64,000 bases of DNA. Source: Candidatus Marinacidobacterium sp. Lineage in GTDB: Bacteria; Acidobacteriota; Vicinamibacteria; Marinacidobacterales; Marinacidobacteraceae. The notes under the pieces are model-generated. The model was given only the letters and a program-made list of their open reading frames with translations. It was not told the DNA's origin and did no database searches. A program made the translations under genes and the position numbers. The first letter of the stretch is position 1; the number at the start of each line of letters is the position of its first letter. Location: positions 608,001 through 672,000 of the forward strand of contig OZ244852.1 in assembly GCA_965220965.1 (NCBI GenBank), read 5' to 3'. Of this stretch, positions 1-64,000 are shown one piece after another.

Positions 1-2082
1 GGGCAGATCGCCCCGCGGACCGTTCGCGCCAGCGACGACTTCACCTACGAGGATGAGGCGACCACCGAGGCCCGGCGGCGGGAAGCGGTGGAGATGGTGC
101 CCGACGTCTACGACTTCGACGTCCAGGTGCGGGAGGAAGCGCGGCTTCGCATCGCCCGCGCCTTCGAGTTCGGCCGCGCGGCGATCGAGGCGGGCATCGT
201 GGAGGAGCCGGACTTTCCCGAGACTCTCAACCGAACGATCGGCGCCGAGGTCAGCGCGGAACAGCTCCGGCTGCTTCTCGAAGCGGAGTTCGCCGAGGAG
301 ATCCAGCAGAACCTCGCGGACGCGGTCACGAGCGTTCTGGCGCGCGAGATCCTCGCGGAGAAGGGCGCTCTCGCCGCGCTCCAGCGACCCATCCAGCGGC
401 GCGACCCCGGTGGCGGGGGCTCCTCGATCATCGACTTCACGAACGTCCTGTCGCTCGACGAGGCGGCGCGGGCGGTCGATCTCCAGGTCCTGGCGATCTC
501 GGAACTGGACACGCGGCGGCGCCGGGTTCTGGCCGGGCTGGGGGCGGCGCTGGTCCGTCCCACCCTCGTGCACAACGAGGTCGAGACGACGCACCTCCGG
601 AGCGCGGCCGAAGAGGCGGTGGATCCGGTCGTCGTCCAGGTGCGCCGCGGAAGAACGATCGTCCGCGCCGGAGACGAGGTGACCCCCCTGGCGCGTCAGC
701 TCATGGAGGCGCGGAGCTCTCCCTCCCAGGGCGCCACCGTCTGGTCGGGCCTCGGCGCGATGTCCTTCGCGGCCCTGCTCGTCACGCTGCTGGGCGTCCT
801 CCTGGCGCCGGCCCGGGAGTCTCACCGGTGGAGGGCTCACGCCTTCGTGCTGGCCGGAAGCGTGATCCTGCTTCTGCTGGTCGCGACCCGCGGCGCGGGA
901 TTCCTCGGGCGGGCGGTCGCCGCGCAGCTCGTCAGCGAACCGTTTTCGAACCCTGCGGTCTATGTCTGGGCGGTGCCGGTGGCCTCGGTGGCGCTGCTGA
1001 TGGTGATCCTCGAGAACCAGACGTCGGCGGTCGTGACCCAGGCGCTGTTCGCCGCCGCCCTGACGCTCATGACGGGGAACCTGACCCTCGGTCTGTTCGC
1101 GCTGCTGACCGGCCTCGCCGCCGTGTTTTTCTACATGCGGTCCCCCGACCGGCGCACCCAGCTTCTCCGGCTCGGGGCGCTCGTCGGTCTGATCGGCGCG
1201 GGGCTGATCCTGGCGCTGGCCCTCGTTCGCGGAGGCTCCGGGGGAGTTCCCGAAGTGGCGCTGGAAGCGGCGACCGCCTTCCTGGGCGGGCTTCTCGTCG
1301 CGCCCCTCGTCACCGTCGTGCTTCCGATCTTCGAGCTGGCGTTCGAGCGCACCAGCGAACTGCGCCTCATGGAGCTCTCGCGGCGCGACAACCCGCTTCT
1401 GCGGCAACTGGCGCTCCGGGCGCCGGGCACCTACCAGCACAGCGTGCTCGTCGGCCTCCTCTCCGAGGCGGCCGCGGACGCCGTCGGCGCGAACTCCTCC
1501 TTCTGCGCGGCGGCGGCGCTCTATCACGACATCGGCAAGCTGGGCCGCGCGAGTTACTTCGTCGAGAACATGCGGGGGAACACCCCCCACGACGGGCTTG
1601 CACCGGAAAAGAGCGCGGACATCATCCGCCGCCACGTGACCGAGGGCATCGAGACCGCCCGGAACCTGAACCTCCCGAAGGACATCGTGGATGTGATCCC
1701 CCAGCACCACGGCACCCGCCTGATCCGGGTGTTCTACGAGAAGGCCAGGGAGGCCGCCGAAGCCAAGGGTGATGTGGTGGACGAGGACGCATTCCGCTAT
1801 CCGGGTCCCCGACCCCAGACGCGCGAGGCCGCGATCATCATGATCGCGGACAGCGTGGAAGCGGCGGCGCGCAGCGTCGAGGAACCCACGCCGGTGAAGT
1901 TCGAGCGCGTCGTGGACCGTATCCTCGGCTCGGTGGTGGAGGACAACCAGCTCGTGGAGTGCGACCTGACGCTCCGCGACATGAACCGGATCCGCACGAG
2001 CTTCCTCTCCACTCTCGCCGGGATCCACCACAAGCGGCTCACCTATCCGGGGTTCGATTTCGGGAGGCCGGCCCGTGCCTGA
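1..2082 (+). CDS. 7TM-HDIG family membrane HD phosphohydrolase (PgpH-like), 5' truncated by window edge
   Basis: Frame is open from base 1 (GQIAPRTVRASDDFTYED...). Extracellular domain, about 7 hydrophobic helices, then HD domain (APGTYQHS, YHDIGK, HHGT, IADSVEAA). Sits directly upstream of ybeY, the usual context. Confidence 0.88.
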   Translation, partial: GQIAPRTVRASDDFTYEDEATTEARRREAVEMVPDVYDFDVQVREEARLRIARAFEFGRAAIEAGIVEEPDFPETLNRTIGAEVSAEQLRLLLEAEFAEEIQQNLADAVTSVLAREILAEKGALAALQRPIQRRDPGGGGSSIIDFTNVLSLDEAARAVDLQVLAISELDTRRRRVLAGLGAALVRPTLVHNEVETTHLRSAAEEAVDPVVVQVRRGRTIVRAGDEVTPLARQLMEARSSPSQGATVWSGLGAMSFAALLVTLLGVLLAPARESHRWRAHAFVLAGSVILLLLVATRGAGFLGRAVAAQLVSEPFSNPAVYVWAVPVASVALLMVILENQTSAVVTQALFAAALTLMTGNLTLGLFALLTGLAAVFFYMRSPDRRTQLLRLGALVGLIGAGLILALALVRGGSGGVPEVALEAATAFLGGLLVAPLVTVVLPIFELAFERTSELRLMELSRRDNPLLRQLALRAPGTYQHSVLVGLLSEAAADAVGANSSFCAAAALYHDIGKLGRASYFVENMRGNTPHDGLAPEKSADIIRRHVTEGIETARNLNLPKDIVDVIPQHHGTRLIRVFYEKAREAAEAKGDVVDEDAFRYPGPRPQTREAAIIMIADSVEAAARSVEEPTPVKFERVVDRILGSVVEDNQLVECDLTLRDMNRIRTSFLSTLAGIHHKRLTYPGFDFGRPARA

Positions 2083-2626
2083 TCCGGGCGACTCCCCCCC
2101 TCCCGAACCCGCCGACCGTTTTCTGGTCCAGAACCGGCAGCGCGGCTTCGCGGTGGACACCGGCGGTCTGGCCGGTTTCCTCGAGCGGGTCGTGCGCGAC
2201 TTCGCGCCGGGCGACCGGCGCGGCGCGACGCTGCGCCTCGTCTCCGATGTGCGGATGCGGGAGCTGAACCGTCGCTTCCGGGGCCGGGACGCCCCAACCG
2301 ACGTGCTCGCCTTTCCGGCCGATCCACCGATCGGCGCGGAGGCGGAGGTCAGCGATCCGGAGGCCGGAGGCTGGCTCGCGGAGGAGCCCTACCTGGGGGA
2401 TCTGGTGGTCTCCGCGCCCACCGCCGCCCGTCAGGCCGCGGCCTCGGGGTGGGACCTCGATACCGAGCTCCGGACCCTCGCCCTCCACGGGGTCCTCCAC
2501 CTGTTCGGATACGACCATGAGACGGACCGCGGCGAAATGGACCGGCTCGAGGCGCTGCTGCGCAAGCGGCACGGGCTCCCGGTCGGCGCCGTTCTTCCCG
2601 CAGACGCGGGGGCGGGAGCGGCGTGA
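2075..2626 (+). CDS. ybeY: rRNA maturation endoribonuclease YbeY
   Basis: LNRRFRGRDAPTDVLAF, LGDLVVS and HGVLHLFGYDH zinc motif. Confidence 0.93.
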   Translation: MPDPGDSPPPEPADRFLVQNRQRGFAVDTGGLAGFLERVVRDFAPGDRRGATLRLVSDVRMRELNRRFRGRDAPTDVLAFPADPPIGAEAEVSDPEAGGWLAEEPYLGDLVVSAPTAARQAAASGWDLDTELRTLALHGVLHLFGYDHETDRGEMDRLEALLRKRHGLPVGAVLPADAGAGAA

Positions 2627-3894
2627 CCGGGATCTGGATCGCCGCGCTCTTCGGCGCGGCGCTGCTCACCGTCCTCGCCGCGCTCTTCGAGATCGCGTTC
2701 TTCGCCTCCAGTCCGATCGCCATCCGGGCCCTCGGCGACCGGGGAGAGGAGGCGCGCGCTCACCGGGAGCGCCTCGCGGACCCGCTCGCCGTGCTGATCC
2801 CCGCCCGCGGCGGGCTTCTCATGGGGGCGGCGATCGCCTCGGTCGCGCTGAATCGCGCCGGGTTCGCCGAAGGCGCCGCGTCGCTGGCGTGGGCGTTCGG
2901 CGTGTCCGCCGCCGGATGGTTCCTGCTCCGCGAGGTCATCCCGGCGGCGGTTCTGCTCCGGGATCCCGAGGACGTGTTGCGCCGGCTGTCGCCCTGGTTC
3001 CGGGCCTGGGAGCGGATCTCGCGTCCGCTGGCCGAGCCGCTGCGCCGGGCTTTGAGGCGTTTCTTCCCGCTTTCTCCCGAGCCGGATGACGAAGCCACCG
3101 ACGAGGAGGTGGCGGCGTTCCTCGAGACCGGGGAGGAGGAGGGCATCCTGGAAGAGGATGAGGCGGAGATGGTGCGCGGGGTGCTGGAGCTCGACGAGAC
3201 GCTGGTGCGGGAGGTCATGACGCCCCGTCCCCAGGTCGTCTCGGTGGATGGCGGGGCGTCGGTGGCGGCGGTCGAGGCGGTCGTCGCCGAGAGCCGCCAC
3301 CACCGGATCCCGGTGTTTGGCGAGGGCGACCGGGTGCTGGGAATCGTGGACTGCGTGGACCTGATCGCGGTGGGCCCGCACCAGCGGAGACGGCGCGCCA
3401 CGAGCGGCATCGGCCCCCTGGTCCGGCAGGTGCCGGTCGTGCCGGAGACCAAGCGGGTTGACGACCTGCTCCGGGAGTTCCGGACGACCCGGCAGACGTT
3501 CGCCGTCGTCGTCGACGAGCACGCCAGCGTCTCGGGCATCGTCACGTTGCGCGACATCTCCGAGGAGGTCGTGGGCGAAGTCCACGAGGACGCGCCGCCG
3601 CCCGAGGCCGGGATCGTCCCGGAGACCGGAGGGTTCTTTCTGGTCCGCGGCTCCGCCGAGTTGGACGACGTGTGCCGGGCGACCGGCTTCGAGCTTCCCG
3701 AATCGCTGAACGGGGCCGGGTTCGACACGGTGTCCGGCTTCGTGCTCGCGGCGTGGGGGCGCATTCCGGCCGTGGGGGAGACCATCCGGCGGGAGGGCCT
3801 GCGCATCGAGGTCGTCGAGGCGGATGAGCGGCGCGTCCACCGGGTCCGGATCGGGCCGGAGACCGGCGCCGACGACGACGACGGGGAACGCTGA
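2623..3894 (+). CDS. Hemolysin-family / CNNM-CBS-CorC_HlyC membrane protein (Mg/Co transport associated)
   Basis: N-terminal TM segment, CBS pair (VREVMTPR, HHRIPV, VVDEH), C-terminal CorC_HlyC domain (FDTVSGFV...GRIP). GTGA overlap with ybeY. Confidence 0.88.
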   Translation: MTGIWIAALFGAALLTVLAALFEIAFFASSPIAIRALGDRGEEARAHRERLADPLAVLIPARGGLLMGAAIASVALNRAGFAEGAASLAWAFGVSAAGWFLLREVIPAAVLLRDPEDVLRRLSPWFRAWERISRPLAEPLRRALRRFFPLSPEPDDEATDEEVAAFLETGEEEGILEEDEAEMVRGVLELDETLVREVMTPRPQVVSVDGGASVAAVEAVVAESRHHRIPVFGEGDRVLGIVDCVDLIAVGPHQRRRRATSGIGPLVRQVPVVPETKRVDDLLREFRTTRQTFAVVVDEHASVSGIVTLRDISEEVVGEVHEDAPPPEAGIVPETGGFFLVRGSAELDDVCRATGFELPESLNGAGFDTVSGFVLAAWGRIPAVGETIRREGLRIEVVEADERRVHRVRIGPETGADDDDGER

Positions 3895-4833
3895 TTGGAT
3901 CCCGGACCGGGCCTCCCGGCGGGCGCGGAGTCGACCGGCGCCGGCCACCGGGCGGGCTTCGTGGCGATCGTTGGTCTGCCCGGGGCGGGGAAGTCGACGC
4001 TGCTGAACCGGCTCGTCGGAACCCGGCTCGCCATCGTCACGAAGAAGCCCCAGACGACGCGTCGGCGGATCCTCGGGATCGTCCGCCGGCCGGGCCTCGA
4101 GCTGGTGCTGCTGGACACGCCCGGGATTCACCGCCCGAAGACGGGACTCGGACGGGCGATGATGCGGGCGGTCGCCGAGAGCCTCGGGGGGGCGGATGTG
4201 GCGCTCGCGGTGGTGGACGCCCGGCTTCCCTTCTCGGGCGAGTCCGCCGGCCTGTTGCGGCGTCTTTCCGGTTTCGCCGGCCCGCGCGTCATCGGGCTGA
4301 ACAAGACCGACGCCGCTTCCGCGGACCGGGTGGCCGAACTGGCCGCGCTCTACCGGGAGCGGGAGGCGGGGGAGATCGCGCGCTTTTCGGCCCGAACCGG
4401 ATCGGGGCTTGAAGGGGGTGGCCACGGGTCGCTGATGGAGGTTCTGGGAGCCCGCATCCCGCTGAGCCCTCCGCTCTACGAGGAGGGGCAGATCACCGAC
4501 CTGCCCGAAGCGTTCTTCGCCTCCGAGATCGTTCGCGAGCGCATGCTGGTGAACCTGCGCCAGGAGGTTCCGCATGCGGCGGCGGTCCGGATCGAGGAGT
4601 ACGACGGCGGGGGCGAACTCGTGCGGATCACCGCTTCCATCCTCCTGGATCGCGACTCGCAGCGCGGCATCGTGATCGGACGCGGCGGCAGGATGCTCAA
4701 GAAGATCGGCTCGGAAGCTCGCATATCGATCGAAAAACGGCTCCGCCGACGCGTTTTCCTCGGTCTCCAGGTCAAGGTGCGTCCACGCTGGCGCGACAAC
4801 CCCGGAATTCTCCGGGATCTGGGGCTCACATGA
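3895..4833 (+). CDS. era: GTPase Era
   Basis: GFVAIVGLPGAGKSTL, PQTTR, DTPG, NKTD, and KH domain with IVIGRGGRMLKKIG. Confidence 0.95.
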   Translation: MDPGPGLPAGAESTGAGHRAGFVAIVGLPGAGKSTLLNRLVGTRLAIVTKKPQTTRRRILGIVRRPGLELVLLDTPGIHRPKTGLGRAMMRAVAESLGGADVALAVVDARLPFSGESAGLLRRLSGFAGPRVIGLNKTDAASADRVAELAALYREREAGEIARFSARTGSGLEGGGHGSLMEVLGARIPLSPPLYEEGQITDLPEAFFASEIVRERMLVNLRQEVPHAAAVRIEEYDGGGELVRITASILLDRDSQRGIVIGRGGRMLKKIGSEARISIEKRLRRRVFLGLQVKVRPRWRDNPGILRDLGLT

Positions 4834-4967
4834 ACCACCCGCTGCGGGGCCCGGCGGCCGGCGCGCAGCCGGCCCGGAAACCACCGGCGTTTTCTTGACT
4901 GCGGGGGCGGCGCGACCTATCGTTCGCGCTCTCGGAAGGCCGGTACATGGTCGGCCGTCGCCACCTC

Positions 4968-5303
4968 ATGCTCAACATCCGCCTCGCCCGCACCGGCCGG
5001 AAACGGGACGCCCACTTTCGGGTCGTGGTCTCCGATTCGGCGCACGGCCGGGTGGGACGCATCGTCGAGACCGTGGGCCACTACCACCCCCGCATGCCGG
5101 ACGGCGCGGAGGGGCGGCTCGCGGTGAACACCGACCGGACGCGCTACTGGATCGGCCAGGGCGCGAAGCCGAGCACCACGGTGCGAAACCTGCTCAAGCG
5201 GGCCGGCGCCCCGGACGAGACCCCGGACGAGCCCGCCCCGCAGGCGACGGCCGAAACCACCGAGCAGGCGAAGGCCGAGCCCACCGAGCAGGCGAGCGAC
5301 TGA
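4968..5303 (+). CDS. rpsP: 30S ribosomal protein S16 (acidic C-terminal extension)
   Basis: MLNIRLARTGRKRDAHFRVVVSDS...YWIGQGAKPS. Alternative ATG at 4947. Confidence 0.95.
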   Translation: MLNIRLARTGRKRDAHFRVVVSDSAHGRVGRIVETVGHYHPRMPDGAEGRLAVNTDRTRYWIGQGAKPSTTVRNLLKRAGAPDETPDEPAPQATAETTEQAKAEPTEQASD

Positions 5304-5405
5304 CCTGCGGGGGCGCTCCCCCAGGCGGTTCGCTTCCCGGCCTCCCGGCCAGACCACCCCGCCACTCCTCCATCTCCAGCGCGTGACCAGCCGGCTCCCG
5401 ACATC

Positions 5406-5996
5406 ATGGCCGCCACGATGCCCCCCGACGCCGGGTCGGAGCGAGCCAGCCTCGAGGCCGCCGACGTGGTCGTTGGTCATGTGGTCCGTCCGTTCGGTCG
5501 CCGCGGCGAAGTCGTCATCGAGCCGCTGACCGACGACGTCCGGCGCTTCTTCGACTTCTCCGCTGTAGACCTGGGCCTCCCCGGGCGGGAGGGAGTTCGC
5601 CGGGCGGTCGAGTCGGTCCGGCTGCTCAAGGGACGCCCCGTCGTCCGGTTCGCCGGCGCCAGCGACATTCCCGGAGCGGAGGCCCTCCGCGGACAGGAAG
5701 TGAGGATCCACGCTTCCGAACGCGCCGCGCCGCCGGAGGACCACTACTACCTCGACGACCTGGTCGGCTGCGTCGCGCAGGGGCGCGACGGCCGCCGGCT
5801 GGGGGAGATCACCGGCGTCGAGGACACCGCCGGCCCCAGCCTTCTCGTGCTCCGGGACGACCGGGGGGCGGAACACCTGGTTCCGTTCGTGGAAGCGCTG
5901 TGCGTCGAGGTGGATGCGCCCGGCGCCCTGCTCGTCATGGATCTGCCGGAAGGCCTCCTCGGGCTGAACGACCGGGCCGGGACGACAGGCTCCTGA
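5406..5996 (+). CDS. rimM: Ribosome maturation factor RimM
   Basis: VGHVVRPFGRRGEV, YYLDDLVGC, LVPFV PRC-barrel. Located between rpsP and trmD. Confidence 0.93.
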   Translation: MAATMPPDAGSERASLEAADVVVGHVVRPFGRRGEVVIEPLTDDVRRFFDFSAVDLGLPGREGVRRAVESVRLLKGRPVVRFAGASDIPGAEALRGQEVRIHASERAAPPEDHYYLDDLVGCVAQGRDGRRLGEITGVEDTAGPSLLVLRDDRGAEHLVPFVEALCVEVDAPGALLVMDLPEGLLGLNDRAGTTGS

Positions 5997-5998
5997 AG

Positions 5999-6793
5999 AT
6001 GCGCGTTGACATCCTGACGCTGTTCCCGGGTATGTTCGGGGAGGTCTTCGACCACGGGATCGTCCGCCGCGCGCAGCGGGCCGGCCTCCTCCGGATCGGA
6101 GTTCACGATCTCACCGACTGGACCGCGGGCCGGTTCCAGCGCGCCGACGACGCGCCCTACGGCGGGGGCCCCGGCATGGTGATGCGGGTCGAGCCGCTGG
6201 TCGCCGGATGGGAGGCGATCCGGGAGCTGGCCCCCGACCAGCCGCGCACCGTTCTCCTGTCCCCCCGGGGCCGCCGCCTCGATCAGGATCTCGTCGCCGA
6301 CCTCGCGGCTTCGCCACGGCTCCTGCTGGTGGCCGGCCGCTACGAGGGGGTCGACGAGCGGTTCCGGGCGCTCACCGGCGCCGAGGAAGTGTCCGTTGGC
6401 GACTACGTCCTCTCAGGGGGCGAGATCCCGGCCATGATCCTCGTGGACGCCGTGACCCGGCTGATTCCGGGCGCGGTGGGGGACTCCGATTCGGTGGCCC
6501 AGGAGTCCTTCAGCGAGGGGCTGCTGGAGCACGCCCAGTACACTCGCCCGGCGGAGTTCCGGGGAGTTCACGTCCCCGAAGTGCTGCTTTCCGGCGACCA
6601 CGCGGCGGTCCGGCGATTCCGTCTCGATGACTCGCTCGCGCTGACCCGGGAGCGCCGCCCCGATCTCTACGCCGCCTACCGCGGCGCGGCCGACGCCGCG
6701 CCCGGCGCGACCTGTCCCGATGAGCCCGGGACAGGAGCCCTGCAGCCCCCCGGCGCCGCGCCGGCGGGCCTCTCCCAGGAGACCACCCGATGA
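5999..6793 (+). CDS. trmD: tRNA (guanine-N1)-methyltransferase TrmD
   Basis: MRVDILTLFP start at 5999; DDAPYGGGPGMVM, GRYEGVDER, SVGDYVLSGGE, ESFSEGLLE. Confidence 0.96.
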   Translation: MRVDILTLFPGMFGEVFDHGIVRRAQRAGLLRIGVHDLTDWTAGRFQRADDAPYGGGPGMVMRVEPLVAGWEAIRELAPDQPRTVLLSPRGRRLDQDLVADLAASPRLLLVAGRYEGVDERFRALTGAEEVSVGDYVLSGGEIPAMILVDAVTRLIPGAVGDSDSVAQESFSEGLLEHAQYTRPAEFRGVHVPEVLLSGDHAAVRRFRLDDSLALTRERRPDLYAAYRGAADAAPGATCPDEPGTGALQPPGAAPAGLSQETTR

Positions 6794-7239
6794 CCTCCAC
6801 GGAAACCGAGCCCCTTCCCGCCGACGAGGCGAGCCCCGAGGGGGCGCTGGCTCTCGCCAGCGAGACTCCCCCCGAGGCCGCCTCCCCGTCCGGGGTCGAG
6901 ATCATTCGCGAGCTGGAGGCCACCGATCTGCGTTCGGACCGGCCGGATCTTCGCCCGGGCGACGCGATCCGGGTCCACGCAACGATCCGGGAGGGAGATC
7001 GCGAGCGCATCCAGGTGTTCGAAGGCATCCTGATTGCGATGAAGCACGGTGGAAACCGGCGCACGATCACCGTGCGCAAGACCTCCTTCGGGGTCGCGGT
7101 GGAGCGGATCTTCCCGCTGCATTCGCCGCTGGTCGCGAAGATCGAGGTCGTCCGCTCCCACCATGTGCGACGCGCCAAGCTCTATTTCCTCCGCAAGCGG
7201 AAGGGCAAGGCGGCGCGTCTGCGCGAGAAGCGCCGCTGA
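6790..7239 (+). CDS. rplS: 50S ribosomal protein L19 (acidic N-terminal extension)
   Basis: RPGDAIRVH, RERIQVFEG, GVAVERIFPLHSP, VRRAKLYFLR. Confidence 0.96.
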   Translation: MTSTETEPLPADEASPEGALALASETPPEAASPSGVEIIRELEATDLRSDRPDLRPGDAIRVHATIREGDRERIQVFEGILIAMKHGGNRRTITVRKTSFGVAVERIFPLHSPLVAKIEVVRSHHVRRAKLYFLRKRKGKAARLREKRR

Positions 7240-7910
7240 GGCCGGAGGCTCGCGAGGCCCGGAAGTGCGGGGCCGCCCGATTTCCTCTCGGCGCGCCGGC
7301 CAGACCGGTCGCGTGCGCGGTGACGCCGCTGCGCGGTCTCGATCCCGCTCATCTCGCGGCGCTTCGCCGGGTCGGGGTGGACTACTTCCAGTTGCGCGAT
7401 CGAACCGCCTCCGACCGCGAGTTCGAGACCTTTCTGGAGCGGCTGGAAGCGGAGGCGCCGGATGTCCTGTCCCGGGTGCTGGTGAACGACCGGCTGGCGC
7501 TCGCCGCTTCCTTCCCGGTCGCGGGCGTTCATCTTCCCGAGAGCGGGTTCCCGCCCTCTCCGGTGCGGTCGCGCTTTCCTCCGGGCCGCCTGCTCGTGGG
7601 ACGGTCGGTCCACTCGCTCGCGGGAGCGGCGCAGGCCGCCGCCGAGGGAGCGGACTACCTGATTCTGGGCCCCTTCGCGCCCACCCGGGACGCGGTGACC
7701 GGCCCCAAGGCTCCGCTGCCGCTTGCGGTCTTTGCGGAAACGGCCGCGACCGTCCCGATCCCGGTGTGGGCCATCGGGGGGCTCTCGGCCGCGACGGTCG
7801 GGGGGCTGCGGGGCGCCGGCGTCTCCGGCGTCGCGGCGATCCGCGGCTTCTCATCCCCCGAGACCGCCGCCGCCCTGGTGTCCGCCATGCGCCGGACCCT
7901 CGCTTCGTGA
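7236..7910 (+). CDS. Thiamine phosphate synthase / TenI-like TIM-barrel protein (start uncertain: CTG 7236 or GTG 7320)
   Basis: FQLRDR, VLVNDR, GVHLP, GRSVHS, GADYLILGP, PVWAIGG motifs in the 3' part of ORF 6720..7910. Confidence 0.8.
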   Translation: MRPEAREARKCGAARFPLGAPARPVACAVTPLRGLDPAHLAALRRVGVDYFQLRDRTASDREFETFLERLEAEAPDVLSRVLVNDRLALAASFPVAGVHLPESGFPPSPVRSRFPPGRLLVGRSVHSLAGAAQAAAEGADYLILGPFAPTRDAVTGPKAPLPLAVFAETAATVPIPVWAIGGLSAATVGGLRGAGVSGVAAIRGFSSPETAAALVSAMRRTLAS

Positions 7911-7918
7911 CCCTCCGT

Positions 7919-9514
7919 ATGGGCGGTGAGGCCGCGCGGCTCCGGTACAGTAGGCGGGTTGGCCTCATGACCGCCCTTGCGGCAGCCGTCGCGCTGTTCG
8001 GGATGTCTGCAGGAGCCCAGCCCGGCCCCGACCCCGAACTGGAGAACGCCGCGGAGCGCCGGTTCCTGAGCGCCGAACAGTTCTACGCGGGCGGCCGCCA
8101 CGCCCAGGCGCTCCGGGACTTCGAGGCGATTCTGGACTCCATGGCCACCACCCGGGTCGCCGACGATGCGGCGCTCCGGATCGCCCGCCACCGGTTCGAG
8201 ATGGAGGGGGATGAAGCCGCCGCCGAGACGATGGTGGACCGTCTGCTGCGCGAGTTTCCCGCCGGAGACGCCGTGCCGGGCGCCCACTTCCTCCGCGGCG
8301 AGATCGCGGCCGCCGCGACGCCGCCGCGTCTCCTGGATGCCCGCGCCGACTTCGAACGGGTCCTCACATCGGCCGGTCCCGCGGAAACGGCCTGGTCCTT
8401 CGACGCCCTGGTCGGCATCGCCGACATCGCCCTGGCGCTGATGGACGACGAAGCCGCCGCCGGCGCGCTGCTCGCCGCGCTCCACGAAACGGCTCCGGCG
8501 CCAGGGGATCGGGCCGCCCGCCGCGAGGCGCGCCTGCTGCTCGCCCGCGCGCTGGCGCGTCAGGGAAACACCGGCGCGGCGCTCACCGAGATCGCCGGGC
8601 TTCGCGCCGAAGCGCTCGACGTGATCGCCACCGCCGATCCGGGGTCGGAGGCGGCGGTCGCCGCCGCGGCGCTGGCCGAGCGGGCGTCGGACTTCGCCAC
8701 GCTGCTCGGTCGGTTCGGACGGCGCGGCGCTCCGGAGTGGCGGGTGGCTGGCGCCCTCAGTCCTCCAAGGCGGCTGGACGAACCGGTCCGCCTCCGTTTC
8801 GCCGACGGGCAGCTTCATGTGCTGGACCGCGACCTGGAGGAGCTCCAGAGCCTCTCCCTCGAGGCGGAGTTCGTCCGCGCCTTCGGGCTCGACGATCCCC
8901 GGGACGTCGCGTTCACGCTGGAAGTGAGTTCTCCTGCGGGCGAACCCCTGGCGATCGTGGCCGCCGAAGACATCCTCGGCCTTGGCGGCAACGTGCTTCC
9001 GATGGAGGCGCCCGCCACCCGGCGCGCCCGGCCGCTCGACCGGATGCGCGCCGTCACCGCCTCCCTGGAGGGGTTCTGGGTGTGGGACGACCGCGAGAAG
9101 GCGGTGTTCTCCTTCGCCCTCTCCGGGGCCTCGCTCGGTCGCACTCCGCATGGTCCGCTCGAGGACGTTCTGCGGATCGGGCGCCATCCCGCCGGGTGGC
9201 TCATGGTGATCGACGAGGAGCAGGGCGTGCTCGCCTTCGACGCCGACGGGGCCCGGATCTTCCAGGTGGCGCCCGACGCCGGGATGCCGGAGCCGGTGGA
9301 CTTCGCGTTCGATGAGCTCGGGAACCTCTACGTGCTCGAGCGGAGCGGGCCGACGCTCTCGGTTCGCGACGCCTCGTTCCGTCCGGTTGTGACGCTCCGC
9401 GGGTCCGAGTGGACCGGGGGGCAGGTGCGGGAGCCGATCTCGCTGGATGTGGGTCCCGACGGGACGCTGTTCATCCTGGACGAGGCCACGCGCGCCGTGG
9501 TGGTGCTCGAATGA
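7919..9514 (+). CDS. Exported protein with BamD/YfiO-like TPR N-terminus and NHL/6-bladed beta-propeller C-terminus
   Basis: Signal-like segment (LMTALAAAVALFGMSAGA), TPR-like helices (AEQFYAGGRHAQALRDFEAIL...ADDAAL, LLREFPAGDAVPGAHF), NHL-like repeats (PVDFAFDELGNLYVLE, PISLDVGPDGTLFILD). Start could be 7907-7968. Confidence 0.65.
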   Translation: MGGEAARLRYSRRVGLMTALAAAVALFGMSAGAQPGPDPELENAAERRFLSAEQFYAGGRHAQALRDFEAILDSMATTRVADDAALRIARHRFEMEGDEAAAETMVDRLLREFPAGDAVPGAHFLRGEIAAAATPPRLLDARADFERVLTSAGPAETAWSFDALVGIADIALALMDDEAAAGALLAALHETAPAPGDRAARREARLLLARALARQGNTGAALTEIAGLRAEALDVIATADPGSEAAVAAAALAERASDFATLLGRFGRRGAPEWRVAGALSPPRRLDEPVRLRFADGQLHVLDRDLEELQSLSLEAEFVRAFGLDDPRDVAFTLEVSSPAGEPLAIVAAEDILGLGGNVLPMEAPATRRARPLDRMRAVTASLEGFWVWDDREKAVFSFALSGASLGRTPHGPLEDVLRIGRHPAGWLMVIDEEQGVLAFDADGARIFQVAPDAGMPEPVDFAFDELGNLYVLERSGPTLSVRDASFRPVVTLRGSEWTGGQVREPISLDVGPDGTLFILDEATRAVVVLE

Positions 9515-11604
9515 GTCCCGCGCTGGCGCGCCGGCGGCGCTGGCCCGGGAGCTTCGCTCTCGCTGCCGTCGCTCTCTGCGTCAGCCTGCCGGCGCTCGGC
9601 CTCGCCCGCGGCGCCCTCCAGAGCGGGTCGCTCGACCCGCTGGCCCTCGCCACCGAGCTGGGCGAGCTCCGGGAGGCCGCGTCGGATGCGGACGCCGCGC
9701 TCGGCGTCATCGCCCGCCTCACCGACATTCTGGAGCAGCTCGACGCCCGGCGGGACGCCGCCGGACAGCTTCCGGAGACCGAGCGAGAGCTCCATCTCCG
9801 GGCCCTCGAGTACCGGGCCCGCGCCTACGTGACCCGGGGGTCGTCGCCAGCAGCGTCGGACGATCTGCGCCTGCTGGTTCTCGCCGACCCGACGCGGCGG
9901 CTGGACATCGTCGGCCTGAGCCCCGCGGTGCTGGATCTCTTCGAGGCGCAGCGGACCGCGCTGCTGGCGCATCTGAGCGTCTTCACCGAGCCCCCGGGCG
10001 CGACGGTCCTGGTCGGGGCCGAGCCGGTGGGAACGACCCCGCTGGTCGGCCACCCCGTGTTCGCCGGGCGGGTCCGGATCCGCGCCGAGCGGGCGGGATA
10101 CGCGCCAGTGGACGAGGGGCCGCGCGACATCCTCCCCGGAGACATCCTTTCGATCGAGCGCGAGCTGGTGCGCACCGGGCCGGTGCTCCCGGTCGTCACC
10201 TCTCCGGCCGGCGTCACCGTCCGGGTGGGCGGCCGGGTCGTCGGAGTCACCGGGGGCGAACTCCCCGAGGAGCTTCGCCCCCTCGTGCCGCCCCGGTTCG
10301 CGCGAGACGAGTTTTCCGCGCCGCTCGATCTCGGCGACCTCGCGGCCGGTCCGAACGAGATCACGCTCGAGGCGCCCTGCCGACGTCCGGCGCGGTTCGT
10401 CTTCCACGCCGACGAGGCTCGCGACTACCTCCCCCGTTTCGTGCGCCTCGGCCCCTCCACCGGCGGGCTGCGCATCGAGAGCGATCCCGGCGGCGGCGTG
10501 GTCTTCCTGGACGGGGAGGAGCAGGGCGCGACTCCGCTCTCGTTCTCGGCGATGTGCTCCGGACCCCATGTCGTGGAGATCCGCCACCCGGCTGGCCGGT
10601 GCTCCCGGTCCTTCGACGTCACGCGGGGATCGCGAACGGCGGTGCGATGCGAAGTGCGCCCGGTCGTCGTGGTGGAGCACGCGGGGCCGGGGACGGTCCC
10701 CGAACTTGACGAGGCGCTCCGCAGCGTCCTCGCCTCGGATGAGCGGTTCTTCCTGCTGGAGGAGCCTGATCCCGGGGACCGGGTTCAGGTGCGCGTCCGC
10801 GTCGAGGTTCCCGAGCCCGGCGGCGGTTCGGCCCGGATCGGCCTTCTGGCGGACGGTTCGTCGCAGCCGGACTCGGAGACTTTCGATCGGTTCTCGCCCG
10901 ACAGCGCGGTGTCGGCCTTGCGCGGGCTGCTGGAGGCGCCGGAGCGGCGGCGGGCCTGGGCCGGATTCAGCGCCGCGGTGCGCCGGATCCATGGAGCCGA
11001 TGGCGAGCGTCGCCGGACGCTCGAGGTGACGGGCCTTCATCCCGGCGGTCCGGCGGCCCTCGCCGGCGTCGAACCCGGAGACGAAGTCCTCGAGGTTCAG
11101 GGGGGCCCGGTGCGCGATGAGCTGGGCCTGCTGCGAGGCGTCAGAACCGTCCCGGCGGACGCGACGCTCGATCTGCTGGTGCGCCGGGAGGGCGCGGACC
11201 GGCTCCTCCACCTGGTGCTCGACGAGACTCCGGTTCTGCCCGATGGCGGCGCCGCCCACTGCAACCGGCGCCTCATCGCGCTCGAGGCGGAGTTCGCCCG
11301 CGGCGTCGATGACCCCACCCGACGCCTCGAAGCGGCGGTCTGCTGGATCCTCCTCGGCGAACCGGCGCGGGCGATGCAGGACCATCTGGCCGGTCTGGAT
11401 TCGGAGACGACCCTGTCGGAGGCGGGCGTCGGGCGAGGGACCGTGCTGTTCCAGCAGGGGGTCGCGTTCGCCGCGCTCGGTGACGCGGCGCGCGCGGTGG
11501 GAGCCTTCGAGGCGGCGGCGGCGGTTCCGGGCGCGACGCTGGTCACGCACGACGGGCCGGTCCTGGCGCCGCTGGCGCTTCGCCGGGCGGAGCGGACGCG
11601 CTGA
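9511..11604 (+). CDS. Exported PEGA-domain + PDZ-domain protein with TPR-like helices
   Basis: Signal peptide, PEGA repeats (LSVFTEPPGATVLVG...VGTTPL; LRIESDPGGGVVFLDGEEQGATPL), PDZ (HPGGPAALAGVEPGDEVLEVQG). ATGA overlap with the upstream gene. Confidence 0.75.
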   Translation: MSPALARRRRWPGSFALAAVALCVSLPALGLARGALQSGSLDPLALATELGELREAASDADAALGVIARLTDILEQLDARRDAAGQLPETERELHLRALEYRARAYVTRGSSPAASDDLRLLVLADPTRRLDIVGLSPAVLDLFEAQRTALLAHLSVFTEPPGATVLVGAEPVGTTPLVGHPVFAGRVRIRAERAGYAPVDEGPRDILPGDILSIERELVRTGPVLPVVTSPAGVTVRVGGRVVGVTGGELPEELRPLVPPRFARDEFSAPLDLGDLAAGPNEITLEAPCRRPARFVFHADEARDYLPRFVRLGPSTGGLRIESDPGGGVVFLDGEEQGATPLSFSAMCSGPHVVEIRHPAGRCSRSFDVTRGSRTAVRCEVRPVVVVEHAGPGTVPELDEALRSVLASDERFFLLEEPDPGDRVQVRVRVEVPEPGGGSARIGLLADGSSQPDSETFDRFSPDSAVSALRGLLEAPERRRAWAGFSAAVRRIHGADGERRRTLEVTGLHPGGPAALAGVEPGDEVLEVQGGPVRDELGLLRGVRTVPADATLDLLVRREGADRLLHLVLDETPVLPDGGAAHCNRRLIALEAEFARGVDDPTRRLEAAVCWILLGEPARAMQDHLAGLDSETTLSEAGVGRGTVLFQQGVAFAALGDAARAVGAFEAAAAVPGATLVTHDGPVLAPLALRRAERTR

Positions 11605-11608
11605 GCCG

Positions 11609-12274
11609 GTGCTCGCCGCCTCGCCTGATGTCGCCGAGGCCGGGGGAGACGAGGCGCCAGGATCCCGCCAGCGCAGCCGGCCGGGGCCCGGGCGCGCGGC
11701 GCCGCAGTACCGGCTGGTCGTGGACACCGCTCCCTCGGGCGCGAGGGTGGGAGATCGCCGGACCCCGCCGGCGTCCTACGCCATCGAGGCGCGGGAGACC
11801 CTCATAGGACGCGATCCGGTCTGCGCCATCCGGCTGGACGACGTCTTCGTGAGCCGGCGTCACGCGCGGCTCCTGCTCCGCGACCATGAGCTCCATCTCG
11901 AGGATCTGGAGAGCGCGAACGGGACCCGCCGGAACGGCGACCTGGTCGAGACCCGGGTCCAGGTCCGCCCGGGGGACATTCTGGAATTCGGCCCCTCGCT
12001 CTGCCGGCTGGAGTCCGGCGAGGTGAAACCGGGCGCTGAAGTCGAGGTTTCCGGGACGCCGGACGAAGTCCGGGCGCCGGTAGCGGCCCCGGTCGAGGAG
12101 ACGGGAGCCGCCGCGTCCGCGTCCGAACCCGGGCCCGCCGCCCGGGACGACCCGCCGGATTACGAGATCGTGGGGCCGCTGCCCGGAGAGCCGCGACGGA
12201 CCCGCCTGCTGGCGCTCGCCTGGGCGGGGGCGGTCGCGGCCGCTCTGGTGGTCGTCATGCTGGGGCTCCGTTGA
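11609..12274 (+). CDS. FHA-domain protein with C-terminal membrane anchor
   Basis: IGRD...VSRRHA...EDLESANGT FHA motifs, Pro/Ala linker, hydrophobic tail. GTG start at 11609 is inferred. Confidence 0.8.
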   Translation: MLAASPDVAEAGGDEAPGSRQRSRPGPGRAAPQYRLVVDTAPSGARVGDRRTPPASYAIEARETLIGRDPVCAIRLDDVFVSRRHARLLLRDHELHLEDLESANGTRRNGDLVETRVQVRPGDILEFGPSLCRLESGEVKPGAEVEVSGTPDEVRAPVAAPVEETGAAASASEPGPAARDDPPDYEIVGPLPGEPRRTRLLALAWAGAVAAALVVVMLGLR

Positions 12275-13200
12275 CGGCCCCGGTCATGCGGCCTCCGGCC
12301 GTCGTTCCGCCGGCTGGCCTCGGAGTCTTCGCCCCCGCCAGCCCGGTCCGCGCGGAATACCTGGAGGCGGGGGAGCGGGCGCTCGCGGAGCTCGGGTTCC
12401 GCGTGCGCCGGGCGCCCGCGCTGTTCGAGCGCGGTGACTACACCGCCGGAACCCCGGAGCAGCGCGCCGGCGATTTTCTGACGCTCCTCGACGACGAGGA
12501 GGTCGCGGCGCTGTTCTGCGCTCGCGGCGGCTACGGGAGCCTCGACCTCCTCGAGCGGATTCCTCCTGGCCGCCTCCGGGAGCGGCCGAAGGCGCTGCTG
12601 GGGGCGAGCGACGCGACCGCGCTCCACGCGCTGGCCGCGAGGGCGGGGATCGTCTCGTTTCACGGCCCGATGGTGGCGCAGCAGATGGCCCGGGGCGCCG
12701 AGGCCTGGGACAGCGGCGAGCTGCTCGGCCTGCTTTCGGCCACGTCGCCCGGCTTCCGGCTCGCGTGGCGCGCCGCCGAGCCGCTGCATGGCGGAAGCGC
12801 CGAGGGAGCGCTTCGCGGCGGCTGCCTCTCGCTGGTCGCCGCGCTCGTCGGCGGCCCCTGCGAGCTTCGGTTCGAGGGCGCGATCGCGGTTCTCGAGGAC
12901 ATCGGAGTCAAGCCGTACCAGATCGAGCGGATGTTCACCCAGCTTCGCCAGGCGGGCGCGTTCCGTGGCGTGCGGGGCTTCGTGTTCGGGGAGATGCCGG
13001 GCTGCGTTCAGCACCCCGACCAGGGATACACGACCGCGGATCTGTTGCGCCGGCTCACGGCGCCGTTCGGGGTTCCGGCGGTCATGGGCTTCGCGACCGG
13101 ACACACGACGCCGGGTTCGGCCTGCCGGACGCTTCCCTTCGGGGTGGGGGCGCGCATGGACGACTCCGGCGTCACGCTGCTCGAGGCGCCGGTCCGGTGA
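12271..13200 (+). CDS. ldcA: LD-carboxypeptidase (peptidase S66, LdcA-like)
   Basis: APAS, CARGGYG, GASD.T nucleophile elbow, HGPM, LED, TGH catalytic His. Adjacent to mpl. Confidence 0.85.
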   Translation: MTAPVMRPPAVVPPAGLGVFAPASPVRAEYLEAGERALAELGFRVRRAPALFERGDYTAGTPEQRAGDFLTLLDDEEVAALFCARGGYGSLDLLERIPPGRLRERPKALLGASDATALHALAARAGIVSFHGPMVAQQMARGAEAWDSGELLGLLSATSPGFRLAWRAAEPLHGGSAEGALRGGCLSLVAALVGGPCELRFEGAIAVLEDIGVKPYQIERMFTQLRQAGAFRGVRGFVFGEMPGCVQHPDQGYTTADLLRRLTAPFGVPAVMGFATGHTTPGSACRTLPFGVGARMDDSGVTLLEAPVR

Positions 13201-14651
13201 TCCGGGGGCTGAAGCCGGGGGACCCGCTTCACCTGCTCGCGGTCGCCGGGACCGCGATGGCGTCGCTGGCGGGTCTGCTGGCCCGCCTCGGCTACCGGGT
13301 CACCGGATCCGACGAGGGCGCCTATCCCCCGATGTCCACCGTCCTCGAACGCGAGGGCATTCCGGTGGCCTCGCCGTATGGCGCGGGGAACCTGCCGGAG
13401 TCGTGCGCCGCCGTCGTCGTGGGGAACGCGGTCTCCCGCGGAAACCCCGAACTCGAGGCGGCCCTCGACCGGCGGCTGCCGCTCGTTTCGATGCCGGAGA
13501 CGCTTCGTGAACTCGTGCTGCGCGACCGGCGGCCGGTGGTGGTCGCCGGAACGCACGGGAAGACCACGACGACCTCGCTCCTCTCCTGGATCCTCCACGT
13601 CGCCGGCTCGGGCGCCGGGTTCCTGGTGGGGGGCCTTCCCGAAGACCTCGGGACCAGCTTCCGGCTCGGCGCCGAGGGACAGCCCTTCGTCGTCGAGGGC
13701 GACGAATACGACAGCGCCTACTGGGACAAGGGGCCGAAGTTCCTCCACTATCTCCCCGAAATCGCCATCGTCGGCAACGTGGAGTTCGACCACGCCGACA
13801 TCTACCCCGACTTCGCGGCGGTGCGGCGCGCGTTTTCCTTCCTCGCGCGTCTCCCTCCGCGGGGCGGCCTGCTGCTGCTGGGCGCCGACTCGCCCGCCGC
13901 GCTCGAGCTCCGGCGCCACGCGCACACCGACGTGCTCACTTTCGGCGTTCCGGGCGGCGACGCGGTCGACTGGGTGGGGGTTCCGGCGGCCTCGGGTTCC
14001 GGCGGAACCCGGCTGCAGGTCACGTTCCGTGGAGACGCCCGCCCGATGCTCGAGGGACGCTTCTGGGGCGCCGCCGCCTGCCGCAACGTGCTCGCCGCGG
14101 CCGCAGTCGCGGAACGGCTCGGGGTCGCATGGGACGCGGTGCGCGAGGCGGTCCGGAGCTTCCGCGGCGTGGCGCGCCGGCTGGAAGTCGTGGGTCAGAC
14201 GCCGGACGGCGGCGTGACGGTGGCGCGTGACTTCGCGCATCACCCCACGGCGGCCGTCGCGGCGCTGGAGGCGGCCCGCCGCCGCTGGGGCTCGGCCCGG
14301 CTGGTCGTGGCGTTCGAGCCGCGCTCTTTCACCTCCCGCACCGCGGTCTTCCAGAGCGAGTATGCGCGGGCGTTCGCCGCCGCCGACGAGGTGCTGCTCG
14401 CCGCCCCCGGGTCGCGCGGGCGCCGGCCCCCGGGGGGCGCCCTCGACCTCGAACGGCTGGCCCGCGATCTCGGCGAGTCAGGGGTCGCCGCCGAGGTCGC
14501 GACGGATCATCGCCGCCTGGTGAGCGCCGCCACCGAGCGCGCCAGGGGCGAGGCGCCGACCGTGCTGCTGTTCCTCTCGAACGGTAGCTTCGGCGGCGTC
14601 CCCGAAGCGGCCGCCGAAGCGCTCGGCGCGCCGCGTCCCGCCGCGGACTGA
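13197..14651 (+). CDS. mpl: Murein peptide ligase Mpl (peptidoglycan recycling)
   Basis: HLLAVAGTAMASLA, YPPMS, GNAVSRGNPE, AGTHGKTTT, EGDEYDSAYWDKGPKF, EFDHADIY, DFAHHPTA, SNGSFGG. Confidence 0.9.
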   Translation: MIRGLKPGDPLHLLAVAGTAMASLAGLLARLGYRVTGSDEGAYPPMSTVLEREGIPVASPYGAGNLPESCAAVVVGNAVSRGNPELEAALDRRLPLVSMPETLRELVLRDRRPVVVAGTHGKTTTTSLLSWILHVAGSGAGFLVGGLPEDLGTSFRLGAEGQPFVVEGDEYDSAYWDKGPKFLHYLPEIAIVGNVEFDHADIYPDFAAVRRAFSFLARLPPRGGLLLLGADSPAALELRRHAHTDVLTFGVPGGDAVDWVGVPAASGSGGTRLQVTFRGDARPMLEGRFWGAAACRNVLAAAAVAERLGVAWDAVREAVRSFRGVARRLEVVGQTPDGGVTVARDFAHHPTAAVAALEAARRRWGSARLVVAFEPRSFTSRTAVFQSEYARAFAAADEVLLAAPGSRGRRPPGGALDLERLARDLGESGVAAEVATDHRRLVSAATERARGEAPTVLLFLSNGSFGGVPEAAAEALGAPRPAAD

Positions 14652-14653
14652 GC

Positions 14654-14673
14654 CGCCGGGGACGGCCCCGGCG
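14654..14673. terminator. GC-rich hairpin between convergent genes mpl and secretin
   Basis: CGCCGGGG-acgg-CCCCGGCG perfect 8-bp stem right after the mpl stop. No clear U-tract. Confidence 0.35.
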
Positions 14674-14687
14674 CCTTCCCGGTTTCC

Positions 14688-16328
14688 CTACCGACGAACG
14701 ATGTGCGGCAGGAGCGTCTCCTCATCCAGGTCCGCCCGCCGCGCGATCCGGGGCGTGATCGTCAGGATGATGTCCGACTCCAGCGAATCGTCCTCGTTGT
14801 TCGCAAACAGTCGTCCCAGGATCGGCAGATCGGCGATCCCCGGCAGCCCCGTCAGTTTCGTCCGCTCCTCCTGCCGGATGAGGCCGGCGATCAGGCTGGT
14901 CTCCCCGTTGCGGAGGCGCAGGGTGGTTTCGACGTTCCGGTTCCCGAAGGTGGGAAGACCCGAGTAGCCCGTCCCGGACACGTTATCCAGCCGGACCTTC
15001 ACGTCGAGCGTCACGGTGTCGTCGTGGTGGATCCGGGGGATGAGCTCGATGCTGACGCCGACGTTTTCGTATTCGAACGTCGTGGTGGGTTGCTGGGCGA
15101 TCCCGCCGGTGGCGATCGGCGCGAACGTCGTCACCGGGACCGGCACCCGTTCTCCGAAGTCCGCAGTGGCGGTCTTGCCGTCGGAGGCCCGCAACTGGGG
15201 ATTGGCGAGCACGTGGGTGTCGGTGTCGGTCCGGACCAGCCGCAGGATCGCCCCCGGAAGCCCGGCGATCCGGAGGTTCGACCCGCGGTAGGGGTTGTAG
15301 AGCAGCGTGTCCAGCGTGGGGTTCACTGACGTCGCGATCCCCTCGGACTCTCCGGACACGAAGGGGATCCCGTACTGCTGGAGCCGGGAGCGGTTGACCT
15401 CCATGAGCTCCACATCCACGAGCACCTCGCCCGGACTGCGGTCGAGGGACCGGACGATCCGGGCGGCCGCCTGGATCTGTTCGCGCGTGTCCACGATGGT
15501 GATCGAGTTCGTCCCGGGGTGCGCGGCGATCTGGCGGAGCCCGAGCACGATCCGGAGCGCGTCGGTCGTTTCGGTCAGGTCCGCGGTCGAGAGGTAGAAC
15601 GTCTGGGCGATCGCATCCTCGTAGCGCGCGCGTTTGTCCGGCGTGTCGGGGACGATCGTGATCAGATCCGGACTCTCGACCCGGAAGAAGTGGCCGGTCG
15701 TTTCGGTCACGCTCCGGAGCGCGTCCTCGAACGTGGAGTCCTCGGCCTCGACCGAGATCGCGCGGTCCCGGAAGTCCTCGTCGAAGGCGAGGTTGACCCC
15801 GCCAATCTCCGCGAGTGTCAGGAGCACATCCCGGAGGCTGGCGTCGCGGAAGACGAACCGCGCCGGCGCCCTGGCGCCCTCGAGCACATCGAGCCCGAGC
15901 GGGCGGCCGAGAGCCTCCTCCTTGAGTCCGGCCAGCGTCTGGCGGCGCGCATCGGCCTCGTGAGCTTCCGCGGCCTGGGTGATCTCGAGCAGGCGCTCCT
16001 GGTAGACCGCCTCCTCGGGAGCGAAGAGCACCGCGGTCCGCAGTTCGTCCTCTGCGCCTCGCCAGTCGAGCGCGGCGGCGCGTCTTTCGGCTTCCGCGGC
16101 GTGGGCCTCGGCGGCGCGGAGCTTGGCCCGCGTCAAGGACAGCTCAGTCTCCGGTCCGGCCCCTTCCTCGGCCGCGGCGCGGGCGTAGTGGGCCACCGCG
16201 TCGTCGTAGCGGCCCATCCGCTCGGCCGCCTCGCCGGCGGCGAAATGGCGGCTTCCGGCGCAGGCGCCAAGGAACAGCAGCGCCAGAGCAGCCGCGGCGG
16301 GCAGGCGGGCCGGCATGCGGGGGGTCAC
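14688..16328 (-). CDS. Secretin (GspD/PilQ family) lipoprotein with N-terminal TPR region
   Basis: Lipobox LGAC, TPR-like helices, STN/N domains (FRDASLRDVL; TFYLSTAD), secretin core (LANPQLRASDG, YENVGVSIELIPRI, LRNGETSLIAGLI, LPGIADLPILGRLF). Confidence 0.9.
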   Translation of the reverse strand: MTPRMPARLPAAAALALLFLGACAGSRHFAAGEAAERMGRYDDAVAHYARAAAEEGAGPETELSLTRAKLRAAEAHAAEAERRAAALDWRGAEDELRTAVLFAPEEAVYQERLLEITQAAEAHEADARRQTLAGLKEEALGRPLGLDVLEGARAPARFVFRDASLRDVLLTLAEIGGVNLAFDEDFRDRAISVEAEDSTFEDALRSVTETTGHFFRVESPDLITIVPDTPDKRARYEDAIAQTFYLSTADLTETTDALRIVLGLRQIAAHPGTNSITIVDTREQIQAAARIVRSLDRSPGEVLVDVELMEVNRSRLQQYGIPFVSGESEGIATSVNPTLDTLLYNPYRGSNLRIAGLPGAILRLVRTDTDTHVLANPQLRASDGKTATADFGERVPVPVTTFAPIATGGIAQQPTTTFEYENVGVSIELIPRIHHDDTVTLDVKVRLDNVSGTGYSGLPTFGNRNVETTLRLRNGETSLIAGLIRQEERTKLTGLPGIADLPILGRLFANNEDDSLESDIILTITPRIARRADLDEETLLPHIVRR

Positions 16329-17089
16329 GGGCGGAACTCCGAAGCGGTCACGATGTCGGTCCCGGGCGGGATCGTGAACCGGAACAGCTCTTCCGGCGGG
16401 GTCTCTCCGGCGGTGAAGTCCGAGAACCGGAACTCGGTCCGGTTCCCCTCCGGGTCTTCCGAGGCGAAGGCGTGGATGCGGCCGGTGGCCTCATCCACCT
16501 CGAGGCGGAGCGACACGATCTCTCCCGGTTCGCGCGGGGTCAACTGGAGCGCCGTGAGCGCCGCGTCGACCCCGGTGGTCCCGGCGAGGAAGACGTCGAA
16601 ATGGTCGAGGATCGCCGCTTCTCCGGTGAGGAAACGGAGCGGGTTCACCGCGCCCCGGCTCTCTCCGGCGTCCGATCCGGCTGAACCCGTCCCGTCGAGG
16701 GACCCGACGACGACCTGCTGGTCCGCGGGCACGTGGAACCAGGTGTTCGCGCCATCCGTGACGAAGAGCTTGGGCTCCGGGTTCCGGTACTCCCAGCGCA
16801 TCCGGCCGGGATTGAGCACGGTGAGCTGGCCGGTCTCGACCCGCTCGCGTCCGAAGATCCGGGGCGTGAAGCGCTGCTCGAAGCTGGCGCTGAAGTGGGG
16901 GAGCGAGCGGTGGTGGTCCTCGATCCTGCGGATCAGCTCCGCGACGCGCGCCGGGGTCTGCCCGGACGGCGCGGCGGCGAGCGGCGCGGCGAGGGCCACG
17001 GCGCTGACCAGGAGCAGCAGGGAACGAACCCTCCGGGAACGGAGGAAGGCGGGGAGGATGGCGGCAACTCTCAAGCTCGGCGCCTCCAC
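16325..17089 (-). CDS. lolA: Outer-membrane lipoprotein carrier LolA family (start 17089 or 17074)
   Basis: Signal peptide, FSASFEQ, PGRMRWEY..PEPKLFVTDG, FRFTIPPGTDIV. Confidence 0.85.
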   Translation of the reverse strand: MEAPSLRVAAILPAFLRSRRVRSLLLLVSAVALAAPLAAAPSGQTPARVAELIRRIEDHHRSLPHFSASFEQRFTPRIFGRERVETGQLTVLNPGRMRWEYRNPEPKLFVTDGANTWFHVPADQQVVVGSLDGTGSAGSDAGESRGAVNPLRFLTGEAAILDHFDVFLAGTTGVDAALTALQLTPREPGEIVSLRLEVDEATGRIHAFASEDPEGNRTEFRFSDFTAGETPPEELFRFTIPPGTDIVTASEFRP

Positions 17090-17119
17090 GGCCCGACGGG
17101 CGGGCGTTGTTTCCGGCAG

Positions 17120-17196
17120 TGGTGGACGGCACGGGGATCGAACCCGTGACCTCGGCATTGCGAACGCCGCGCTCTCCCTGGCTGAGCTAGCCGCCC
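17120..17196 (-). tRNA. tRNA-Ala (anticodon CGC)
   Basis: Minus-strand GGGCGGCTAGCTCAGCCAGGGAGAGCGCGGCGTTCGCAATGCCGAGGTCACGGGTTCGATCCCCGTGCCGTCCACCA folds as a cloverleaf with loop TTCGCAA, G3:U70 alanine identity pair, GGTTCGA T-loop and encoded CCA. Confidence 0.96.
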
Positions 17197-17213
17197 CCGC
17201 TACCGGTCGTTCA

Positions 17214-17222
17214 ATCTTAGCA
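17214..17222 (-). promoter_or_regulatory. Putative extended -10 promoter element (TGcTAAGAT) for tRNA-Ala/lolA
   Basis: TGnTAAGAT on the minus strand, 17 nt upstream of the tRNA, overlapping the aroC stop. Confidence 0.35.
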
Positions 17223-18356
17223 ACCCGTTGATTTCGCTGCCGGTGCGTCCCGGCGAAGCCCGGAGCCGGTCCTGCTCTCTCGCAGCGCGGCCTGTCGCAG
17301 CGCATGGTCCGCGAGGACCAGGCACGCCATCGCTTCCACGATCGGGACCGCCCGCGGCAGCACGCACGGGTCGTGTCGACCGCGCCCGGCCAGGGTCACC
17401 GGCTTCCCGGCGGCGTCGACGGTGGACTGGGGCTTCGCGATCGTCGAGGTCGGCTTGAACGCCACCCGGAACACCACCGGCATTCCGGTGGAGATCCCCC
17501 CAAGCACCCCGCCGGCGTGGTTCGTCGTCGTCACGACGCGGCCCCCCTCGACGGCGAACTGGTCGTTGTGCTCGCTGCCGGTCATGCGCGTTCCGGAGAA
17601 GCCGCTGCCGACTTCGAATCCCTTCGAAGCGTTGATCGAGAGCATCGCCTTCGCCAGGTCCGCCTCCAGCTTGTCGAAGACCGGCTCTCCCAGTCCGGGC
17701 GGGACGCCGACCGCCCGGCACTCGATCACGCCGCCGACCGAGTCCCCCTCCTTGCGGACCCGCGTGATCAGCTCTTCCATCCGCGCCGCGGCGTCCGGGT
17801 CGGGGCAGCGCGTGGGGGTGGCGTCCACCGCCTCGCGGGTCACGACGTCCGGAATCGCCTCGGCCTCGATCTCGTGGACGCGCCGCACCCAGGCGACGCA
17901 GTCGGCGCCATACCGTTCGGCGAGGAAGGCGCGGGCCACCGCCCCGGCGGCGACGTGGGCGACGGTGACCCGGGCCGAGGAGCGGCCCCCGCCGCTCGGA
18001 TCCCGGCGGCCGTACTTGGCGTCGAGCGTGAAGTCGGCGTGGCCCGGGCGGAACGCGGTTCCGAAGGCCTGGTAGTCCGCCGGTCGGGCGTCCCGGTTCC
18101 GGACCGACATCGCGATCGGGTGCCCCGTCGTTCGTCCCTCGTGGAGCCCGGACTCGATCCGGACCCGGTCCTCTTCGCGCCGCGGCGAGGTGAGCGCGCT
18201 CTGACCCGGCCGCCGGCGGTCGAGGTCCCGCTGGACATCGTCGGCGCTGAGCGGCAGGCCGGGAGGGCACCCGTCCACCACGACTCCGATCCCGGGTCCG
18301 TGCGACTCGCCCCACGCGGTCACCCGGAAGAGCCGTCCGAAGGAGCTACCCGCCAT
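17217..18356 (-). CDS. aroC: Chorismate synthase
   Basis: [33 protein letters not shown] signatures. Confidence 0.97.
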
Positions 18357-20550
18357 CCGGCGCCCCGATCCGCGTCGCTTCGGCGGTTTCGGCCGCCCGC
18401 CGCATCGTCTCCGCGGTGTTGCGCTCCCCGGTCCAGGCCTCGAACGCGGCCTCGGCCTGGAAGACCAGCATGGAGAGCCCGCCGACCGTCTTCTTCCCCA
18501 GTTCCTCCGCGCGCCGGAGGAGTCTGGTCCGCCGCGGCTGGTAGACGAGGTCGAAGATCAAGGCGTGCCCGGCGATGGCGGCGTCGGGCGCAGCCTGGGT
18601 CTCCGCGCCGCCAGCGGCGGCGCCGCGCATGCCGATCGGCGTGGCGTTCACCAGCAGGTCCCCGCCAAGACGCGCCCGGTCCGACCACGGCGCGTGCTCC
18701 ACCCCGAATTCGCTCGCCAGGCGCGAAGCCTTCCGGTCGCTCCGGGAGGTCACCACCGGCGCGGCCCCTTCGTCGAGGAGCGCGTAGAGGACGGCGCGCG
18801 CCGCTCCCCCGGCGCCGAAGACGCTCGCCCGGCGCTTGCGCAGCCGCCCGTGCGGGATCGCCTCCCGCAGGGCGCGGATCACCCCCAGCCAGTCCGTGTT
18901 GCGCCCTTCGAGAGCCCCGTCCACGGACACGATCGTATTCGCCGCTCCGATGCTCCGCGCGTCGTCGCGCAGGCGGTCGAGCAGCGGCGGGACGGCGGAC
19001 TTGTGGGGGATCGTGACATTCAGCCCGGCGGCGCCCATCAGCCGCGCCGCCATCAGGAAGGCCTCCAGTTCGGACGGCGGAACATCGAACGCCTGGTAGC
19101 AGGCTTCGATTCCGGTGCTCCGGAAAGCCGCCTCGTGCATCGGGGGGCTCAGGCTGTGTCCGACCGGATGGCCGATCACCCCGTGGACCGGGACGGGCGC
19201 CAGGAGCTTGCGGCCCCACCGGAGATGACGGCTTCGCACCTCCTCCGCATCCAGTTGGCCGGGGGCCACCGCGGCGCCTCCGGGGGGCGGCGCGAACGAG
19301 CCGAACGCGCTTCCGAGCGCGCCGCCCACCACGCGAAGCGCCTGACCGGCTTCCCCGAGCGCGACGCCCACGACGGGCGCGCGGCGGGAGGCCTGGCGCA
19401 CCCAGCGGGCGACCCTTCCGACCTCCGGCGCCGTTCGCGCGCGCATGGCGAGCTTCCGCACCGCCGGACCCGCGCCTCCGTCCATGGCGTCCATCGCTCC
19501 GGCGACCGCGTCCGGGTCCGCCGGGCAGCCGTCGATGTCGTGGAAGGATCCGAGAAGGCGGACGCCGGGCGCCGCCTCCCGAAGCAGCCGCGAGAGCGCC
19601 CCGCCGCGCTGGCGGTCGGCGGCGGCCTCGAGGTCCACCGTTCCCGCGCCGCAGCGGGCCGCGGTGAGGAGCAGTTGGGCGAGTTCCTCGCTGCCCCCCT
19701 GGAACGCTCCACCCTCCGCCGCGCTCCTCACGGTGACGATGAGCCGCGCGCGCCGCTCGCGCGGAAGCTCCCGGAGGACCGCCGCGAGGCGCTCCGGGCC
19801 CCCCGGGCGGAACAGATCCCAGCGCAGCTCGATCTGGTCGAGCGGTCCCGCTCCCCGGAACGCGGCCTCGATGGCGGCCCCGGGGCTTTCCTCCGGCCCG
19901 CCTCCGGCGATGACGGCGAGGCGCGGTCCGAAGTGAGCGGCCAGCAGCCGGTCGGCGGCCTCCCCCGGGCGGGTCTGGTCGAGGGCCTCGACGCTCCAGA
20001 GGTCGGCCTCGGCGGCCTCGCGGTAGCGCGGTGTGCGGCGCTCGAGCACGGCGGCGGCCTCGGCCTCCGGGTCCCCGGATCCCGGCAGCAGCGGAGGCCG
20101 GCGCGCGCGGTGTTTCGGCCGGGCGAGGCGCGCCTCCAGATACGCGAGGGGCGCCCGCACCCAGTAGACGGTCCCGAGCCCGCGCAGCAGCGGGAAGTTC
20201 GCCGCCCGCTCCACGATCCCTCCGCCGCAATCCACGACGAGGCCGGCGCCGCGGATCGACGCCAGCGCCGCGGTTTCCTCGTCCCGGAAGCGCTCCCAGC
20301 CGTGGCGCGCCACGAACTCGTGGATCGGGCCGAGCCGCGCCGTCAGCCCGTCGTCGGTGCTGATGCGCCGCCAGCCAATCCGGGCGGCGACGCGGCGCGC
20401 GGCCCGGCTCTTTCCCGAGGCCCGGGCGCCGATCAGCACGATGTTCGGGAAGCTCTCCGCCCGGAAGTCCCCGGTGGGGAAGTCCACCGACGGGAGATCC
20501 GGCGTCCGCGGCGGCTCGTTGCCGGCGCCGGGGCCGGGAGGGGTTGTCAC
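18346..20550 (-). CDS. Trifunctional shikimate kinase - type I 3-dehydroquinate dehydratase - shikimate dehydrogenase (AroK-AroD-AroE fusion)
   Basis: One open frame of about 734 aa: AroK ([24 protein letters not shown]), AroD ([33 protein letters not shown]), AroE ([34 protein letters not shown]). GTG start overlaps the aroA stop. Confidence 0.9.
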
Positions 20551-21875
20551 GCCTGGTCGTCCTCGTTCACCAGGGCGCCGAGGCCGGCGAGCGCCTTCCA
20601 GAAACCCGGGAAGGACTTCGCCACCACTTCCGGGGAGGAGACGCGCACTCCGCCCGGGATCCGCAGCCCGGTGAGAGCCAGCCCCATGGCGATGCGGTGA
20701 TCTCCCTCCGGGTCGACGGTGGCGGGCCGCAGCCTCGCGGGCCAGATCGTGAGGCTGTCGGCCGCGGTCTCGACCCGCGCGCCGAGGCGCCGGAGTCCGG
20801 CGGCGATCGCCTCGATCCGGTCGCTCTCCTTGTGCCGGAGATGCGCCACTCCGGTGATCCGCGTCGGCGCATCGGCGAACGGCGCCAGCGCGGCGAGCGT
20901 CGGGACCGCATCGGGCAGACGCCCCATGTCGACCTCGATCCCGGCGAGCCGCGGGGCGCCGGTGACCCGGAGCCGCCATCCGGACGACGTCGCGTCCTCC
21001 TCCACGTCGCAGCCCATCCGGCGGAGGAGGGCGGGGAACTCGCGCTCGCCCTGGGGAGAGTCGGGGTCGAGGCCGCGGATCTCGACCCGGCCCGGGGCGC
21101 CGTCAGGACCGCGCCCGAGGGCGGCCGCCGCCAGAAAGTAGCTGGCGGTCGTCCAGTCTCCTGAGACGCGGTGGATCCCGGGCCGGTAGCGCTCGGCCGC
21201 CGCCACCCGGAAACGGCGCGGCCCGTCCACTTCGACCCGGACACCGCAGCGCTCCATGACCCGGACCGTCAGGTCGAGGTAGGACCGGGACACCGGGTCC
21301 CCCGCCAGCTCCACTTCGACCGTCCCCGACGCCCGGGGCGCCGCGAGGAGGATGGCCGAGGCGAACTGGCTCGTCTGGTCCGCGGGGATGCGCGCCACTC
21401 CCCCGCGAAGCGTTCCGGAGCGCACTGTCAGCGGGGCGCCGCCGTCCCGCGTGCGGATCCGGGCGCCGAGGCTCTCGAGCGCCGCGACCAGACCGCGGAT
21501 CGGGCGCTCCCCGATGCGGCCCCGCCCGCGCAGCGTGACCGGCCGGGGAATCGTCGCGGAGGCGGCGGTCAGGAAGCGGAACAGCGTTCCCGACTCTCCC
21601 ACGGTGACGGCGATCTCTTCGAGCGGGGCGGAAGCGTCACCCGCCGAGGGCGCGCCGGTCACGACCAGCGCATCCCCGTCCTCCCGGATGTTCGCCCCGA
21701 TAGCGCCGATTGCGGCGGCGGCGATCCGGATGTCGTCCCCGTCGGGCAGCCCGAGAAGCCGGGTCTCGCCCTCGGTCAGCGCCGCAGCGATCAGCAGGCG
21801 ATTCGCTTCGTACTTGCTGCCCGGAACCCGGGCCGCCGCCCGAACCGGCGCCGGCCCGGGCGCCACCCGGGTCAC
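20547..21875 (-). CDS. aroA: 3-phosphoshikimate 1-carboxyvinyltransferase (EPSP synthase)
   Basis: PGSK...R, GESGTLFRFL, TSQFASAILL, LRHKESDRI, DHRIAM, KSFPGFW. Confidence 0.95.
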   Translation of the reverse strand: MTRVAPGPAPVRAAARVPGSKYEANRLLIAAALTEGETRLLGLPDGDDIRIAAAAIGAIGANIREDGDALVVTGAPSAGDASAPLEEIAVTVGESGTLFRFLTAASATIPRPVTLRGRGRIGERPIRGLVAALESLGARIRTRDGGAPLTVRSGTLRGGVARIPADQTSQFASAILLAAPRASGTVEVELAGDPVSRSYLDLTVRVMERCGVRVEVDGPRRFRVAAAERYRPGIHRVSGDWTTASYFLAAAALGRGPDGAPGRVEIRGLDPDSPQGEREFPALLRRMGCDVEEDATSSGWRLRVTGAPRLAGIEVDMGRLPDAVPTLAALAPFADAPTRITGVAHLRHKESDRIEAIAAGLRRLGARVETAADSLTIWPARLRPATVDPEGDHRIAMGLALTGLRIPGGVRVSSPEVVAKSFPGFWKALAGLGALVNEDDQA

Positions 21876-23008
21876 AGCCCGATCCGGCGCAGCCCGGCGT
21901 CGACCGCGTCCCCGGACACCGGGAACGCGTAGCGGCGGGCGCCATCGGCCTCTTCGCTGTGCGCCCGACCCACGGCGGCGAGCAGGACGAACCGGGCTCT
22001 TCCGCCGCGCGCCTTCTTGTCGCTGCGGATGCCGTCGAGCACCGCCTCGCGCGTCACCCCGGCCGGCGCGCGCGAGGGGAGCCCCACCGCTTCGAGGAGC
22101 GCGACGACCCTGGCCTCGTCCGCCTCGGACAGCAGACCCTCGGCGCGGGCGATACGGCTCTCGGCGACGATGCCGGTGGCGACCGCGGCGCCGTGCGGCA
22201 GCCGGTACCCGGAGGCGAGCTCGAGGCCGTGCCCCACGGTGTGGCCGAAGTTGAGGACCTCGCGGAGCCCGGCCTCCTGTTCGTCGGTGCGGACGACGCC
22301 CGTCTTGATCCGGACGCTGGCGGCGACGAGCCGGGTCAGCGCGCCCGTCTCGCGGCGGAGCAGCGGGTCCAGGTCGGCCTCGAACCGGGCGAATGCCCCG
22401 GCGTCGCTGGTGGCGGCCATCTTGAACGCCTCGGCGAGCCCGTTCCGGTACTCGGCGTCAGGAAGCGTTCCGAAGAACCCGGTGTCGGCGAAGACCGCCA
22501 CCGGCTGCCGGAACGCGCCGATCAGGTTCTTCCCCCAGGGGGTGTTCACGCCGGTCTTTCCGCCGACCGAAGCGTCCACCGCCGCCAGCAGCGTCGTGGG
22601 AACGGCCACGAAGGGCGCCCCCCGCAGGTAGGTCGCGGCCACGAACGCCGCCAGGTCGCTGACCACGCCCCCGCCGAAGCTCACGATGACGGTGTCGCGT
22701 CCCAGGTGGCGCGCGAGCAGTTCGTCCTCGATCCGTTCCTTCCGCCGCCGGGTCTTGTGCTCTTCTCCCGAGGGGACTTCCACCACGGTCGATCCGGACG
22801 GCAGGGCGGCCTCCAGCCGGTCGCGGTGGAGGGCGAGCGCTCCCGCGTCCGCGATCGCCGCGACCCGCCAGCCGGGGAACCGGTCCCGCAGCAGGTCGGG
22901 CAACCCGAGGATCGCGCCGGCGCCGGCGACCACCTCGCAGAAAGCGTCCCTCCGCGGGACGCGGACCTCGACGCGGGAGAGGCCGGAGGTCGCGCTTCCC
23001 CTGCTCAC
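21872..23008 (-). CDS. aroB: 3-dehydroquinate synthase
   Basis: PSGEEHKT, GGGVVSDL, PTTLLAAVDASVGGKTGVN, LNFGHTVGH, HGAAVA. GTG start at 23008. Confidence 0.95.
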   Translation of the reverse strand: MSRGSATSGLSRVEVRVPRRDAFCEVVAGAGAILGLPDLLRDRFPGWRVAAIADAGALALHRDRLEAALPSGSTVVEVPSGEEHKTRRRKERIEDELLARHLGRDTVIVSFGGGVVSDLAAFVAATYLRGAPFVAVPTTLLAAVDASVGGKTGVNTPWGKNLIGAFRQPVAVFADTGFFGTLPDAEYRNGLAEAFKMAATSDAGAFARFEADLDPLLRRETGALTRLVAASVRIKTGVVRTDEQEAGLREVLNFGHTVGHGLELASGYRLPHGAAVATGIVAESRIARAEGLLSEADEARVVALLEAVGLPSRAPAGVTREAVLDGIRSDKKARGGRARFVLLAAVGRAHSEEADGARRYAFPVSGDAVDAGLRRIGL

Positions 23009-24114
23009 CCGAGCGGCAGGCGCTCTCCCGCTCCGGTGTCGGGCGGGCCTCCCACCGGGAGCCCGGGAGCTGTCGGCAGGTTCCGCTTGAGCGCCTTCGC
23101 CACCGCCCGCAGGTCTCCCATCAGGTCCGCGAACTGGTCGGGGTAGAGCGACTGGGCGCCGTCGCTGAGCGCTTCCGCCGGGTTCGGGTGGACCTCGATG
23201 ATGAGTCCGTCGGCGCCGGCGGCGACCGCCGCCAGCGAGAGCGCCGGCACCAGGCTCTTGTTCCCGGCGGCGTGGCTCGGATCGGCGATCACCGGAAGGT
23301 GCGTCTCCTGCTTCAGCACTCCGATCGCGCCGACATCGAGCGTATTGCGGTACGCGGTCTCGAACGAGCGGATGCCCCGCTCGCACAGGATGACGCGCTC
23401 GTTCCCCTGCAGGATGTACTCGGCGGCGAGCAGGAACTCGCGGATCGTGTTCGCCGCCCCGCGCTTCAGGATGACGGGAACATCGACCAGCGCCATTTCC
23501 CGGAGCAGGTCGAAGTTCTGCATGTTGCGCGCGCCGATCCGGACGACGTCCACCAGCTCGGCGGCGATCTCGACGTCACGCACATCCATGACCTCGGTCT
23601 CGACGAGCACGCCGGTCGCCTCCCGGATCCGCTTCAGCATCCGGAGCCCGTCCCGCCCGAGACCCTGGAACGAATACGGCGACGTGCGCGGCTTGAACGC
23701 CGAAGCGCGCATGACCTCGAGGCCGAGCGAGCGAACCATCCGCGCCGACGCGAGCCCCTGCTCCTCGTTCTCGAGCGCGCAGGGTCCGGCGATGACCAGC
23801 AGGTCCCGCGATCCGAGGGTCTGGGTTCCGATTTCGATCCGGGTGTTCGAGCGATGGTGCGTCTTGTTCGCGAGCCGGTACGGCTTGGGCAGCCCGTAGA
23901 CCGCCTTCACGGCGGGCTGGGTCCGCCAGTCCGCCTCGATCTCCCCGGAGAGGTCTCCCAGCACGTGGATCTGGGTGCGCACCGCTGCGTGGTGCACCGC
24001 GTAGTCGAGGGCCTTCGCCTCGATCTGGCGGCCGAGGTGCTCGATGTCCTCGGCGGTGGCGCCCTGGTGCAGGATGAGCACCATGGTGGCGGGCTCGGTG
24101 GAACGTGGGCTCAT
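23005..24114 (-). CDS. aroF: DAHP synthase class I-beta with N-terminal regulatory domain
   Basis: IAGPCALE, AFKPRTSPYSFQG, IGARNMQNF, LKRG, CERGIR, DPSHA. Confidence 0.93.
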   Translation of the reverse strand: MSPRSTEPATMVLILHQGATAEDIEHLGRQIEAKALDYAVHHAAVRTQIHVLGDLSGEIEADWRTQPAVKAVYGLPKPYRLANKTHHRSNTRIEIGTQTLGSRDLLVIAGPCALENEEQGLASARMVRSLGLEVMRASAFKPRTSPYSFQGLGRDGLRMLKRIREATGVLVETEVMDVRDVEIAAELVDVVRIGARNMQNFDLLREMALVDVPVILKRGAANTIREFLLAAEYILQGNERVILCERGIRSFETAYRNTLDVGAIGVLKQETHLPVIADPSHAAGNKSLVPALSLAAVAAGADGLIIEVHPNPAEALSDGAQSLYPDQFADLMGDLRAVAKALKRNLPTAPGLPVGGPPDTGAGERLPLG

Positions 24115-24148
24115 GAGACGGGCCGGACCTTCGTCCGGACGCGGCCGA

Positions 24149-24718
24149 TCAGGCGGTCAGGTCGAGGAAGTTCTCCATCAGCCGACGGCCGGCGGGCGTC
24201 AGGATGGACTCGGGGTGGAACTGTACGCCCCACATCGGGGCCGCGCGATGGCGAACCGCCATGACCTCGTCGTCGTCTTCGGCTCGGGCGGTGACTTCGA
24301 ACTCCGGCGGGAGGGGTTCGTTCGCCGCGAGCGAGTGATAGCGCGCCGCGGGAAACGGGTTTTCCACCCCGGCGAAGAGCCCCTTCGCGTCGTGGCGCAC
24401 CAGCGACGTCTTCCCGTGGACGAGGCGCCGGGCCCGTCCGATCGTTCCGGCGAACGCCTGGACGAGCGACTGGTGGCCGAGGCAGACCCCGAGGACGGGA
24501 ACTTCGCCAGCGAATCGGCGCGCGAGTTCCACCGAGATGCCCGCCTTGTCCGGGGTGCAGGGGCCGGGCGAGATCACGACGCGCGCGGGCCGGAGGGCGG
24601 CGGCCTCCTCCACGGTGAGCCGGTCGTTCCGCACGACTTCCGGCTCGGCGCCCAGTTCTCCGAGGAGCTGCACGAGATTCCAGGTGAACGAGTCGTAGTT
24701 GTCGAGGACGAGGGTCAC
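24149..24718 (-). CDS. trpG: Anthranilate synthase component II / glutamine amidotransferase (TrpG/PabA)
   Basis: LDNYDSFTWNL, ISPGP, LGVCLGHQ, RYHSL, QFHPES. Confidence 0.9.
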   Translation of the reverse strand: MTLVLDNYDSFTWNLVQLLGELGAEPEVVRNDRLTVEEAAALRPARVVISPGPCTPDKAGISVELARRFAGEVPVLGVCLGHQSLVQAFAGTIGRARRLVHGKTSLVRHDAKGLFAGVENPFPAARYHSLAANEPLPPEFEVTARAEDDDEVMAVRHRAAPMWGVQFHPESILTPAGRRLMENFLDLTA

Positions 24719-24730
24719 GACGGTTCCGGC

Positions 24731-26236
24731 TCAGGTGAGTCCCTCGTGGGCCATGCGCAGCGCGGTGAGCACCGCGTCGGCCTTCTGGCGGGTCTCTTCG
24801 AATTCGGCTTCCGGGTCCGAGTCGGCGACGACCCCGCCCCCGGCCTGGAAGTAGGCCATCCCGCCGGTGGCGACCAGCGTCCGGATGGCGATCGCGGTGT
24901 CCGAGGCGCCGCTCCATGAGAAGTAGCCGACCGCGCCTCCGTACACCCCGCGCCGCTCCGTCTCGAGCTCGTCAATGATCTCCATCGCGCGGATCTTGGG
25001 CGCCCCGGTGAGCGTCCCGGCAGGGAACGTAGCGCGCAGCGCGTCGAAGGCGTCGAGCCCCGGACGCAGCCGCCCCCGCACCCGGGATACGAGATGCATG
25101 ACGTGGGAGTAGCGCTCGATCTCGGAGAACGCCTCGACTCTCACATCCCCGAAGCCGGCGATGCGGCCGATGTCGTTGCGGGCGAGGTCCACCAGCATCA
25201 CGTGCTCGGCGCGTTCCTTCTCGTCGGCCAGCAGGTCGCGCTCGAGCGCCTCGTCCCGGACCGGGTCGTCGTGGCGGGGCCGGGTCCCGGCGATCGGGCG
25301 GGTCTCGACGACCCCGTCCTGGGTCCGGGTCATCATCTCCGGTGAAGCGCCCGCGACGACCAGGTCCCCGAAGTCCAGGTAGTACATGTAGGGGGAGGGG
25401 TTGACGACCCGCAGCGCCCGGTAGAAGTCGAAGGGCTCGACGGTGAGCGGCGTCCGGAAGCGCCGCGAGGGGACGACCTGGATGATGTCGCCGGCGGCGA
25501 CGTAGTCCTTGGCCCGGCGCACGCGGTCGAGGTACGCCTCGCGGCTCAGGTCCGATGTGGGCTCAGGGAATGGCGGTATCCGCCGCGGGACCGCGCGCGC
25601 GGTCTCCGGGAGCGCGGCCCAGAGTCTCCTCACTTCGGCCTCGAGCTCGGCCGCCGCGCGGTCGTAGGCAACGTCGGGGTCCTCGCCGGGCCGAAGGATG
25701 GTGTTCGACACGACCTGGATGACGCTGCGGGCGTGATCGAAGACGACGACCGCCCCGCTGAGGAGGAACGCGGCGTCCGGCAGCCCGAGCGAATCCTCCA
25801 CCGTGTCCGGGAGCCTCTCGAAGCGCCGGACGGCGTCGTAGCCGAGGTATCCGACGAGTCCCCCGTGAAACGGCGGGAGCCCCTCCGGCTCGGCGGGGCG
25901 CGATTCCGCCAGCACCTCCCGGAGGGCGTCCAACGGGTCGCGGCTGGTTGTCGTCCGGACCTGGCCGTCGGGGAGAGCGCGCCGGGTGATCTGCTCCCCG
26001 CGCACTTCGACGATCTCCCGGGGACGGGACCCGAGGAAGGAGTAGCGGGCCACCGTCTCCCCGCCCTCGACCGACTCCATGAGGAACGAGGGGCCGCCAT
26101 CGGCCAGCCGCAGGAAGCTGGACACCGGGGTGTCGCAGTCCGCGACGATGCGTCGCCACACCGGGATCAGGTTCCCCTGCTTCGCGAGCCGCCGGAAATC
26201 GGCCCTCGAAGGCGTCAGATCCCCGGTGCGCCGCAT
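24731..26236 (-). CDS. trpE: Anthranilate synthase component I
   Basis: FLMESVEGG, NPSPYMYY, GASPE, PIAGTRPR, EHVMLVDLARND, GTLTGAPK, YGGAVG. Confidence 0.9.
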   Translation of the reverse strand: MRRTGDLTPSRADFRRLAKQGNLIPVWRRIVADCDTPVSSFLRLADGGPSFLMESVEGGETVARYSFLGSRPREIVEVRGEQITRRALPDGQVRTTTSRDPLDALREVLAESRPAEPEGLPPFHGGLVGYLGYDAVRRFERLPDTVEDSLGLPDAAFLLSGAVVVFDHARSVIQVVSNTILRPGEDPDVAYDRAAAELEAEVRRLWAALPETARAVPRRIPPFPEPTSDLSREAYLDRVRRAKDYVAAGDIIQVVPSRRFRTPLTVEPFDFYRALRVVNPSPYMYYLDFGDLVVAGASPEMMTRTQDGVVETRPIAGTRPRHDDPVRDEALERDLLADEKERAEHVMLVDLARNDIGRIAGFGDVRVEAFSEIERYSHVMHLVSRVRGRLRPGLDAFDALRATFPAGTLTGAPKIRAMEIIDELETERRGVYGGAVGYFSWSGASDTAIAIRTLVATGGMAYFQAGGGVVADSDPEAEFEETRQKADAVLTALRMAHEGLT

Positions 26237-26244
26237 GGGCCGGG

Positions 26245-26299
26245 AGTCTAGGTTCGGGAGACCGGATCGTCACGGCCGCGCCATCCGGCTCACTAACAT
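26245..26299. promoter_or_regulatory. Back-to-back putative -10 hexamers for divergent, probably leaderless trpE and tyrA transcripts
   Basis: TAGACT (minus, 26245-26250) 8 nt before the trpE ATG; TAACAT (plus, 26294-26299) 6 nt before the tyrA ATG. No SD sequence in the spacers. Confidence 0.5.
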
Positions 26300-26305
26300 T
26301 CCCGA

Positions 26306-27427
26306 ATGTCGCTGGAGGCGCTCCGGGACCGCGTCGCCCAGGCGGACCGGGACCTTCTCGACGCGTGGGCGCGTCGGGAGGAGGCGGTCCGGGCGCTCGG
26401 GCGGCTGAAGGCGGAACGCGGCCTTCCCATCCACGACCCGCAGCAGGAGGGACCGGTCTTCGAGCGGGCCCGCGTGCGCGCCGAGCGCCGGGGGCTTCCC
26501 CCGGACGCCGTGGAAGAGGTCATCGGGGTCATCATGCGGACCTCGTTGGCCCGCCAGGAGACGATCCGCGTGCGGTCGCGCCGGTCGGGCGCGGGCCGGA
26601 AGGCGCTGGTGATCGGCGGTGGGGGCCGGATGGGGCGGTGGTTTTGTCGTTTCCTTGCGGATCAGGCGTATTCGGTCACGGTCGCGGACCCGGGGGGCGC
26701 TCCTCCCGACACCCCGCAACTCCGCGACTGGCGGGATGCGCGCGGCGAATCCTGGGACGTCACGGTCGTGGCCGCGCCGATCCTGGTGTCCGCGGACATT
26801 CTCGCGGCGATGGCCGAGACTGGATGGCCGGGACTGGTGTTCGACATCGGGTCGGTCAAGGCTCCCCTCGCGCCGGCGCTGGGACGGCTCGCGAGCCGGG
26901 GAGTCCGGACCGCTTCGGTCCACCCGATGTTCGGACCGCACGCCATCCTTCTCCACGGGCGGCACATCCTCGTCATGGATGCGGGCAGCCCGGAGGCCGC
27001 CGATGAGGCGGAGGCCCTCTTCGGCGAAACGATGGCGGAGATCCTCCGGCTCCCGCTCGAACAGCACGATCCGCTCATCGCGTATGTCCTGGGCCTCTCC
27101 CACGCCCTGAACCTCGCCTTCCTCGAGGCGCTTCGCAACAGCGGCGAGCAGGCGCCGCAGCTCGCCCGGATCTCGAGCGTCACGTTCGACCGCCAGTTGC
27201 GGGTGTCCGCGGCCGTGGCCGCGGAGAATCCGCATCTCTATTACGAGATCCAGCGGCTCAACCCGGATGGCCAGCGGGCGCTCGCCGGCCTCGCCGAGGC
27301 GGTATCCCGTATCCGGGCCGCCGTCGGCGACGCCCGCGAGGGGGCGTTCGTTGGCCTGATGGAGAGCGGACGCGAGTGGGTGAGCTCCCGCCGCGCGCCG
27401 GGGTCCCGTCGCGTCGCCGAGTCCTGA
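26306..27427 (+). CDS. tyrA: Bifunctional chorismate mutase / prephenate dehydrogenase
   Basis: AroQ-type CM (LEALRDRVAQADRDL...GRLKAERG), Rossmann IGGGGRMG, DIGSVK, HPMFGP, HD...YVLGLSH. Confidence 0.9.
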   Translation: MSLEALRDRVAQADRDLLDAWARREEAVRALGRLKAERGLPIHDPQQEGPVFERARVRAERRGLPPDAVEEVIGVIMRTSLARQETIRVRSRRSGAGRKALVIGGGGRMGRWFCRFLADQAYSVTVADPGGAPPDTPQLRDWRDARGESWDVTVVAAPILVSADILAAMAETGWPGLVFDIGSVKAPLAPALGRLASRGVRTASVHPMFGPHAILLHGRHILVMDAGSPEAADEAEALFGETMAEILRLPLEQHDPLIAYVLGLSHALNLAFLEALRNSGEQAPQLARISSVTFDRQLRVSAAVAAENPHLYYEIQRLNPDGQRALAGLAEAVSRIRAAVGDAREGAFVGLMESGREWVSSRRAPGSRRVAES

Positions 27428-27455
27428 AGAGGCGGCGGCCCGCCGCGCCGGGCTG

Positions 27456-28514
27456 CTACCGCGGCCGCTCCGCCGCCAGTCGCGCGATCCGGTCGCAGAA
27501 CTCGGGGAACCCGATCCCCACGCACGCCGCCGACTGGGGAAGCAGGCTCCTGGTCGTCATCCCGGGCAGGGTGTTCGCTTCCAGCACCGACGGCTCCCCG
27601 TCGGCGTCCAGCCGGAAATCCACCCGCGAGAAATCCCTGAGCCCCAGCGCGCGGTGGGTCCCGAGGGCCAGCTCCGCGAGACGGGTCCGGAGGGCTGCCG
27701 GGATGTCCGCCGGGAAGATCTCGTCGGCGAGCCCCGGGGTGTACTTGGCGTGGTAGTCGAAGAGGCCGCCGTGGGCGACGATTTCCCCGACTCCCAACGG
27801 CTCGAGATCGGGTCCGCCGGCGCCCACCACTCCCACGGTGAACTCCCGGCCGGGCAGCATCGCCTCGACGAGCGCCAGACTGTCGTGTCGGCGCGCCTCC
27901 GCCACCGCGGCCCGCACCTCCTCCCAGGACTTCGCCATCCGCAGGCCGACCGAGGACCCCACCTGCGACGGCTTCACGATCACGGGAAGCCCGAGCGCGT
28001 CGATCTCGCTTCGCCACGGCGTCGGGTCGTCGCGGTCGCAGACCACGAACCGGGCGGTCGGGATCCCCGCGCCCCGAAGCACCCGTTTCGCGGCCGCCTT
28101 CTCCATCGCGAGGGCGCTCGCCAGCACGCCGCTGCCGGTGTAGGGGCGGTCCCCCAGCTCGAGGAGCGCCTGGAGTCGTCCCCCCTCGCCGTCCAGACCG
28201 TGGAGAACGAGGAAGGCCACGTCCGCGGAGCGCACCGCGGCTAAGCGGAGGAGCCCGGGAACATCCTCGCGCTCCCGCAGGCGGGCGAGCTCCTCGGCCG
28301 ATGGCGGCCGGCGTCCCACCCGGAGGGCCAGGTGGTGACCCTCGCTCTCGGGGTCGAGTTCGCCCCGCACCGTGTCCACCGCGGTCACCGCGTGGCCCGC
28401 CGCCCGCAGCGCCCGCAGGACCTCGCCACCCCCGGCGAGCGCCACTTCGCGTTCGGGAGTCGTGCCCCCGGTGATCAGAACGATCCGCAGCGGACCGCCT
28501 CGGTCGACGCTCAC
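27456..28514 (-). CDS. ddl: D-alanine--D-alanine ligase
   Basis: GGTTPEREV, LHGLDGEGG, YTGSG, VKPSQVGSSVG, FDYHAKY, SRVDFR, EANTLPGMT. Confidence 0.93.
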   Translation of the reverse strand: MSVDRGGPLRIVLITGGTTPEREVALAGGGEVLRALRAAGHAVTAVDTVRGELDPESEGHHLALRVGRRPPSAEELARLREREDVPGLLRLAAVRSADVAFLVLHGLDGEGGRLQALLELGDRPYTGSGVLASALAMEKAAAKRVLRGAGIPTARFVVCDRDDPTPWRSEIDALGLPVIVKPSQVGSSVGLRMAKSWEEVRAAVAEARRHDSLALVEAMLPGREFTVGVVGAGGPDLEPLGVGEIVAHGGLFDYHAKYTPGLADEIFPADIPAALRTRLAELALGTHRALGLRDFSRVDFRLDADGEPSVLEANTLPGMTTRSLLPQSAACVGIGFPEFCDRIARLAAERPR

Positions 28515-29965
28515 AGCCGGAGAGCCAGCCGCACCGCTTCCGGCAGAGGTCGGGGAGCGGAGCGCAGGGTGAGGAGGACCAGCGTGGCGGCCCCGACGCC
28601 GAGCGCCACCGCGGCGGTCGGGGCGCCGAAGCCCGGTCGGGCGGCCTCGAGCAGAACGAGCGCGGCGAGCCCCGCAATCATCGAGGCGGTGGCCGCCCGC
28701 GCCGGAACCCGGCGCCAGGCGAGCCCCAGCATCATCGTCGGCGCCAGCCCGGCGGCGAACACCCCGAATCCGAGCGTTCCGAGCCAGACGATGAGCCCTC
28801 CCCCGGCGAGGTGCCAGGCGGCGACTCCGGCGGCCAGGATGCCGACGAGCGCCGAAGCCCCGCGCGCCGACCGCAGACCGCCCGTGTCCCCGTCGGCGCC
28901 ACGGCCCAGCGCCGCGGGAAGGTCGCGGACCAGAGCGGCCGCCCCGAGGTTCAGGAAGGCGTCGCTGGTCGAGAGGATCGCGGCGAGCACCGCCGCGCTC
29001 AGCAGGCCGGCCAGAATCGCCGGCGCCTCGGGGAGCGACATGACGGCGAGGGCGGCGTCGTCCGGGTGGGAGAGGGCGGGGAGCCTCCCGCTCGCGGAGT
29101 GGGCCAGCGCCGCGGCGCCGAGGCCGATCCAGACGAGCAGGCTCAGGCTCTGGGCGCCGCCGATGACCGCGGGCAGGGCCCGAAGCGACGCAGGGCTCCT
29201 CAGCATCAGGAACTTGTGGAGCATATGGGGCTGGCCCAGCACCCCGACGGAGAACAGCAGCAGGAACCCGAGTCCGGTCCCGGGGTCCAGCACGCCGAAC
29301 GGCTCGAGCCGCCGGAGCGCGGCCTCGCCGCCTCCCGCTACGGCGGTCACCAGGCCGTCGGGGCCCGAGACGCTGGAGAGGGCCCACCAGAAGGCGGCGA
29401 CCGCGGCGCCCGCCATGACGACGCCCTGGAGCACATCGGTGTCCACCGAGGCCACCATGCCCCCGCCGAGGGAATAGGCGAGGAGAACGAGGAGTCCGAG
29501 GAGGAGTCCCGCGGCGAGGCCGAGGCCGGGGAATGCGACCTGGGCCGCGCGCGCCAGGGCGGAGAGCTGGACGCCCAGATATATCACGCTTCCGAAGAGG
29601 ATGACCGCGGCGGCTACGGCGGCGGGCGCCCTTCCGCCGAAGCGGAACCCGACCGCCTGCGGAAGCGTCTCGGCGCCGCTGGCCTCGGCGATCAGCAGGA
29701 GCCGCCGTCCCACGGTGCGGCACAGCAGCGCCGCGGTGAATCCCGCGGGAACCACGATAAGGAGCGAACCGAAGCCGATCTCGGCGGTCCATCCCGGCCC
29801 ACCGAGGAACACGAACCCGCTGAAGGCGGAGGCGGCCACCGCGAGACCGGCGCGGAACGGGCCCAGCCGCCGGCCGGCGACGAAGAAGTCGGACTCGTTG
29901 CGGGTGCGGCGCATGGCCAGCAGGCCGACCGCGAGGGTCGCCAGCAGGAGCAGCGCTGGAATCAT
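28511..29965 (-). CDS. Sodium:solute symporter (PutP/SSS family)
   Basis: DFFVAGRRLG, ASAFSGFVFLG, YSLGGG...TDVLQG, GQPH, AAILST; about 13 TM segments. Confidence 0.88.
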   Translation of the reverse strand: MIPALLLLATLAVGLLAMRRTRNESDFFVAGRRLGPFRAGLAVAASAFSGFVFLGGPGWTAEIGFGSLLIVVPAGFTAALLCRTVGRRLLLIAEASGAETLPQAVGFRFGGRAPAAVAAAVILFGSVIYLGVQLSALARAAQVAFPGLGLAAGLLLGLLVLLAYSLGGGMVASVDTDVLQGVVMAGAAVAAFWWALSSVSGPDGLVTAVAGGGEAALRRLEPFGVLDPGTGLGFLLLFSVGVLGQPHMLHKFLMLRSPASLRALPAVIGGAQSLSLLVWIGLGAAALAHSASGRLPALSHPDDAALAVMSLPEAPAILAGLLSAAVLAAILSTSDAFLNLGAAALVRDLPAALGRGADGDTGGLRSARGASALVGILAAGVAAWHLAGGGLIVWLGTLGFGVFAAGLAPTMMLGLAWRRVPARAATASMIAGLAALVLLEAARPGFGAPTAAVALGVGAATLVLLTLRSAPRPLPEAVRLALRL

Positions 29966-30477
29966 CGGGAGATCCCCGTCTCGGCGTCGCCCGCCCGCCC
30001 GGAACCCCTTGCGGGAGGCGCCGCCGCTTCGCGGAGCCGTCGCAGATCCTCGTTCGACGGGGGTTCGAAGGCGGCGGCGAACCCGACGGTCGTCAGCAGC
30101 AGCGGAACGAGGAAGACGCCGCTCAGCAGGGCCCAGAGCGCGCGCGGCAGTCCGAACGGTCCGTCCCCGCTGAGGAGCGCGGCGCCAGCCACGCCCAGAA
30201 CGAGGGAGGCGGCGAGGCCGGTCGTCGTCCACCGGTCCCATCTCGCGCCCCGGGCGCTCCGGTTCGCCCCAACCGCCGAACCCGTGGACCACACCGCCAG
30301 GATCGCGAGCGCCACGGCGCCGGCGACAAGTCCGGCGCCGGCGCTCCCCCCTGCGGGCGCCGCCACCGCGGCGGCGGCCGCAGCGAGCGCAAACCCGGCG
30401 ATCGCCGGCTTCACCGAGCGCCGGATCGGCGCGGCGCCTGAGGGGCGCTCCGTGGACCGGTGGCTAACATTCCACAT
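29962..30477 (-). CDS. Small integral membrane hypothetical protein coupled to the SSS gene (start uncertain)
   Basis: About 4 hydrophobic segments; stop overlaps the symporter ATG (ATGA). Confidence 0.55.
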   Translation of the reverse strand: MWNVSHRSTERPSGAAPIRRSVKPAIAGFALAAAAAAVAAPAGGSAGAGLVAGAVALAILAVWSTGSAVGANRSARGARWDRWTTTGLAASLVLGVAGAALLSGDGPFGLPRALWALLSGVFLVPLLLTTVGFAAAFEPPSNEDLRRLREAAAPPARGSGRAGDAETGISR

Positions 30478-30494
30478 CCTTGAGAAGGGGATTC

Positions 30495-31319
30495 ATGGTA
30501 GTGCGCAGCTTCCTCTCGTTGGCGTTCGTCCTTGCCGTTCTGGCGGCCTGCGCGGCGCCGCCTCCCGAGCCGGCCGCGCCCGCCCCGGCGCCGGACACGG
30601 TCGCCGGCTGGCGCATCGTGGACCTGAGCCATCCCTACGGCGAGGGCACGCTCTACTGGCCCACCGACACCCGGGGCTTCGAACTGAACACGCTCGCCGA
30701 GGGAGAGACCGACGCCGGCTTCTTCTACGCGGCGAAGGAGTACGCCTCGGCGGAGCACGGCGGAACGCATATCGACGCCCCCTACCACTTCGCCGAGGGA
30801 CAGGCGGATGTGGCGAGCGTTCCCCTTTCGCGCCTCATCGTTCCCGGCGTCGTCGTGGATGTGGCCGCGAGCGCGGACGCCGACCCCGACTACCGGGTCA
30901 CCGCGGCGGACATCGAGGCCTGGGAGGCCCGGAACGGGCGAATCCCCGACGGCGCCGGCGTCCTGTTTCGCACCGGCTGGCCGGCTCGCTGGCCCGATGC
31001 GCTGGCCTATCTGGGCGATGACACCCCCGGCGACGCCTCCGGGCTCCACTTCCCGGGGGTCTCCGCCGACGCCATGCGCCTGCTCGTGGACCGGAACCCC
31101 GGAATCGTCGGGATCGACACCGCGAGCATCGATCACGGCCCCTCGCAGGACTTCATCGCCCACCAGATCGGGGCCGCCGCCGGGATCCCGAACCTGGAGA
31201 ACCTCGGTGATCTCTCGGACCTGCCGGAGACCGGATTCCTGCTGGTCGCGCTTCCGATGAAGATCGAGGGCGGCACTGGCGCCCCGGTCCGCGCGGTGGC
31301 GCTCATTCCGCCCGGCTGA
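30495..31319 (+). CDS. Cyclase family (kynurenine formamidase-like) metal hydrolase, lipoprotein
   Basis: EHGGTHIDAPYH, GIDTASID, LENL, PMKIEGGTGAPVR. Lipobox LAAC; SD-like AAGGGG before ATG 30495. Confidence 0.88.
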   Translation: MVVRSFLSLAFVLAVLAACAAPPPEPAAPAPAPDTVAGWRIVDLSHPYGEGTLYWPTDTRGFELNTLAEGETDAGFFYAAKEYASAEHGGTHIDAPYHFAEGQADVASVPLSRLIVPGVVVDVAASADADPDYRVTAADIEAWEARNGRIPDGAGVLFRTGWPARWPDALAYLGDDTPGDASGLHFPGVSADAMRLLVDRNPGIVGIDTASIDHGPSQDFIAHQIGAAAGIPNLENLGDLSDLPETGFLLVALPMKIEGGTGAPVRAVALIPPG

Positions 31320-31390
31320 TCCGGGCGGGAACGGGAACCCTCGCCTGATCGTCGACGCCCGCTTCGGTGGGCGCTGATCCGCGACCGCCG

Positions 31391-32800
31391 ATGACCGAAG
31401 AGCCCGCGAAACCCCATCCGCTGGCGCGGTTCGCCGCGCTCGTCGTCGAGGCGCTTCGGGGGTCCGACCGGGATCTGACCTCGGGGCCGCTCGGCCCCGC
31501 CGTGCTCGTCCTGGCGGTGCCGATGGTCATCGAGATGATCGGCGAGTCCATCTTCGCGGTGGTGGACGCCCTCTTCGTTTCCCGACTGGGGGCGGCGGCG
31601 CTGGCTTCGGTGGGCCTCACCGAGACCGCGCTCAACTTCGTCTTCGCGATCGCGATCGGTTTCTCGTTCGCGGTGACCGCCGTCGTCGCGCGCCGCTATG
31701 GCGAGGGCGACCGGCGGGGCGCCGCGCGCGCCGGGGTTCAGGCGATCGGGCTGGGCATCGGGTTCTCGCTGGTCATGGCGGTGATCGGGGTCTGGTTCGC
31801 CCCCGACATCCTCCGCGTCCTGGGAGCGGACGCCGAAGTCGTGGCGACCGGGACGACCCACGCCCGGATCATGTACGCGGGGATGGCGACGATCATCCTC
31901 CTGTTCCTGAACAACGCGATCCTGCGCGGCGCCGGCGACGCGCAGGCCGCGATGCGGGCGCTGTGGATCTCGAACGCGATCAACATCGTCCTCGACCCGT
32001 GCCTCATCTTCGGGCTGGGTCCCTTCCCGGAGCTGGGCCTTCCCGGCGCGGCGGTGGCGACCACGATCGGGCGGGGAACCGGAGTCGCCTACCAGTTCTG
32101 GGTGCTGGCGAGGGGGAGGCGGCTCCGGATCCGCCGCGAGGACATCCGGGTCCAGTGGCCGGTGGTGAAGAACCTGTGCCGGGTCTCGGTGGGGGGGATC
32201 GGGCAGATGCTCGCGGATGTCCTGCCGTGGCTGGTGCTCATCCGGATCATTTCCGGCTTCGGGTCGGTCGCGGTCGCGGGGTGGGTCATCGCGGTCCGGG
32301 TGGCGCTGTTCGTGATCCTGCCGGCGTGGGGACTGTCCAACGCCGCTTCGACGCTCGTCGGACAGAACCTCGGCTCCGGCCAGCCGGAGCGGGCCGAGCG
32401 GGCCGTCTGGATCACCGCCTTCTGGAACATGGCGTTCATGGCGGTGGTCACCGTCGGCTTCGTGGTCTTCGCCCCCGACATCGCGGGTCTCTTCGGGGCG
32501 GCCCCCGAGGTCGAGGCGCTCGCCGCGACCGCGCTGCGGGTCGTCAGCTACGGCTATGTGGCCTACGCGCTGGGGATGGTGACCCGCCAGGCCTTCAACG
32601 GGGCGGGGGATACCCGGACCCCGATCTGGATCGACATCCTGTGCTTCTGGATGTTCGAGATCCCGCTCGCCTGGGGCCTCTCCCGGACGGCGCTGGGCGT
32701 GGACGGAGTCTTCTGGGCGGTCGCCATCGCCTACTCGGTCTCGGCCGTCGTCAGCACGCTCTGGTTCCGCCGGGGCAAGTGGAAGACGCAGCAGGTCTGA
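31391..32800 (+). CDS. MATE family efflux transporter
   Basis: LAVPM..E, VDALFVSRLG, LRGAGD, NIVLDP.LIFG, GAAVAT, GQNLG, C-terminal GKWKTQQV; about 12 TM. Confidence 0.92.
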   Translation: MTEEPAKPHPLARFAALVVEALRGSDRDLTSGPLGPAVLVLAVPMVIEMIGESIFAVVDALFVSRLGAAALASVGLTETALNFVFAIAIGFSFAVTAVVARRYGEGDRRGAARAGVQAIGLGIGFSLVMAVIGVWFAPDILRVLGADAEVVATGTTHARIMYAGMATIILLFLNNAILRGAGDAQAAMRALWISNAINIVLDPCLIFGLGPFPELGLPGAAVATTIGRGTGVAYQFWVLARGRRLRIRREDIRVQWPVVKNLCRVSVGGIGQMLADVLPWLVLIRIISGFGSVAVAGWVIAVRVALFVILPAWGLSNAASTLVGQNLGSGQPERAERAVWITAFWNMAFMAVVTVGFVVFAPDIAGLFGAAPEVEALAATALRVVSYGYVAYALGMVTRQAFNGAGDTRTPIWIDILCFWMFEIPLAWGLSRTALGVDGVFWAVAIAYSVSAVVSTLWFRRGKWKTQQV

Positions 32801-32865
32801 ATCCAAAGACCCACACCGGGCGCCCCGCCCCGCCCGTGGGAGAATCCCGTTCCGGAGGAGCGGTC

Positions 32866-33291
32866 ATGAAGTACCGGGCGCGACTGGCTGTGCTCGGCGT
32901 CGTCTCGGGCGCCGTGCTCGGGACGGTTCTGGGTAGCGTCGGCCCCGAGATCGGCATCGCGGCGGGGGTGGCGATCGGCGCCGTGACGGGCGCCCTGGCG
33001 GGCGTCGCGGCAGGCGGATTCGGAGGGGAGGACGCGCGGGCGAAAGTTTCGGATCAGCGCGGCTTGCTGTCCGGCGCGAAGCAGGCGGCGATGGGGCTCG
33101 CGGTGGGCGCTGCGGAGGGCGCCGCGCTGGGTGCGGTTCTGGGAATGTTCATCCTCCCCGGAGCGGGCGCCGAGGCGGGCGCCGCCGTGGGTTGCCCGGC
33201 GGCCGCGATCTCCGGCCTCCTTGTCGGGTGGATGGCCCAGACTCCCCCGTTCCGTAGGCACGCCGCGGCGCCGACGCGCCTCTCAGGCTGA
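32866..33291 (+). CDS. Glycine-zipper small membrane protein
   Basis: GGAGG SD before the ATG; two pairs of GxxxGxxxG helices (GAVLGTVLG, GAAEGAALGAVLG). Confidence 0.65.
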   Translation: MKYRARLAVLGVVSGAVLGTVLGSVGPEIGIAAGVAIGAVTGALAGVAAGGFGGEDARAKVSDQRGLLSGAKQAAMGLAVGAAEGAALGAVLGMFILPGAGAEAGAAVGCPAAAISGLLVGWMAQTPPFRRHAAAPTRLSG

Positions 33292-33325
33292 GGCGCGCTG
33301 TCCGGAGGACGTCGGTCTTGGGGTG

Positions 33326-35464
33326 TCAGGCGCTCGGCCGGCGCGGAAGCCGGGAGACGCCCACCAGGAAGGCATAGATCTCGGCGATCTCGCCGAGGCC
33401 CCGGTAGCGGCCCGACCGTCCGCCGTGTCCGGCGTCGAGGGTCGTCCGTAGGAGGATCCGCGCGTCCGGATCCGTGTTGCGTTCCCTCAGGCGCTGGACC
33501 CATTTCGTGGGCTCCCAGAACTGGACCTGGGAATCGTGGAGACCGCTCGTCACGAACAGATGGGGCAGCCGGGTGTTCGGGATGTTCTCGTAGGGTGCGT
33601 AGCCGGCGATGCGGTGGAAGAACGCCTCCTCGCGCGGATCCCCCCACTCGTCGTACTCGCTCGTGGTCAGCGGGATCGATTCGTCGAGCATCGTGTTCAG
33701 GCAGTCCACGAAGGGGACCATCGCGACCGCGCCGGCGAACAGATCCGGAGCGCGGTTCACCACCGCGCCCACCAGCAGGCCTCCAGCGCTGCCCCCCATC
33801 GCGAACATCCGGTCCGGGTCGCAGAGCCGCCGGTTCCGCAGGTGGCGGGCGGCGGCGATGAAGTCGGTGAAGGTGTTCTCCTTGGCGTGCTGGCGGCCCG
33901 CCTCGTACCAGGCCCGGCCGAGTTCCTGCCCGCCCCGGATGTGCGCGATCGCAAAGGAGAAGCCCCGGTCCAGCAGGCTGAGCCGGATGCGCGAGAAGGT
34001 CGGATCCATCGGGATGCCGTAGGAGCCGTAGCCGTAGAGCAGCAGCGGCGACCCTGGTCCCGGGGGGTGATCCCGGTGGTGGACGAGGGAAACGGGAACC
34101 CGGACGCCGTCCGGCGCGCGGGCGATGAGCCGCCGCTCGCGGTAGTCCTCCGGACGAAACCCGGGGACCGGGTCGCGCTTCAGTTGCCTTCGCCGCCCGG
34201 TCTTCAGGTGGACCGCGAGGGTGCGGGGAGCGGTCTTCGGTCCGCTGACGACGACCCGGACCTCCGACGCATGCGGTTCGGGGTTGTCCTCGGGGTCGAG
34301 CGCGCGCAGCCGGCCGGGAAGGCGCGCGAGTCGCGACTCCGAGCCGTCCCACGCGAGGAGACGCAGCTCCTGTCGGCCGCCGCGCCGCTCGAAGACGGCG
34401 ATCCCGTCCTCGAACGCCTCGAAGCCCTCGATCTGGGCCCCGTCGCGGGCCGGGACCAGGTCGCTCCAGCGGGTGGGGTCGCCCGGAGCGTCTTCCGGCG
34501 CCGACACCAGCCGGTAGTCCGGCGCATCCCGGTTCGTCCGCAGGAGAAAGCGGTCCCGGAAGTGGTCCAGCTCGAACAGATGCCGGCTTCCCCGGGGGAC
34601 GAGGCGGCGCGGCGCGGCCTCCGGCTTCCCGGCCGGCACGGCCCAGGCCTCCGCGTCGTCGGTCTGCTGGCAGTGGATCAGCAGGAATTTCCGGGAGCGG
34701 CTCTCCTCGACGCTCACCGAGAATTCCTCGTCGGTCTCTTCGAAGACGAGCCGGTCCGCCGCCGGCGGGTCGCCGAGGCGGTGGTGGACCACCTGGAACC
34801 ACCGCAGGGTCTCCGGGTCCAGACGGGTGTAGAAGACGCCGCGACCCGAAGCGGTCCAGGCCAGGTTCGGCGCGGCGCCGGGAAGACGGTCCGCGAGGAA
34901 TCGGCCGGTCCGGGTGTCGAGGAACCGGACTTCGTAGGTCCGGCGGCCCACGGTGTCCACCGCGATCGCGACCAGGTCGTGCTCCGGCGCCACCTCCATG
35001 GCGCCCAGGTCGAAGTGCCCGTCCCCCGCCGCGCCGTGTTCCTCCGCGGCCATGCGGTTCAGATCGAAGAGGATCTCCTCCGGGCCGCGGCGGCCGCCGG
35101 GCCGGGCGGGGCGCCGCCTTCGCCAGAGGACGGGGTACTCCTGCCCGCGCTGGTAGCGCGAACCGTAAAGAAACGGACCGTGGCGAACCGGGGGGGACGC
35201 GTCGTCGGGAACGATCCGGTCCCGGAACTCCTGCTCGATCCGGTCGCGGAGCGCGCCCCACGGCGCCATGACCTGGTCGGTCCAGGCGTTCTCCGCCTCC
35301 AGGTGGCGGAGCGTCGCCGGATCCTCCCGGTCCCGGATCCATGCCCACGGATCGGTGAAACCCCTTCCGAACCGCTCCCAGGTCGTGGGACGTCGCGGGG
35401 CGCGCGGCGGCCCGGCCTGCGGGCCGCGATGGGAATTGGGAGCGGGCTCCCCGCGGTCCGGCAT
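33326..35464 (-). CDS. ptrB: Oligopeptidase B (S9A)
   Basis: DPWAWIRD...HLEAENAW, YGYGSYG, HIRGGQELGRAWYE, GGSAGG, EYDEWGDP, HDSQV, AGH. Confidence 0.92.
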   Translation of the reverse strand: MPDRGEPAPNSHRGPQAGPPRAPRRPTTWERFGRGFTDPWAWIRDREDPATLRHLEAENAWTDQVMAPWGALRDRIEQEFRDRIVPDDASPPVRHGPFLYGSRYQRGQEYPVLWRRRRPARPGGRRGPEEILFDLNRMAAEEHGAAGDGHFDLGAMEVAPEHDLVAIAVDTVGRRTYEVRFLDTRTGRFLADRLPGAAPNLAWTASGRGVFYTRLDPETLRWFQVVHHRLGDPPAADRLVFEETDEEFSVSVEESRSRKFLLIHCQQTDDAEAWAVPAGKPEAAPRRLVPRGSRHLFELDHFRDRFLLRTNRDAPDYRLVSAPEDAPGDPTRWSDLVPARDGAQIEGFEAFEDGIAVFERRGGRQELRLLAWDGSESRLARLPGRLRALDPEDNPEPHASEVRVVVSGPKTAPRTLAVHLKTGRRRQLKRDPVPGFRPEDYRERRLIARAPDGVRVPVSLVHHRDHPPGPGSPLLLYGYGSYGIPMDPTFSRIRLSLLDRGFSFAIAHIRGGQELGRAWYEAGRQHAKENTFTDFIAAARHLRNRRLCDPDRMFAMGGSAGGLLVGAVVNRAPDLFAGAVAMVPFVDCLNTMLDESIPLTTSEYDEWGDPREEAFFHRIAGYAPYENIPNTRLPHLFVTSGLHDSQVQFWEPTKWVQRLRERNTDPDARILLRTTLDAGHGGRSGRYRGLGEIAEIYAFLVGVSRLPRRPSA

Positions 35465-35475
35465 CGGCCGGAAGG

Positions 35476-37542
35476 TTACTGGCCGACCGGCACTTCGTCG
35501 CGCGGCGGCAGCGGCTCCTCGGGAGCGCCCAGATGCCCCGCCTCCAGGAACGCCATGACCCCGAAGAGCGCGCCCCAACTGTGGAAGGGGTCGCTCGAGA
35601 GGCGCTCGTCGTCCCCGGCCCCGGTGATCGAGGAGTAGTTCTCGCTCACGTATCCCTTGCGCCGCCACTCCGAGAGGAACATGTCGAGCGAGCGTTCGGA
35701 CAGCTCGGCGGCCGTCTCCCGCTCGCCGGCGGCGCGGAGCCCGAGGTAGGTGAGGAAGTTCAGGGGCGGCCAGATCGCCCCCTTCCAGTAGCGCTGGCGG
35801 GGGAAGGAGGGATCGTCGCGGGTCGTGGAGGGAAGGATGAACTCGCCCCAGAACTCCTCGGGATTTCTCAGGTGCTCATGGATCAGCCGCGCGGCCCGCT
35901 CCGGCGAGGGGACGCCGGCAAGCAGCGGGTAGAAGAGGGTGGGGGAGCGCCGGCGGGAAGGCCGCTCGAGGTCCGTGCGGTAGTTCAGGTAATACCCCGC
36001 GTCCTCGACCCAGAGCCCCTCGAGCGCCTCGGCGTAGCGGTCGCCGCGCTCGGTGAGCTCCTCGGCTTCAGCAACCCGGCCGAGGCGGAGCGCCAGCTCG
36101 GTCAGCGCCCGGCAATCGGCGATGTAGAGGCTGGTGAGGCCCACGTCCTGGAGCTCGAGGGTGTTCTTCTCCCGATTGAACGGAACGTCCTCATACATCG
36201 GCGAGTCGTCCATCCCCGACTCGTAGCCCGCCGCGGTCTTCGTCCGGACGACCGGCTCCCGGAACGGGTTCTTCGCGGCGTGCGACCCGTAGGAGAGGAG
36301 ACCCCCGTTGTCCCGGGCGGTTGGCCACCACCGGTTCCATTCCAGGAGCGGGTCGAACGCGGCCTCCTCGAACCACCGCTCGGGGAACCGGCGGATGATC
36401 TCGCGGACCATGATGCCTCCCACCGGGGGCTGGGAGCGGTCCCACGATTTGGAGCCGTTCCCGCGGTTGTCGTTCGGGAGGAACCCCTCCGGGGTGCGGC
36501 CGCGGAGATGCTCGATGGCGTTTGCGAGCGCCAGATCCCGGCTCTCGAGTCCGGCGAGCCAGGCGAGGAAGAAGTTGTCCCAGCCGAAGAGCGCGAAGCC
36601 GCCGTACTCCTCGTTCCAGAGCCGGCCCACCGTGGAGACCACCCGTTCGTCGCGCGGCTCGTAGACCGTGTTCCAGCCGAGGCTGGAGGTCACGGCGATC
36701 CACGCCTCCGCGAGGTCGCCGTAGGCCGCCGCCCGCCGCTCCAGCGCAGCGCGGGCCTCCTCGAGTCTTGCGCCGAGGTCCTCGAGGGTCGGCGCGCCCG
36801 CCCCGGTGTGAAGGCCCACCGGCTGATCGAGCCGGACCACCCGGTGCGGCGCCAGCCCTCCGGTGTAGGGGTCGTCATCCGGCGTCCCCAGAACCCGGAC
36901 CCGCTGGCGCCCCGAGGGGAGCGTCGCGATGAACCCGGCCTCGTCCGTCGCGACCGAGCCCGGGCGATTCCAGACGGTCCCGACGCTCACCACCAGCTCG
37001 AAGGGATACGGCGCCGGGGCGCCGGGGGAGACGAGCACGATGAGGTCTTCGCCGCTTCGGCCGAACTCGATGCGCGCCTTGAGCCCCTTCCATTCGAGGT
37101 CGAGCCGCCCGTAGGACCCGTCGATCGCGCGGGGTCCCGGGCGGACCAGCTCGGCCTCCGGCCCGGAGCGGCCGATGAGGGTGGTGGGCAGGAAGTCCTC
37201 TTCGAGGAAGTCGTGCCGCTTGAGCGCGAGGTCCACCGCCAGGCCCTCCGGCAGCAGGACCCAGCGAAGCACGCTCCGGTTGTCCCAGGTGTTCCAGCCG
37301 GTGGCGAGCCGCTGCTGGATCTCGCGGTACTCGGGTCCGTTCCCGAGCTCCTCGTCGTACTCCGCGTATCGGTCCGGCCAGTCCGGTTCGGCGTCCGACT
37401 CGACAGCCGGCTCCACGGAGGGCGTCGCGGGCTCGCCGCAGCCGCCACCGGCGATCGCCGCCAGCAGGACCAGCAGCGTCGCCGGGCCGCGGACCCCCGG
37501 GATGAACCCGGCGAGCGCTCCAAGCCCCCTCGGGGGCGTCAC
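35476..37542 (-). CDS. GH63/MGH1-like (alpha/alpha)6 glycoside hydrolase, probable lipoprotein
   Basis: FGWDNFF, RSQPP, YESGMDDSP, YWKGAIWPP.N, ENY. N-terminal hydrophobic stretch ending GGGC. Confidence 0.8.
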   Translation of the reverse strand: MTPPRGLGALAGFIPGVRGPATLLVLLAAIAGGGCGEPATPSVEPAVESDAEPDWPDRYAEYDEELGNGPEYREIQQRLATGWNTWDNRSVLRWVLLPEGLAVDLALKRHDFLEEDFLPTTLIGRSGPEAELVRPGPRAIDGSYGRLDLEWKGLKARIEFGRSGEDLIVLVSPGAPAPYPFELVVSVGTVWNRPGSVATDEAGFIATLPSGRQRVRVLGTPDDDPYTGGLAPHRVVRLDQPVGLHTGAGAPTLEDLGARLEEARAALERRAAAYGDLAEAWIAVTSSLGWNTVYEPRDERVVSTVGRLWNEEYGGFALFGWDNFFLAWLAGLESRDLALANAIEHLRGRTPEGFLPNDNRGNGSKSWDRSQPPVGGIMVREIIRRFPERWFEEAAFDPLLEWNRWWPTARDNGGLLSYGSHAAKNPFREPVVRTKTAAGYESGMDDSPMYEDVPFNREKNTLELQDVGLTSLYIADCRALTELALRLGRVAEAEELTERGDRYAEALEGLWVEDAGYYLNYRTDLERPSRRRSPTLFYPLLAGVPSPERAARLIHEHLRNPEEFWGEFILPSTTRDDPSFPRQRYWKGAIWPPLNFLTYLGLRAAGERETAAELSERSLDMFLSEWRRKGYVSENYSSITGAGDDERLSSDPFHSWGALFGVMAFLEAGHLGAPEEPLPPRDEVPVGQ

Positions 37543-38699
37543 TCCATCTTCCAGAAGGCCAGCCCCGAAGCCTGTTTGCCGACCTCGACGACGGCTTCGC
37601 GCCGGGTCGTTTCGAGGTTGTAGAACTCGACCCGTCCCGGCTCGCCGCCGATCTCCTCGACGGTGACGATGGCGAAGCGGCTGTCCGGGGTGATCGCGAC
37701 GCCGTGTGTGATGCGGGCCGAGGCCGGGACCGAGGCGCGCTCGCTCCCGGTCTTCAGATCCCAGAATCCCACTGAGCTGTTCGTTTTCTCGGTCACCACC
37801 AGGTGTCGGCCATCGGGGGAGACATCGATGTTGTAGGGGCCGTTCCGCGTGTCGAATCGGCGCCGGGGGGCCCACTCCGCGACGTCGACTTCGAGGACCT
37901 GGTTCGCTCCCTGAAGCGCCACGTAGAGCGAGCGCCCGTCGGGAGTCGGCTGGACCCAGGTCGGGTTGACTCCGGCGGCGCCCCCCATGGCCATGCCGCC
38001 GTGTCCGGCGTGGGCGTCGCCTCCCATCGATTCGACGGCGCCGGTCGTGGCGTTGTCCGCGGTCAGCCGCATCCGCCGACGCGGCTGGAGCGTCATGGAA
38101 TCGATCTCGAACAGCTCCGAACTCATCATCGCCACCGAATACGCCAGCATCCCGTCCGGCCCCAGCCGCGACCCGTGCGGCATGACGCCCTGTTCGATCT
38201 GGGCGATCTCGGTCATGGACACCGTATCGATCACCGAGACGCTCGAGGGGACGTGGTCGCCGTGCAGGTTGAAGTTCACGACGAACAGGAATCCGGTGGT
38301 CGGGCTGATGTCCATCGTCGCCGGAAAGAGCCCGGCGGTCGCATCCGCGACTTCGAGGTCGGTCCCGGTCTCGAACTTGTGGACCGTGCCGTAGGGCATG
38401 CCGTGGGCGATCGAGACATACCAGTGGCGGCCGTCGGGAGACACCTGGATGCCGTGCGGGCCCTCGATCTCGTTCGGGAGGATCCCCACCGGAATGCGGC
38501 GGACCAGTTCCCCGCCGTCCGGCCCGAAGCGGACGAGGTCCACGGTGTCGTCGGACTCCGCGGCCACGTAGACGAAGTAGTCGTGATCGGCGCTGGTCTG
38601 CGCTGAGGCGGTGAGCGGCGCGGCGAGCGCGAGGAGCGCTCCGGAGAGGAGCGGGCGTCGCGTCGACCGCCGGAGTCGGGGGAGATCGGGGAGCGGCAT
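37539..38699 (-). CDS. Exported YncE/YVTN-type beta-propeller protein
   Basis: Signal peptide; repeats GPHGIQVSPDGRHWYVS, PYNIDVSPDG, THGVAITPDSR; His/Met-rich insert. Confidence 0.8.
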   Translation of the reverse strand: MPLPDLPRLRRSTRRPLLSGALLALAAPLTASAQTSADHDYFVYVAAESDDTVDLVRFGPDGGELVRRIPVGILPNEIEGPHGIQVSPDGRHWYVSIAHGMPYGTVHKFETGTDLEVADATAGLFPATMDISPTTGFLFVVNFNLHGDHVPSSVSVIDTVSMTEIAQIEQGVMPHGSRLGPDGMLAYSVAMMSSELFEIDSMTLQPRRRMRLTADNATTGAVESMGGDAHAGHGGMAMGGAAGVNPTWVQPTPDGRSLYVALQGANQVLEVDVAEWAPRRRFDTRNGPYNIDVSPDGRHLVVTEKTNSSVGFWDLKTGSERASVPASARITHGVAITPDSRFAIVTVEEIGGEPGRVEFYNLETTRREAVVEVGKQASGLAFWKME

Positions 38700-38758
38700 G
38701 GGGAGGCGACCGATTCTATGGGGAGGCCGCGGAAAGGCGTCGGGCCGCGCCGAATTGC

Positions 38759-39697
38759 TCAGCGGCCGGAGACCTCCATGGGCCGCAGCTCCTTCCAGCG
38801 CTCGATGAACGCGACCGCCGCGTCCACGAAGGCCTCCGCCTCCCTTCGGCCCCGCTCGACGCTCGAGGCCTCCAGATCGCGAACGCTCCAGACGCCGGTG
38901 TCCGTGAGCTCCCGGGTGGACGTCCCCTTGCCGGTCTCCTCGGCCTTCAGGCTCTCGGCGAGGAACACCCGAAGCGCGGTGGGATCCCCGTCGACCACCT
39001 CGGGGAGCATCCGCTCCAGGTGCTCGGGCATCGTCAGGGTCGTGTCCAGGGCCTGTCCCAGATCGACCAGATCGGGGATCAGGTAGAGCGAGCTCGAGGT
39101 CTCGCCGACCCCGCCGTGGCGATCGAACACCGGGCCCCCCGGGGCCGGCTCGCGCGCCGGCGCCTGTCGGAACGGCGTGGCCGCGGCGCCCAGCTCGACG
39201 GCGATGCCCTCGGTCTCGTGGTTGATCCGGTCGGCGATGTACTGCGAGATGACCCGGTTGCCGCCGTGCGAGTTGAGGATCAGGAACCGGCGGAAACCGT
39301 GGCGCATGAGGCTCTGCGCCGCTTCGAAGAAGACCTCCTGGATCAGTTCCGCGGGCAGGCTGATCGTGCCGGCGAATCCCAGGTGGTAGGGCGAGTTGCC
39401 CGGAAAGAGGATCGGCGCCACCAGCACATCGGTTCGCTGGGCGACGAGCTTGGCGCGCTCCAGCCCGTTCAGGATGTCGGTTCCGATCGGCAGATGGGCG
39501 CCGTGCTGCTCGAGGGCCCCGACCGGCAGGATGACCATGTCGGTCCGGGTGAGCAGCTCCTCGACTTCCGTCCAGCTCATGTGGGGCAGGTAGTTGCGGA
39601 CCTTCGTTTCTCCCCAGAGCGGATTCGTCTGGGCCCCGGCGAAGCCCGCGGTGAGGAAAACGGCGAGGATCGCCGGAGTGAAGAGCTTGCTGGACAT
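38759..39697 (-). CDS. Creatininase/creatinine amidohydrolase family protein with signal peptide
   Basis: MSWTEVEE, LPVGALEQHGAHLPIGTD, SPYH, NSHGGN, HGGVGETS. Confidence 0.87.
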   Translation of the reverse strand: MSSKLFTPAILAVFLTAGFAGAQTNPLWGETKVRNYLPHMSWTEVEELLTRTDMVILPVGALEQHGAHLPIGTDILNGLERAKLVAQRTDVLVAPILFPGNSPYHLGFAGTISLPAELIQEVFFEAAQSLMRHGFRRFLILNSHGGNRVISQYIADRINHETEGIAVELGAAATPFRQAPAREPAPGGPVFDRHGGVGETSSSLYLIPDLVDLGQALDTTLTMPEHLERMLPEVVDGDPTALRVFLAESLKAEETGKGTSTRELTDTGVWSVRDLEASSVERGRREAEAFVDAAVAFIERWKELRPMEVSGR

Positions 39698-39758
39698 GGG
39701 ACGGCCTCCGGGGGCGAAGGTATCCCACCGCGGGGCGGACCGCCCCGCGCGCTCCGGA

Positions 39759-40547
39759 CTATTCGGACGCGCGCTGCATGCGAATGATCTGGGCCACCGC
39801 CGGAGCCTCGAAGTACGGAGGGACGTCGAGGAGCGCGATCGGCTCGCGGGGCAGGGTGTCCTCCGACTTGAACTCGAAGTCCTCTCCGGTGGCCGTCCCG
39901 GCGTCGTAGGCGACCAGTTCCGCCGCCACCGCGTCATGCCAGCGGCCATCGGCGTCCGTCGCGCAGATGTCGGAGAACCCGACGAACCAGTCGGCGCTCG
40001 GGTCGATCATCTGCGCGTACGAGAAGCACGGCTTTTCGAGCGAGATCTCGACCGACGGGTCGGGAGTGAAGAAAAGGGCCAGCATCTCGGCGAGGCTCCG
40101 GAAGACGATCTCGCCTCCGGCGGCCTCCGCCTCGGCGAGAAGCGCAGCGGAGCTTCCGGTCTCGGCCAGGATCTTGAGCCCGTCCGAGGCGGTCTCGCCC
40201 GGCTTCCATGGAGCCTCGCCGGGCGCGTGCGCCACCATCGCCAGCGGCGGGGCGAAGTCCACTCCCTCCGGCAGCGATCCCGGCACGCGGGGGCTGATCA
40301 GCGGCTCCGGCTGGAGGAAGGTGTAGGTGGCGGTGGCGGGTTCGGGTTCGGGGGCCGGCGCCGGCGCCGGGGTGGGAGCGGGCGTCGGGGCGGGGGTCTC
40401 GGAGTCCCCGCAGGAGGCGAAAGCGGCCGCGGCGGCGAACAGGAGAACCTGGCCGGCGAAGCGGGTCAGTCGCTGGCGTTCAGGAAGAGATGGATGGGCG
40501 TTCAAGGGGGTCCTTCGCTGGCTTGGATCGGAACGGTGGGCGGACAT
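39759..40547 (-). CDS. Spondin_N (F-spondin/mindin-like) domain lipoprotein
   Basis: Lipobox-like FASC, Pro/Ala linker, WKPGETASDGLKILAETG, MIDPSADWFVG, YDAGT motifs. Confidence 0.78.
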   Translation of the reverse strand: MSAHRSDPSQRRTPLNAHPSLPERQRLTRFAGQVLLFAAAAAFASCGDSETPAPTPAPTPAPAPAPEPEPATATYTFLQPEPLISPRVPGSLPEGVDFAPPLAMVAHAPGEAPWKPGETASDGLKILAETGSSAALLAEAEAAGGEIVFRSLAEMLALFFTPDPSVEISLEKPCFSYAQMIDPSADWFVGFSDICATDADGRWHDAVAAELVAYDAGTATGEDFEFKSEDTLPREPIALLDVPPYFEAPAVAQIIRMQRASE

Positions 40548-40648
40548 CCGGTTCGGTCCGGCTGGTGAGATGGAGGAGACGAAACCTGATACCGGGAATC
40601 AGGTTCAGAACGTTACCGCGGCTCACGCCCGCACGGGGGGCCGCCGGC

Positions 40649-42409
40649 TCACCCCTGGCTTGCGCGGCGAAGCGCGAAGGCGGATGCGGTGCGCACCGGG
40701 TCTACGCCCGGCTGGAAGATGCGTTCGGACGCCGCTTTCGCCAGGGCGATCCCGCTGGGGCGCCCGAAGTGGCCGGTGAGGGCGGTCTCGGCGCGAATCT
40801 CGACATCGTGTCCGCGCTCTTCCAGCAGGCGCGCCACCTCGGAAGCCGAGGGGGTTCTCTCGTCGAGGCTGAGCGGGCCGGTGTCGGCGTGAAACCCCGG
40901 CCCCTCCGCGGCTTCCGGCAGGGAGACCCCGCGGCCGAGAGCCCGCGCCAGCATGATCGCCACCGCCGAGATGAGCCGGCGGCCCCCCGGAGAGCCGGCG
41001 ACGACCTCGAGCTCGCCGTCCCGGCAGACCAGCGCGGGCGCCGCCGCGTGGAGCGCGCGGCGACCCGGGGCGGGGGAGATCCTGTTCCCCGGCCTCGGGT
41101 CGAACCACATCATCCCGTTGTTCAGGGGATATCCGAGCCCGGGAACCGCGAACGCCGACCCGAACCGACCGCCGAGGGTCGCGGTGAAGGCGACCGCCAT
41201 CCCGTCCTCGTCCGCGACGTTCATGTGGGTGGTGCAGTCCCCCGCCGCGGCGGCCGGCGCGGCAGTGGCGTCGTCCGGGGCGCCGGCCGGCGCGGTCTCG
41301 GCCAGGGTCGGCGCCCGCGGTCCGTCCGCGGTCATCCCCGACCGCCGGGCCGCGAGATACGCGGGCTCGAGCAGCCCCGCGAGCGGGACCGGAACGCTCT
41401 CCGGGTCGCCCAGCCACCGGAAGCGGTCGTCGAACGCGAGCCGCAGCGCCTCCGCCGCGGCGTGCAGGAAGCGCGCGGTCCCGGCCGGCGCGGGATCCGC
41501 CGCCAGCGCCGCGGGGAAAGCGTCCAGGTGCGCGAGCGCCGCCAGCAGCGTCGGGCCGCCGGAGTTCGCCGGGAGCGTGACGACCTCCCGACCGAAGGCG
41601 GTTATCCGGATCGGATCCACCTCGCGGGCCGCCTCGGCGGCGAAGTCCTCGGGGGCGAGCACGCCGCCGGCTTCCCGCACGCCGTCCGCAAGCCGGCGGG
41701 CGAGGTCTCCCCGATAGAACGGCTCCGCGCCGTCCCGCGCGAAGCGACGCAGGCTGGCGGCGAGGTCCGGCAGCCGGAGCCGGTCGCTCTCGCCGGTCGG
41801 GACGAACGGACTCCCGTCGGGGCGGGTGTAGAGCGGGAACGCTCCGGGGGAGCGGCGCAGGCGCCGATAACCGGCGGCGGCGTGGACCGCGAAGACCCAG
41901 TCGGGGACGAAACCCTCGGAGGCCAGCCGTATCGCCGGTTCTACGGTCGTCTCGAAGGGGAGGCGGCCGAACCGGGCGTGGAGCGCGGCGAGCACCGCGG
42001 GAGCGGTCGGGACAAGGGCTGAGAGCGGGCCGGTCTCCGCCCGGTCTCCCTTCGTCGGAGGGAACCCGTAGAGCCCGCCGCCTACGCCGGGCAGGGGCTC
42101 GAACATGTCCTCGCGGGTCGACGCCGGACAGCGCGCGGCGCCCTCGAGCGCGGTGATGCGGGACCCGGCGACATCGCTCCCGGGCGCGCACACCAGGGCG
42201 TAGGCCGTTCCTCCCAGGCCGCTCATCGCGGGCTCCACAACGCCCGAGGCCAGCGCCGTCGCCACCGCGGCGTCCGCGGCGTTTCCGCCGGCGGCCAGGG
42301 TCTCCGCCCCGACCCGCGCTGCGATCCGGGACATCGCGGTGACGGCGCCGGCGTTCCCCCGGACCCGGAAACGTCCCGGCCGGGGAACGGCCTCGCGCAG
42401 GGTCAGCAC
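40649..42409 (-). CDS. ggt: Gamma-glutamyltransferase family (Ntn hydrolase)
   Basis: GGNAADAAVA, EPAMSGLGG, FYRG, autoprocessing CTTH, LNNGM, GSPGG. Confidence 0.88.
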   Translation of the reverse strand: MLTLREAVPRPGRFRVRGNAGAVTAMSRIAARVGAETLAAGGNAADAAVATALASGVVEPAMSGLGGTAYALVCAPGSDVAGSRITALEGAARCPASTREDMFEPLPGVGGGLYGFPPTKGDRAETGPLSALVPTAPAVLAALHARFGRLPFETTVEPAIRLASEGFVPDWVFAVHAAAGYRRLRRSPGAFPLYTRPDGSPFVPTGESDRLRLPDLAASLRRFARDGAEPFYRGDLARRLADGVREAGGVLAPEDFAAEAAREVDPIRITAFGREVVTLPANSGGPTLLAALAHLDAFPAALAADPAPAGTARFLHAAAEALRLAFDDRFRWLGDPESVPVPLAGLLEPAYLAARRSGMTADGPRAPTLAETAPAGAPDDATAAPAAAAGDCTTHMNVADEDGMAVAFTATLGGRFGSAFAVPGLGYPLNNGMMWFDPRPGNRISPAPGRRALHAAAPALVCRDGELEVVAGSPGGRRLISAVAIMLARALGRGVSLPEAAEGPGFHADTGPLSLDERTPSASEVARLLEERGHDVEIRAETALTGHFGRPSGIALAKAASERIFQPGVDPVRTASAFALRRASQG

Positions 42410-42459
42410 GGAAGCGTCCCGGTCCGGCGTTTCATGCTCGGCGCTTCATGCCCGGCGGT

Positions 42460-43434
42460 TCATGCAAGGACATCCGCGAGCAGCCCCGCTTCGGCGTTCC
42501 CTCCGCACAGCGGCAGCACGAGCCGCCGGTCGGCGAAGCGGTCCCGGTGCTCCAGCGCGGCGGCCACCCCGGCGGCGCCGGCGGGCTCCACGACGAGACC
42601 GAGCGTCCGGTGCAGCAGGCGAACCGCCTCCCGAAGCGAGTCCTCGCGCACCGCGAGGACTTCGTCGACCACCGAGCGCATGACCTCGACCGCCTCCGGG
42701 ACCGGGACCCGCACCGCGATCCCGTCGGCGATCGTCGCGGGCGCATCGGCCGCCGCCGAAGCGTCCCCGGTTTCGAACGCCCGTCGCATGACCGGCGCCG
42801 TCCCGGCGACGACCCCGATCACCCGAACGTCGGGACGGTATGCGCGGCAGTAGAGCCCCATGCCGCCGATCAGGGCGCCGTTCCCGACCGGAGAGACGAG
42901 CAGGTCGCCGGCGTCCGCCTCGAAGCACTCGAGCGCGATCGTTCCCGCGCCCTCGGTGATCTCCGGCTCCCGGCCGTCCTCCACGAACGCGGCGCCGGTC
43001 TCGTCGGCGAAGCCGCGCGCCGCCTCCTTGGCGGCGTCGAAGTCGTCGCCCTCGAGGCGGACCTCGGCCCCCAGCCGGCGCATCGCCGCGACCTTGTCCG
43101 GATTGGCCCGGACCGAAGAGAACACCGTGATCGGGATGGCGGCCCGGCGGGCGGCGAAGGCGAGCCCCTGTCCGAAGTTGCCGGCCGACCCGGTGACCCA
43201 GCCGGCCCGGCCGCCCGAGGCGTCCCGCTTCGCTTCCGCGCCGCGGCGGGCGCCGAACCAGCAAGCGCCCCGGGCCTTGAAGCTCCGGATGGGATTCAGC
43301 GTCTCGACCTTTACGAAGGCCCGGGCGCCGAGCGCTTCGGAGAGGTCCGCCGAGACGAACTGCGGGGTGTCGCGGAACTCCGCGGGAATTGCGCCGTGGG
43401 CCGGCTCGATCCGGTCGGCGCGGGGAGGGTCCAT
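42460..43434 (-). CDS. PLP-dependent threonine/serine dehydratase-like (PALP family) enzyme
   Basis: KVETLNPIRSFKARGA (PLP lysine), SAGNFGQG, PVGNGALIGG, TIADG, VEPAGA, CGGN. Confidence 0.88.
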   Translation of the reverse strand: MDPPRADRIEPAHGAIPAEFRDTPQFVSADLSEALGARAFVKVETLNPIRSFKARGACWFGARRGAEAKRDASGGRAGWVTGSAGNFGQGLAFAARRAAIPITVFSSVRANPDKVAAMRRLGAEVRLEGDDFDAAKEAARGFADETGAAFVEDGREPEITEGAGTIALECFEADAGDLLVSPVGNGALIGGMGLYCRAYRPDVRVIGVVAGTAPVMRRAFETGDASAAADAPATIADGIAVRVPVPEAVEVMRSVVDEVLAVREDSLREAVRLLHRTLGLVVEPAGAAGVAAALEHRDRFADRRLVLPLCGGNAEAGLLADVLA

Positions 43435-43547
43435 GGGCGCCCGGATGGTAGTCGGGCGGCCGCGCCGCCCGGACTGGTCGGCTCCGCATACACTCCGTCG
43501 GGTTCGCGGTGGCCGCCTGGCCGCCGGAGGCCATCAGGAGAACGAGC

Positions 43548-44696
43548 ATGAAGCGAGAGACGACACCGGACGCGCGCGGGGTGACCCGGCGGCAATTCGT
43601 GAAGGCGGGGGCGGCGGGAGCGGCGGCCCTCTCGACCGGGATCGCCCGGCCGGCGCGCGGCGCTCCGGCCGTCCAGAGTTCCGGGCCCCGGCCGGTCGTC
43701 ATTTCGTCCGGCAACGGGAACCGCTACAGGAACGGCGGCGACGAGGTCGTCGTCGAGCGCGCCTTCCGGATGATGACCGAGGGCGAGGACATCCTCGAGA
43801 GCCTGATCGCCGGCGTGAACATCGTCGAGCTCGACCCCGAGGACGCGAGCGTGGGCTACGGCGGCCTTCCGAACGCCGACGGCGTCGTCCAGCTCGACTC
43901 CTGCTGCATGCACGGTCCGCTGCGGCGGGCCGGAGGGGTGGCCGGGCTCGAAGGGGTCCGCACTCCGTCGAACGTGGCCCACCATGTCCTCCAGATCACC
44001 GACCATCACCTGCTGGTGGGGAAGGGCGCCCAGGTCTTCGCCCGCAACATGGGTCTCAAGATCGAGGACGACCTCAACTCCGACCGGTCCCGGGCGATGT
44101 GGCTCGAGTGGAAGCGGCGGATCGACCCGCGGCACTATCTCGACCCGAAGACGCGCGCCGACGCCGGTCACGCGGCGGGGCTCTCGATGGTCCGGGACGG
44201 GCTGATCCCCGAAGAGGACTACTACGGGACGATCAACTGCGACGGCCTCAACGCGAACGGCGACCTCGCGGGCGTCACCACCACCAGCGGGCTGGCGTGG
44301 AAGATCCCGGGACGGGTGGGAGACTCGCCCATCCTCGGCGCCGGCCTGTATGTGGACAACGAAGTCGGCGCGGCCGGCTCGACGGGCCGGGGCGAGGCGA
44401 ACCTCTACGGCCTGTGCTCGTACCTGGTCGTGGAAGAGATGCGCCGCGGAGCGCACCCGAAGGACGCCGCGATGACGGCGCTCGCCCGGGTCAAGGAGAA
44501 CACCGTCGAAAAGCGCCTCCTGAACAGCCGCGGCCTTCCGGCTTTCGGGCTGTCCTTCTACGTCCTGAACAAGGCGGGCGAGTACGCCGGCGTCTCGATG
44601 TACACCACCGAGCGCTCCACCTTCGCGGTCTGCACCGAGAACGGGCCGGAGTCGGTTCCCATGGAGCCGTACCTGGAGGGTTCCGCCTCCGACTGA
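43548..44696 (+). CDS. Type-2 asparaginase / glycosylasparaginase family Ntn hydrolase, Tat-exported
   Basis: Tat motif TRRQFVK, AGGAG SD, SVGYGGLPN, QLDS, nucleophile GTIN, TTSG...KIPGRVGDSP, TGRGE. Confidence 0.88.
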   Translation: MKRETTPDARGVTRRQFVKAGAAGAAALSTGIARPARGAPAVQSSGPRPVVISSGNGNRYRNGGDEVVVERAFRMMTEGEDILESLIAGVNIVELDPEDASVGYGGLPNADGVVQLDSCCMHGPLRRAGGVAGLEGVRTPSNVAHHVLQITDHHLLVGKGAQVFARNMGLKIEDDLNSDRSRAMWLEWKRRIDPRHYLDPKTRADAGHAAGLSMVRDGLIPEEDYYGTINCDGLNANGDLAGVTTTSGLAWKIPGRVGDSPILGAGLYVDNEVGAAGSTGRGEANLYGLCSYLVVEEMRRGAHPKDAAMTALARVKENTVEKRLLNSRGLPAFGLSFYVLNKAGEYAGVSMYTTERSTFAVCTENGPESVPMEPYLEGSASD

Positions 44697-44697
44697 T

Positions 44698-45069
44698 TTG
44701 GGTCACTCTCGTTTCGGAAAGGGGCGCCGCGGCCGCTTCCCGGCGGTCGGCGCCCTGATCGTCGGGCTGTTCGTCGGCGGCGTTGCGTTCGCGCAGCCCC
44801 CGAAAGCGGAAGAGGAAGAGGAGCCGCTCCCGCCTCCTCCGTCGATCTTCGATCTCTCCTACGAGGTGAGGAACCCGAGGGAACTGGGTCCCAAGGACTT
44901 CCAGAACCGCTGGCGGCGCATCTGGGGAGCGCTCGGGATGCGCGCCCACTACTACCCGTCACAGCTCAGCGGACCGGAGAACTGGCCCCCGCACCTCTAC
45001 GGCGGCGGGATGAACTACAGCATCTGGCGGGACACAGTCACCGGCTGGCATCAGGGCACACCGCCTTGA
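44698..45069 (+). CDS. Small hypothetical exported protein
   Basis: TTG start just after the upstream stop, signal peptide ending AFA, acidic/Pro linker, Trp/Tyr-rich tail. Fills the gap in a co-directional run. Confidence 0.55.
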   Translation: MGHSRFGKGRRGRFPAVGALIVGLFVGGVAFAQPPKAEEEEEPLPPPPSIFDLSYEVRNPRELGPKDFQNRWRRIWGALGMRAHYYPSQLSGPENWPPHLYGGGMNYSIWRDTVTGWHQGTPP

Positions 45070-45117
45070 ACCGCGCGTTGCGCGGAAGGGGCCGCGGCGT
45101 AAGCCATCCCTGACGCC

Positions 45118-46422
45118 TTGCGGGTCCTGAGCTTCACCGCCGGCGCGGGGGAGATGCTCTGCGGGAGCTGCATCCGCGACAACACCCTCGCCCGCGAGCT
45201 GGGACGCCGCGGGCACGAGGTCCGGCTCGCGCCGCTCTACCAGCGCAGCCGGACGGACGAGGAGAGCGTCTCCGACCCGTCGGTGCGCTTCGGCGGCGTC
45301 TCGGTGTTCCTGCAGCACGCCGCCCCCCTGTTCGGGCGGCTGGGCTTCGTGAACGCGTTCCTCGATTCGGGCCCGGTCGTGCGCCTCGCCGGGCGCTTCT
45401 CCGGTTCGACCGAGGCGAGTCGCCTCGGCCCGCTGACCGTGACCACGCTGCTGGCGGAGCGCGGGCCGGCGCGACGCGCCGTCGAGTCGCTCATGGCCTC
45501 GCTGTCCGGAGAGCGGTTCGATCTCGTCATGCTGCCGAACTCGTTGCTCCTCGGACTGGTCGCGCCCCTCAGGGCGGCCCTCGGCGCCCCGGTGATCGTC
45601 ACCTTCTCGGGCGAGGATCTCTTCCTCTCGCAGCTTCCCGAGGAGGACCGGAACGCGGCGCTCGACCTCATGCGGGAGGCGGCCCGCGAGGTGGACCTCT
45701 TCGTGGGCGTCACCGCTCACCACGCGAAGGACATGGCGCGCCGCCTCGGGGCGCCCGAGTCCCGGGTTGCGGTGGTCCGCCTGGGGGTCGACCCGGCCGG
45801 CTTCCCCGACGCGCCGAAGCCGGCCCCGGCGGATCCGCCCGACGAGGTCACGATCGCGTATCTCTCCCGCATCGCCCCCGAGAAGGGCCTCGACCGGTTG
45901 GCGGACGCCGTCGCCTCGGTCAGCCGGGCCGGGGGGCCGCGGCTCCGCGTCCGCGCCGCCGGGTGGATGGCGCGGAGCCAGCGCGGCTACCTGGCCGGCG
46001 TGCGCGCCCGTTTCGCGTCCGAGGCGCCGGGCGTCCGGTTCGACTACGAGGGGAGCCCGGACCGCGAGGGGAAGCTGCGGCTGCTGCGCGAGGCGGATGT
46101 GTTCGCGTTGCCCGCTGTCTTCCCCGAGCCCAAGGGCATTCCCCCGATCGAGGCGATGATGGCGGGAACCCCGGTCGTGCTGCCCGCGACCGGGGCCTAC
46201 CCGGACCTGATCCGCCGCACCGGCGGCGGCGTCCTGGCCCGCAGCGCCGATCCCGGGGACTTCGCGGCGGCGCTCGGGGACCTGCTGCGGGATCCGGAGG
46301 AACGCTCCCGCCTCGGCGCGGAAGGATTCCGGCGGGTGCGCGAGGAGCACTCCGCCCACCGCATGGCGGAAGACATGGAGGCCGCCTGGCGCGAGGCCGT
46401 CCGCATCCGCCGCGCCGCCTGA
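45118..46422 (+). CDS. Glycosyltransferase family 4 (GT-B) with N-terminal CGSC motif
   Basis: TAGAGEMLCGSCIRDN, RIAPEKG, EPKGIPPIEA (E-x7-E) motifs. Confidence 0.88.
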   Translation: MRVLSFTAGAGEMLCGSCIRDNTLARELGRRGHEVRLAPLYQRSRTDEESVSDPSVRFGGVSVFLQHAAPLFGRLGFVNAFLDSGPVVRLAGRFSGSTEASRLGPLTVTTLLAERGPARRAVESLMASLSGERFDLVMLPNSLLLGLVAPLRAALGAPVIVTFSGEDLFLSQLPEEDRNAALDLMREAAREVDLFVGVTAHHAKDMARRLGAPESRVAVVRLGVDPAGFPDAPKPAPADPPDEVTIAYLSRIAPEKGLDRLADAVASVSRAGGPRLRVRAAGWMARSQRGYLAGVRARFASEAPGVRFDYEGSPDREGKLRLLREADVFALPAVFPEPKGIPPIEAMMAGTPVVLPATGAYPDLIRRTGGGVLARSADPGDFAAALGDLLRDPEERSRLGAEGFRRVREEHSAHRMAEDMEAAWREAVRIRRAA

Positions 46423-46434
46423 CAACCTGATTTC

Positions 46435-47541
46435 ATGACCGATCCGCACGAATCCCGTCCTCATCCCGACGCGGTCGCATCCGCCCGCGCCGGGCTCGAC
46501 AGCCACGTCCGCGACATCGTCCGCTGGCACTTCTCGGAAGACACCGGCTGCTCCTTCTGGCTCGACTTTCGCGAGCGGCTGGACTTCGATCCGCTCACCG
46601 ACATCCGGGGTTTCGACGACCTCCGGCGCTTTCCTCCCTTCGAGGACGACTGGCTCCGGGGCGGGCCGGTCCGGCGGTGGGTCCCGAAGCCCTGGCAGGA
46701 CCGGCCCCTCTTCGTCTTCGAGACCGGGGGGACGACCGGCATTCCCAAGAGCCGCGTCGGCATCACCGACTTTCGCGAGGACTACGAGCTGTTCAGCGAG
46801 CTGCTTCCCGACGAGCACTTTCCCCGCGGCTCGAACTGGCTCATGCTCGGTCCCACCGGACCGCGCCGTCTTCGGCTCTCGGTCGAACACCTCGCCCAGC
46901 ACCGCGGCGGGATCGCGTTCTGCCTGGACCTCGACCCCCGCTGGGTCATCAAGCTGATCCGGAAGAACTGGCTGGAGCATCTCCAGGAGTACCAGCGCCA
47001 CTGCATCGACCAGGCGCTCACGATCCTCTCGGCGGGCCATGACATCCAGTGCCTGTTCACGACGCCCAAGCTGCTCGAGGCGCTCTGCCTGGCGCTCGAG
47101 GACCGCGGAAGCAGCCTCCGGGAGACGGGGATCCGCGGCATCTTTTCCGGGGGCACGGAGTTCACCCCCCAGTGGACGCGGTTCGCGGTCGAGGAACTGC
47201 TCGACGGGGTCTACCTCCAGCCCACCTACGGCAACACGCTCATGGGCCTCGCGCCCGCCCGTCCCCCGACGCCGGCCGACGGCTACACGATCGCCTATTA
47301 CCCGCCGATGCCACGGGCCGTGCTCGAGGTGGTCGACCCCGACAGCGGCGAGCTGGTGGACTACGGCGGGACCGGGCGCGTGCGCCTCACGACCCTGACC
47401 CGCGAGTTCTTCGTTCCCGGCTTTCTCGAGCGCGACGAGGGCGAACGCGAACGACCCTGGGGGCCCTACGCCTGGGACGGCGTCAGCGGGGTGCGCCCGT
47501 TCGGCCAGCTCCCCGGCGGCACGACCGTCGGGGTCTACTGA
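46435..47541 (+). CDS. EhpF/GriC-like atypical ANL adenylating enzyme lacking the C-terminal lid domain
   Basis: 368 aa; WHFSEDTGCSFW, ETGGTTGIPK (A3 loop), GPTGP, YGNT (A5-like), ERDEG, C-terminal GVY. Confidence 0.75.
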   Translation: MTDPHESRPHPDAVASARAGLDSHVRDIVRWHFSEDTGCSFWLDFRERLDFDPLTDIRGFDDLRRFPPFEDDWLRGGPVRRWVPKPWQDRPLFVFETGGTTGIPKSRVGITDFREDYELFSELLPDEHFPRGSNWLMLGPTGPRRLRLSVEHLAQHRGGIAFCLDLDPRWVIKLIRKNWLEHLQEYQRHCIDQALTILSAGHDIQCLFTTPKLLEALCLALEDRGSSLRETGIRGIFSGGTEFTPQWTRFAVEELLDGVYLQPTYGNTLMGLAPARPPTPADGYTIAYYPPMPRAVLEVVDPDSGELVDYGGTGRVRLTTLTREFFVPGFLERDEGERERPWGPYAWDGVSGVRPFGQLPGGTTVGVY

Positions 47542-47562
47542 GCCTCGGCGGCCCGCCCCGGA

Positions 47563-47605
47563 AGTCCTCCCGCACCCCGGTTCGGGACCCCGGTTCGGGA
47601 GGACT
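47563..47605. terminator. Hairpin between convergent genes, with an internal direct repeat
   Basis: AGTCCTCCCG...CGGGAGGACT 10-bp inverted repeat; ACCCCGGTTCGGG occurs twice within it. Confidence 0.45.
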
Positions 47606-47614
47606 CGGCCGGCC

Positions 47615-49666
47615 TCAGTTGGTTTCGGACGCCGTGGTGCGGTAGCGCTCGAACCAGGCGAGGATGTTGGCGATCTTGCCGATGAGCTGGCTCGGCCGCC
47701 GGCTCATGTCGTGCGAAGCCCCCGGAAGCCGGACCACGCCGGTGTCGATCCGCCGCATCTTGAGCGCGTGGAAGAGCTGGTACGACTCGGACAGGGGTGT
47801 CCTCAGGTCCGCCGACCCGGTCACGATCAGGGTGGGCGTCGTGATGTTCTCCGCCAGCGAGAGCGGCGAGAACTTCCAGTAGGGGGCCGGGTCCTCCCAT
47901 GGGAGGCCCTCGTAGCGGCTGTGGAAGTAGCCGTACCAGTTGTCGGCGGTGAGCGTCTTGCTGATCCAGTTGACCACCGGCTTCTGGGAGACCGCGGCGC
48001 GGAACCGGTCCGTCTTGCCGACGATCCAGGCGGTCAGGATGCCGCCCGCGCTCCCGCCGGTCACGAAGAGGTTGTCCGGGTCGATGTAGCCGCGGGCGAT
48101 CACCGCGTCCACCCCCGAGATGACGTCGTCGTAGTCCTCGCCCGGGTAGTTGTGGTAGAGCAGATCCCCGAACTCCTCGCCGTAGCTGGTGCTGCCCCGG
48201 GGGTTCGGGTAGAGGACCACGTATCCGGCGGCCGCCATCAGCTGCATCTCCGCCGAGAAGCGGTCCCCGTAGTTCGAGATCGGCCCGCCGTGGATTTCGA
48301 GGATGAGCGGGTAGCGACGGGCGGGATCGAAGTCGGGCGGCTTCACGATCCATCCGTGGATCGGGTGGCCGTCGAACGATGAATCCCACCAGATCTCCTC
48401 GACTTCGCCGAGCGTTCGCCCGGAGAGGAGGTCCTCGTTGAGCGCGGTGATCCTCCGGACCTCTCCCCCGGGTCGCCCGAGCGCGACCTCGCCGGGCTGA
48501 TCGGGGCGGGTCTGGTTCATCGCGAACGAGCCGTCGTTCGCGACCGAGAACGATCCGCCCCCGTAGGGCCGGCCGTAGGAGGCGCCTCCGAGGTCGCCCG
48601 CGAGGACGCTGGTCTCCCCGTCGAGGGTGACGAACCCGACCTTCGAGTTGCCGAGGTCGTCGTACTGGAAGTAGACGCCGCTCCCGTCGCGCGCCCACAC
48701 CGGGGCCGACACGCTCCGGTCGAGGCCCGCCGTCAGCACCCGCCGCCCGCTGCCGTCGAGGTTCATCACCTCGAGGCGGCGCACCTGGTAGGTGCGCACG
48801 CGGTCCTCGTTGCTGATGAAGGCCACGCTCTGTCCGTCAGGGGAGACGGCCGGGCTCTGGTCCGGTCCGTTGCGATCGGTCAGCGCGCGGATCTCCCCGC
48901 CGGCCGCCGGCGCGATGTAGAGCTCGGAGTTGCGGTAGTCGTAGACCCAGTCGGGCTTGCGGTTCGAGGAGAACACCAGGTTCTGGCTGTCCGGCGTCCA
49001 GGCGGCCGGGCTGGCGTGATGGAAGTCCCCGGAAGTCACCTGGACCGGGGTGCCCCCTTCGGCCGACACCACGAAGAGGTGCTGGAACCCGAAATCCAGG
49101 TAACCGACGCCGTCCTGCCGGTTCCGGAAACGGTCCTCGAGGATCGGCGGGTCGGCCCACTCGGCGCCCGGCGGCGGCCTCGGCGGCGCCGTCAGGCTCG
49201 GCGCCGGATGGGGAACGAGCATGTTGAACGCGATGTGGCGCCCGTCGGGCGACCAGCGGATCGCGCGCGGGGACTCGAGGAGCTGGGTGAGCGTGGTGGT
49301 GTCTCCGGTGTCCATCCAGCGCAGTTGAATCTGGCCGTCAGCGATGTAGGCCAGCCGGTCGCCGCCCGGGGACCAGCGGGGGGTCGTTCCGGCGCCGAGG
49401 CGGCGGTGGTCCCCTCCGTCGGCGTTCACGACCCACAGTTCGCGCCGCTGCCGGTCGCGCTGGATGTCCATCGACGTGCGGACATAGACCACGCGTTCGC
49501 CGTCGGGAGAGATCTGCGGGTCGGCCGCGAATTCGAGCTGGAACACGTCCATCGGCTCGAAATGGCCCGAGGCCTGGCCGGCCGTCTCGGCCGGATGCAA
49601 CAGCAGGGTCAGCGCCGCCGCGAGCATCCCGGCGGAGAAGGGCGACAGGCGAGAGAACGTAGACAT
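47615..49666 (-). CDS. S9 family exported peptidase (acylaminoacyl/dipeptidyl aminopeptidase-like)
   Basis: AGGAG SD, signal peptide, PD40-like propeller repeats (ISPDG, WSPDG), IHGGP, NPRGS, GGSAGG, D and H of the catalytic triad. Confidence 0.9.
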   Translation of the reverse strand: MSTFSRLSPFSAGMLAAALTLLLHPAETAGQASGHFEPMDVFQLEFAADPQISPDGERVVYVRTSMDIQRDRQRRELWVVNADGGDHRRLGAGTTPRWSPGGDRLAYIADGQIQLRWMDTGDTTTLTQLLESPRAIRWSPDGRHIAFNMLVPHPAPSLTAPPRPPPGAEWADPPILEDRFRNRQDGVGYLDFGFQHLFVVSAEGGTPVQVTSGDFHHASPAAWTPDSQNLVFSSNRKPDWVYDYRNSELYIAPAAGGEIRALTDRNGPDQSPAVSPDGQSVAFISNEDRVRTYQVRRLEVMNLDGSGRRVLTAGLDRSVSAPVWARDGSGVYFQYDDLGNSKVGFVTLDGETSVLAGDLGGASYGRPYGGGSFSVANDGSFAMNQTRPDQPGEVALGRPGGEVRRITALNEDLLSGRTLGEVEEIWWDSSFDGHPIHGWIVKPPDFDPARRYPLILEIHGGPISNYGDRFSAEMQLMAAAGYVVLYPNPRGSTSYGEEFGDLLYHNYPGEDYDDVISGVDAVIARGYIDPDNLFVTGGSAGGILTAWIVGKTDRFRAAVSQKPVVNWISKTLTADNWYGYFHSRYEGLPWEDPAPYWKFSPLSLAENITTPTLIVTGSADLRTPLSESYQLFHALKMRRIDTGVVRLPGASHDMSRRPSQLIGKIANILAWFERYRTTASETN

Positions 49667-49803
49667 CGGATGACTCCTGGGCGGGCGGGTCGGGACGGGC
49701 GAGTCCCGAAGCGGCGTTTCCGGTTCGCAGATCATGACCGAACCGGGTCAGGGAGATCCCGGCCGCACCCGGAACCGCCGGCGCTCGGTACACTGGCGCC
49801 ACC

Positions 49804-51225
49804 GTGATTCGCGTTCCCGTCCTTCGCTGGGGCCAGCCCTACCAGAGCCTCGAAACCAACACCGTCAGTCACTTCCTGAGCGGTGAAGCGGTCGCTGAAG
49901 TCGACCAGGCGCCCGGGGGGATCGTCCGCCGCGACCTGCGGAAGGCGGGTCGGGCGCGCCAGATCCTCCGCGAGATCCCGAGCCGGGAGATCCTCGGGAT
50001 GATGAAGGAGGCGGCCCGCCTCTACCAGGAGGAGGAGCTCCCTCTGGGCGATGGCCGGCAGTCCCCCTCGGACTTCGTGCGGGCGCAGTCGGCGACGACC
50101 GGCCTGCCCGAGTCCATGTGCCGGGCCAACATGGAGAAGAACCGGTTCGTCCTCGAGCGGATGGACCAGGTCCTCGACTCGCTGACGCGCGGGCTCGACC
50201 TCGACATCCTCGCCAGCGGCCACGGGGTCGAGGACCGGGGCGTGCCGGTGTCCTACCAGGCGCAGACCCCGGTCCTCGGCTGCGTCCTGCCGTCCAACTC
50301 TCCGGGAGTCCACACGCTCTGGCTGCCGGTCATCCCGATGCGGATCGGGCTGGTGCTGAAGCCCGGCCCGGAGGAGCCCTGGACGCCCTACCGGATGGCG
50401 GAGGCGTTCTTCGCCGCCGGCGTTCCCCGCGAGGCCATCGCGGTCTATCCGGGAGGCGCCGATGTGGGCGCCGCCGTCGTCGAGGCCGCCCCAAAGAGCC
50501 TCATCTTCGGAAGCCGCGCCACCGTGGAGCGCTACCGCTCGAATCCCGGCGTCCGGGTGCATGGCCCCGGCTTCTCCAAGATCCTGCTGGGCGACGATGT
50601 TGTGGACGAATGGGAGAAGCACCTCGACCTGCTGGTGGACAGCGTCTTCCAGAACAGCGGCCGTAGCTGCATTTCCTGTTCGGGGATCTGGGCTTCACGC
50701 CACACCGAGGAGATCGCCGAGGCGCTCGCCGAGCGGCTGGGGCCGGTGGCCCCGCGGCCTCCCGAGGACCCGGAGAGCGCGCTCGCGGCGTTCACCGTGC
50801 CCGGCGTGGCCGACGCCATCAATCAGGACATCGACGACCGGGTCGCGGCCGGCGGCGCCGAGGAGGTGACGGCGCCGCTCCGGGGCGGCCCGCGGCTCGT
50901 CAAGGAGGGGAACGCGGCGTGGCTGCGTCCCACCGTCGTCCACTGCGACGGCCCGGAGCGGCAGGCGGCGAACGTGGAATACATGTTCCCCTTCGCCTCG
51001 GTGGTCCGTTGCCCGCAGGAGAAGATGCTCGACCACATCGGGGACACCCTGGTGGCCACCGCGATCACCGGGGACAGCGGTTTTCGCGAGGCGCTCCTCG
51101 AGTCCCCGTCGGTCGACCGCCTGAATCTCGGACCCATCCCCACGAACCGCATCAACTGGCTGCAGCCGCACGAGGGAAACATCCTCGATGTCCTCTACCG
51201 CGCCCGCGCCTTCCAGAGCGCCTGA
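49804..51225 (+). CDS. Aldehyde dehydrogenase-fold protein, probable acyl/aryl-carboxylate reductase (EhpG/GriD/LuxC-like)
   Basis: LPSNSP (oxyanion Asn), LKPG, IFGS, catalytic Cys region NSGRSCISCS, EYMFP. The canonical ELGG motif is replaced by HGPGFSK. Confidence 0.78.
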   Translation: MIRVPVLRWGQPYQSLETNTVSHFLSGEAVAEVDQAPGGIVRRDLRKAGRARQILREIPSREILGMMKEAARLYQEEELPLGDGRQSPSDFVRAQSATTGLPESMCRANMEKNRFVLERMDQVLDSLTRGLDLDILASGHGVEDRGVPVSYQAQTPVLGCVLPSNSPGVHTLWLPVIPMRIGLVLKPGPEEPWTPYRMAEAFFAAGVPREAIAVYPGGADVGAAVVEAAPKSLIFGSRATVERYRSNPGVRVHGPGFSKILLGDDVVDEWEKHLDLLVDSVFQNSGRSCISCSGIWASRHTEEIAEALAERLGPVAPRPPEDPESALAAFTVPGVADAINQDIDDRVAAGGAEEVTAPLRGGPRLVKEGNAAWLRPTVVHCDGPERQAANVEYMFPFASVVRCPQEKMLDHIGDTLVATAITGDSGFREALLESPSVDRLNLGPIPTNRINWLQPHEGNILDVLYRARAFQSA

Positions 51226-51937
51226 GGGCGCCGCGCTGCGGGAGGCCGGCGAGACGGCTTCGGCGAGCGAGGGCCTGATCGTTCGCGGGCTCGTCAAGGA
51301 CTACGCCGGGCCCGGAGGCCTGCTGCGGGTGCTCGACGGCGTCGACCTCGAGGCCGGTCCCGGGGAGGCGCTCTCGATCATGGGAGCGTCGGGCTGCGGC
51401 AAGAGCACGCTCCTCTTCCTGCTGGGGGCGATCGAGTCGCCCTCCGACGGGGAGGTGCGTCTCGCCGGGGTGGACCCTCACGAACTGGATCCTGACGAGC
51501 AGGCCCGGTTCCGGCGCGACGAGGTGGGGTTCGTGTTCCAGGACCACTGCCTCCTTCCCCAGTGCACCGCGCTCGAGAACGTGCTCACCCCGACTCTTCC
51601 CGACCCGCGGCCCGGCGACCGGGACCGCGCGGTGGAGCTCCTCGACCGGGTGGGGCTGTCGGCGCGCCGCGACCATCTGCCGGCGGAGCTCTCCGGGGGC
51701 GAGAAACAGCGGGTCGCGATCGCGCGCGCGCTCGTGCGGCGACCGGGCCTCCTGCTGTGCGACGAGCCCACCGGGAACCTCGACGGGGAGGCGGCGGCCC
51801 GCGTCGCCGAACTGCTGGTGGATCGCGGCGCGGTGGGCGCGGGATGCATCGTGGTTCTGGTGACCCATGATCCGGGCCTGGGCGCCCGCTTCGACCGGGG
51901 TTACCGCATGGAGCGCGGCCGGCTCAAAGCCGCCTGA
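51188..51937 (+). CDS. ABC transporter ATP-binding protein (LolD/MacB-like)
   Basis: GASGCGKST, GFVFQ, LSGGEKQRVAIARA, CDEPTGNLD, VTHD. Confidence 0.93.
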   Translation: MSSTAPAPSRAPEGAALREAGETASASEGLIVRGLVKDYAGPGGLLRVLDGVDLEAGPGEALSIMGASGCGKSTLLFLLGAIESPSDGEVRLAGVDPHELDPDEQARFRRDEVGFVFQDHCLLPQCTALENVLTPTLPDPRPGDRDRAVELLDRVGLSARRDHLPAELSGGEKQRVAIARALVRRPGLLLCDEPTGNLDGEAAARVAELLVDRGAVGAGCIVVLVTHDPGLGARFDRGYRMERGRLKAA

Positions 51938-51949
51938 GGGACGGCGCGG

Positions 51950-54900
51950 ATGGCCCGGGGTTCCGCAGACGTCGTCCGGCCGGCCCTGCGGGGTCTGATC
52001 CACTACCGGCGCGGGCACCTCCTCGTCGCCGCCGCCACCGCGGTTGCGGCGGCAGTTCTCGTCGGAGCGCTCGCGGTGGGCGATTCGGTCCGGGGCAGCC
52101 TCCGCGCCGTCTTCACCGAGCGGCTGGGAGAGGCCGACTTCGCGGTCCTCCCGCGCCATCCGTTCTCCGACGATCCGGCGACCGGGCTCGCGGCGCGGTT
52201 GGCGTCGCAACTCGAGCGGGAAGCTCCCGGATGGTTCGAGTCGCCGGCGCCGGCGCTGCGGCTCATGGGCGCGGTGTTTCTCCCGGACGGAGCTCCGGAG
52301 GCCGTCACCGTGTTCGGCGTCGACGACCGATATTTCGCGCTTCACCGGGTTCCGGGGCCGGTCTCGCCGGGCGCCGTCCGGGTGAGCCCCGGGCTGGCGC
52401 TTCAGGGCATCGAGCCCGGCGACTCGCTGCTGATCCGGGTGGACGGCGTCTCCGGGATCGCCTCGGCGTCGTTCTTCGGAGACAAGGGCGCCTCCGCGCT
52501 CACGTTCCGCCGCACGGTGGAGGCCTGGGCCGAGCCCCGTCCCGGCCCCGCCTCGGGCGGGTTCTCGCTGTTCCCGGTCCAGGGACCGGTGCGAGCCGTC
52601 TTTCTGCCGCTCGGCGAGCTTCGCGCGCTCCTCGACGAGGACTTCGGGGGGCCGCCCCGGGCCAACGCGCTCCTATTCCGGGCCGCCGGCGCGGCTGGCG
52701 CCGGGGACGAGGGAGAGGCGGTGCTGGCCGCCGCCCTCGATGCGACCGCCTCGCTGGACGACCGCGGGCTCGGACTGCGCCGGGGCGAGTCCGGCGACCT
52801 GGTGCTGGAGAGCCGGAGCCTCGCGCTCGCCGACCACGAGGTGGACGGGGCGGTCCGCGCCGCCGAGGCCCGGGGACTTCGGGCAGCGCCGGTGCTTACC
52901 TGGCTCGCGACCTCGATGGCGGCGAACGGACGCGAGACTCCGTATTCGCTGGTGGCCGGGCTTCCCGAGGGCTGGTTCCCTCCGGACGACGACCCCGGCG
53001 ATGTTCTGCTCCCCGGGCCCTGGCTCACCGAGGATCTCGACCTAACCGGGGGCGACGCGATCGAGGTGTCCTACCTTGTTTGGGACGAGGCGGGACGGTT
53101 CGAGGCCGCCGCCGCCTCGCTGCCGGTGGGGCCGGGGGTCGCCCTCGACGGGGTGTTCCGCGATACCACCCTGGCCCCGGAGTTGCCCGGCGTCACCGAC
53201 TCGGCGCGGATGGGCGACTGGGACCCGCCGTTTCCGCTGGACCTGAGCCGGATCCGGGACCGGGACGAAGAGTACTGGGACGACTTCGGCGCGCTTCCGA
53301 AGGCGTTCGTGCCCTACGCCACCGCGCGGCGCCTCTGGGAGATGCGACAGGGGAGCGCAACATCTGTCAGGTTCCGGAGCGAGGGGAGCGCGTCTCTGGA
53401 TCCCCTCCCGCTCGAAGAATCGCTCGTGGCGGAGCTTCCCGCCGCCGACTTCGGGCTCGCTCCGGTCGCGGTGCGGGCGCAGGGGCTCGAGGCCTCCCGG
53501 GGCGCGACCGACTTCGGGATCTATTTCCTCTACTTCTCGTGGTTCCTGCTGGTCTCGGCGTTCGTTCTCATCGCCCTGCTGTTCCGGCTGGGGATCGAGC
53601 GGCGGCTGCGGGAGATCGGCCTCCTGCTCGCCTGCGGCTGGCCGCCGAAGCGGGTCTCGCGGACGCTCCTCCTCGAGTCCCTGATCGTCGCCACTGTCGG
53701 CGTCGTGGTGGGTTCGGCGCTCGGCCTTCTCTATGCCCGGGGCATGGTGGGGCTTCTCTCCGGCGTGTGGGGGGGCGCGGTGACCGGGACGCTCGCCGCC
53801 TCCGACGGAGGGGCGGAGGCGCCGCTTCAGCTCTTCGTGAGCTGGGGTTCGGTCACCATGGGGGCGCTGGGCGCGCTCGAGATGGCCCTGATCGCCGCCT
53901 GGTGGACCACCCGGCGGCTCGTAAGACTCCCCCCGCGACCCCTCCTCGCCGGGAGCCTGCCGACCAGCGACGCGGCCGGCCCGCTCCCGGCGCCCGATCC
54001 CGGACGCCGCGCGCGTCGGCTGGCCGTCGGTCTCGCGGTCGTCGGCGTCGGCCTCGCGGGGGCGGCCGCGGCCGGGATCGTTCCGGAGACGGGCGGTTTC
54101 TTCGGAGCGGGGTCGGCGCTGCTCGCGGCCGGGCTCGCCGCCGGCTGGCGGCGCCTGGTGGCCGCCGGGGCCGGAGGCGCGCTCGCCGGGTTGCGGGAAC
54201 TCGCTTTCCGGGCGGCCGGTTTCCGCCCGGGCCGAAGTCTCGCCGCCATGGCGCTGGTGGCCTTCGCGGCCTTCACCCTGGTCGCGGTGGAGTCGTTCCG
54301 CAAGCAGTCGGGCGCCGGTGGTCTGCCCGAAGGCGTCGGCGGGGTCCTTGCGCTCACCGAGACGGTGCTGGGGGCGCCGTGGGACCCGACGACCGCCGAG
54401 GGGCAGGAGGCGCTCAACCTGCCGGCCGGCCTCGAAGGGTTCCGGGTGAGCCCGCTTCGTCTCGCCGGCCACGAGGACGCCAGTTGTCTCAATCTCTACC
54501 GCCCGGCGCGGCCGCGGGTGCTGGGCGTCCCCCCGACGCTGCGCGAGGAGAACCGGTTCCCGTTCGCGGCGCACATGGGCGAGACCGCGGCGGAGACCGC
54601 GAATCCCTGGCGCCTCCTCGAGCGCGCGCGGGCGCCCTCGGACCCCATCCCGGTGATCGGCGACCAGAACTCGATGACGTACGTCCTCAAGTGGCCGGTC
54701 GGCGAGGAGCGTTCCTACCCCATCGGGGACGGGGGCGCTCCGGTCCGGTTGCGGCTGGTGGCGACGCTTTGGGACAGCCTCTTCCAGGGGGAGCTGCTGA
54801 TGGCGGAGGAGGATCTGCTGGACTCGCTGCCGGTCGAGGACGGCTACCGCATGTTCCTGGTGGACCGGCCCGGCGAGGTCCCGGTCGGCGCCGAGGCGCT

Positions 54901-55393
54901 CGCTGCGGCGGAGTCCGCAGCCACGGCGCTCCTCGCCGATGCGCTCTCGGACTACGGAGCGGCCTCCACCGCCGCCCGCGCCCGGCTCGAGAGCTTCCAC
55001 CAGGTGGAGAACACTTACCTCTCCACCTTCCAGGCGCTCGGCGGCCTCGGGCTCCTGCTCGGAACGCTGGGGCTCGGCGCGGTGCTCCTGCGGAACGCCG
55101 ACGAGCGGAAGAAGGAGTGGGCGCTGCTCGCGGCGGCGGGCTACCGGCGGCGCGACTTCGCTTCGCTCGGTTTCTGGGAGAACGCGCTCCTCCTCCTCGC
55201 CGGCGTCGGGGTCGGCGCCGGCGCGGCCATCGTCTCGGTCCTCCCGGTGCTCGGCCAGCGGGGCGCCGGCGGGAGTCTCGGGCTCCTCGCCGTTCTCCTC
55301 TCCGGGATCGTGGCGTTCGGCCTGCTCACCGGCGCGCTCGCCGCCCGCCGCGCCGCCACCCGACCCATCCTCCCGGCGCTCCGCGCCGAGTGA
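51950..55393 (+). CDS. Large tandem FtsX/MacB-type ABC permease (1147 aa)
   Basis: N-terminal TM then GDSVRGSL, two large extracytoplasmic domains, and two FtsX-like TM blocks (ERRLREIGLL.A.G; ERKKEWALL.A.G). Confidence 0.88.
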   Translation: MARGSADVVRPALRGLIHYRRGHLLVAAATAVAAAVLVGALAVGDSVRGSLRAVFTERLGEADFAVLPRHPFSDDPATGLAARLASQLEREAPGWFESPAPALRLMGAVFLPDGAPEAVTVFGVDDRYFALHRVPGPVSPGAVRVSPGLALQGIEPGDSLLIRVDGVSGIASASFFGDKGASALTFRRTVEAWAEPRPGPASGGFSLFPVQGPVRAVFLPLGELRALLDEDFGGPPRANALLFRAAGAAGAGDEGEAVLAAALDATASLDDRGLGLRRGESGDLVLESRSLALADHEVDGAVRAAEARGLRAAPVLTWLATSMAANGRETPYSLVAGLPEGWFPPDDDPGDVLLPGPWLTEDLDLTGGDAIEVSYLVWDEAGRFEAAAASLPVGPGVALDGVFRDTTLAPELPGVTDSARMGDWDPPFPLDLSRIRDRDEEYWDDFGALPKAFVPYATARRLWEMRQGSATSVRFRSEGSASLDPLPLEESLVAELPAADFGLAPVAVRAQGLEASRGATDFGIYFLYFSWFLLVSAFVLIALLFRLGIERRLREIGLLLACGWPPKRVSRTLLLESLIVATVGVVVGSALGLLYARGMVGLLSGVWGGAVTGTLAASDGGAEAPLQLFVSWGSVTMGALGALEMALIAAWWTTRRLVRLPPRPLLAGSLPTSDAAGPLPAPDPGRRARRLAVGLAVVGVGLAGAAAAGIVPETGGFFGAGSALLAAGLAAGWRRLVAAGAGGALAGLRELAFRAAGFRPGRSLAAMALVAFAAFTLVAVESFRKQSGAGGLPEGVGGVLALTETVLGAPWDPTTAEGQEALNLPAGLEGFRVSPLRLAGHEDASCLNLYRPARPRVLGVPPTLREENRFPFAAHMGETAAETANPWRLLERARAPSDPIPVIGDQNSMTYVLKWPVGEERSYPIGDGGAPVRLRLVATLWDSLFQGELLMAEEDLLDSLPVEDGYRMFLVDRPGEVPVGAEALAAAESAATALLADALSDYGAASTAARARLESFHQVENTYLSTFQALGGLGLLLGTLGLGAVLLRNADERKKEWALLAAAGYRRRDFASLGFWENALLLLAGVGVGAGAAIVSVLPVLGQRGAGGSLGLLAVLLSGIVAFGLLTGALAARRAATRPILPALRAE

Positions 55394-55432
55394 GGGCGGG
55401 ACCCGGGCGTACGATTCAGCAGCGGAGCCTTC

Positions 55433-56698
55433 ATGGCATATCCCGCGCCGTCCCGCAGCCGGTCCGAAGTGGACCGCGCGGGCGAGGTTCTGGCCGGGCC
55501 CAGGGACGAGGGGTGCGCTGCGGCGCGTCAGGTGGCCAGCGACTGGCGGGCCGCGCACGCCTACCCGCTGCTCGCGCTCCGGAAGCTTCTGGCGCGGAGG
55601 GCGCGCGAGGCCGACCCCGACGGCGACAGCCTGGTGGCGCTGCGACGTAACGGCCTGTTGGCGAAGTCCCGTGCAGCGCCGAGAGCGGTGAGGCGCCCGT
55701 CCGACAAGGCGCGTGAGCGAGGAATATCGGGAATATTCCGAGCGAAACGGAACGATGAGCGCCCCGAAGGGGCGCGGTTCGGGCGGGATGCATCGCCGCT
55801 CGAACGCCGCGTGACTTTGTCAATAGGCCGTTGAGCGACTGGTCTCGGTGGAGGCCAAGCTCCGGCGGTTCTCCGGGATGCGGCTCTCCCGGATGCAGGA
55901 CCTCGGCGGCTGCCGCGCCATCCTCTCCGATGTGGGGAGCGTGGACCGGCTGGTCCGGATCTACGCGGACCGGCGGCAGAGCCACGATCTGGTCAGGAGC
56001 GACGACTACATCGCGGAACCCAAGGCCGATGGATACCGGGGCGTCCACCTGGTCTACCGCTACCGCTCGCGGAGCGACGCCGGCGCCGTCTGGAACGGCC
56101 TGCGGATCGAGGTGCAGATGCGCTCGAGGCTCCAGCACGCCTGGGCCGCCGCGGTCGAGACCGTGGATGCGATCCGGGGTACGCGGCTCAAACGGGGGGG
56201 CCGGGCAACGGCCGCTGGGACCGGTTCTTCGCGCTCATGGGCAGCGTCCTGGCGATCCGGGAGAGGAGGCCAGCGGTTCCGGGAACGCCCACCGCCCTCG
56301 CGGAACTCCGGGACGAGGCGACGACGCTCGAACGGGAGCTGGGGGTCATGTCCACGCTGCTGACGCTGGGCGTGGCGGTTCACCGCGTGGATCGGGTTGC
56401 TGGACTCATCAGGGACTTTCGCCGGGTGGCCGCCTGGTACCTGCTGACAGTCGATTCCCGGACCGCCACGACCTCGGTCCGCGGCTATGGCGCGACGGCG
56501 TTCGAGGACGCGCGCGCCGAGTACCTTCGCCGCGAGGAACAGCATCGGGACAGCCCCGGGATTCAGGTCTGCCTGGTCTCCACGACCTCCGCCGAGGCGC
56601 TGCGAAGGGCCTATCCCAACTACCATCTCAATTCGCAGGACTTCCTGGGCGCGGTCGCCGAGCTGTACGAGCGGGGATCCCGGAGGGTTGGCCCGTGA
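55433..56698 (+). pseudogene. RelA/SpoT-domain (small alarmone synthetase-like) gene interrupted by a MITE-like insertion and a frameshift
   Basis: Three fragments: N-terminus (SRSEVDRAG...WRAAHAYPL), core (KLRRF...MQDLGGCR, DDYIAEPKADGYRGVHL, IEVQMRSRLQHAWA..VE) and C-terminus (WDRFFALMG...LRRAYPNY). Frame changes at the insertion and at a G7 run (56194-56200). Confidence 0.82.
55651..55830. mobile_element. 180-bp MITE-like non-autonomous element
   Basis: Terminal inverted repeats CGGCCTGTTGGCGAAGTC / GACTTTGTCAATAGGCCG (15/18), flanks GTAA and TTGA (each one change from TTAA). Removing the element plus one 4-bp flank restores the host reading frame. Confidence 0.8.
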
Positions 56699-56756
56699 AC
56701 ATCGCCCGCGGTCCCGTCGTTTCGTCGGGCGTACCAGGCATGCCGGAGGCGCGACC

Positions 56757-57038
56757 GTGAAGAGCAGGACTACGTACGAGCTGGACGCCAGGTCTGTCCG
56801 CGTGCTGAAGCGGCTCGCGCGCCGCTGGGGCGTTTCGGAGTCGGAGGCGCTTGGCCGGGCGATCCGCAGCGAGGGCTGCCGGCAGATGCGGAACGAGGAC
56901 GCCATTGCCGCACTTCAGGAGCTGCAGGCCTCGCTCCGGAGGAAGGGGGTCGACGTCGCCCGGTGGGAGCGCGAGGCGCGCGAGGAGCGGCGCGCCTCTT
57001 GGGGCCCCGGCCGAGCGTCGCCGGGGCCTCCTACGTAA
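56757..57038 (+). CDS. Ribbon-helix-helix (CopG/VapB-like) putative antitoxin, no toxin partner visible
   Basis: GGAGG SD, GTG start, RTTYELD...LKRLARRWGVSESEALGRAI RHH pattern. Confidence 0.72.
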   Translation: MKSRTTYELDARSVRVLKRLARRWGVSESEALGRAIRSEGCRQMRNEDAIAALQELQASLRRKGVDVARWEREAREERRASWGPGRASPGPPT

Positions 57039-57047
57039 ACGGCTCCG

Positions 57048-58247
57048 CTACTCGGGAAAGACGCTCTTCGGGATGTAGCCGGTGACGACCTGGGTGAGGT
57101 CCACGACCTCGCTCACCCGGAAGTCCACCGCGATGCTCGTGAGCGAGAGCGCCTCGGCGGGGGAGTGACCCTTCTCCTCGACGAGGAACTCCACGACTCC
57201 CCGGGTGGCCTTGACCGCCGCCCGGTCCAGATCGAGGTCGATCCCCATGATCATGATGTGGTCGGCGTCCTCCGCGCGCGGCGCGGTGAGGGTGCGGCCC
57301 TTGTGGACCGCGAACCGGAACACCATGGACAGCGACTGCTCGATGGCGGTGCCGCTCACCTCGCCGTCACCCTGCGCGCCGTGGGGGTCCCCGGCGTAGA
57401 ACAGAGCTCCCGGGTGGAAGACCGGCAGGTAGAGCGTCGTTCCCGCTTTCAGGTCCTTCACGTCGAGGTTGCCGCCGAAGAGGCCGGGAGGGCGGGAGCC
57501 CTGGACCCCGGGGACGGTCACTCCCGGTTCCCCGAGCACCGGATCGGGCGCGACCGCCAGGATGCCGGGGAAGGGCGCCAGCGGGACCTCGACGCCGTGC
57601 GGCAGGAAGGCGACCTCGCGCCCGCCGGAGAAGCCGGTCCGGATCAGATGCCGGGTTCCCGGCGGGATGTCGAACGCGGGATCTCCCGGCCGAAAGCCCG
57701 GATAGCTCTCCGAAAACACCCCGCCCCGCGCCGAGGTGTTGTTGATGCCCCAGGGAACGCGGGTCGTCACCTCGAGGATCCGGATCTCGAGAACATCTCC
57801 GGGCTCGGCGCCCTCGATATGGATCGGGCCGGTGATCACGTGGCCGCTCCGCCCCTCGCGCGGGCGATCCCCCCGGGACGCCCAGAAGTCGAGCACGTCC
57901 TGGGGGATCTCCTCGCGGGGAACGCCGAGGCCGGTGAGCCAGGCGACCGGTTCTTCGTCCTGAACTGCGCCGGCGTGGGTCAGGGTGTCCACCCGGACGG
58001 TCGCGCCGGGCTCGACCCGGAGCACCGGCTCGCGATCCGTCGGGAACCAGCCCCAGACGACGTTGTCCGGAGTCGAGGGGACGAAGTGATCCGCTTCGAT
58101 GGGCGACTCGGCCGGAGGCGCCGCACTCCCGGCCTCCGCTTCGGTTCCCGGATCCGGCGCCGCACAACCGGCGAGGGCGACCAGGCATCCGGCAAGCCAG
58201 GCGGCCGCCGGGTGAAGCGATGTCCGGAATGTCAGGCGGCGTCCCAC
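57048..58247 (-). CDS. Acetamidase/formamidase family protein, lipoprotein
   Basis: Lipobox LAGC; H.ITGPIHIEGAEPGD, PFPG, GGNLD, GDPHGAQGDGEVSGTAIE. Confidence 0.88.
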   Translation of the reverse strand: MGRRLTFRTSLHPAAAWLAGCLVALAGCAAPDPGTEAEAGSAAPPAESPIEADHFVPSTPDNVVWGWFPTDREPVLRVEPGATVRVDTLTHAGAVQDEEPVAWLTGLGVPREEIPQDVLDFWASRGDRPREGRSGHVITGPIHIEGAEPGDVLEIRILEVTTRVPWGINNTSARGGVFSESYPGFRPGDPAFDIPPGTRHLIRTGFSGGREVAFLPHGVEVPLAPFPGILAVAPDPVLGEPGVTVPGVQGSRPPGLFGGNLDVKDLKAGTTLYLPVFHPGALFYAGDPHGAQGDGEVSGTAIEQSLSMVFRFAVHKGRTLTAPRAEDADHIMIMGIDLDLDRAAVKATRGVVEFLVEEKGHSPAEALSLTSIAVDFRVSEVVDLTQVVTGYIPKSVFPE

Positions 58248-58275
58248 GGCGATTCCTCCCTGGAGAGCGGGCCCC

Positions 58276-59958
58276 TCAGCGGGTCAGCCGCTCGCCGGTC
58301 ATCGAGAGCGGACCCCGGTTCGGACCGGTGAAGTCGGGACGGACTTCGGAGTCCGCCAGATCCCAGGCCAACTGGTAGACCAGGCGCACGATCCGCTCCA
58401 GCTTTTCGTACTCGATCTTTTCCGGGGTGTCGTAGATCGTGTGGTAATCGGGGTGGAGCCCGGTGTGGAAGAACAGCGCCGGAACGCCGCTCTGGAGGAA
58501 GGGCCACTGGTCGCTTCGGCGCAGCAGGTTCGAGGAGTTGTTGTCGTAGCGCATCCGCAGGTCGAGTTCGGACTCGCGGTTCGCCGCGCGGACCATGTCG
58601 GTCAGGGTCCGGCTGTAGCTGTACCCAAGGATGTTGACGGCGTTCCGGTTCGACTCGGCCGTCTGGGGCTCCAGACCCCCGAACCGGCGGCCGCCTCCCC
58701 GGCGCACCTCCTCGCTCCTCCCGATCATGTCCATGTTGAGCACGGCCACCGTGTCGGCGAGCGGATGGAGCGGGTCCTCGGTATACGCCCAGGCGCCGAT
58801 CAGACCCCGCTCCTCGGAGTTCCAGGCCGCCAGCAGGATGCTCCGCCGGGGCCGTTGTCCGGCGGCGGCGGCGCGTCCGAGCGCCTCGGCGATCCCGATC
58901 AGCGCGACCGTGCCCGAGGCGTCATCGTCGGCGCCCGGAAACACCAGGTCCCCGTCGGCGCCGTTGTGGTCGTAATGGGCGGTGAGCAGGATCCACTCGT
59001 CCGGGGTTTCGGCGCCGCGCAGGAGGCCGACCACGTTCCGGTCGGGGACGCTCGTCCGGACCACGGATGTCGCGAGCCGCACCCGCCGCCCCAGGGGGAC
59101 CGCTTCGTCCATGCCGCCGTCGGCGAGCCGCCCCAGTTCCGTCAGGCTGCGACCTCCCGGGCGGAGGAGCCCGGAAGCGGTCCGGGGCGAGATCACCGCC
59201 GCCGGGATCGTCACCCTCTCCACCCACGAGGCGAGTTGATACCGCGGGATCCTCCGGGGCGCGTCGGGCCAGGCGCCGCGCGCCGCCGCGGAGAAGTCGA
59301 ACGGGCCGGGGTGCTGGTGGACGTCCCGCACGAACAGGATGCCCGAGGCGCCGGCGCGGGCCGCCGCCAGCGCCTTCCGCAGCGCCCGGGAGGGCTCCGA
59401 GCTGACGACGCCGTCGAACCGGCTCCCCGGGTCGTTTTCTCCCGGTTCGTGGTCCAGAACGAGGGCGATCTTCCCGGCGACGTCGACGCCTTCCCAGTCG
59501 TTCCAGCCGTAGTCCGGGGCGTCCATCCCGAACCCGACGAACGCGACCTCGCCTTCCGCGGTGGCCGAGGGCGAAAACGCCTGCGGATAGAAGTCCTCGC
59601 CCACCTGCGCCGTCCGGGTGACCTCGCCGAGGAGATCCAGCCGGTTGGGCTCCGAGAGCGCGGCGCGCACGAGCCGATATCCGTGGAAATAGCTCCCGCC
59701 GGGCGGCGCGAGGCCGGCGCGGGCGAACCGGGAGGCGATGAACTCCGCCGCGAGCCGGTTTTCGGGCGTGTCGGTGAGGCGCCCCCGCATGTTGTCCGAG
59801 GCCAGGAAGAACAGGTCGGCCCGCAGATCGGCCGCGGTGATGGACTCCGCCGCTGGGGCCGGCGACTGGGTTCCGGACTGGGCGAAGGCCGCTCCGGCGC
59901 CGAGCACGCCGAGAAGAACCGCTCCCCCCAGCCAGCGGTGTGACGACCGTCTGTCCAT
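58276..59958 (-). CDS. M28 family aminopeptidase with PA domain, exported
   Basis: Signal peptide, LASDNMRGR, TAHYDH, GADDDASG, SEERGLIG, NMDMIGR, RSDQ, HPDYH. Confidence 0.92.
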   Translation of the reverse strand: MDRRSSHRWLGGAVLLGVLGAGAAFAQSGTQSPAPAAESITAADLRADLFFLASDNMRGRLTDTPENRLAAEFIASRFARAGLAPPGGSYFHGYRLVRAALSEPNRLDLLGEVTRTAQVGEDFYPQAFSPSATAEGEVAFVGFGMDAPDYGWNDWEGVDVAGKIALVLDHEPGENDPGSRFDGVVSSEPSRALRKALAAARAGASGILFVRDVHQHPGPFDFSAAARGAWPDAPRRIPRYQLASWVERVTIPAAVISPRTASGLLRPGGRSLTELGRLADGGMDEAVPLGRRVRLATSVVRTSVPDRNVVGLLRGAETPDEWILLTAHYDHNGADGDLVFPGADDDASGTVALIGIAEALGRAAAAGQRPRRSILLAAWNSEERGLIGAWAYTEDPLHPLADTVAVLNMDMIGRSEEVRRGGGRRFGGLEPQTAESNRNAVNILGYSYSRTLTDMVRAANRESELDLRMRYDNNSSNLLRRSDQWPFLQSGVPALFFHTGLHPDYHTIYDTPEKIEYEKLERIVRLVYQLAWDLADSEVRPDFTGPNRGPLSMTGERLTR

Positions 59959-60066
59959 GAGCTTCCGATCTCCTTCGGCGCGAATCAGTTATACCAGCCG
60001 CGCGGCTCGCCGGTCCCACCGCCGCGGGGGGTTCGGGAGGGTCCCCGGCGGATACGATAGGTCGCC

Positions 60067-62247
60067 ATGCCGCTCCTCGCGTCCCTCCTTCTGTTTGTCC
60101 TTTCCGTCCTCCTCGCCGTCCCGGCGGTCGCGCAGGACGCCGATCCGCCGCGCGGCTTCCTGCCCGGCCAGTGGGAGGAACAGCGCGCGATCGAGGAGCG
60201 GTTCCGGGCGGTTCCGGACCCGGCCCGGCTGCGCGAGTACATGGAGTACATGGCGGGCGAGCCCCACATCGCCGGCTTCGGGGGCGGCAGCCTCCGGGTG
60301 GCGGAATACGCCCTCGAGAAGTTCCGGTCCTTCGGGCTGGAGGCCGAGATCGAGGAGACCGAGGCGCTCATGCCGCTGCCGACCGAACGCTTCGTCGAGG
60401 TCGTCGGCCCCGAGCCCTACACACTCCGGCTCGAGGAGCTGGCCGTCGCGGAAGACCCGGACACTTCCGACGACGGGCTGCTGCCCACCTTCAACCCCTA
60501 CGCCGCCGACGGTGACGTCCGGGGCGAAGTCGTCTTTGTGAACTACGGCATCCCCGAGGATTACGAGATGCTCGCCGAACTCGGCATTTCCGTCGAGGGG
60601 AAGATCGTCCTGGCCCGTTACGGCCGGAGCTGGCGCGGGATCAAGGCCAAGCTGGCGCAGGAAAACGGCGCCGTTGGCGCGCTCATGTACTCGGATCCGG
60701 AGGAGGACGGCTACTACCAGGGCCTGACCTATCCCGAAGGGCCCTACCGTCCGGAGTGGGGCGTCCAGCGCGGCTCCATCCTGGACATGCCGGTTCACCC
60801 CGGAGATCCGCTGACGCCCGGCTGGGGGGCCACCGAGGATCGCGAGAAGCTGACCCGGGAGACGGCGCGGACCCTCGTCCGGATTCCGGTGCTCCCGATC
60901 TCCTGGGGAGACGCGCTTCCGATCCTGAAGCAGCTCCGGGGGACGCCGGCGCCGAACGACGACTGGAAGGGGGCGCTCCCGATCACCTACCACATCGGTC
61001 CGGGACCGGCCGAAGTCAGGATGCGCACCGCCTACGACTGGCGGGTGCGGCCGATCTACAACGTCGTGGCGCGGATCGAGGGCTCCCACGAGCCCGACCA
61101 GTGGATCGTCCACGGGAACCACCACGACGCGTGGTGCAACGGGGCGACGGACCCGATCAGCGGGGCGGTCCAGCTCATGGAGACCGCGCGCGGGTTCGGC
61201 GAACTCCTTCGCGCCGGGATCCGGCCGCGGCGGACGGTGATCTTCGCGCTCTGGGACGCCGAGGAATGGGGTCTGCTGGGCTCCACCGAATGGGCCGAGA
61301 CCCACCGCGAGGATCTCGGTGAGAACGGAGTCGTCTACATCAACACCGACAGCACCGGGAAGGGCTGGCTCAGCATGGCGGGCAGCCACACCCTGCAGCG
61401 GTTCCTGAACGAGGTCGCCCGGGACATCGAGGATCCCGAGCGCGGCGTCAGCGTGTTCGAGGCCGCGCGGGCGCGGCGGCTGGAGACCGCGGCGAACCCC
61501 GATCTCCGGCGCGAGATCGAGCAGAGCGACGACCTCCGGCTGGCGGCCCTCGGCTCGGGCTCCGACTACACCGTCTTCATCGACCACCTCACCATGGCCT
61601 CGCTGAACCTCGGGTTCGGCGGCGACAGTCCGGGCGGGGTCTATCACTCGAACTACGACACCTTCCACTGGTACAACGAGTTCTCGGACAGCGACTTCGT
61701 GTTCGGTCGCGCCCTGTCGCAGCTCACCGGCACCGCGATCCTGCGCCTCGCGAACGCGGCGATCCTCCCCTTCGGCTTCACCGATCTGGCGGACGCGATG
61801 CGGGACTATGTCGGAGAGATCCGCGAGACGCACGCGGCGATGGACACCTCGGAGGAGATCGACTTCGCCGCCCTGGAGGGCGCCCTCGATGCGCTCGACG
61901 AAGCCGGCGAGGGGTATGAGGGCGCCCTCGCGCGCCTCGGGGACGCTTCGGTGGAGGCGACGCTCGCCAACCCGGAGGCTTCGCGGCTGAACCGGCTCCT
62001 CTACACGACCGAGCGTCGGCTCGGCTCCGAGGAGGGGCTGCCCCAGCGGGAGTGGTTCCGCCACCAGGTCTACGCCCCCGGCTTCTACACCGGCTACGGC
62101 GTGAAGACGATCCCGGGCGTCCGCGAGGGGATCGAGGAAGAGGAGTGGGAGGCGGCGCGCTTCTATGTCCGCGTCGTGAGCGACGCCCTCGCCGCGCTCA
62201 CCGGTCAGGTGCGCGAGGCCGAGCGGATCCTGGGCGAACTCCGCTAG
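60067..62247 (+). CDS. M28 glutamate carboxypeptidase II-like peptidase (PA + transferrin-receptor dimerisation domains)
   Basis: Signal peptide, VNYG..EDY, ARYG, VQRGS, GDPLTPG, GNHHDAW, WDAEEWGLLGSTEW, GSGSDY, YHS.YD, WFRH.VYAPG. Confidence 0.92.
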   Translation: MPLLASLLLFVLSVLLAVPAVAQDADPPRGFLPGQWEEQRAIEERFRAVPDPARLREYMEYMAGEPHIAGFGGGSLRVAEYALEKFRSFGLEAEIEETEALMPLPTERFVEVVGPEPYTLRLEELAVAEDPDTSDDGLLPTFNPYAADGDVRGEVVFVNYGIPEDYEMLAELGISVEGKIVLARYGRSWRGIKAKLAQENGAVGALMYSDPEEDGYYQGLTYPEGPYRPEWGVQRGSILDMPVHPGDPLTPGWGATEDREKLTRETARTLVRIPVLPISWGDALPILKQLRGTPAPNDDWKGALPITYHIGPGPAEVRMRTAYDWRVRPIYNVVARIEGSHEPDQWIVHGNHHDAWCNGATDPISGAVQLMETARGFGELLRAGIRPRRTVIFALWDAEEWGLLGSTEWAETHREDLGENGVVYINTDSTGKGWLSMAGSHTLQRFLNEVARDIEDPERGVSVFEAARARRLETAANPDLRREIEQSDDLRLAALGSGSDYTVFIDHLTMASLNLGFGGDSPGGVYHSNYDTFHWYNEFSDSDFVFGRALSQLTGTAILRLANAAILPFGFTDLADAMRDYVGEIRETHAAMDTSEEIDFAALEGALDALDEAGEGYEGALARLGDASVEATLANPEASRLNRLLYTTERRLGSEEGLPQREWFRHQVYAPGFYTGYGVKTIPGVREGIEEEEWEAARFYVRVVSDALAALTGQVREAERILGELR

Positions 62248-62301
62248 GGAACCGCCCCCGCCCGGACGCCAACTCCGCCGCGGCGCGCCTTCGCCGGGAC
62301 C

Positions 62302-63192
62302 ATGAAGGGTCTCGCATTCGCGGCGATCTACCTCATCTGGGGGTCCACCTATCTGGCGATCGGGGTGGCGGTGCGCGAGGTCCCGCCCTGGATCGTCGCC
62401 GGATCCCGGTTCCTCATCGCGGGCGCCCTGGTGTACGCCTTCGCCCGCCGGACCGCTCCGGCGCTCACCCGGCGCGAGTGGCTCGAGGCCGGGTTCGCCG
62501 GGCTGCTCTTCTTCGGCGTTTCGCACGGTCTCGGCCACTGGGCGCAGGTGCGCGTCCCCTCCGGGATTACGGCCGTCCTGATCGCGACGGTGGGGCTGTG
62601 GATGCCGGGGCTCGAGGCGCTCTTCGTGACCCGACGCCCTCCGGCGGCGATCACCGCGGGATGCGCGCTCGTCGGCTTCGCCGGGGTCGTGGTGCTGCTC
62701 GCGCCCTGGTGGCCGGGGGCGGCGCTCGACCGCTCCGGCGTTGCGGCGATCCTGCTGGCGCCAGTCGCCTGGTCCGTCGCGAGCCTCTGGTCGCGCCGCC
62801 CCACGATGCCTACCCGGCTGCTCTCCTCGGTCGGAGCCCAGATGCTGGTGGGCGGGGCCGCGCTGCTCGTCCTCGCCACCCTGACGGGGAGCTGGGCCGA
62901 TCTGGATCCGGGGGCGATTCGTCTCCGGGCGGTGGTCGCCTGGCTCCACCTGCTCATCTTCGGCTCGATCGTGGCGTTCCTCGCCTACCAGTACCTGCTG
63001 CGGCGGGTGCGGCCCGCGCTCGCCGCGACCTACGCCTTCGTCAACCCGCTGATCGCCGTTCTGCTCGGCGCGCTCGTTCTCGGCGAGGAGCTCTCGCCCC
63101 GCGTCGCCATCGCCACGGTTCTCATCGTCACGCCGGTCGCCGTCCTCCAGATCCGCGAAATCCGGCGTCCCCGCGGTCGCGCCGAGCTCTGA
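62302..63192 (+). CDS. EamA/DMT family transporter
   Basis: IYLIWGSTYLAI, RFLIAG, FGSIVAF, YAFVNP; about 10 TM. Confidence 0.92.
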   Translation: MKGLAFAAIYLIWGSTYLAIGVAVREVPPWIVAGSRFLIAGALVYAFARRTAPALTRREWLEAGFAGLLFFGVSHGLGHWAQVRVPSGITAVLIATVGLWMPGLEALFVTRRPPAAITAGCALVGFAGVVVLLAPWWPGAALDRSGVAAILLAPVAWSVASLWSRRPTMPTRLLSSVGAQMLVGGAALLVLATLTGSWADLDPGAIRLRAVVAWLHLLIFGSIVAFLAYQYLLRRVRPALAATYAFVNPLIAVLLGALVLGEELSPRVAIATVLIVTPVAVLQIREIRRPRGRAEL

Positions 63193-63243
63193 CCCGCGCG
63201 CCGCGCTGATCCGCGCGCCGAAAGCTAGGATCCGCGCCGGTTC

Positions 63244-64000
63244 GTGTTTCCGGACAGGCGTCGCGTGGGTGGCTTTCGGCGGTTCGTCGCGATTGGTTTC
63301 TTTGCAGCGGTCAGCGCCGTAGCGCCGCCGGTCGCCGGGGCCGAAGCGTTCGGGTGGCGCCAGGAGCAGCAGGCTCCGGAACCTCCCGAGTCCCCGGTAG
63401 AGATCCGCGGGCGCGTCGTGGACCGCGCCACCGGGGAACCGATCGCCGGGGCGACCGTCGGGGGCATTGGAGCGGTCGCGGTGACCGACGCCGAGGGCCG
63501 CTTCGTCCTCGAGGCGCCGTTTCGGCTGAGCGCAGTCAGCGCGTCCGCCGAGGGCTACTTCGAACTCTCGGTCGCGGTCCCGGCCGAGGGTCCGGTCGAG
63601 ATCGGGCTCGTCTCGCAGCGCATCGAGGAGACGGTGGAGGTCGTCGCCGAGAGTCCCGAGGTGGACCGACCGGCCGCCGTCCGCGTCGAGTCCCGGGAGG
63701 TTCTCGAGACCGCCGGTTCGGTGGACAACATCTTCCGGGCGCTGGGAACGCTCCCGGGAGTCGCGCAGACCACCGACTTCGGGAGCTTTCTCTCGGTGCG
63801 CGGCGGAGGCCCCGACGAGAACCTCACCCTCATGGACGGGGTCGAGATCCACAATCCCTACCGCCTGTTCGGGCTGGTGAGCGCGTTCCATCCGGAGACG
63901 GTGGATGACTTTTCGCTCTCCGCCGGCGGGTTCGGGGCGGCCTACGGGGACCGGCTCTCCTCCCTCCTGATCGTCAGGAACCGGGGGGGCAGGCGGGACT
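63244..64000 (+). CDS. TonB-dependent receptor (N-terminal carboxypeptidase-regulatory-like + plug domains), 3' truncated
   Basis: Not in the ORF track because it has no stop inside the window. IRGRVVDRATGEPIAGATV, TLPGV, VRGGGPDEN...DGVEI.NP, GGFGAAYGDRLSS. GTG start at 63244 or 63265. Confidence 0.88.
   Translation, partial: MFPDRRRVGGFRRFVAIGFFAAVSAVAPPVAGAEAFGWRQEQQAPEPPESPVEIRGRVVDRATGEPIAGATVGGIGAVAVTDAEGRFVLEAPFRLSAVSASAEGYFELSVAVPAEGPVEIGLVSQRIEETVEVVAESPEVDRPAAVRVESREVLETAGSVDNIFRALGTLPGVAQTTDFGSFLSVRGGGPDENLTLMDGVEIHNPYRLFGLVSAFHPETVDDFSLSAGGFGAAYGDRLSSLLIVRNRGGRRD

Follow-up and report, generated by a model that had tools for sequence, protein, structure and literature searches.

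What might a bacterium do with a short adenylating enzyme that is encoded among an aldehyde dehydrogenase (ALDH)-fold protein, a glycosyltransferase and a large ABC transporter? The question is raised by the window, a stretch of 64,000 nucleotides from Candidatus Marinacidobacterium sp. As the original prediction had it, five plus-strand genes are split by a minus-strand S9 peptidase gene (47615..49735; Pfam PF00326), and Pfam agrees with the family assigned to each. The five encode a GT4 (GT-B) glycosyltransferase (45118..46422; PF00534/PF13439), an EhpF-type short adenylating (ANL-like) enzyme of 368 aa (46435..47541), a predicted EhpG-type ALDH-fold acyl reductase (49804..51225; PF00171), a LolD/YbbA-like ABC ATPase (51188..51937) and a single-chain double-FtsX permease of a type VII ABC system (51950..55393; 1147 aa). 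GC content stays at 0.70-0.74 across the region, level with the rest of the window, and thus no signal of a genomic island is present at the locus. Linkage of the genes exceeds chance, as expected for a conserved module: among 80 loci from other genomes, many of them short contigs, the ALDH gene lies within 10 kb of the adenylase gene in 73, the GT4 gene in 28 and the permease gene in 13, and the order GT4-ANL-ALDH-ABC-permease is kept in all 13 loci having the permease. Genes in these loci were called by an ORF scorer that trims starts and misses some genes, and an absence there carries little weight.

The adenylase matches EhpF (PDB 3L2K/3HGU) with an E-value of 1.6e-42, its residues 21-360 aligning with the 366-aa chain, and lacks the usual C-terminal domain (no AMP-binding_C match in Pfam). 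It is found in 30/31 relatives, with 59-86% identity for most Acidobacteriota adenylases, and 183 of its 368 positions are at least 90% conserved across 101 homologues. GPRRLR (R144-R145, nt 46864-46869) replaces the GPHI/V of EhpF-like proteins, at residues which, judged by ANL motif anatomy, would line the pocket, and the group forms its own clade (SH 0.974) in a midpoint-rooted FastTree tree of 56 sequences. In the ALDH-fold protein, C289 (nt 50668-50670) and N165 are kept in 79/79 sequences, and the general-base Glu is replaced by HGPG, a Glu being absent when the protein is aligned to 3B4W. This protein matches over its full length an EhpG-like protein of a phenazine cluster (24% identity, E 3e-25). 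Its Pfam Aldedh match would also suit an ordinary aldehyde oxidiser in a catabolic or chance neighbourhood, as would the importers of the wider cluster, which befit nutrient uptake. Such a reading is nevertheless very improbable, given the missing Glu, scores below 32 bits for all named ALDH models, the location of the closest relatives tested in biosynthetic clusters, and the linkage in 73 of 80 loci. The nearly full-length homology to EhpF and the pairing with a Glu-less homologue of an EhpG-like protein support the proposal of a two-component enzyme, and the two proteins are likely to constitute a two-protein carboxylate reductase. The likeness to LuxE/LuxC that had been drawn at the same time is not the closest match, and neither Pfam nor NCBIfam gives a LuxE or LuxC family match at E<=0.01.

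EhpF/EhpG of the D-alanylgriseoluteic acid cluster of Pantoea agglomerans is the nearest parallel in that a short adenylase, homologous along almost the entire chain, adjoins a Glu-less ALDH-fold protein. It differs in that the adenylase here belongs to a separate clade with RR instead of HI/HV at 144-145 and has GT4, the ABC system and propellers as partners. GriC/GriD for grixazone biosynthesis in Streptomyces griseus reduce an aryl acid via acyl-AMP to the aldehyde, according to PMC10179220. The route proposed here, from acid via acyl-AMP to aldehyde, is likened to it by the described chemistry and not by GriC/GriD sequence. Proteins annotated as arylcarboxylate reductases give matches at 34-38%. 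In contrast to the grixazone case, an Fe-dependent alcohol dehydrogenase (Fe-ADH) follows here and no GriI/GriH/GriF-like gene is recognised among the neighbours. Phenazine and grixazone genes had been reported missing from the window, and likewise neither phz core genes nor griI/griH/griF occur among the annotated conserved neighbour families in related loci.

The five window genes are a fragment of a cluster of about 17 genes. The proposed module stands as one linked pathway and is incomplete, the larger system having secreted propellers, described below, as its most constant partners. The larger cluster adds Fe-ADH, a symporter, a halogenase, a radical SAM protein and a 4HBT thioesterase, sometimes also chorismate lyase and CoA ligase (a PaaK-like ligase in 6 genomes), and the reductase pair is accompanied by an importer and a possible exporter. 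The predicted halogenase, encoded outside the window, is closest to aryl-carrier halogenases of the ChlB4/PltA type. It has WxWxIP in 25/25 sequences and the aligned Lys in most, although the related non-halogenating flavoproteins QhpG/LodB also score. Given this set of added genes, a hydroxybenzoate derivative is the probable substrate. PQQ itself was set aside as a less likely substrate in view of the chorismate-lyase, CoA-ligase and thioesterase genes in complete clusters. A planctomycete, Planctomycetales strain 10988, makes 3,5-dibromo-p-anisic acid, for which the accessible part of the report proposes a chorismate lyase and a brominase, baaAB (10.1101/723874). The present system thus resembles this one in having, in a planctomycete, a chorismate-lyase-like gene next to that of a flavin halogenase, whereas BaaB, about 44% similar to Bmp5, differs by description, not by sequence comparison, from the ChlB4/PltA-type halogenase here, and that part of the report describes no reductase, GT4 or ABC system (10.1101/723874). 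The baa cluster was rejected as the same locus on the halogenase family.

The GT4 enzyme has an N-terminal CGSC motif at C15/C18 (nt 45160-45171). The CxxC noted originally is real, as it is present in 83 of 84 GT4 ORFs (overlapping loci counted twice), and the one exception is truncated at the edge of its locus. Among 40 motif patterns listed, 38 are of the N-terminal GxGxMxCGSCxxDN type. R251, K256, E337 and E345 are conserved in at least 90% of 56 homologues, and the residues predicted to bind the sugar nucleotide are intact. The ABC ATPase scores 201 bits with TIGR02211 and 185 bits with NF007879 (YbbA), both below cut-off. Two FtsX stretches are found in the permease by Pfam, and its model (pLDDT 88) has YbbP (9GE7) as the best fold match (E 9e-16); FtsX-type permease fold, large periplasmic domains and a LolD-like ATPase place the system in type VII (MacB/LolCDE/YbbAP). 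As described in PMC12646458, YbbAP of E. coli extracts hydrophobic compounds, which it then presents to a partner in the periplasm. The single-chain double-FtsX architecture is shared with YbbAP-TesA, although the permease here is longer (1147 versus about 800 residues) at 15% identity and a TM-score of 0.32-0.35, carries an invariant periplasmic Cys and has a propeller rather than a hydrolase as its likely partner; no tesA-like hydrolase is among the annotated conserved neighbours of the transporter. This Cys belongs to S845-C846 (nt 54482-54487), both residues being kept in 47/47 sequences, within a conserved loop modelled too uncertainly to be positioned (pLDDT<50 for residues 844-846). Complex prediction for the periplasmic domains of the permease (62-498, 797-1008) with the dedicated propeller gave a score of 0.03 (mark 0.32), which speaks neither for nor against their contact.

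The propellers are secreted, multi-copy PQQ-like beta-propellers. In Acidobacteriota, 79 of 301 genomes have them, and exactly these 79 have the permease; GT4 (78), the adenylase (74) and the radical SAM protein (61) are nested within this set. Among 96 Planctomycetota, propellers are present in 26 genomes, the permease in 25 of these 26 and a close-type adenylase in 17, all inside the set; in 5 genomes whose EhpF-like genes are all distant ones, permease and propellers are both absent. The match also holds inside families, both being found in 6/10 (f9), 1/2 (f11), 1/2 (f13) and 1/8 (f30) genomes. Every positive genome reaches a best E<=3.4e-88 with the propeller profile (A1), which was built from the propellers of system-positive genomes, related genomes not being independent. 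These searches scored 2-5 candidates per genome, and the five of 222 negatives that were rescored in full reach at most 62 bits. A distant permease-like gene that scores 117 bits and lacks the SCL motif is carried by one propeller-free genome (G210). Linkage and nested co-occurrence together support the placing of GT4 and the type VII ABC system in one pathway. The propellers number 11 in the window genome and 23-34 in four others, and the pathway genes are mostly single-copy, a pattern typical of cofactor pathways and their clients. In the PQQ and mycofactocin systems, a single-copy pathway and an uptake system co-occur with many client proteins. The present system resembles them in these respects and in the PQQ-like propeller fold of the clients, and differs from them in that no precursor peptide or pqq/mft-type gene is recognised in the clusters. 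Unlike PQQ-dependent quinoproteins, the propellers are devoid of conserved PQQ- or metal-binding active-site residues, and quinoprotein NCBIfam models are far below cut-off for the two scanned. They are eight-bladed, with a fold closest to the non-enzymatic BamB, and 67 propeller domains share only structural Trp/Gly/Pro and a WPx(W/F)RGP motif following the signal peptide, with no invariant catalytic, cofactor-binding or polar residue. One dedicated propeller has a cysteine conserved in 29/29 sequences.

Taken together, these features point to a pathway in which an aromatic acid is probably reduced and glycosylated before the product is exported to the propellers. From gene identities, motifs, linkage and co-occurrence, which were computed, we infer the direction of reaction, the substrate, the order of steps, the cargo and its use by the propellers. 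The acid, for which a 4-hydroxybenzoate with halogen and/or methyl groups is the likeliest candidate, would be made by chorismate lyase, CoA ligase, flavin halogenase, HemN-like radical SAM protein and 4HBT thioesterase, or imported by a TonB receptor and DUF3311 with a sodium symporter. The EhpF-like enzyme would adenylate it, the EhpG-like protein would hold it as a Cys289 thioester and release the aldehyde, Fe-ADH would reduce this to the alcohol, and GT4 would attach a sugar. The YbbAP-like ABC system might then move the product to the periplasm and the dedicated cysteine-bearing propeller, which would pass it on to the many paralogues as a cofactor or bound ligand. That a small glycosylated molecule is made and then loaded onto secreted propellers is our preferred reading, held tentatively and at somewhat less than even probability. 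Against it count the chorismate-lyase-like gene in only 4 clusters of the loci retrieved, the window genome, in which no radical SAM, halogenase or thioesterase orthologue was found, the propellers with their BamB-like fold and no invariant cofactor-binding residue, and the genomes lacking the adenylase.

The adenylase is missing from 9 of 26 planctomycete system genomes, and therefore an aryl alcohol is not the universal cargo. The core consists of GT4, the ABC ATPase, the permease and the dedicated propeller, and the reductase pair is a replaceable part. Where the adenylase is not found, the core adjoins NuoEF-like and NfnA/GltD-like FeS flavoproteins, a NapH-like membrane FeS protein, ferredoxin and its own propellers. 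This NADH FeS-flavoprotein module is seen, whole or in part, beside the core in 9 genomes of two phyla, so that one reducing module appears to replace another. The same observation favours a system that builds no cofactor and delivers reducing power to the periplasm. In such a cycle, the symporter would import the acid, ATP and NAD(P)H would reduce it, a small membrane protein would export the alcohol, the propellers would re-oxidise it, and the conserved cysteines of GT4, the permease and the dedicated propeller would be a thiol relay; the importer and possible exporter that accompany the reductase agree with this. It is nonetheless rather unlikely, since it leaves a core glycosyltransferase with intact sugar-nucleotide residues unexplained, the propellers have no conserved redox site, and ABC mechanotransducers are not known to serve as electron carriers.

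Four adenylase-less genomes have, next to the core, a squalene-hopene-cyclase-like gene whose DADD is intact, and a DUF116-polyprenyl synthase is seen in three; these genes suggest a lipid-like cargo. Together with GT4, the YbbP/LolCE-type extractor and the planctomycete 3,5-dibromo-p-anisic acid (10.1101/723874), they would fit a product that is a glycolipid, an envelope modification or a secreted halogenated aryl glycoside, the propellers being carriers, binding proteins or fellow travellers. This, in essence the product originally envisaged, survives as an unlikely alternative, and its plain glycolipid form is weakened by the probably aromatic, not fatty, nature of the acid. The dozens of unlinked propeller paralogues found only with the permease would be left unexplained. 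Strong conservation of mostly single-copy genes in more than one phylum would also be unusual for a secondary metabolite. The invariant cysteines at the periplasmic side, that of the permease in its poorly modelled conserved loop included, and the shared motif after the signal peptide would further be consistent with covalent modification or anchoring of the propellers, comparable to the action of exosortase on PEP-CTERM proteins; the permease and dedicated-propeller cysteines would then relay an activated aryl or glycosyl group onto the N-terminal motif of the clients. This is less probable still, since the motif presumably marks the structural N-terminal arm of PQQ-type propellers and reduction to the alcohol takes away the acyl activation needed for transfer. 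Loading of a small glycosylated molecule thus remains our preferred reading. In its fullest and slightly more doubtful form, an unrecognised cofactor or maturation system would make a glycosylated halogenated aryl compound in the cytoplasm, export it by the type VII ABC system via a cysteine relay and load it onto dozens of propellers in Acidobacteriota and Planctomycetota, making active periplasmic enzymes, with a terpenoid or FeS-redox route substituting in other lineages.

The pathway is widespread among bacteria and unstudied, and its parts come from known families although the assembled system fits none of the families tested. In the open-access literature, screened by title and by the opening lines of abstracts, neither a function for these propellers nor a description of this gene cluster was found, and none of six key terms occurs in PMC3542564. 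Roughly one in four of the Acidobacteriota and Planctomycetota genomes sampled has the propeller family, with 11 to 34 copies in five genomes counted. The distribution of the family coincides almost completely with that of one ABC permease and one glycosyltransferase, so that a single knock-out could probe the whole family. The proposed pathway, if true, gives the secreted propellers a testable role. A loaded molecule, if found, would reveal a new route to a cofactor or to protein maturation in bacteria that abound in soil and sea, and would lend a housekeeping-scale role to a kind of enzyme that has hitherto been known from the making of antibiotics and pigments.

The S9 peptidase gene is a local, lineage-specific insert outside the pathway. 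It occurs in one of the 80 loci, at a distance, an S9 match is absent from the 4-kb loci around the adenylase in close relatives (0/14), and several paralogues are encoded elsewhere in the genome. Like this gene, those for asparaginase-2 and MsrA are judged incidental because they are lineage-restricted, and so are the phosphodiesterase/sulfotransferase genes and the PQQ dehydrogenase-Rieske pair in Thermoanaerobaculia-labelled loci, and MnmG with SNF2 in Pirellulales-labelled ones.

The window (C1:608001-672000 of the source genome) carries genes for a GT4 glycosyltransferase, a 368-aa EhpF-type adenylase, an EhpG-type aldehyde dehydrogenase (ALDH), an ABC ATPase and a 1147-aa double-FtsX permease, with an S9 peptidase gene among them. 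ORF coordinates bear out the originally predicted positions of all six ORFs, as Pfam does their families (GT4, AMP-binding, S9, Aldedh, ABC_tran, and FtsX in two stretches). Gaps of 12 bp separate GT4 from the adenylase and the ATPase from the permease, and the longest ATPase ORF is overlapped by the ALDH gene. Since the S9 peptidase gene is found in one of 80 loci, there at a distance, and in none of the 14 4-kb loci from close relatives, it is an insert between pathway genes. Among named records, the closest adenylases (76-84%) carry the label Acidobacteria or Candidatus Marinacidobacterium. A RelA/SpoT-domain protein encoded at 55848-56698 (+) appears to be broken into two ORFs that overlap out of frame (55848-56363, carrying PF04607, and 56237-56698), possibly through a frameshift or gene decay. 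The gene for a TAT-signal asparaginase-2 (Ntn hydrolase; 43509-45069, +) precedes GT4 in 17 of 81 loci, is often accompanied by an unknown 120-aa ORF and is confined to the lineage of the source genome. On the - strand are a protein combining a Spondin_N domain and a long Pro-rich linker (39759-40547) and, near its gene, a gamma-glutamyltranspeptidase (40649-42409) and a PALP enzyme (42460-43434).

The window genes are a fragment of a cluster of about 17 genes in other Acidobacteriota and Planctomycetota. It comprises two large secreted PQQ-like propellers, DUF3311 plus a sodium symporter, adenylase, ALDH, Fe-ADH, a dedicated 365-aa propeller, a HemN-like radical SAM protein, in some cases a TonB receptor, a flavin halogenase-like enzyme, GT4, a 4HBT thioesterase, a 167-aa membrane protein, ATPase and permease. 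A chorismate-lyase-like gene (Atlas scores 0.94-0.98; no Pfam match) joins it in four planctomycete clusters, and a PaaK-like CoA ligase in six genomes. On the same contig of the source genome (C1), the dedicated propeller, Fe-ADH and two large propellers lie at 1161564-1167798, the symporter near 1745100 and the 167-aa-type membrane protein at 573378. At 1161564-1179168, Fe-ADH and the dedicated propeller cluster with a further seven PQQ-like propellers, of which one carries an ankyrin-repeat fusion; here too an S9 peptidase gene interrupts the cluster. No orthologue of the radical SAM protein, halogenase or thioesterase was found in the source genome (94% complete). Radical SAM is present in 18 of 18 family relatives and adjoins the halogenase in all four fetched (L193-L196), three of which also have an acyl-CoA-ligase-like gene. 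The orthologues of the two genes flanking this cassette in one relative, G001, lie about 350 bp apart in the source genome (C1, about 587900-588300, outside the window), which points to loss of the cassette at this syntenic site, though a copy may lie in unassembled DNA. The source genome keeps the symporter and may obtain the modified acid by scavenging.

The same 301 Acidobacteriota genomes were searched with the window proteins and with a propeller profile built from 19 secreted propellers of pathway loci and the source genome, thus from positive genomes. At cut-offs of E<=1e-40 (propellers) and E<=1e-30 (permease), both were found in an identical set of 79 genomes, a count in which related genomes are non-independent points and most negative genomes were scored on few propeller candidates. 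GT4 is present in 78 of these 79, the adenylase in 74 (in G219 as only a 38% relative) and radical SAM in 61; outside them, neither GT4 nor radical SAM was found, and the adenylase only as a 33% relative in G055, which has none of the other system genes. Each positive genome had four or five matches among five propeller candidates scored, and, counted in full, the source genome has 11 (at a stricter cut-off) and four other genomes have 23-34. Five negative genomes of mixed families, fully scored, gave at most 62 bits; in one of these genomes there is a distant permease-like gene that lacks the SCL motif. Propellers and permease also split four families identically (f9, 6/10; f11, 1/2; f13, 1/2; f30, 1/8). 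Among 96 Planctomycetota, 26 have propellers, 25 of which have the permease, and all 17 close-type adenylases fall inside this set; five genomes with 34-37% adenylase relatives have neither permease nor propellers. Co-occurrence persists for unlinked genes, as in G073, where GT4 lies 1.8 Mb from the rest. Permease, GT4 and propellers very likely serve one process, a claim much more secure than any reading of mechanism.

The reductase pair (adenylase and ALDH) is a replaceable part. Among ten permease-positive, adenylase-negative genomes, ALDH is present in one of five Acidobacteriota and none of five Planctomycetota, and GT4 in four of the latter. In nine permease-positive, adenylase-negative genomes (G284, G230, G116, G394, G374, G411, G348, G342, G340; loci L173-L178, L181, L182, L185, L186, L188, L146, L148, L150), the core genes (GT4, dedicated propeller, ATPase, permease) adjoin all or part of an FeS module of NuoEF-like and NfnA/GltD-like FeS flavoproteins, a NapH-like membrane protein, a ferredoxin, an NHL protein and further propellers. 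Four of the nine have a squalene-hopene-cyclase-like gene with an intact DADD motif, three of these four a DUF116-polyprenyl synthase with DDxxD, and most of the four also a prenyltransferase-fold gene. Of the other five such genomes, four were inspected: only a ferredoxin-like gene stands beside GT4 in G341, G264 keeps ALDH on a short contig, and in G124 and G345 fragmentation prevents typing of the loci.

A PDB search matched adenylase residues 21-360 to EhpF (3L2K, 3HGU; E 1.6e-42), the next match being only E 0.0015, and across 101 homologues conservation is 90% or higher at 183 of 368 positions. In a tree of 56 sequences, 23 system-linked adenylases and two unplaced database proteins form one clade (SH 0.974), which includes neither the 'arylcarboxylate reductase' proteins nor the EhpF-like gene found in a phenazine cluster. 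All 23 have R144-R145, where five relatives from other contexts have H and I/V. If the loop with these residues lines the substrate pocket, as we assume from ANL anatomy, the arginines suggest that the substrate bears another anionic group, for example a halophenolate. N165 and C289 of ALDH are kept in 79 of 79 homologues, and in an alignment to 3B4W, HGPG stands where classical ALDH has the ELGG glutamate. ALDH shows full-length similarity both to the EhpG-like protein of the phenazine cluster (24%, E 3e-25) and to the partner protein from an aminobenzoate cluster of Streptomyces (27%, E 9e-30). GriC is described as adenylating 3-amino-4-hydroxybenzoate and GriD as reducing it to the aldehyde (PMC10179220), and EhpF-O as converting phenazine-1,6-dicarboxylate to an antibiotic (PMC3175449). 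The EhpF match, the retained Cys289 and the missing ELGG glutamate agree with the two-component carboxylate reductase of the original prediction; from sequence we infer reduction, and the pair quite probably acts as a reductase, ordinary oxidation by ALDH being very improbable. An ehp-like phenazine biosynthesis cluster lies on an Escherichia coli plasmid (L166, NZ_CP076707.1). Other settings of EhpF-like domains (P0097, P0121, L165) are a Streptomyces fusion with a class III aminotransferase, the C-terminus of a 725-aa protein and a position before a type I PKS. Distant EhpF-like genes accompany ALDH, acyl-CoA ligase and condensation-domain genes in G219 (L190:9667-12161) and MMPL, SCP2 and fatty-acyl-reductase-like genes in G360 (L192:9454-10659).

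The permease model (pLDDT 88, pTM 0.86) is closest in fold to E. coli YbbP (E 9e-16, TM 0.32), and YbbAP is described as extracting hydrophobic molecules and presenting them to periplasmic TesA (PMC12646458). We tentatively favour a reading in which an aryl acid, made in the cell or imported, would be reduced to the alcohol and glycosylated, and the ABC system would hand the product to the propellers as a cofactor or ligand. That the product is instead a glycolipid or secreted glycoside, with the propellers passive, seems unlikely. S845-C846 in the second periplasmic domain of the permease is invariant (47/47), and the loop that holds it is modelled at a pLDDT below 50. All 29 dedicated-propeller sequences compared have C208-D209, and GT4 has an N-terminal CxxC. 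A redox shuttle or thiol relay is a somewhat doubtful alternative, and covalent modification of the propellers a decidedly unlikely one. A client propeller was modelled with a BamB-like fold, and no invariant catalytic residue is shared across 67 client domains, which argues against a single common active site.

As a whole, the system resembles GriC/GriD or EhpF/EhpG combined with a YbbAP-like extractor, with a distribution like that of cofactor systems. Its proteins show the sequence features that define two-component reductases and type VII ABC transporters. Features checked for as marks of phenazine, grixazone, Lux, YbbAP-TesA or quinoprotein systems were not found; nor did the literature searched yield a paper describing the cluster. 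Planctomycetota do have a halogenated hydroxybenzoate derivative, that of the baa cluster, although the halogenase proposed there is of another type (10.1101/723874; PMC12078418). In Thermoanaerobaculia-labelled loci (L057:11091-18186 and similar), the adenylase stands beside a conserved block of a sulfotransferase-like gene, two phosphodiesterase/nucleotide pyrophosphatase genes, an unknown membrane protein, a GT2 and a thioesterase, and ALDH is separated from the adenylase by a PQQ dehydrogenase-Rieske pair.
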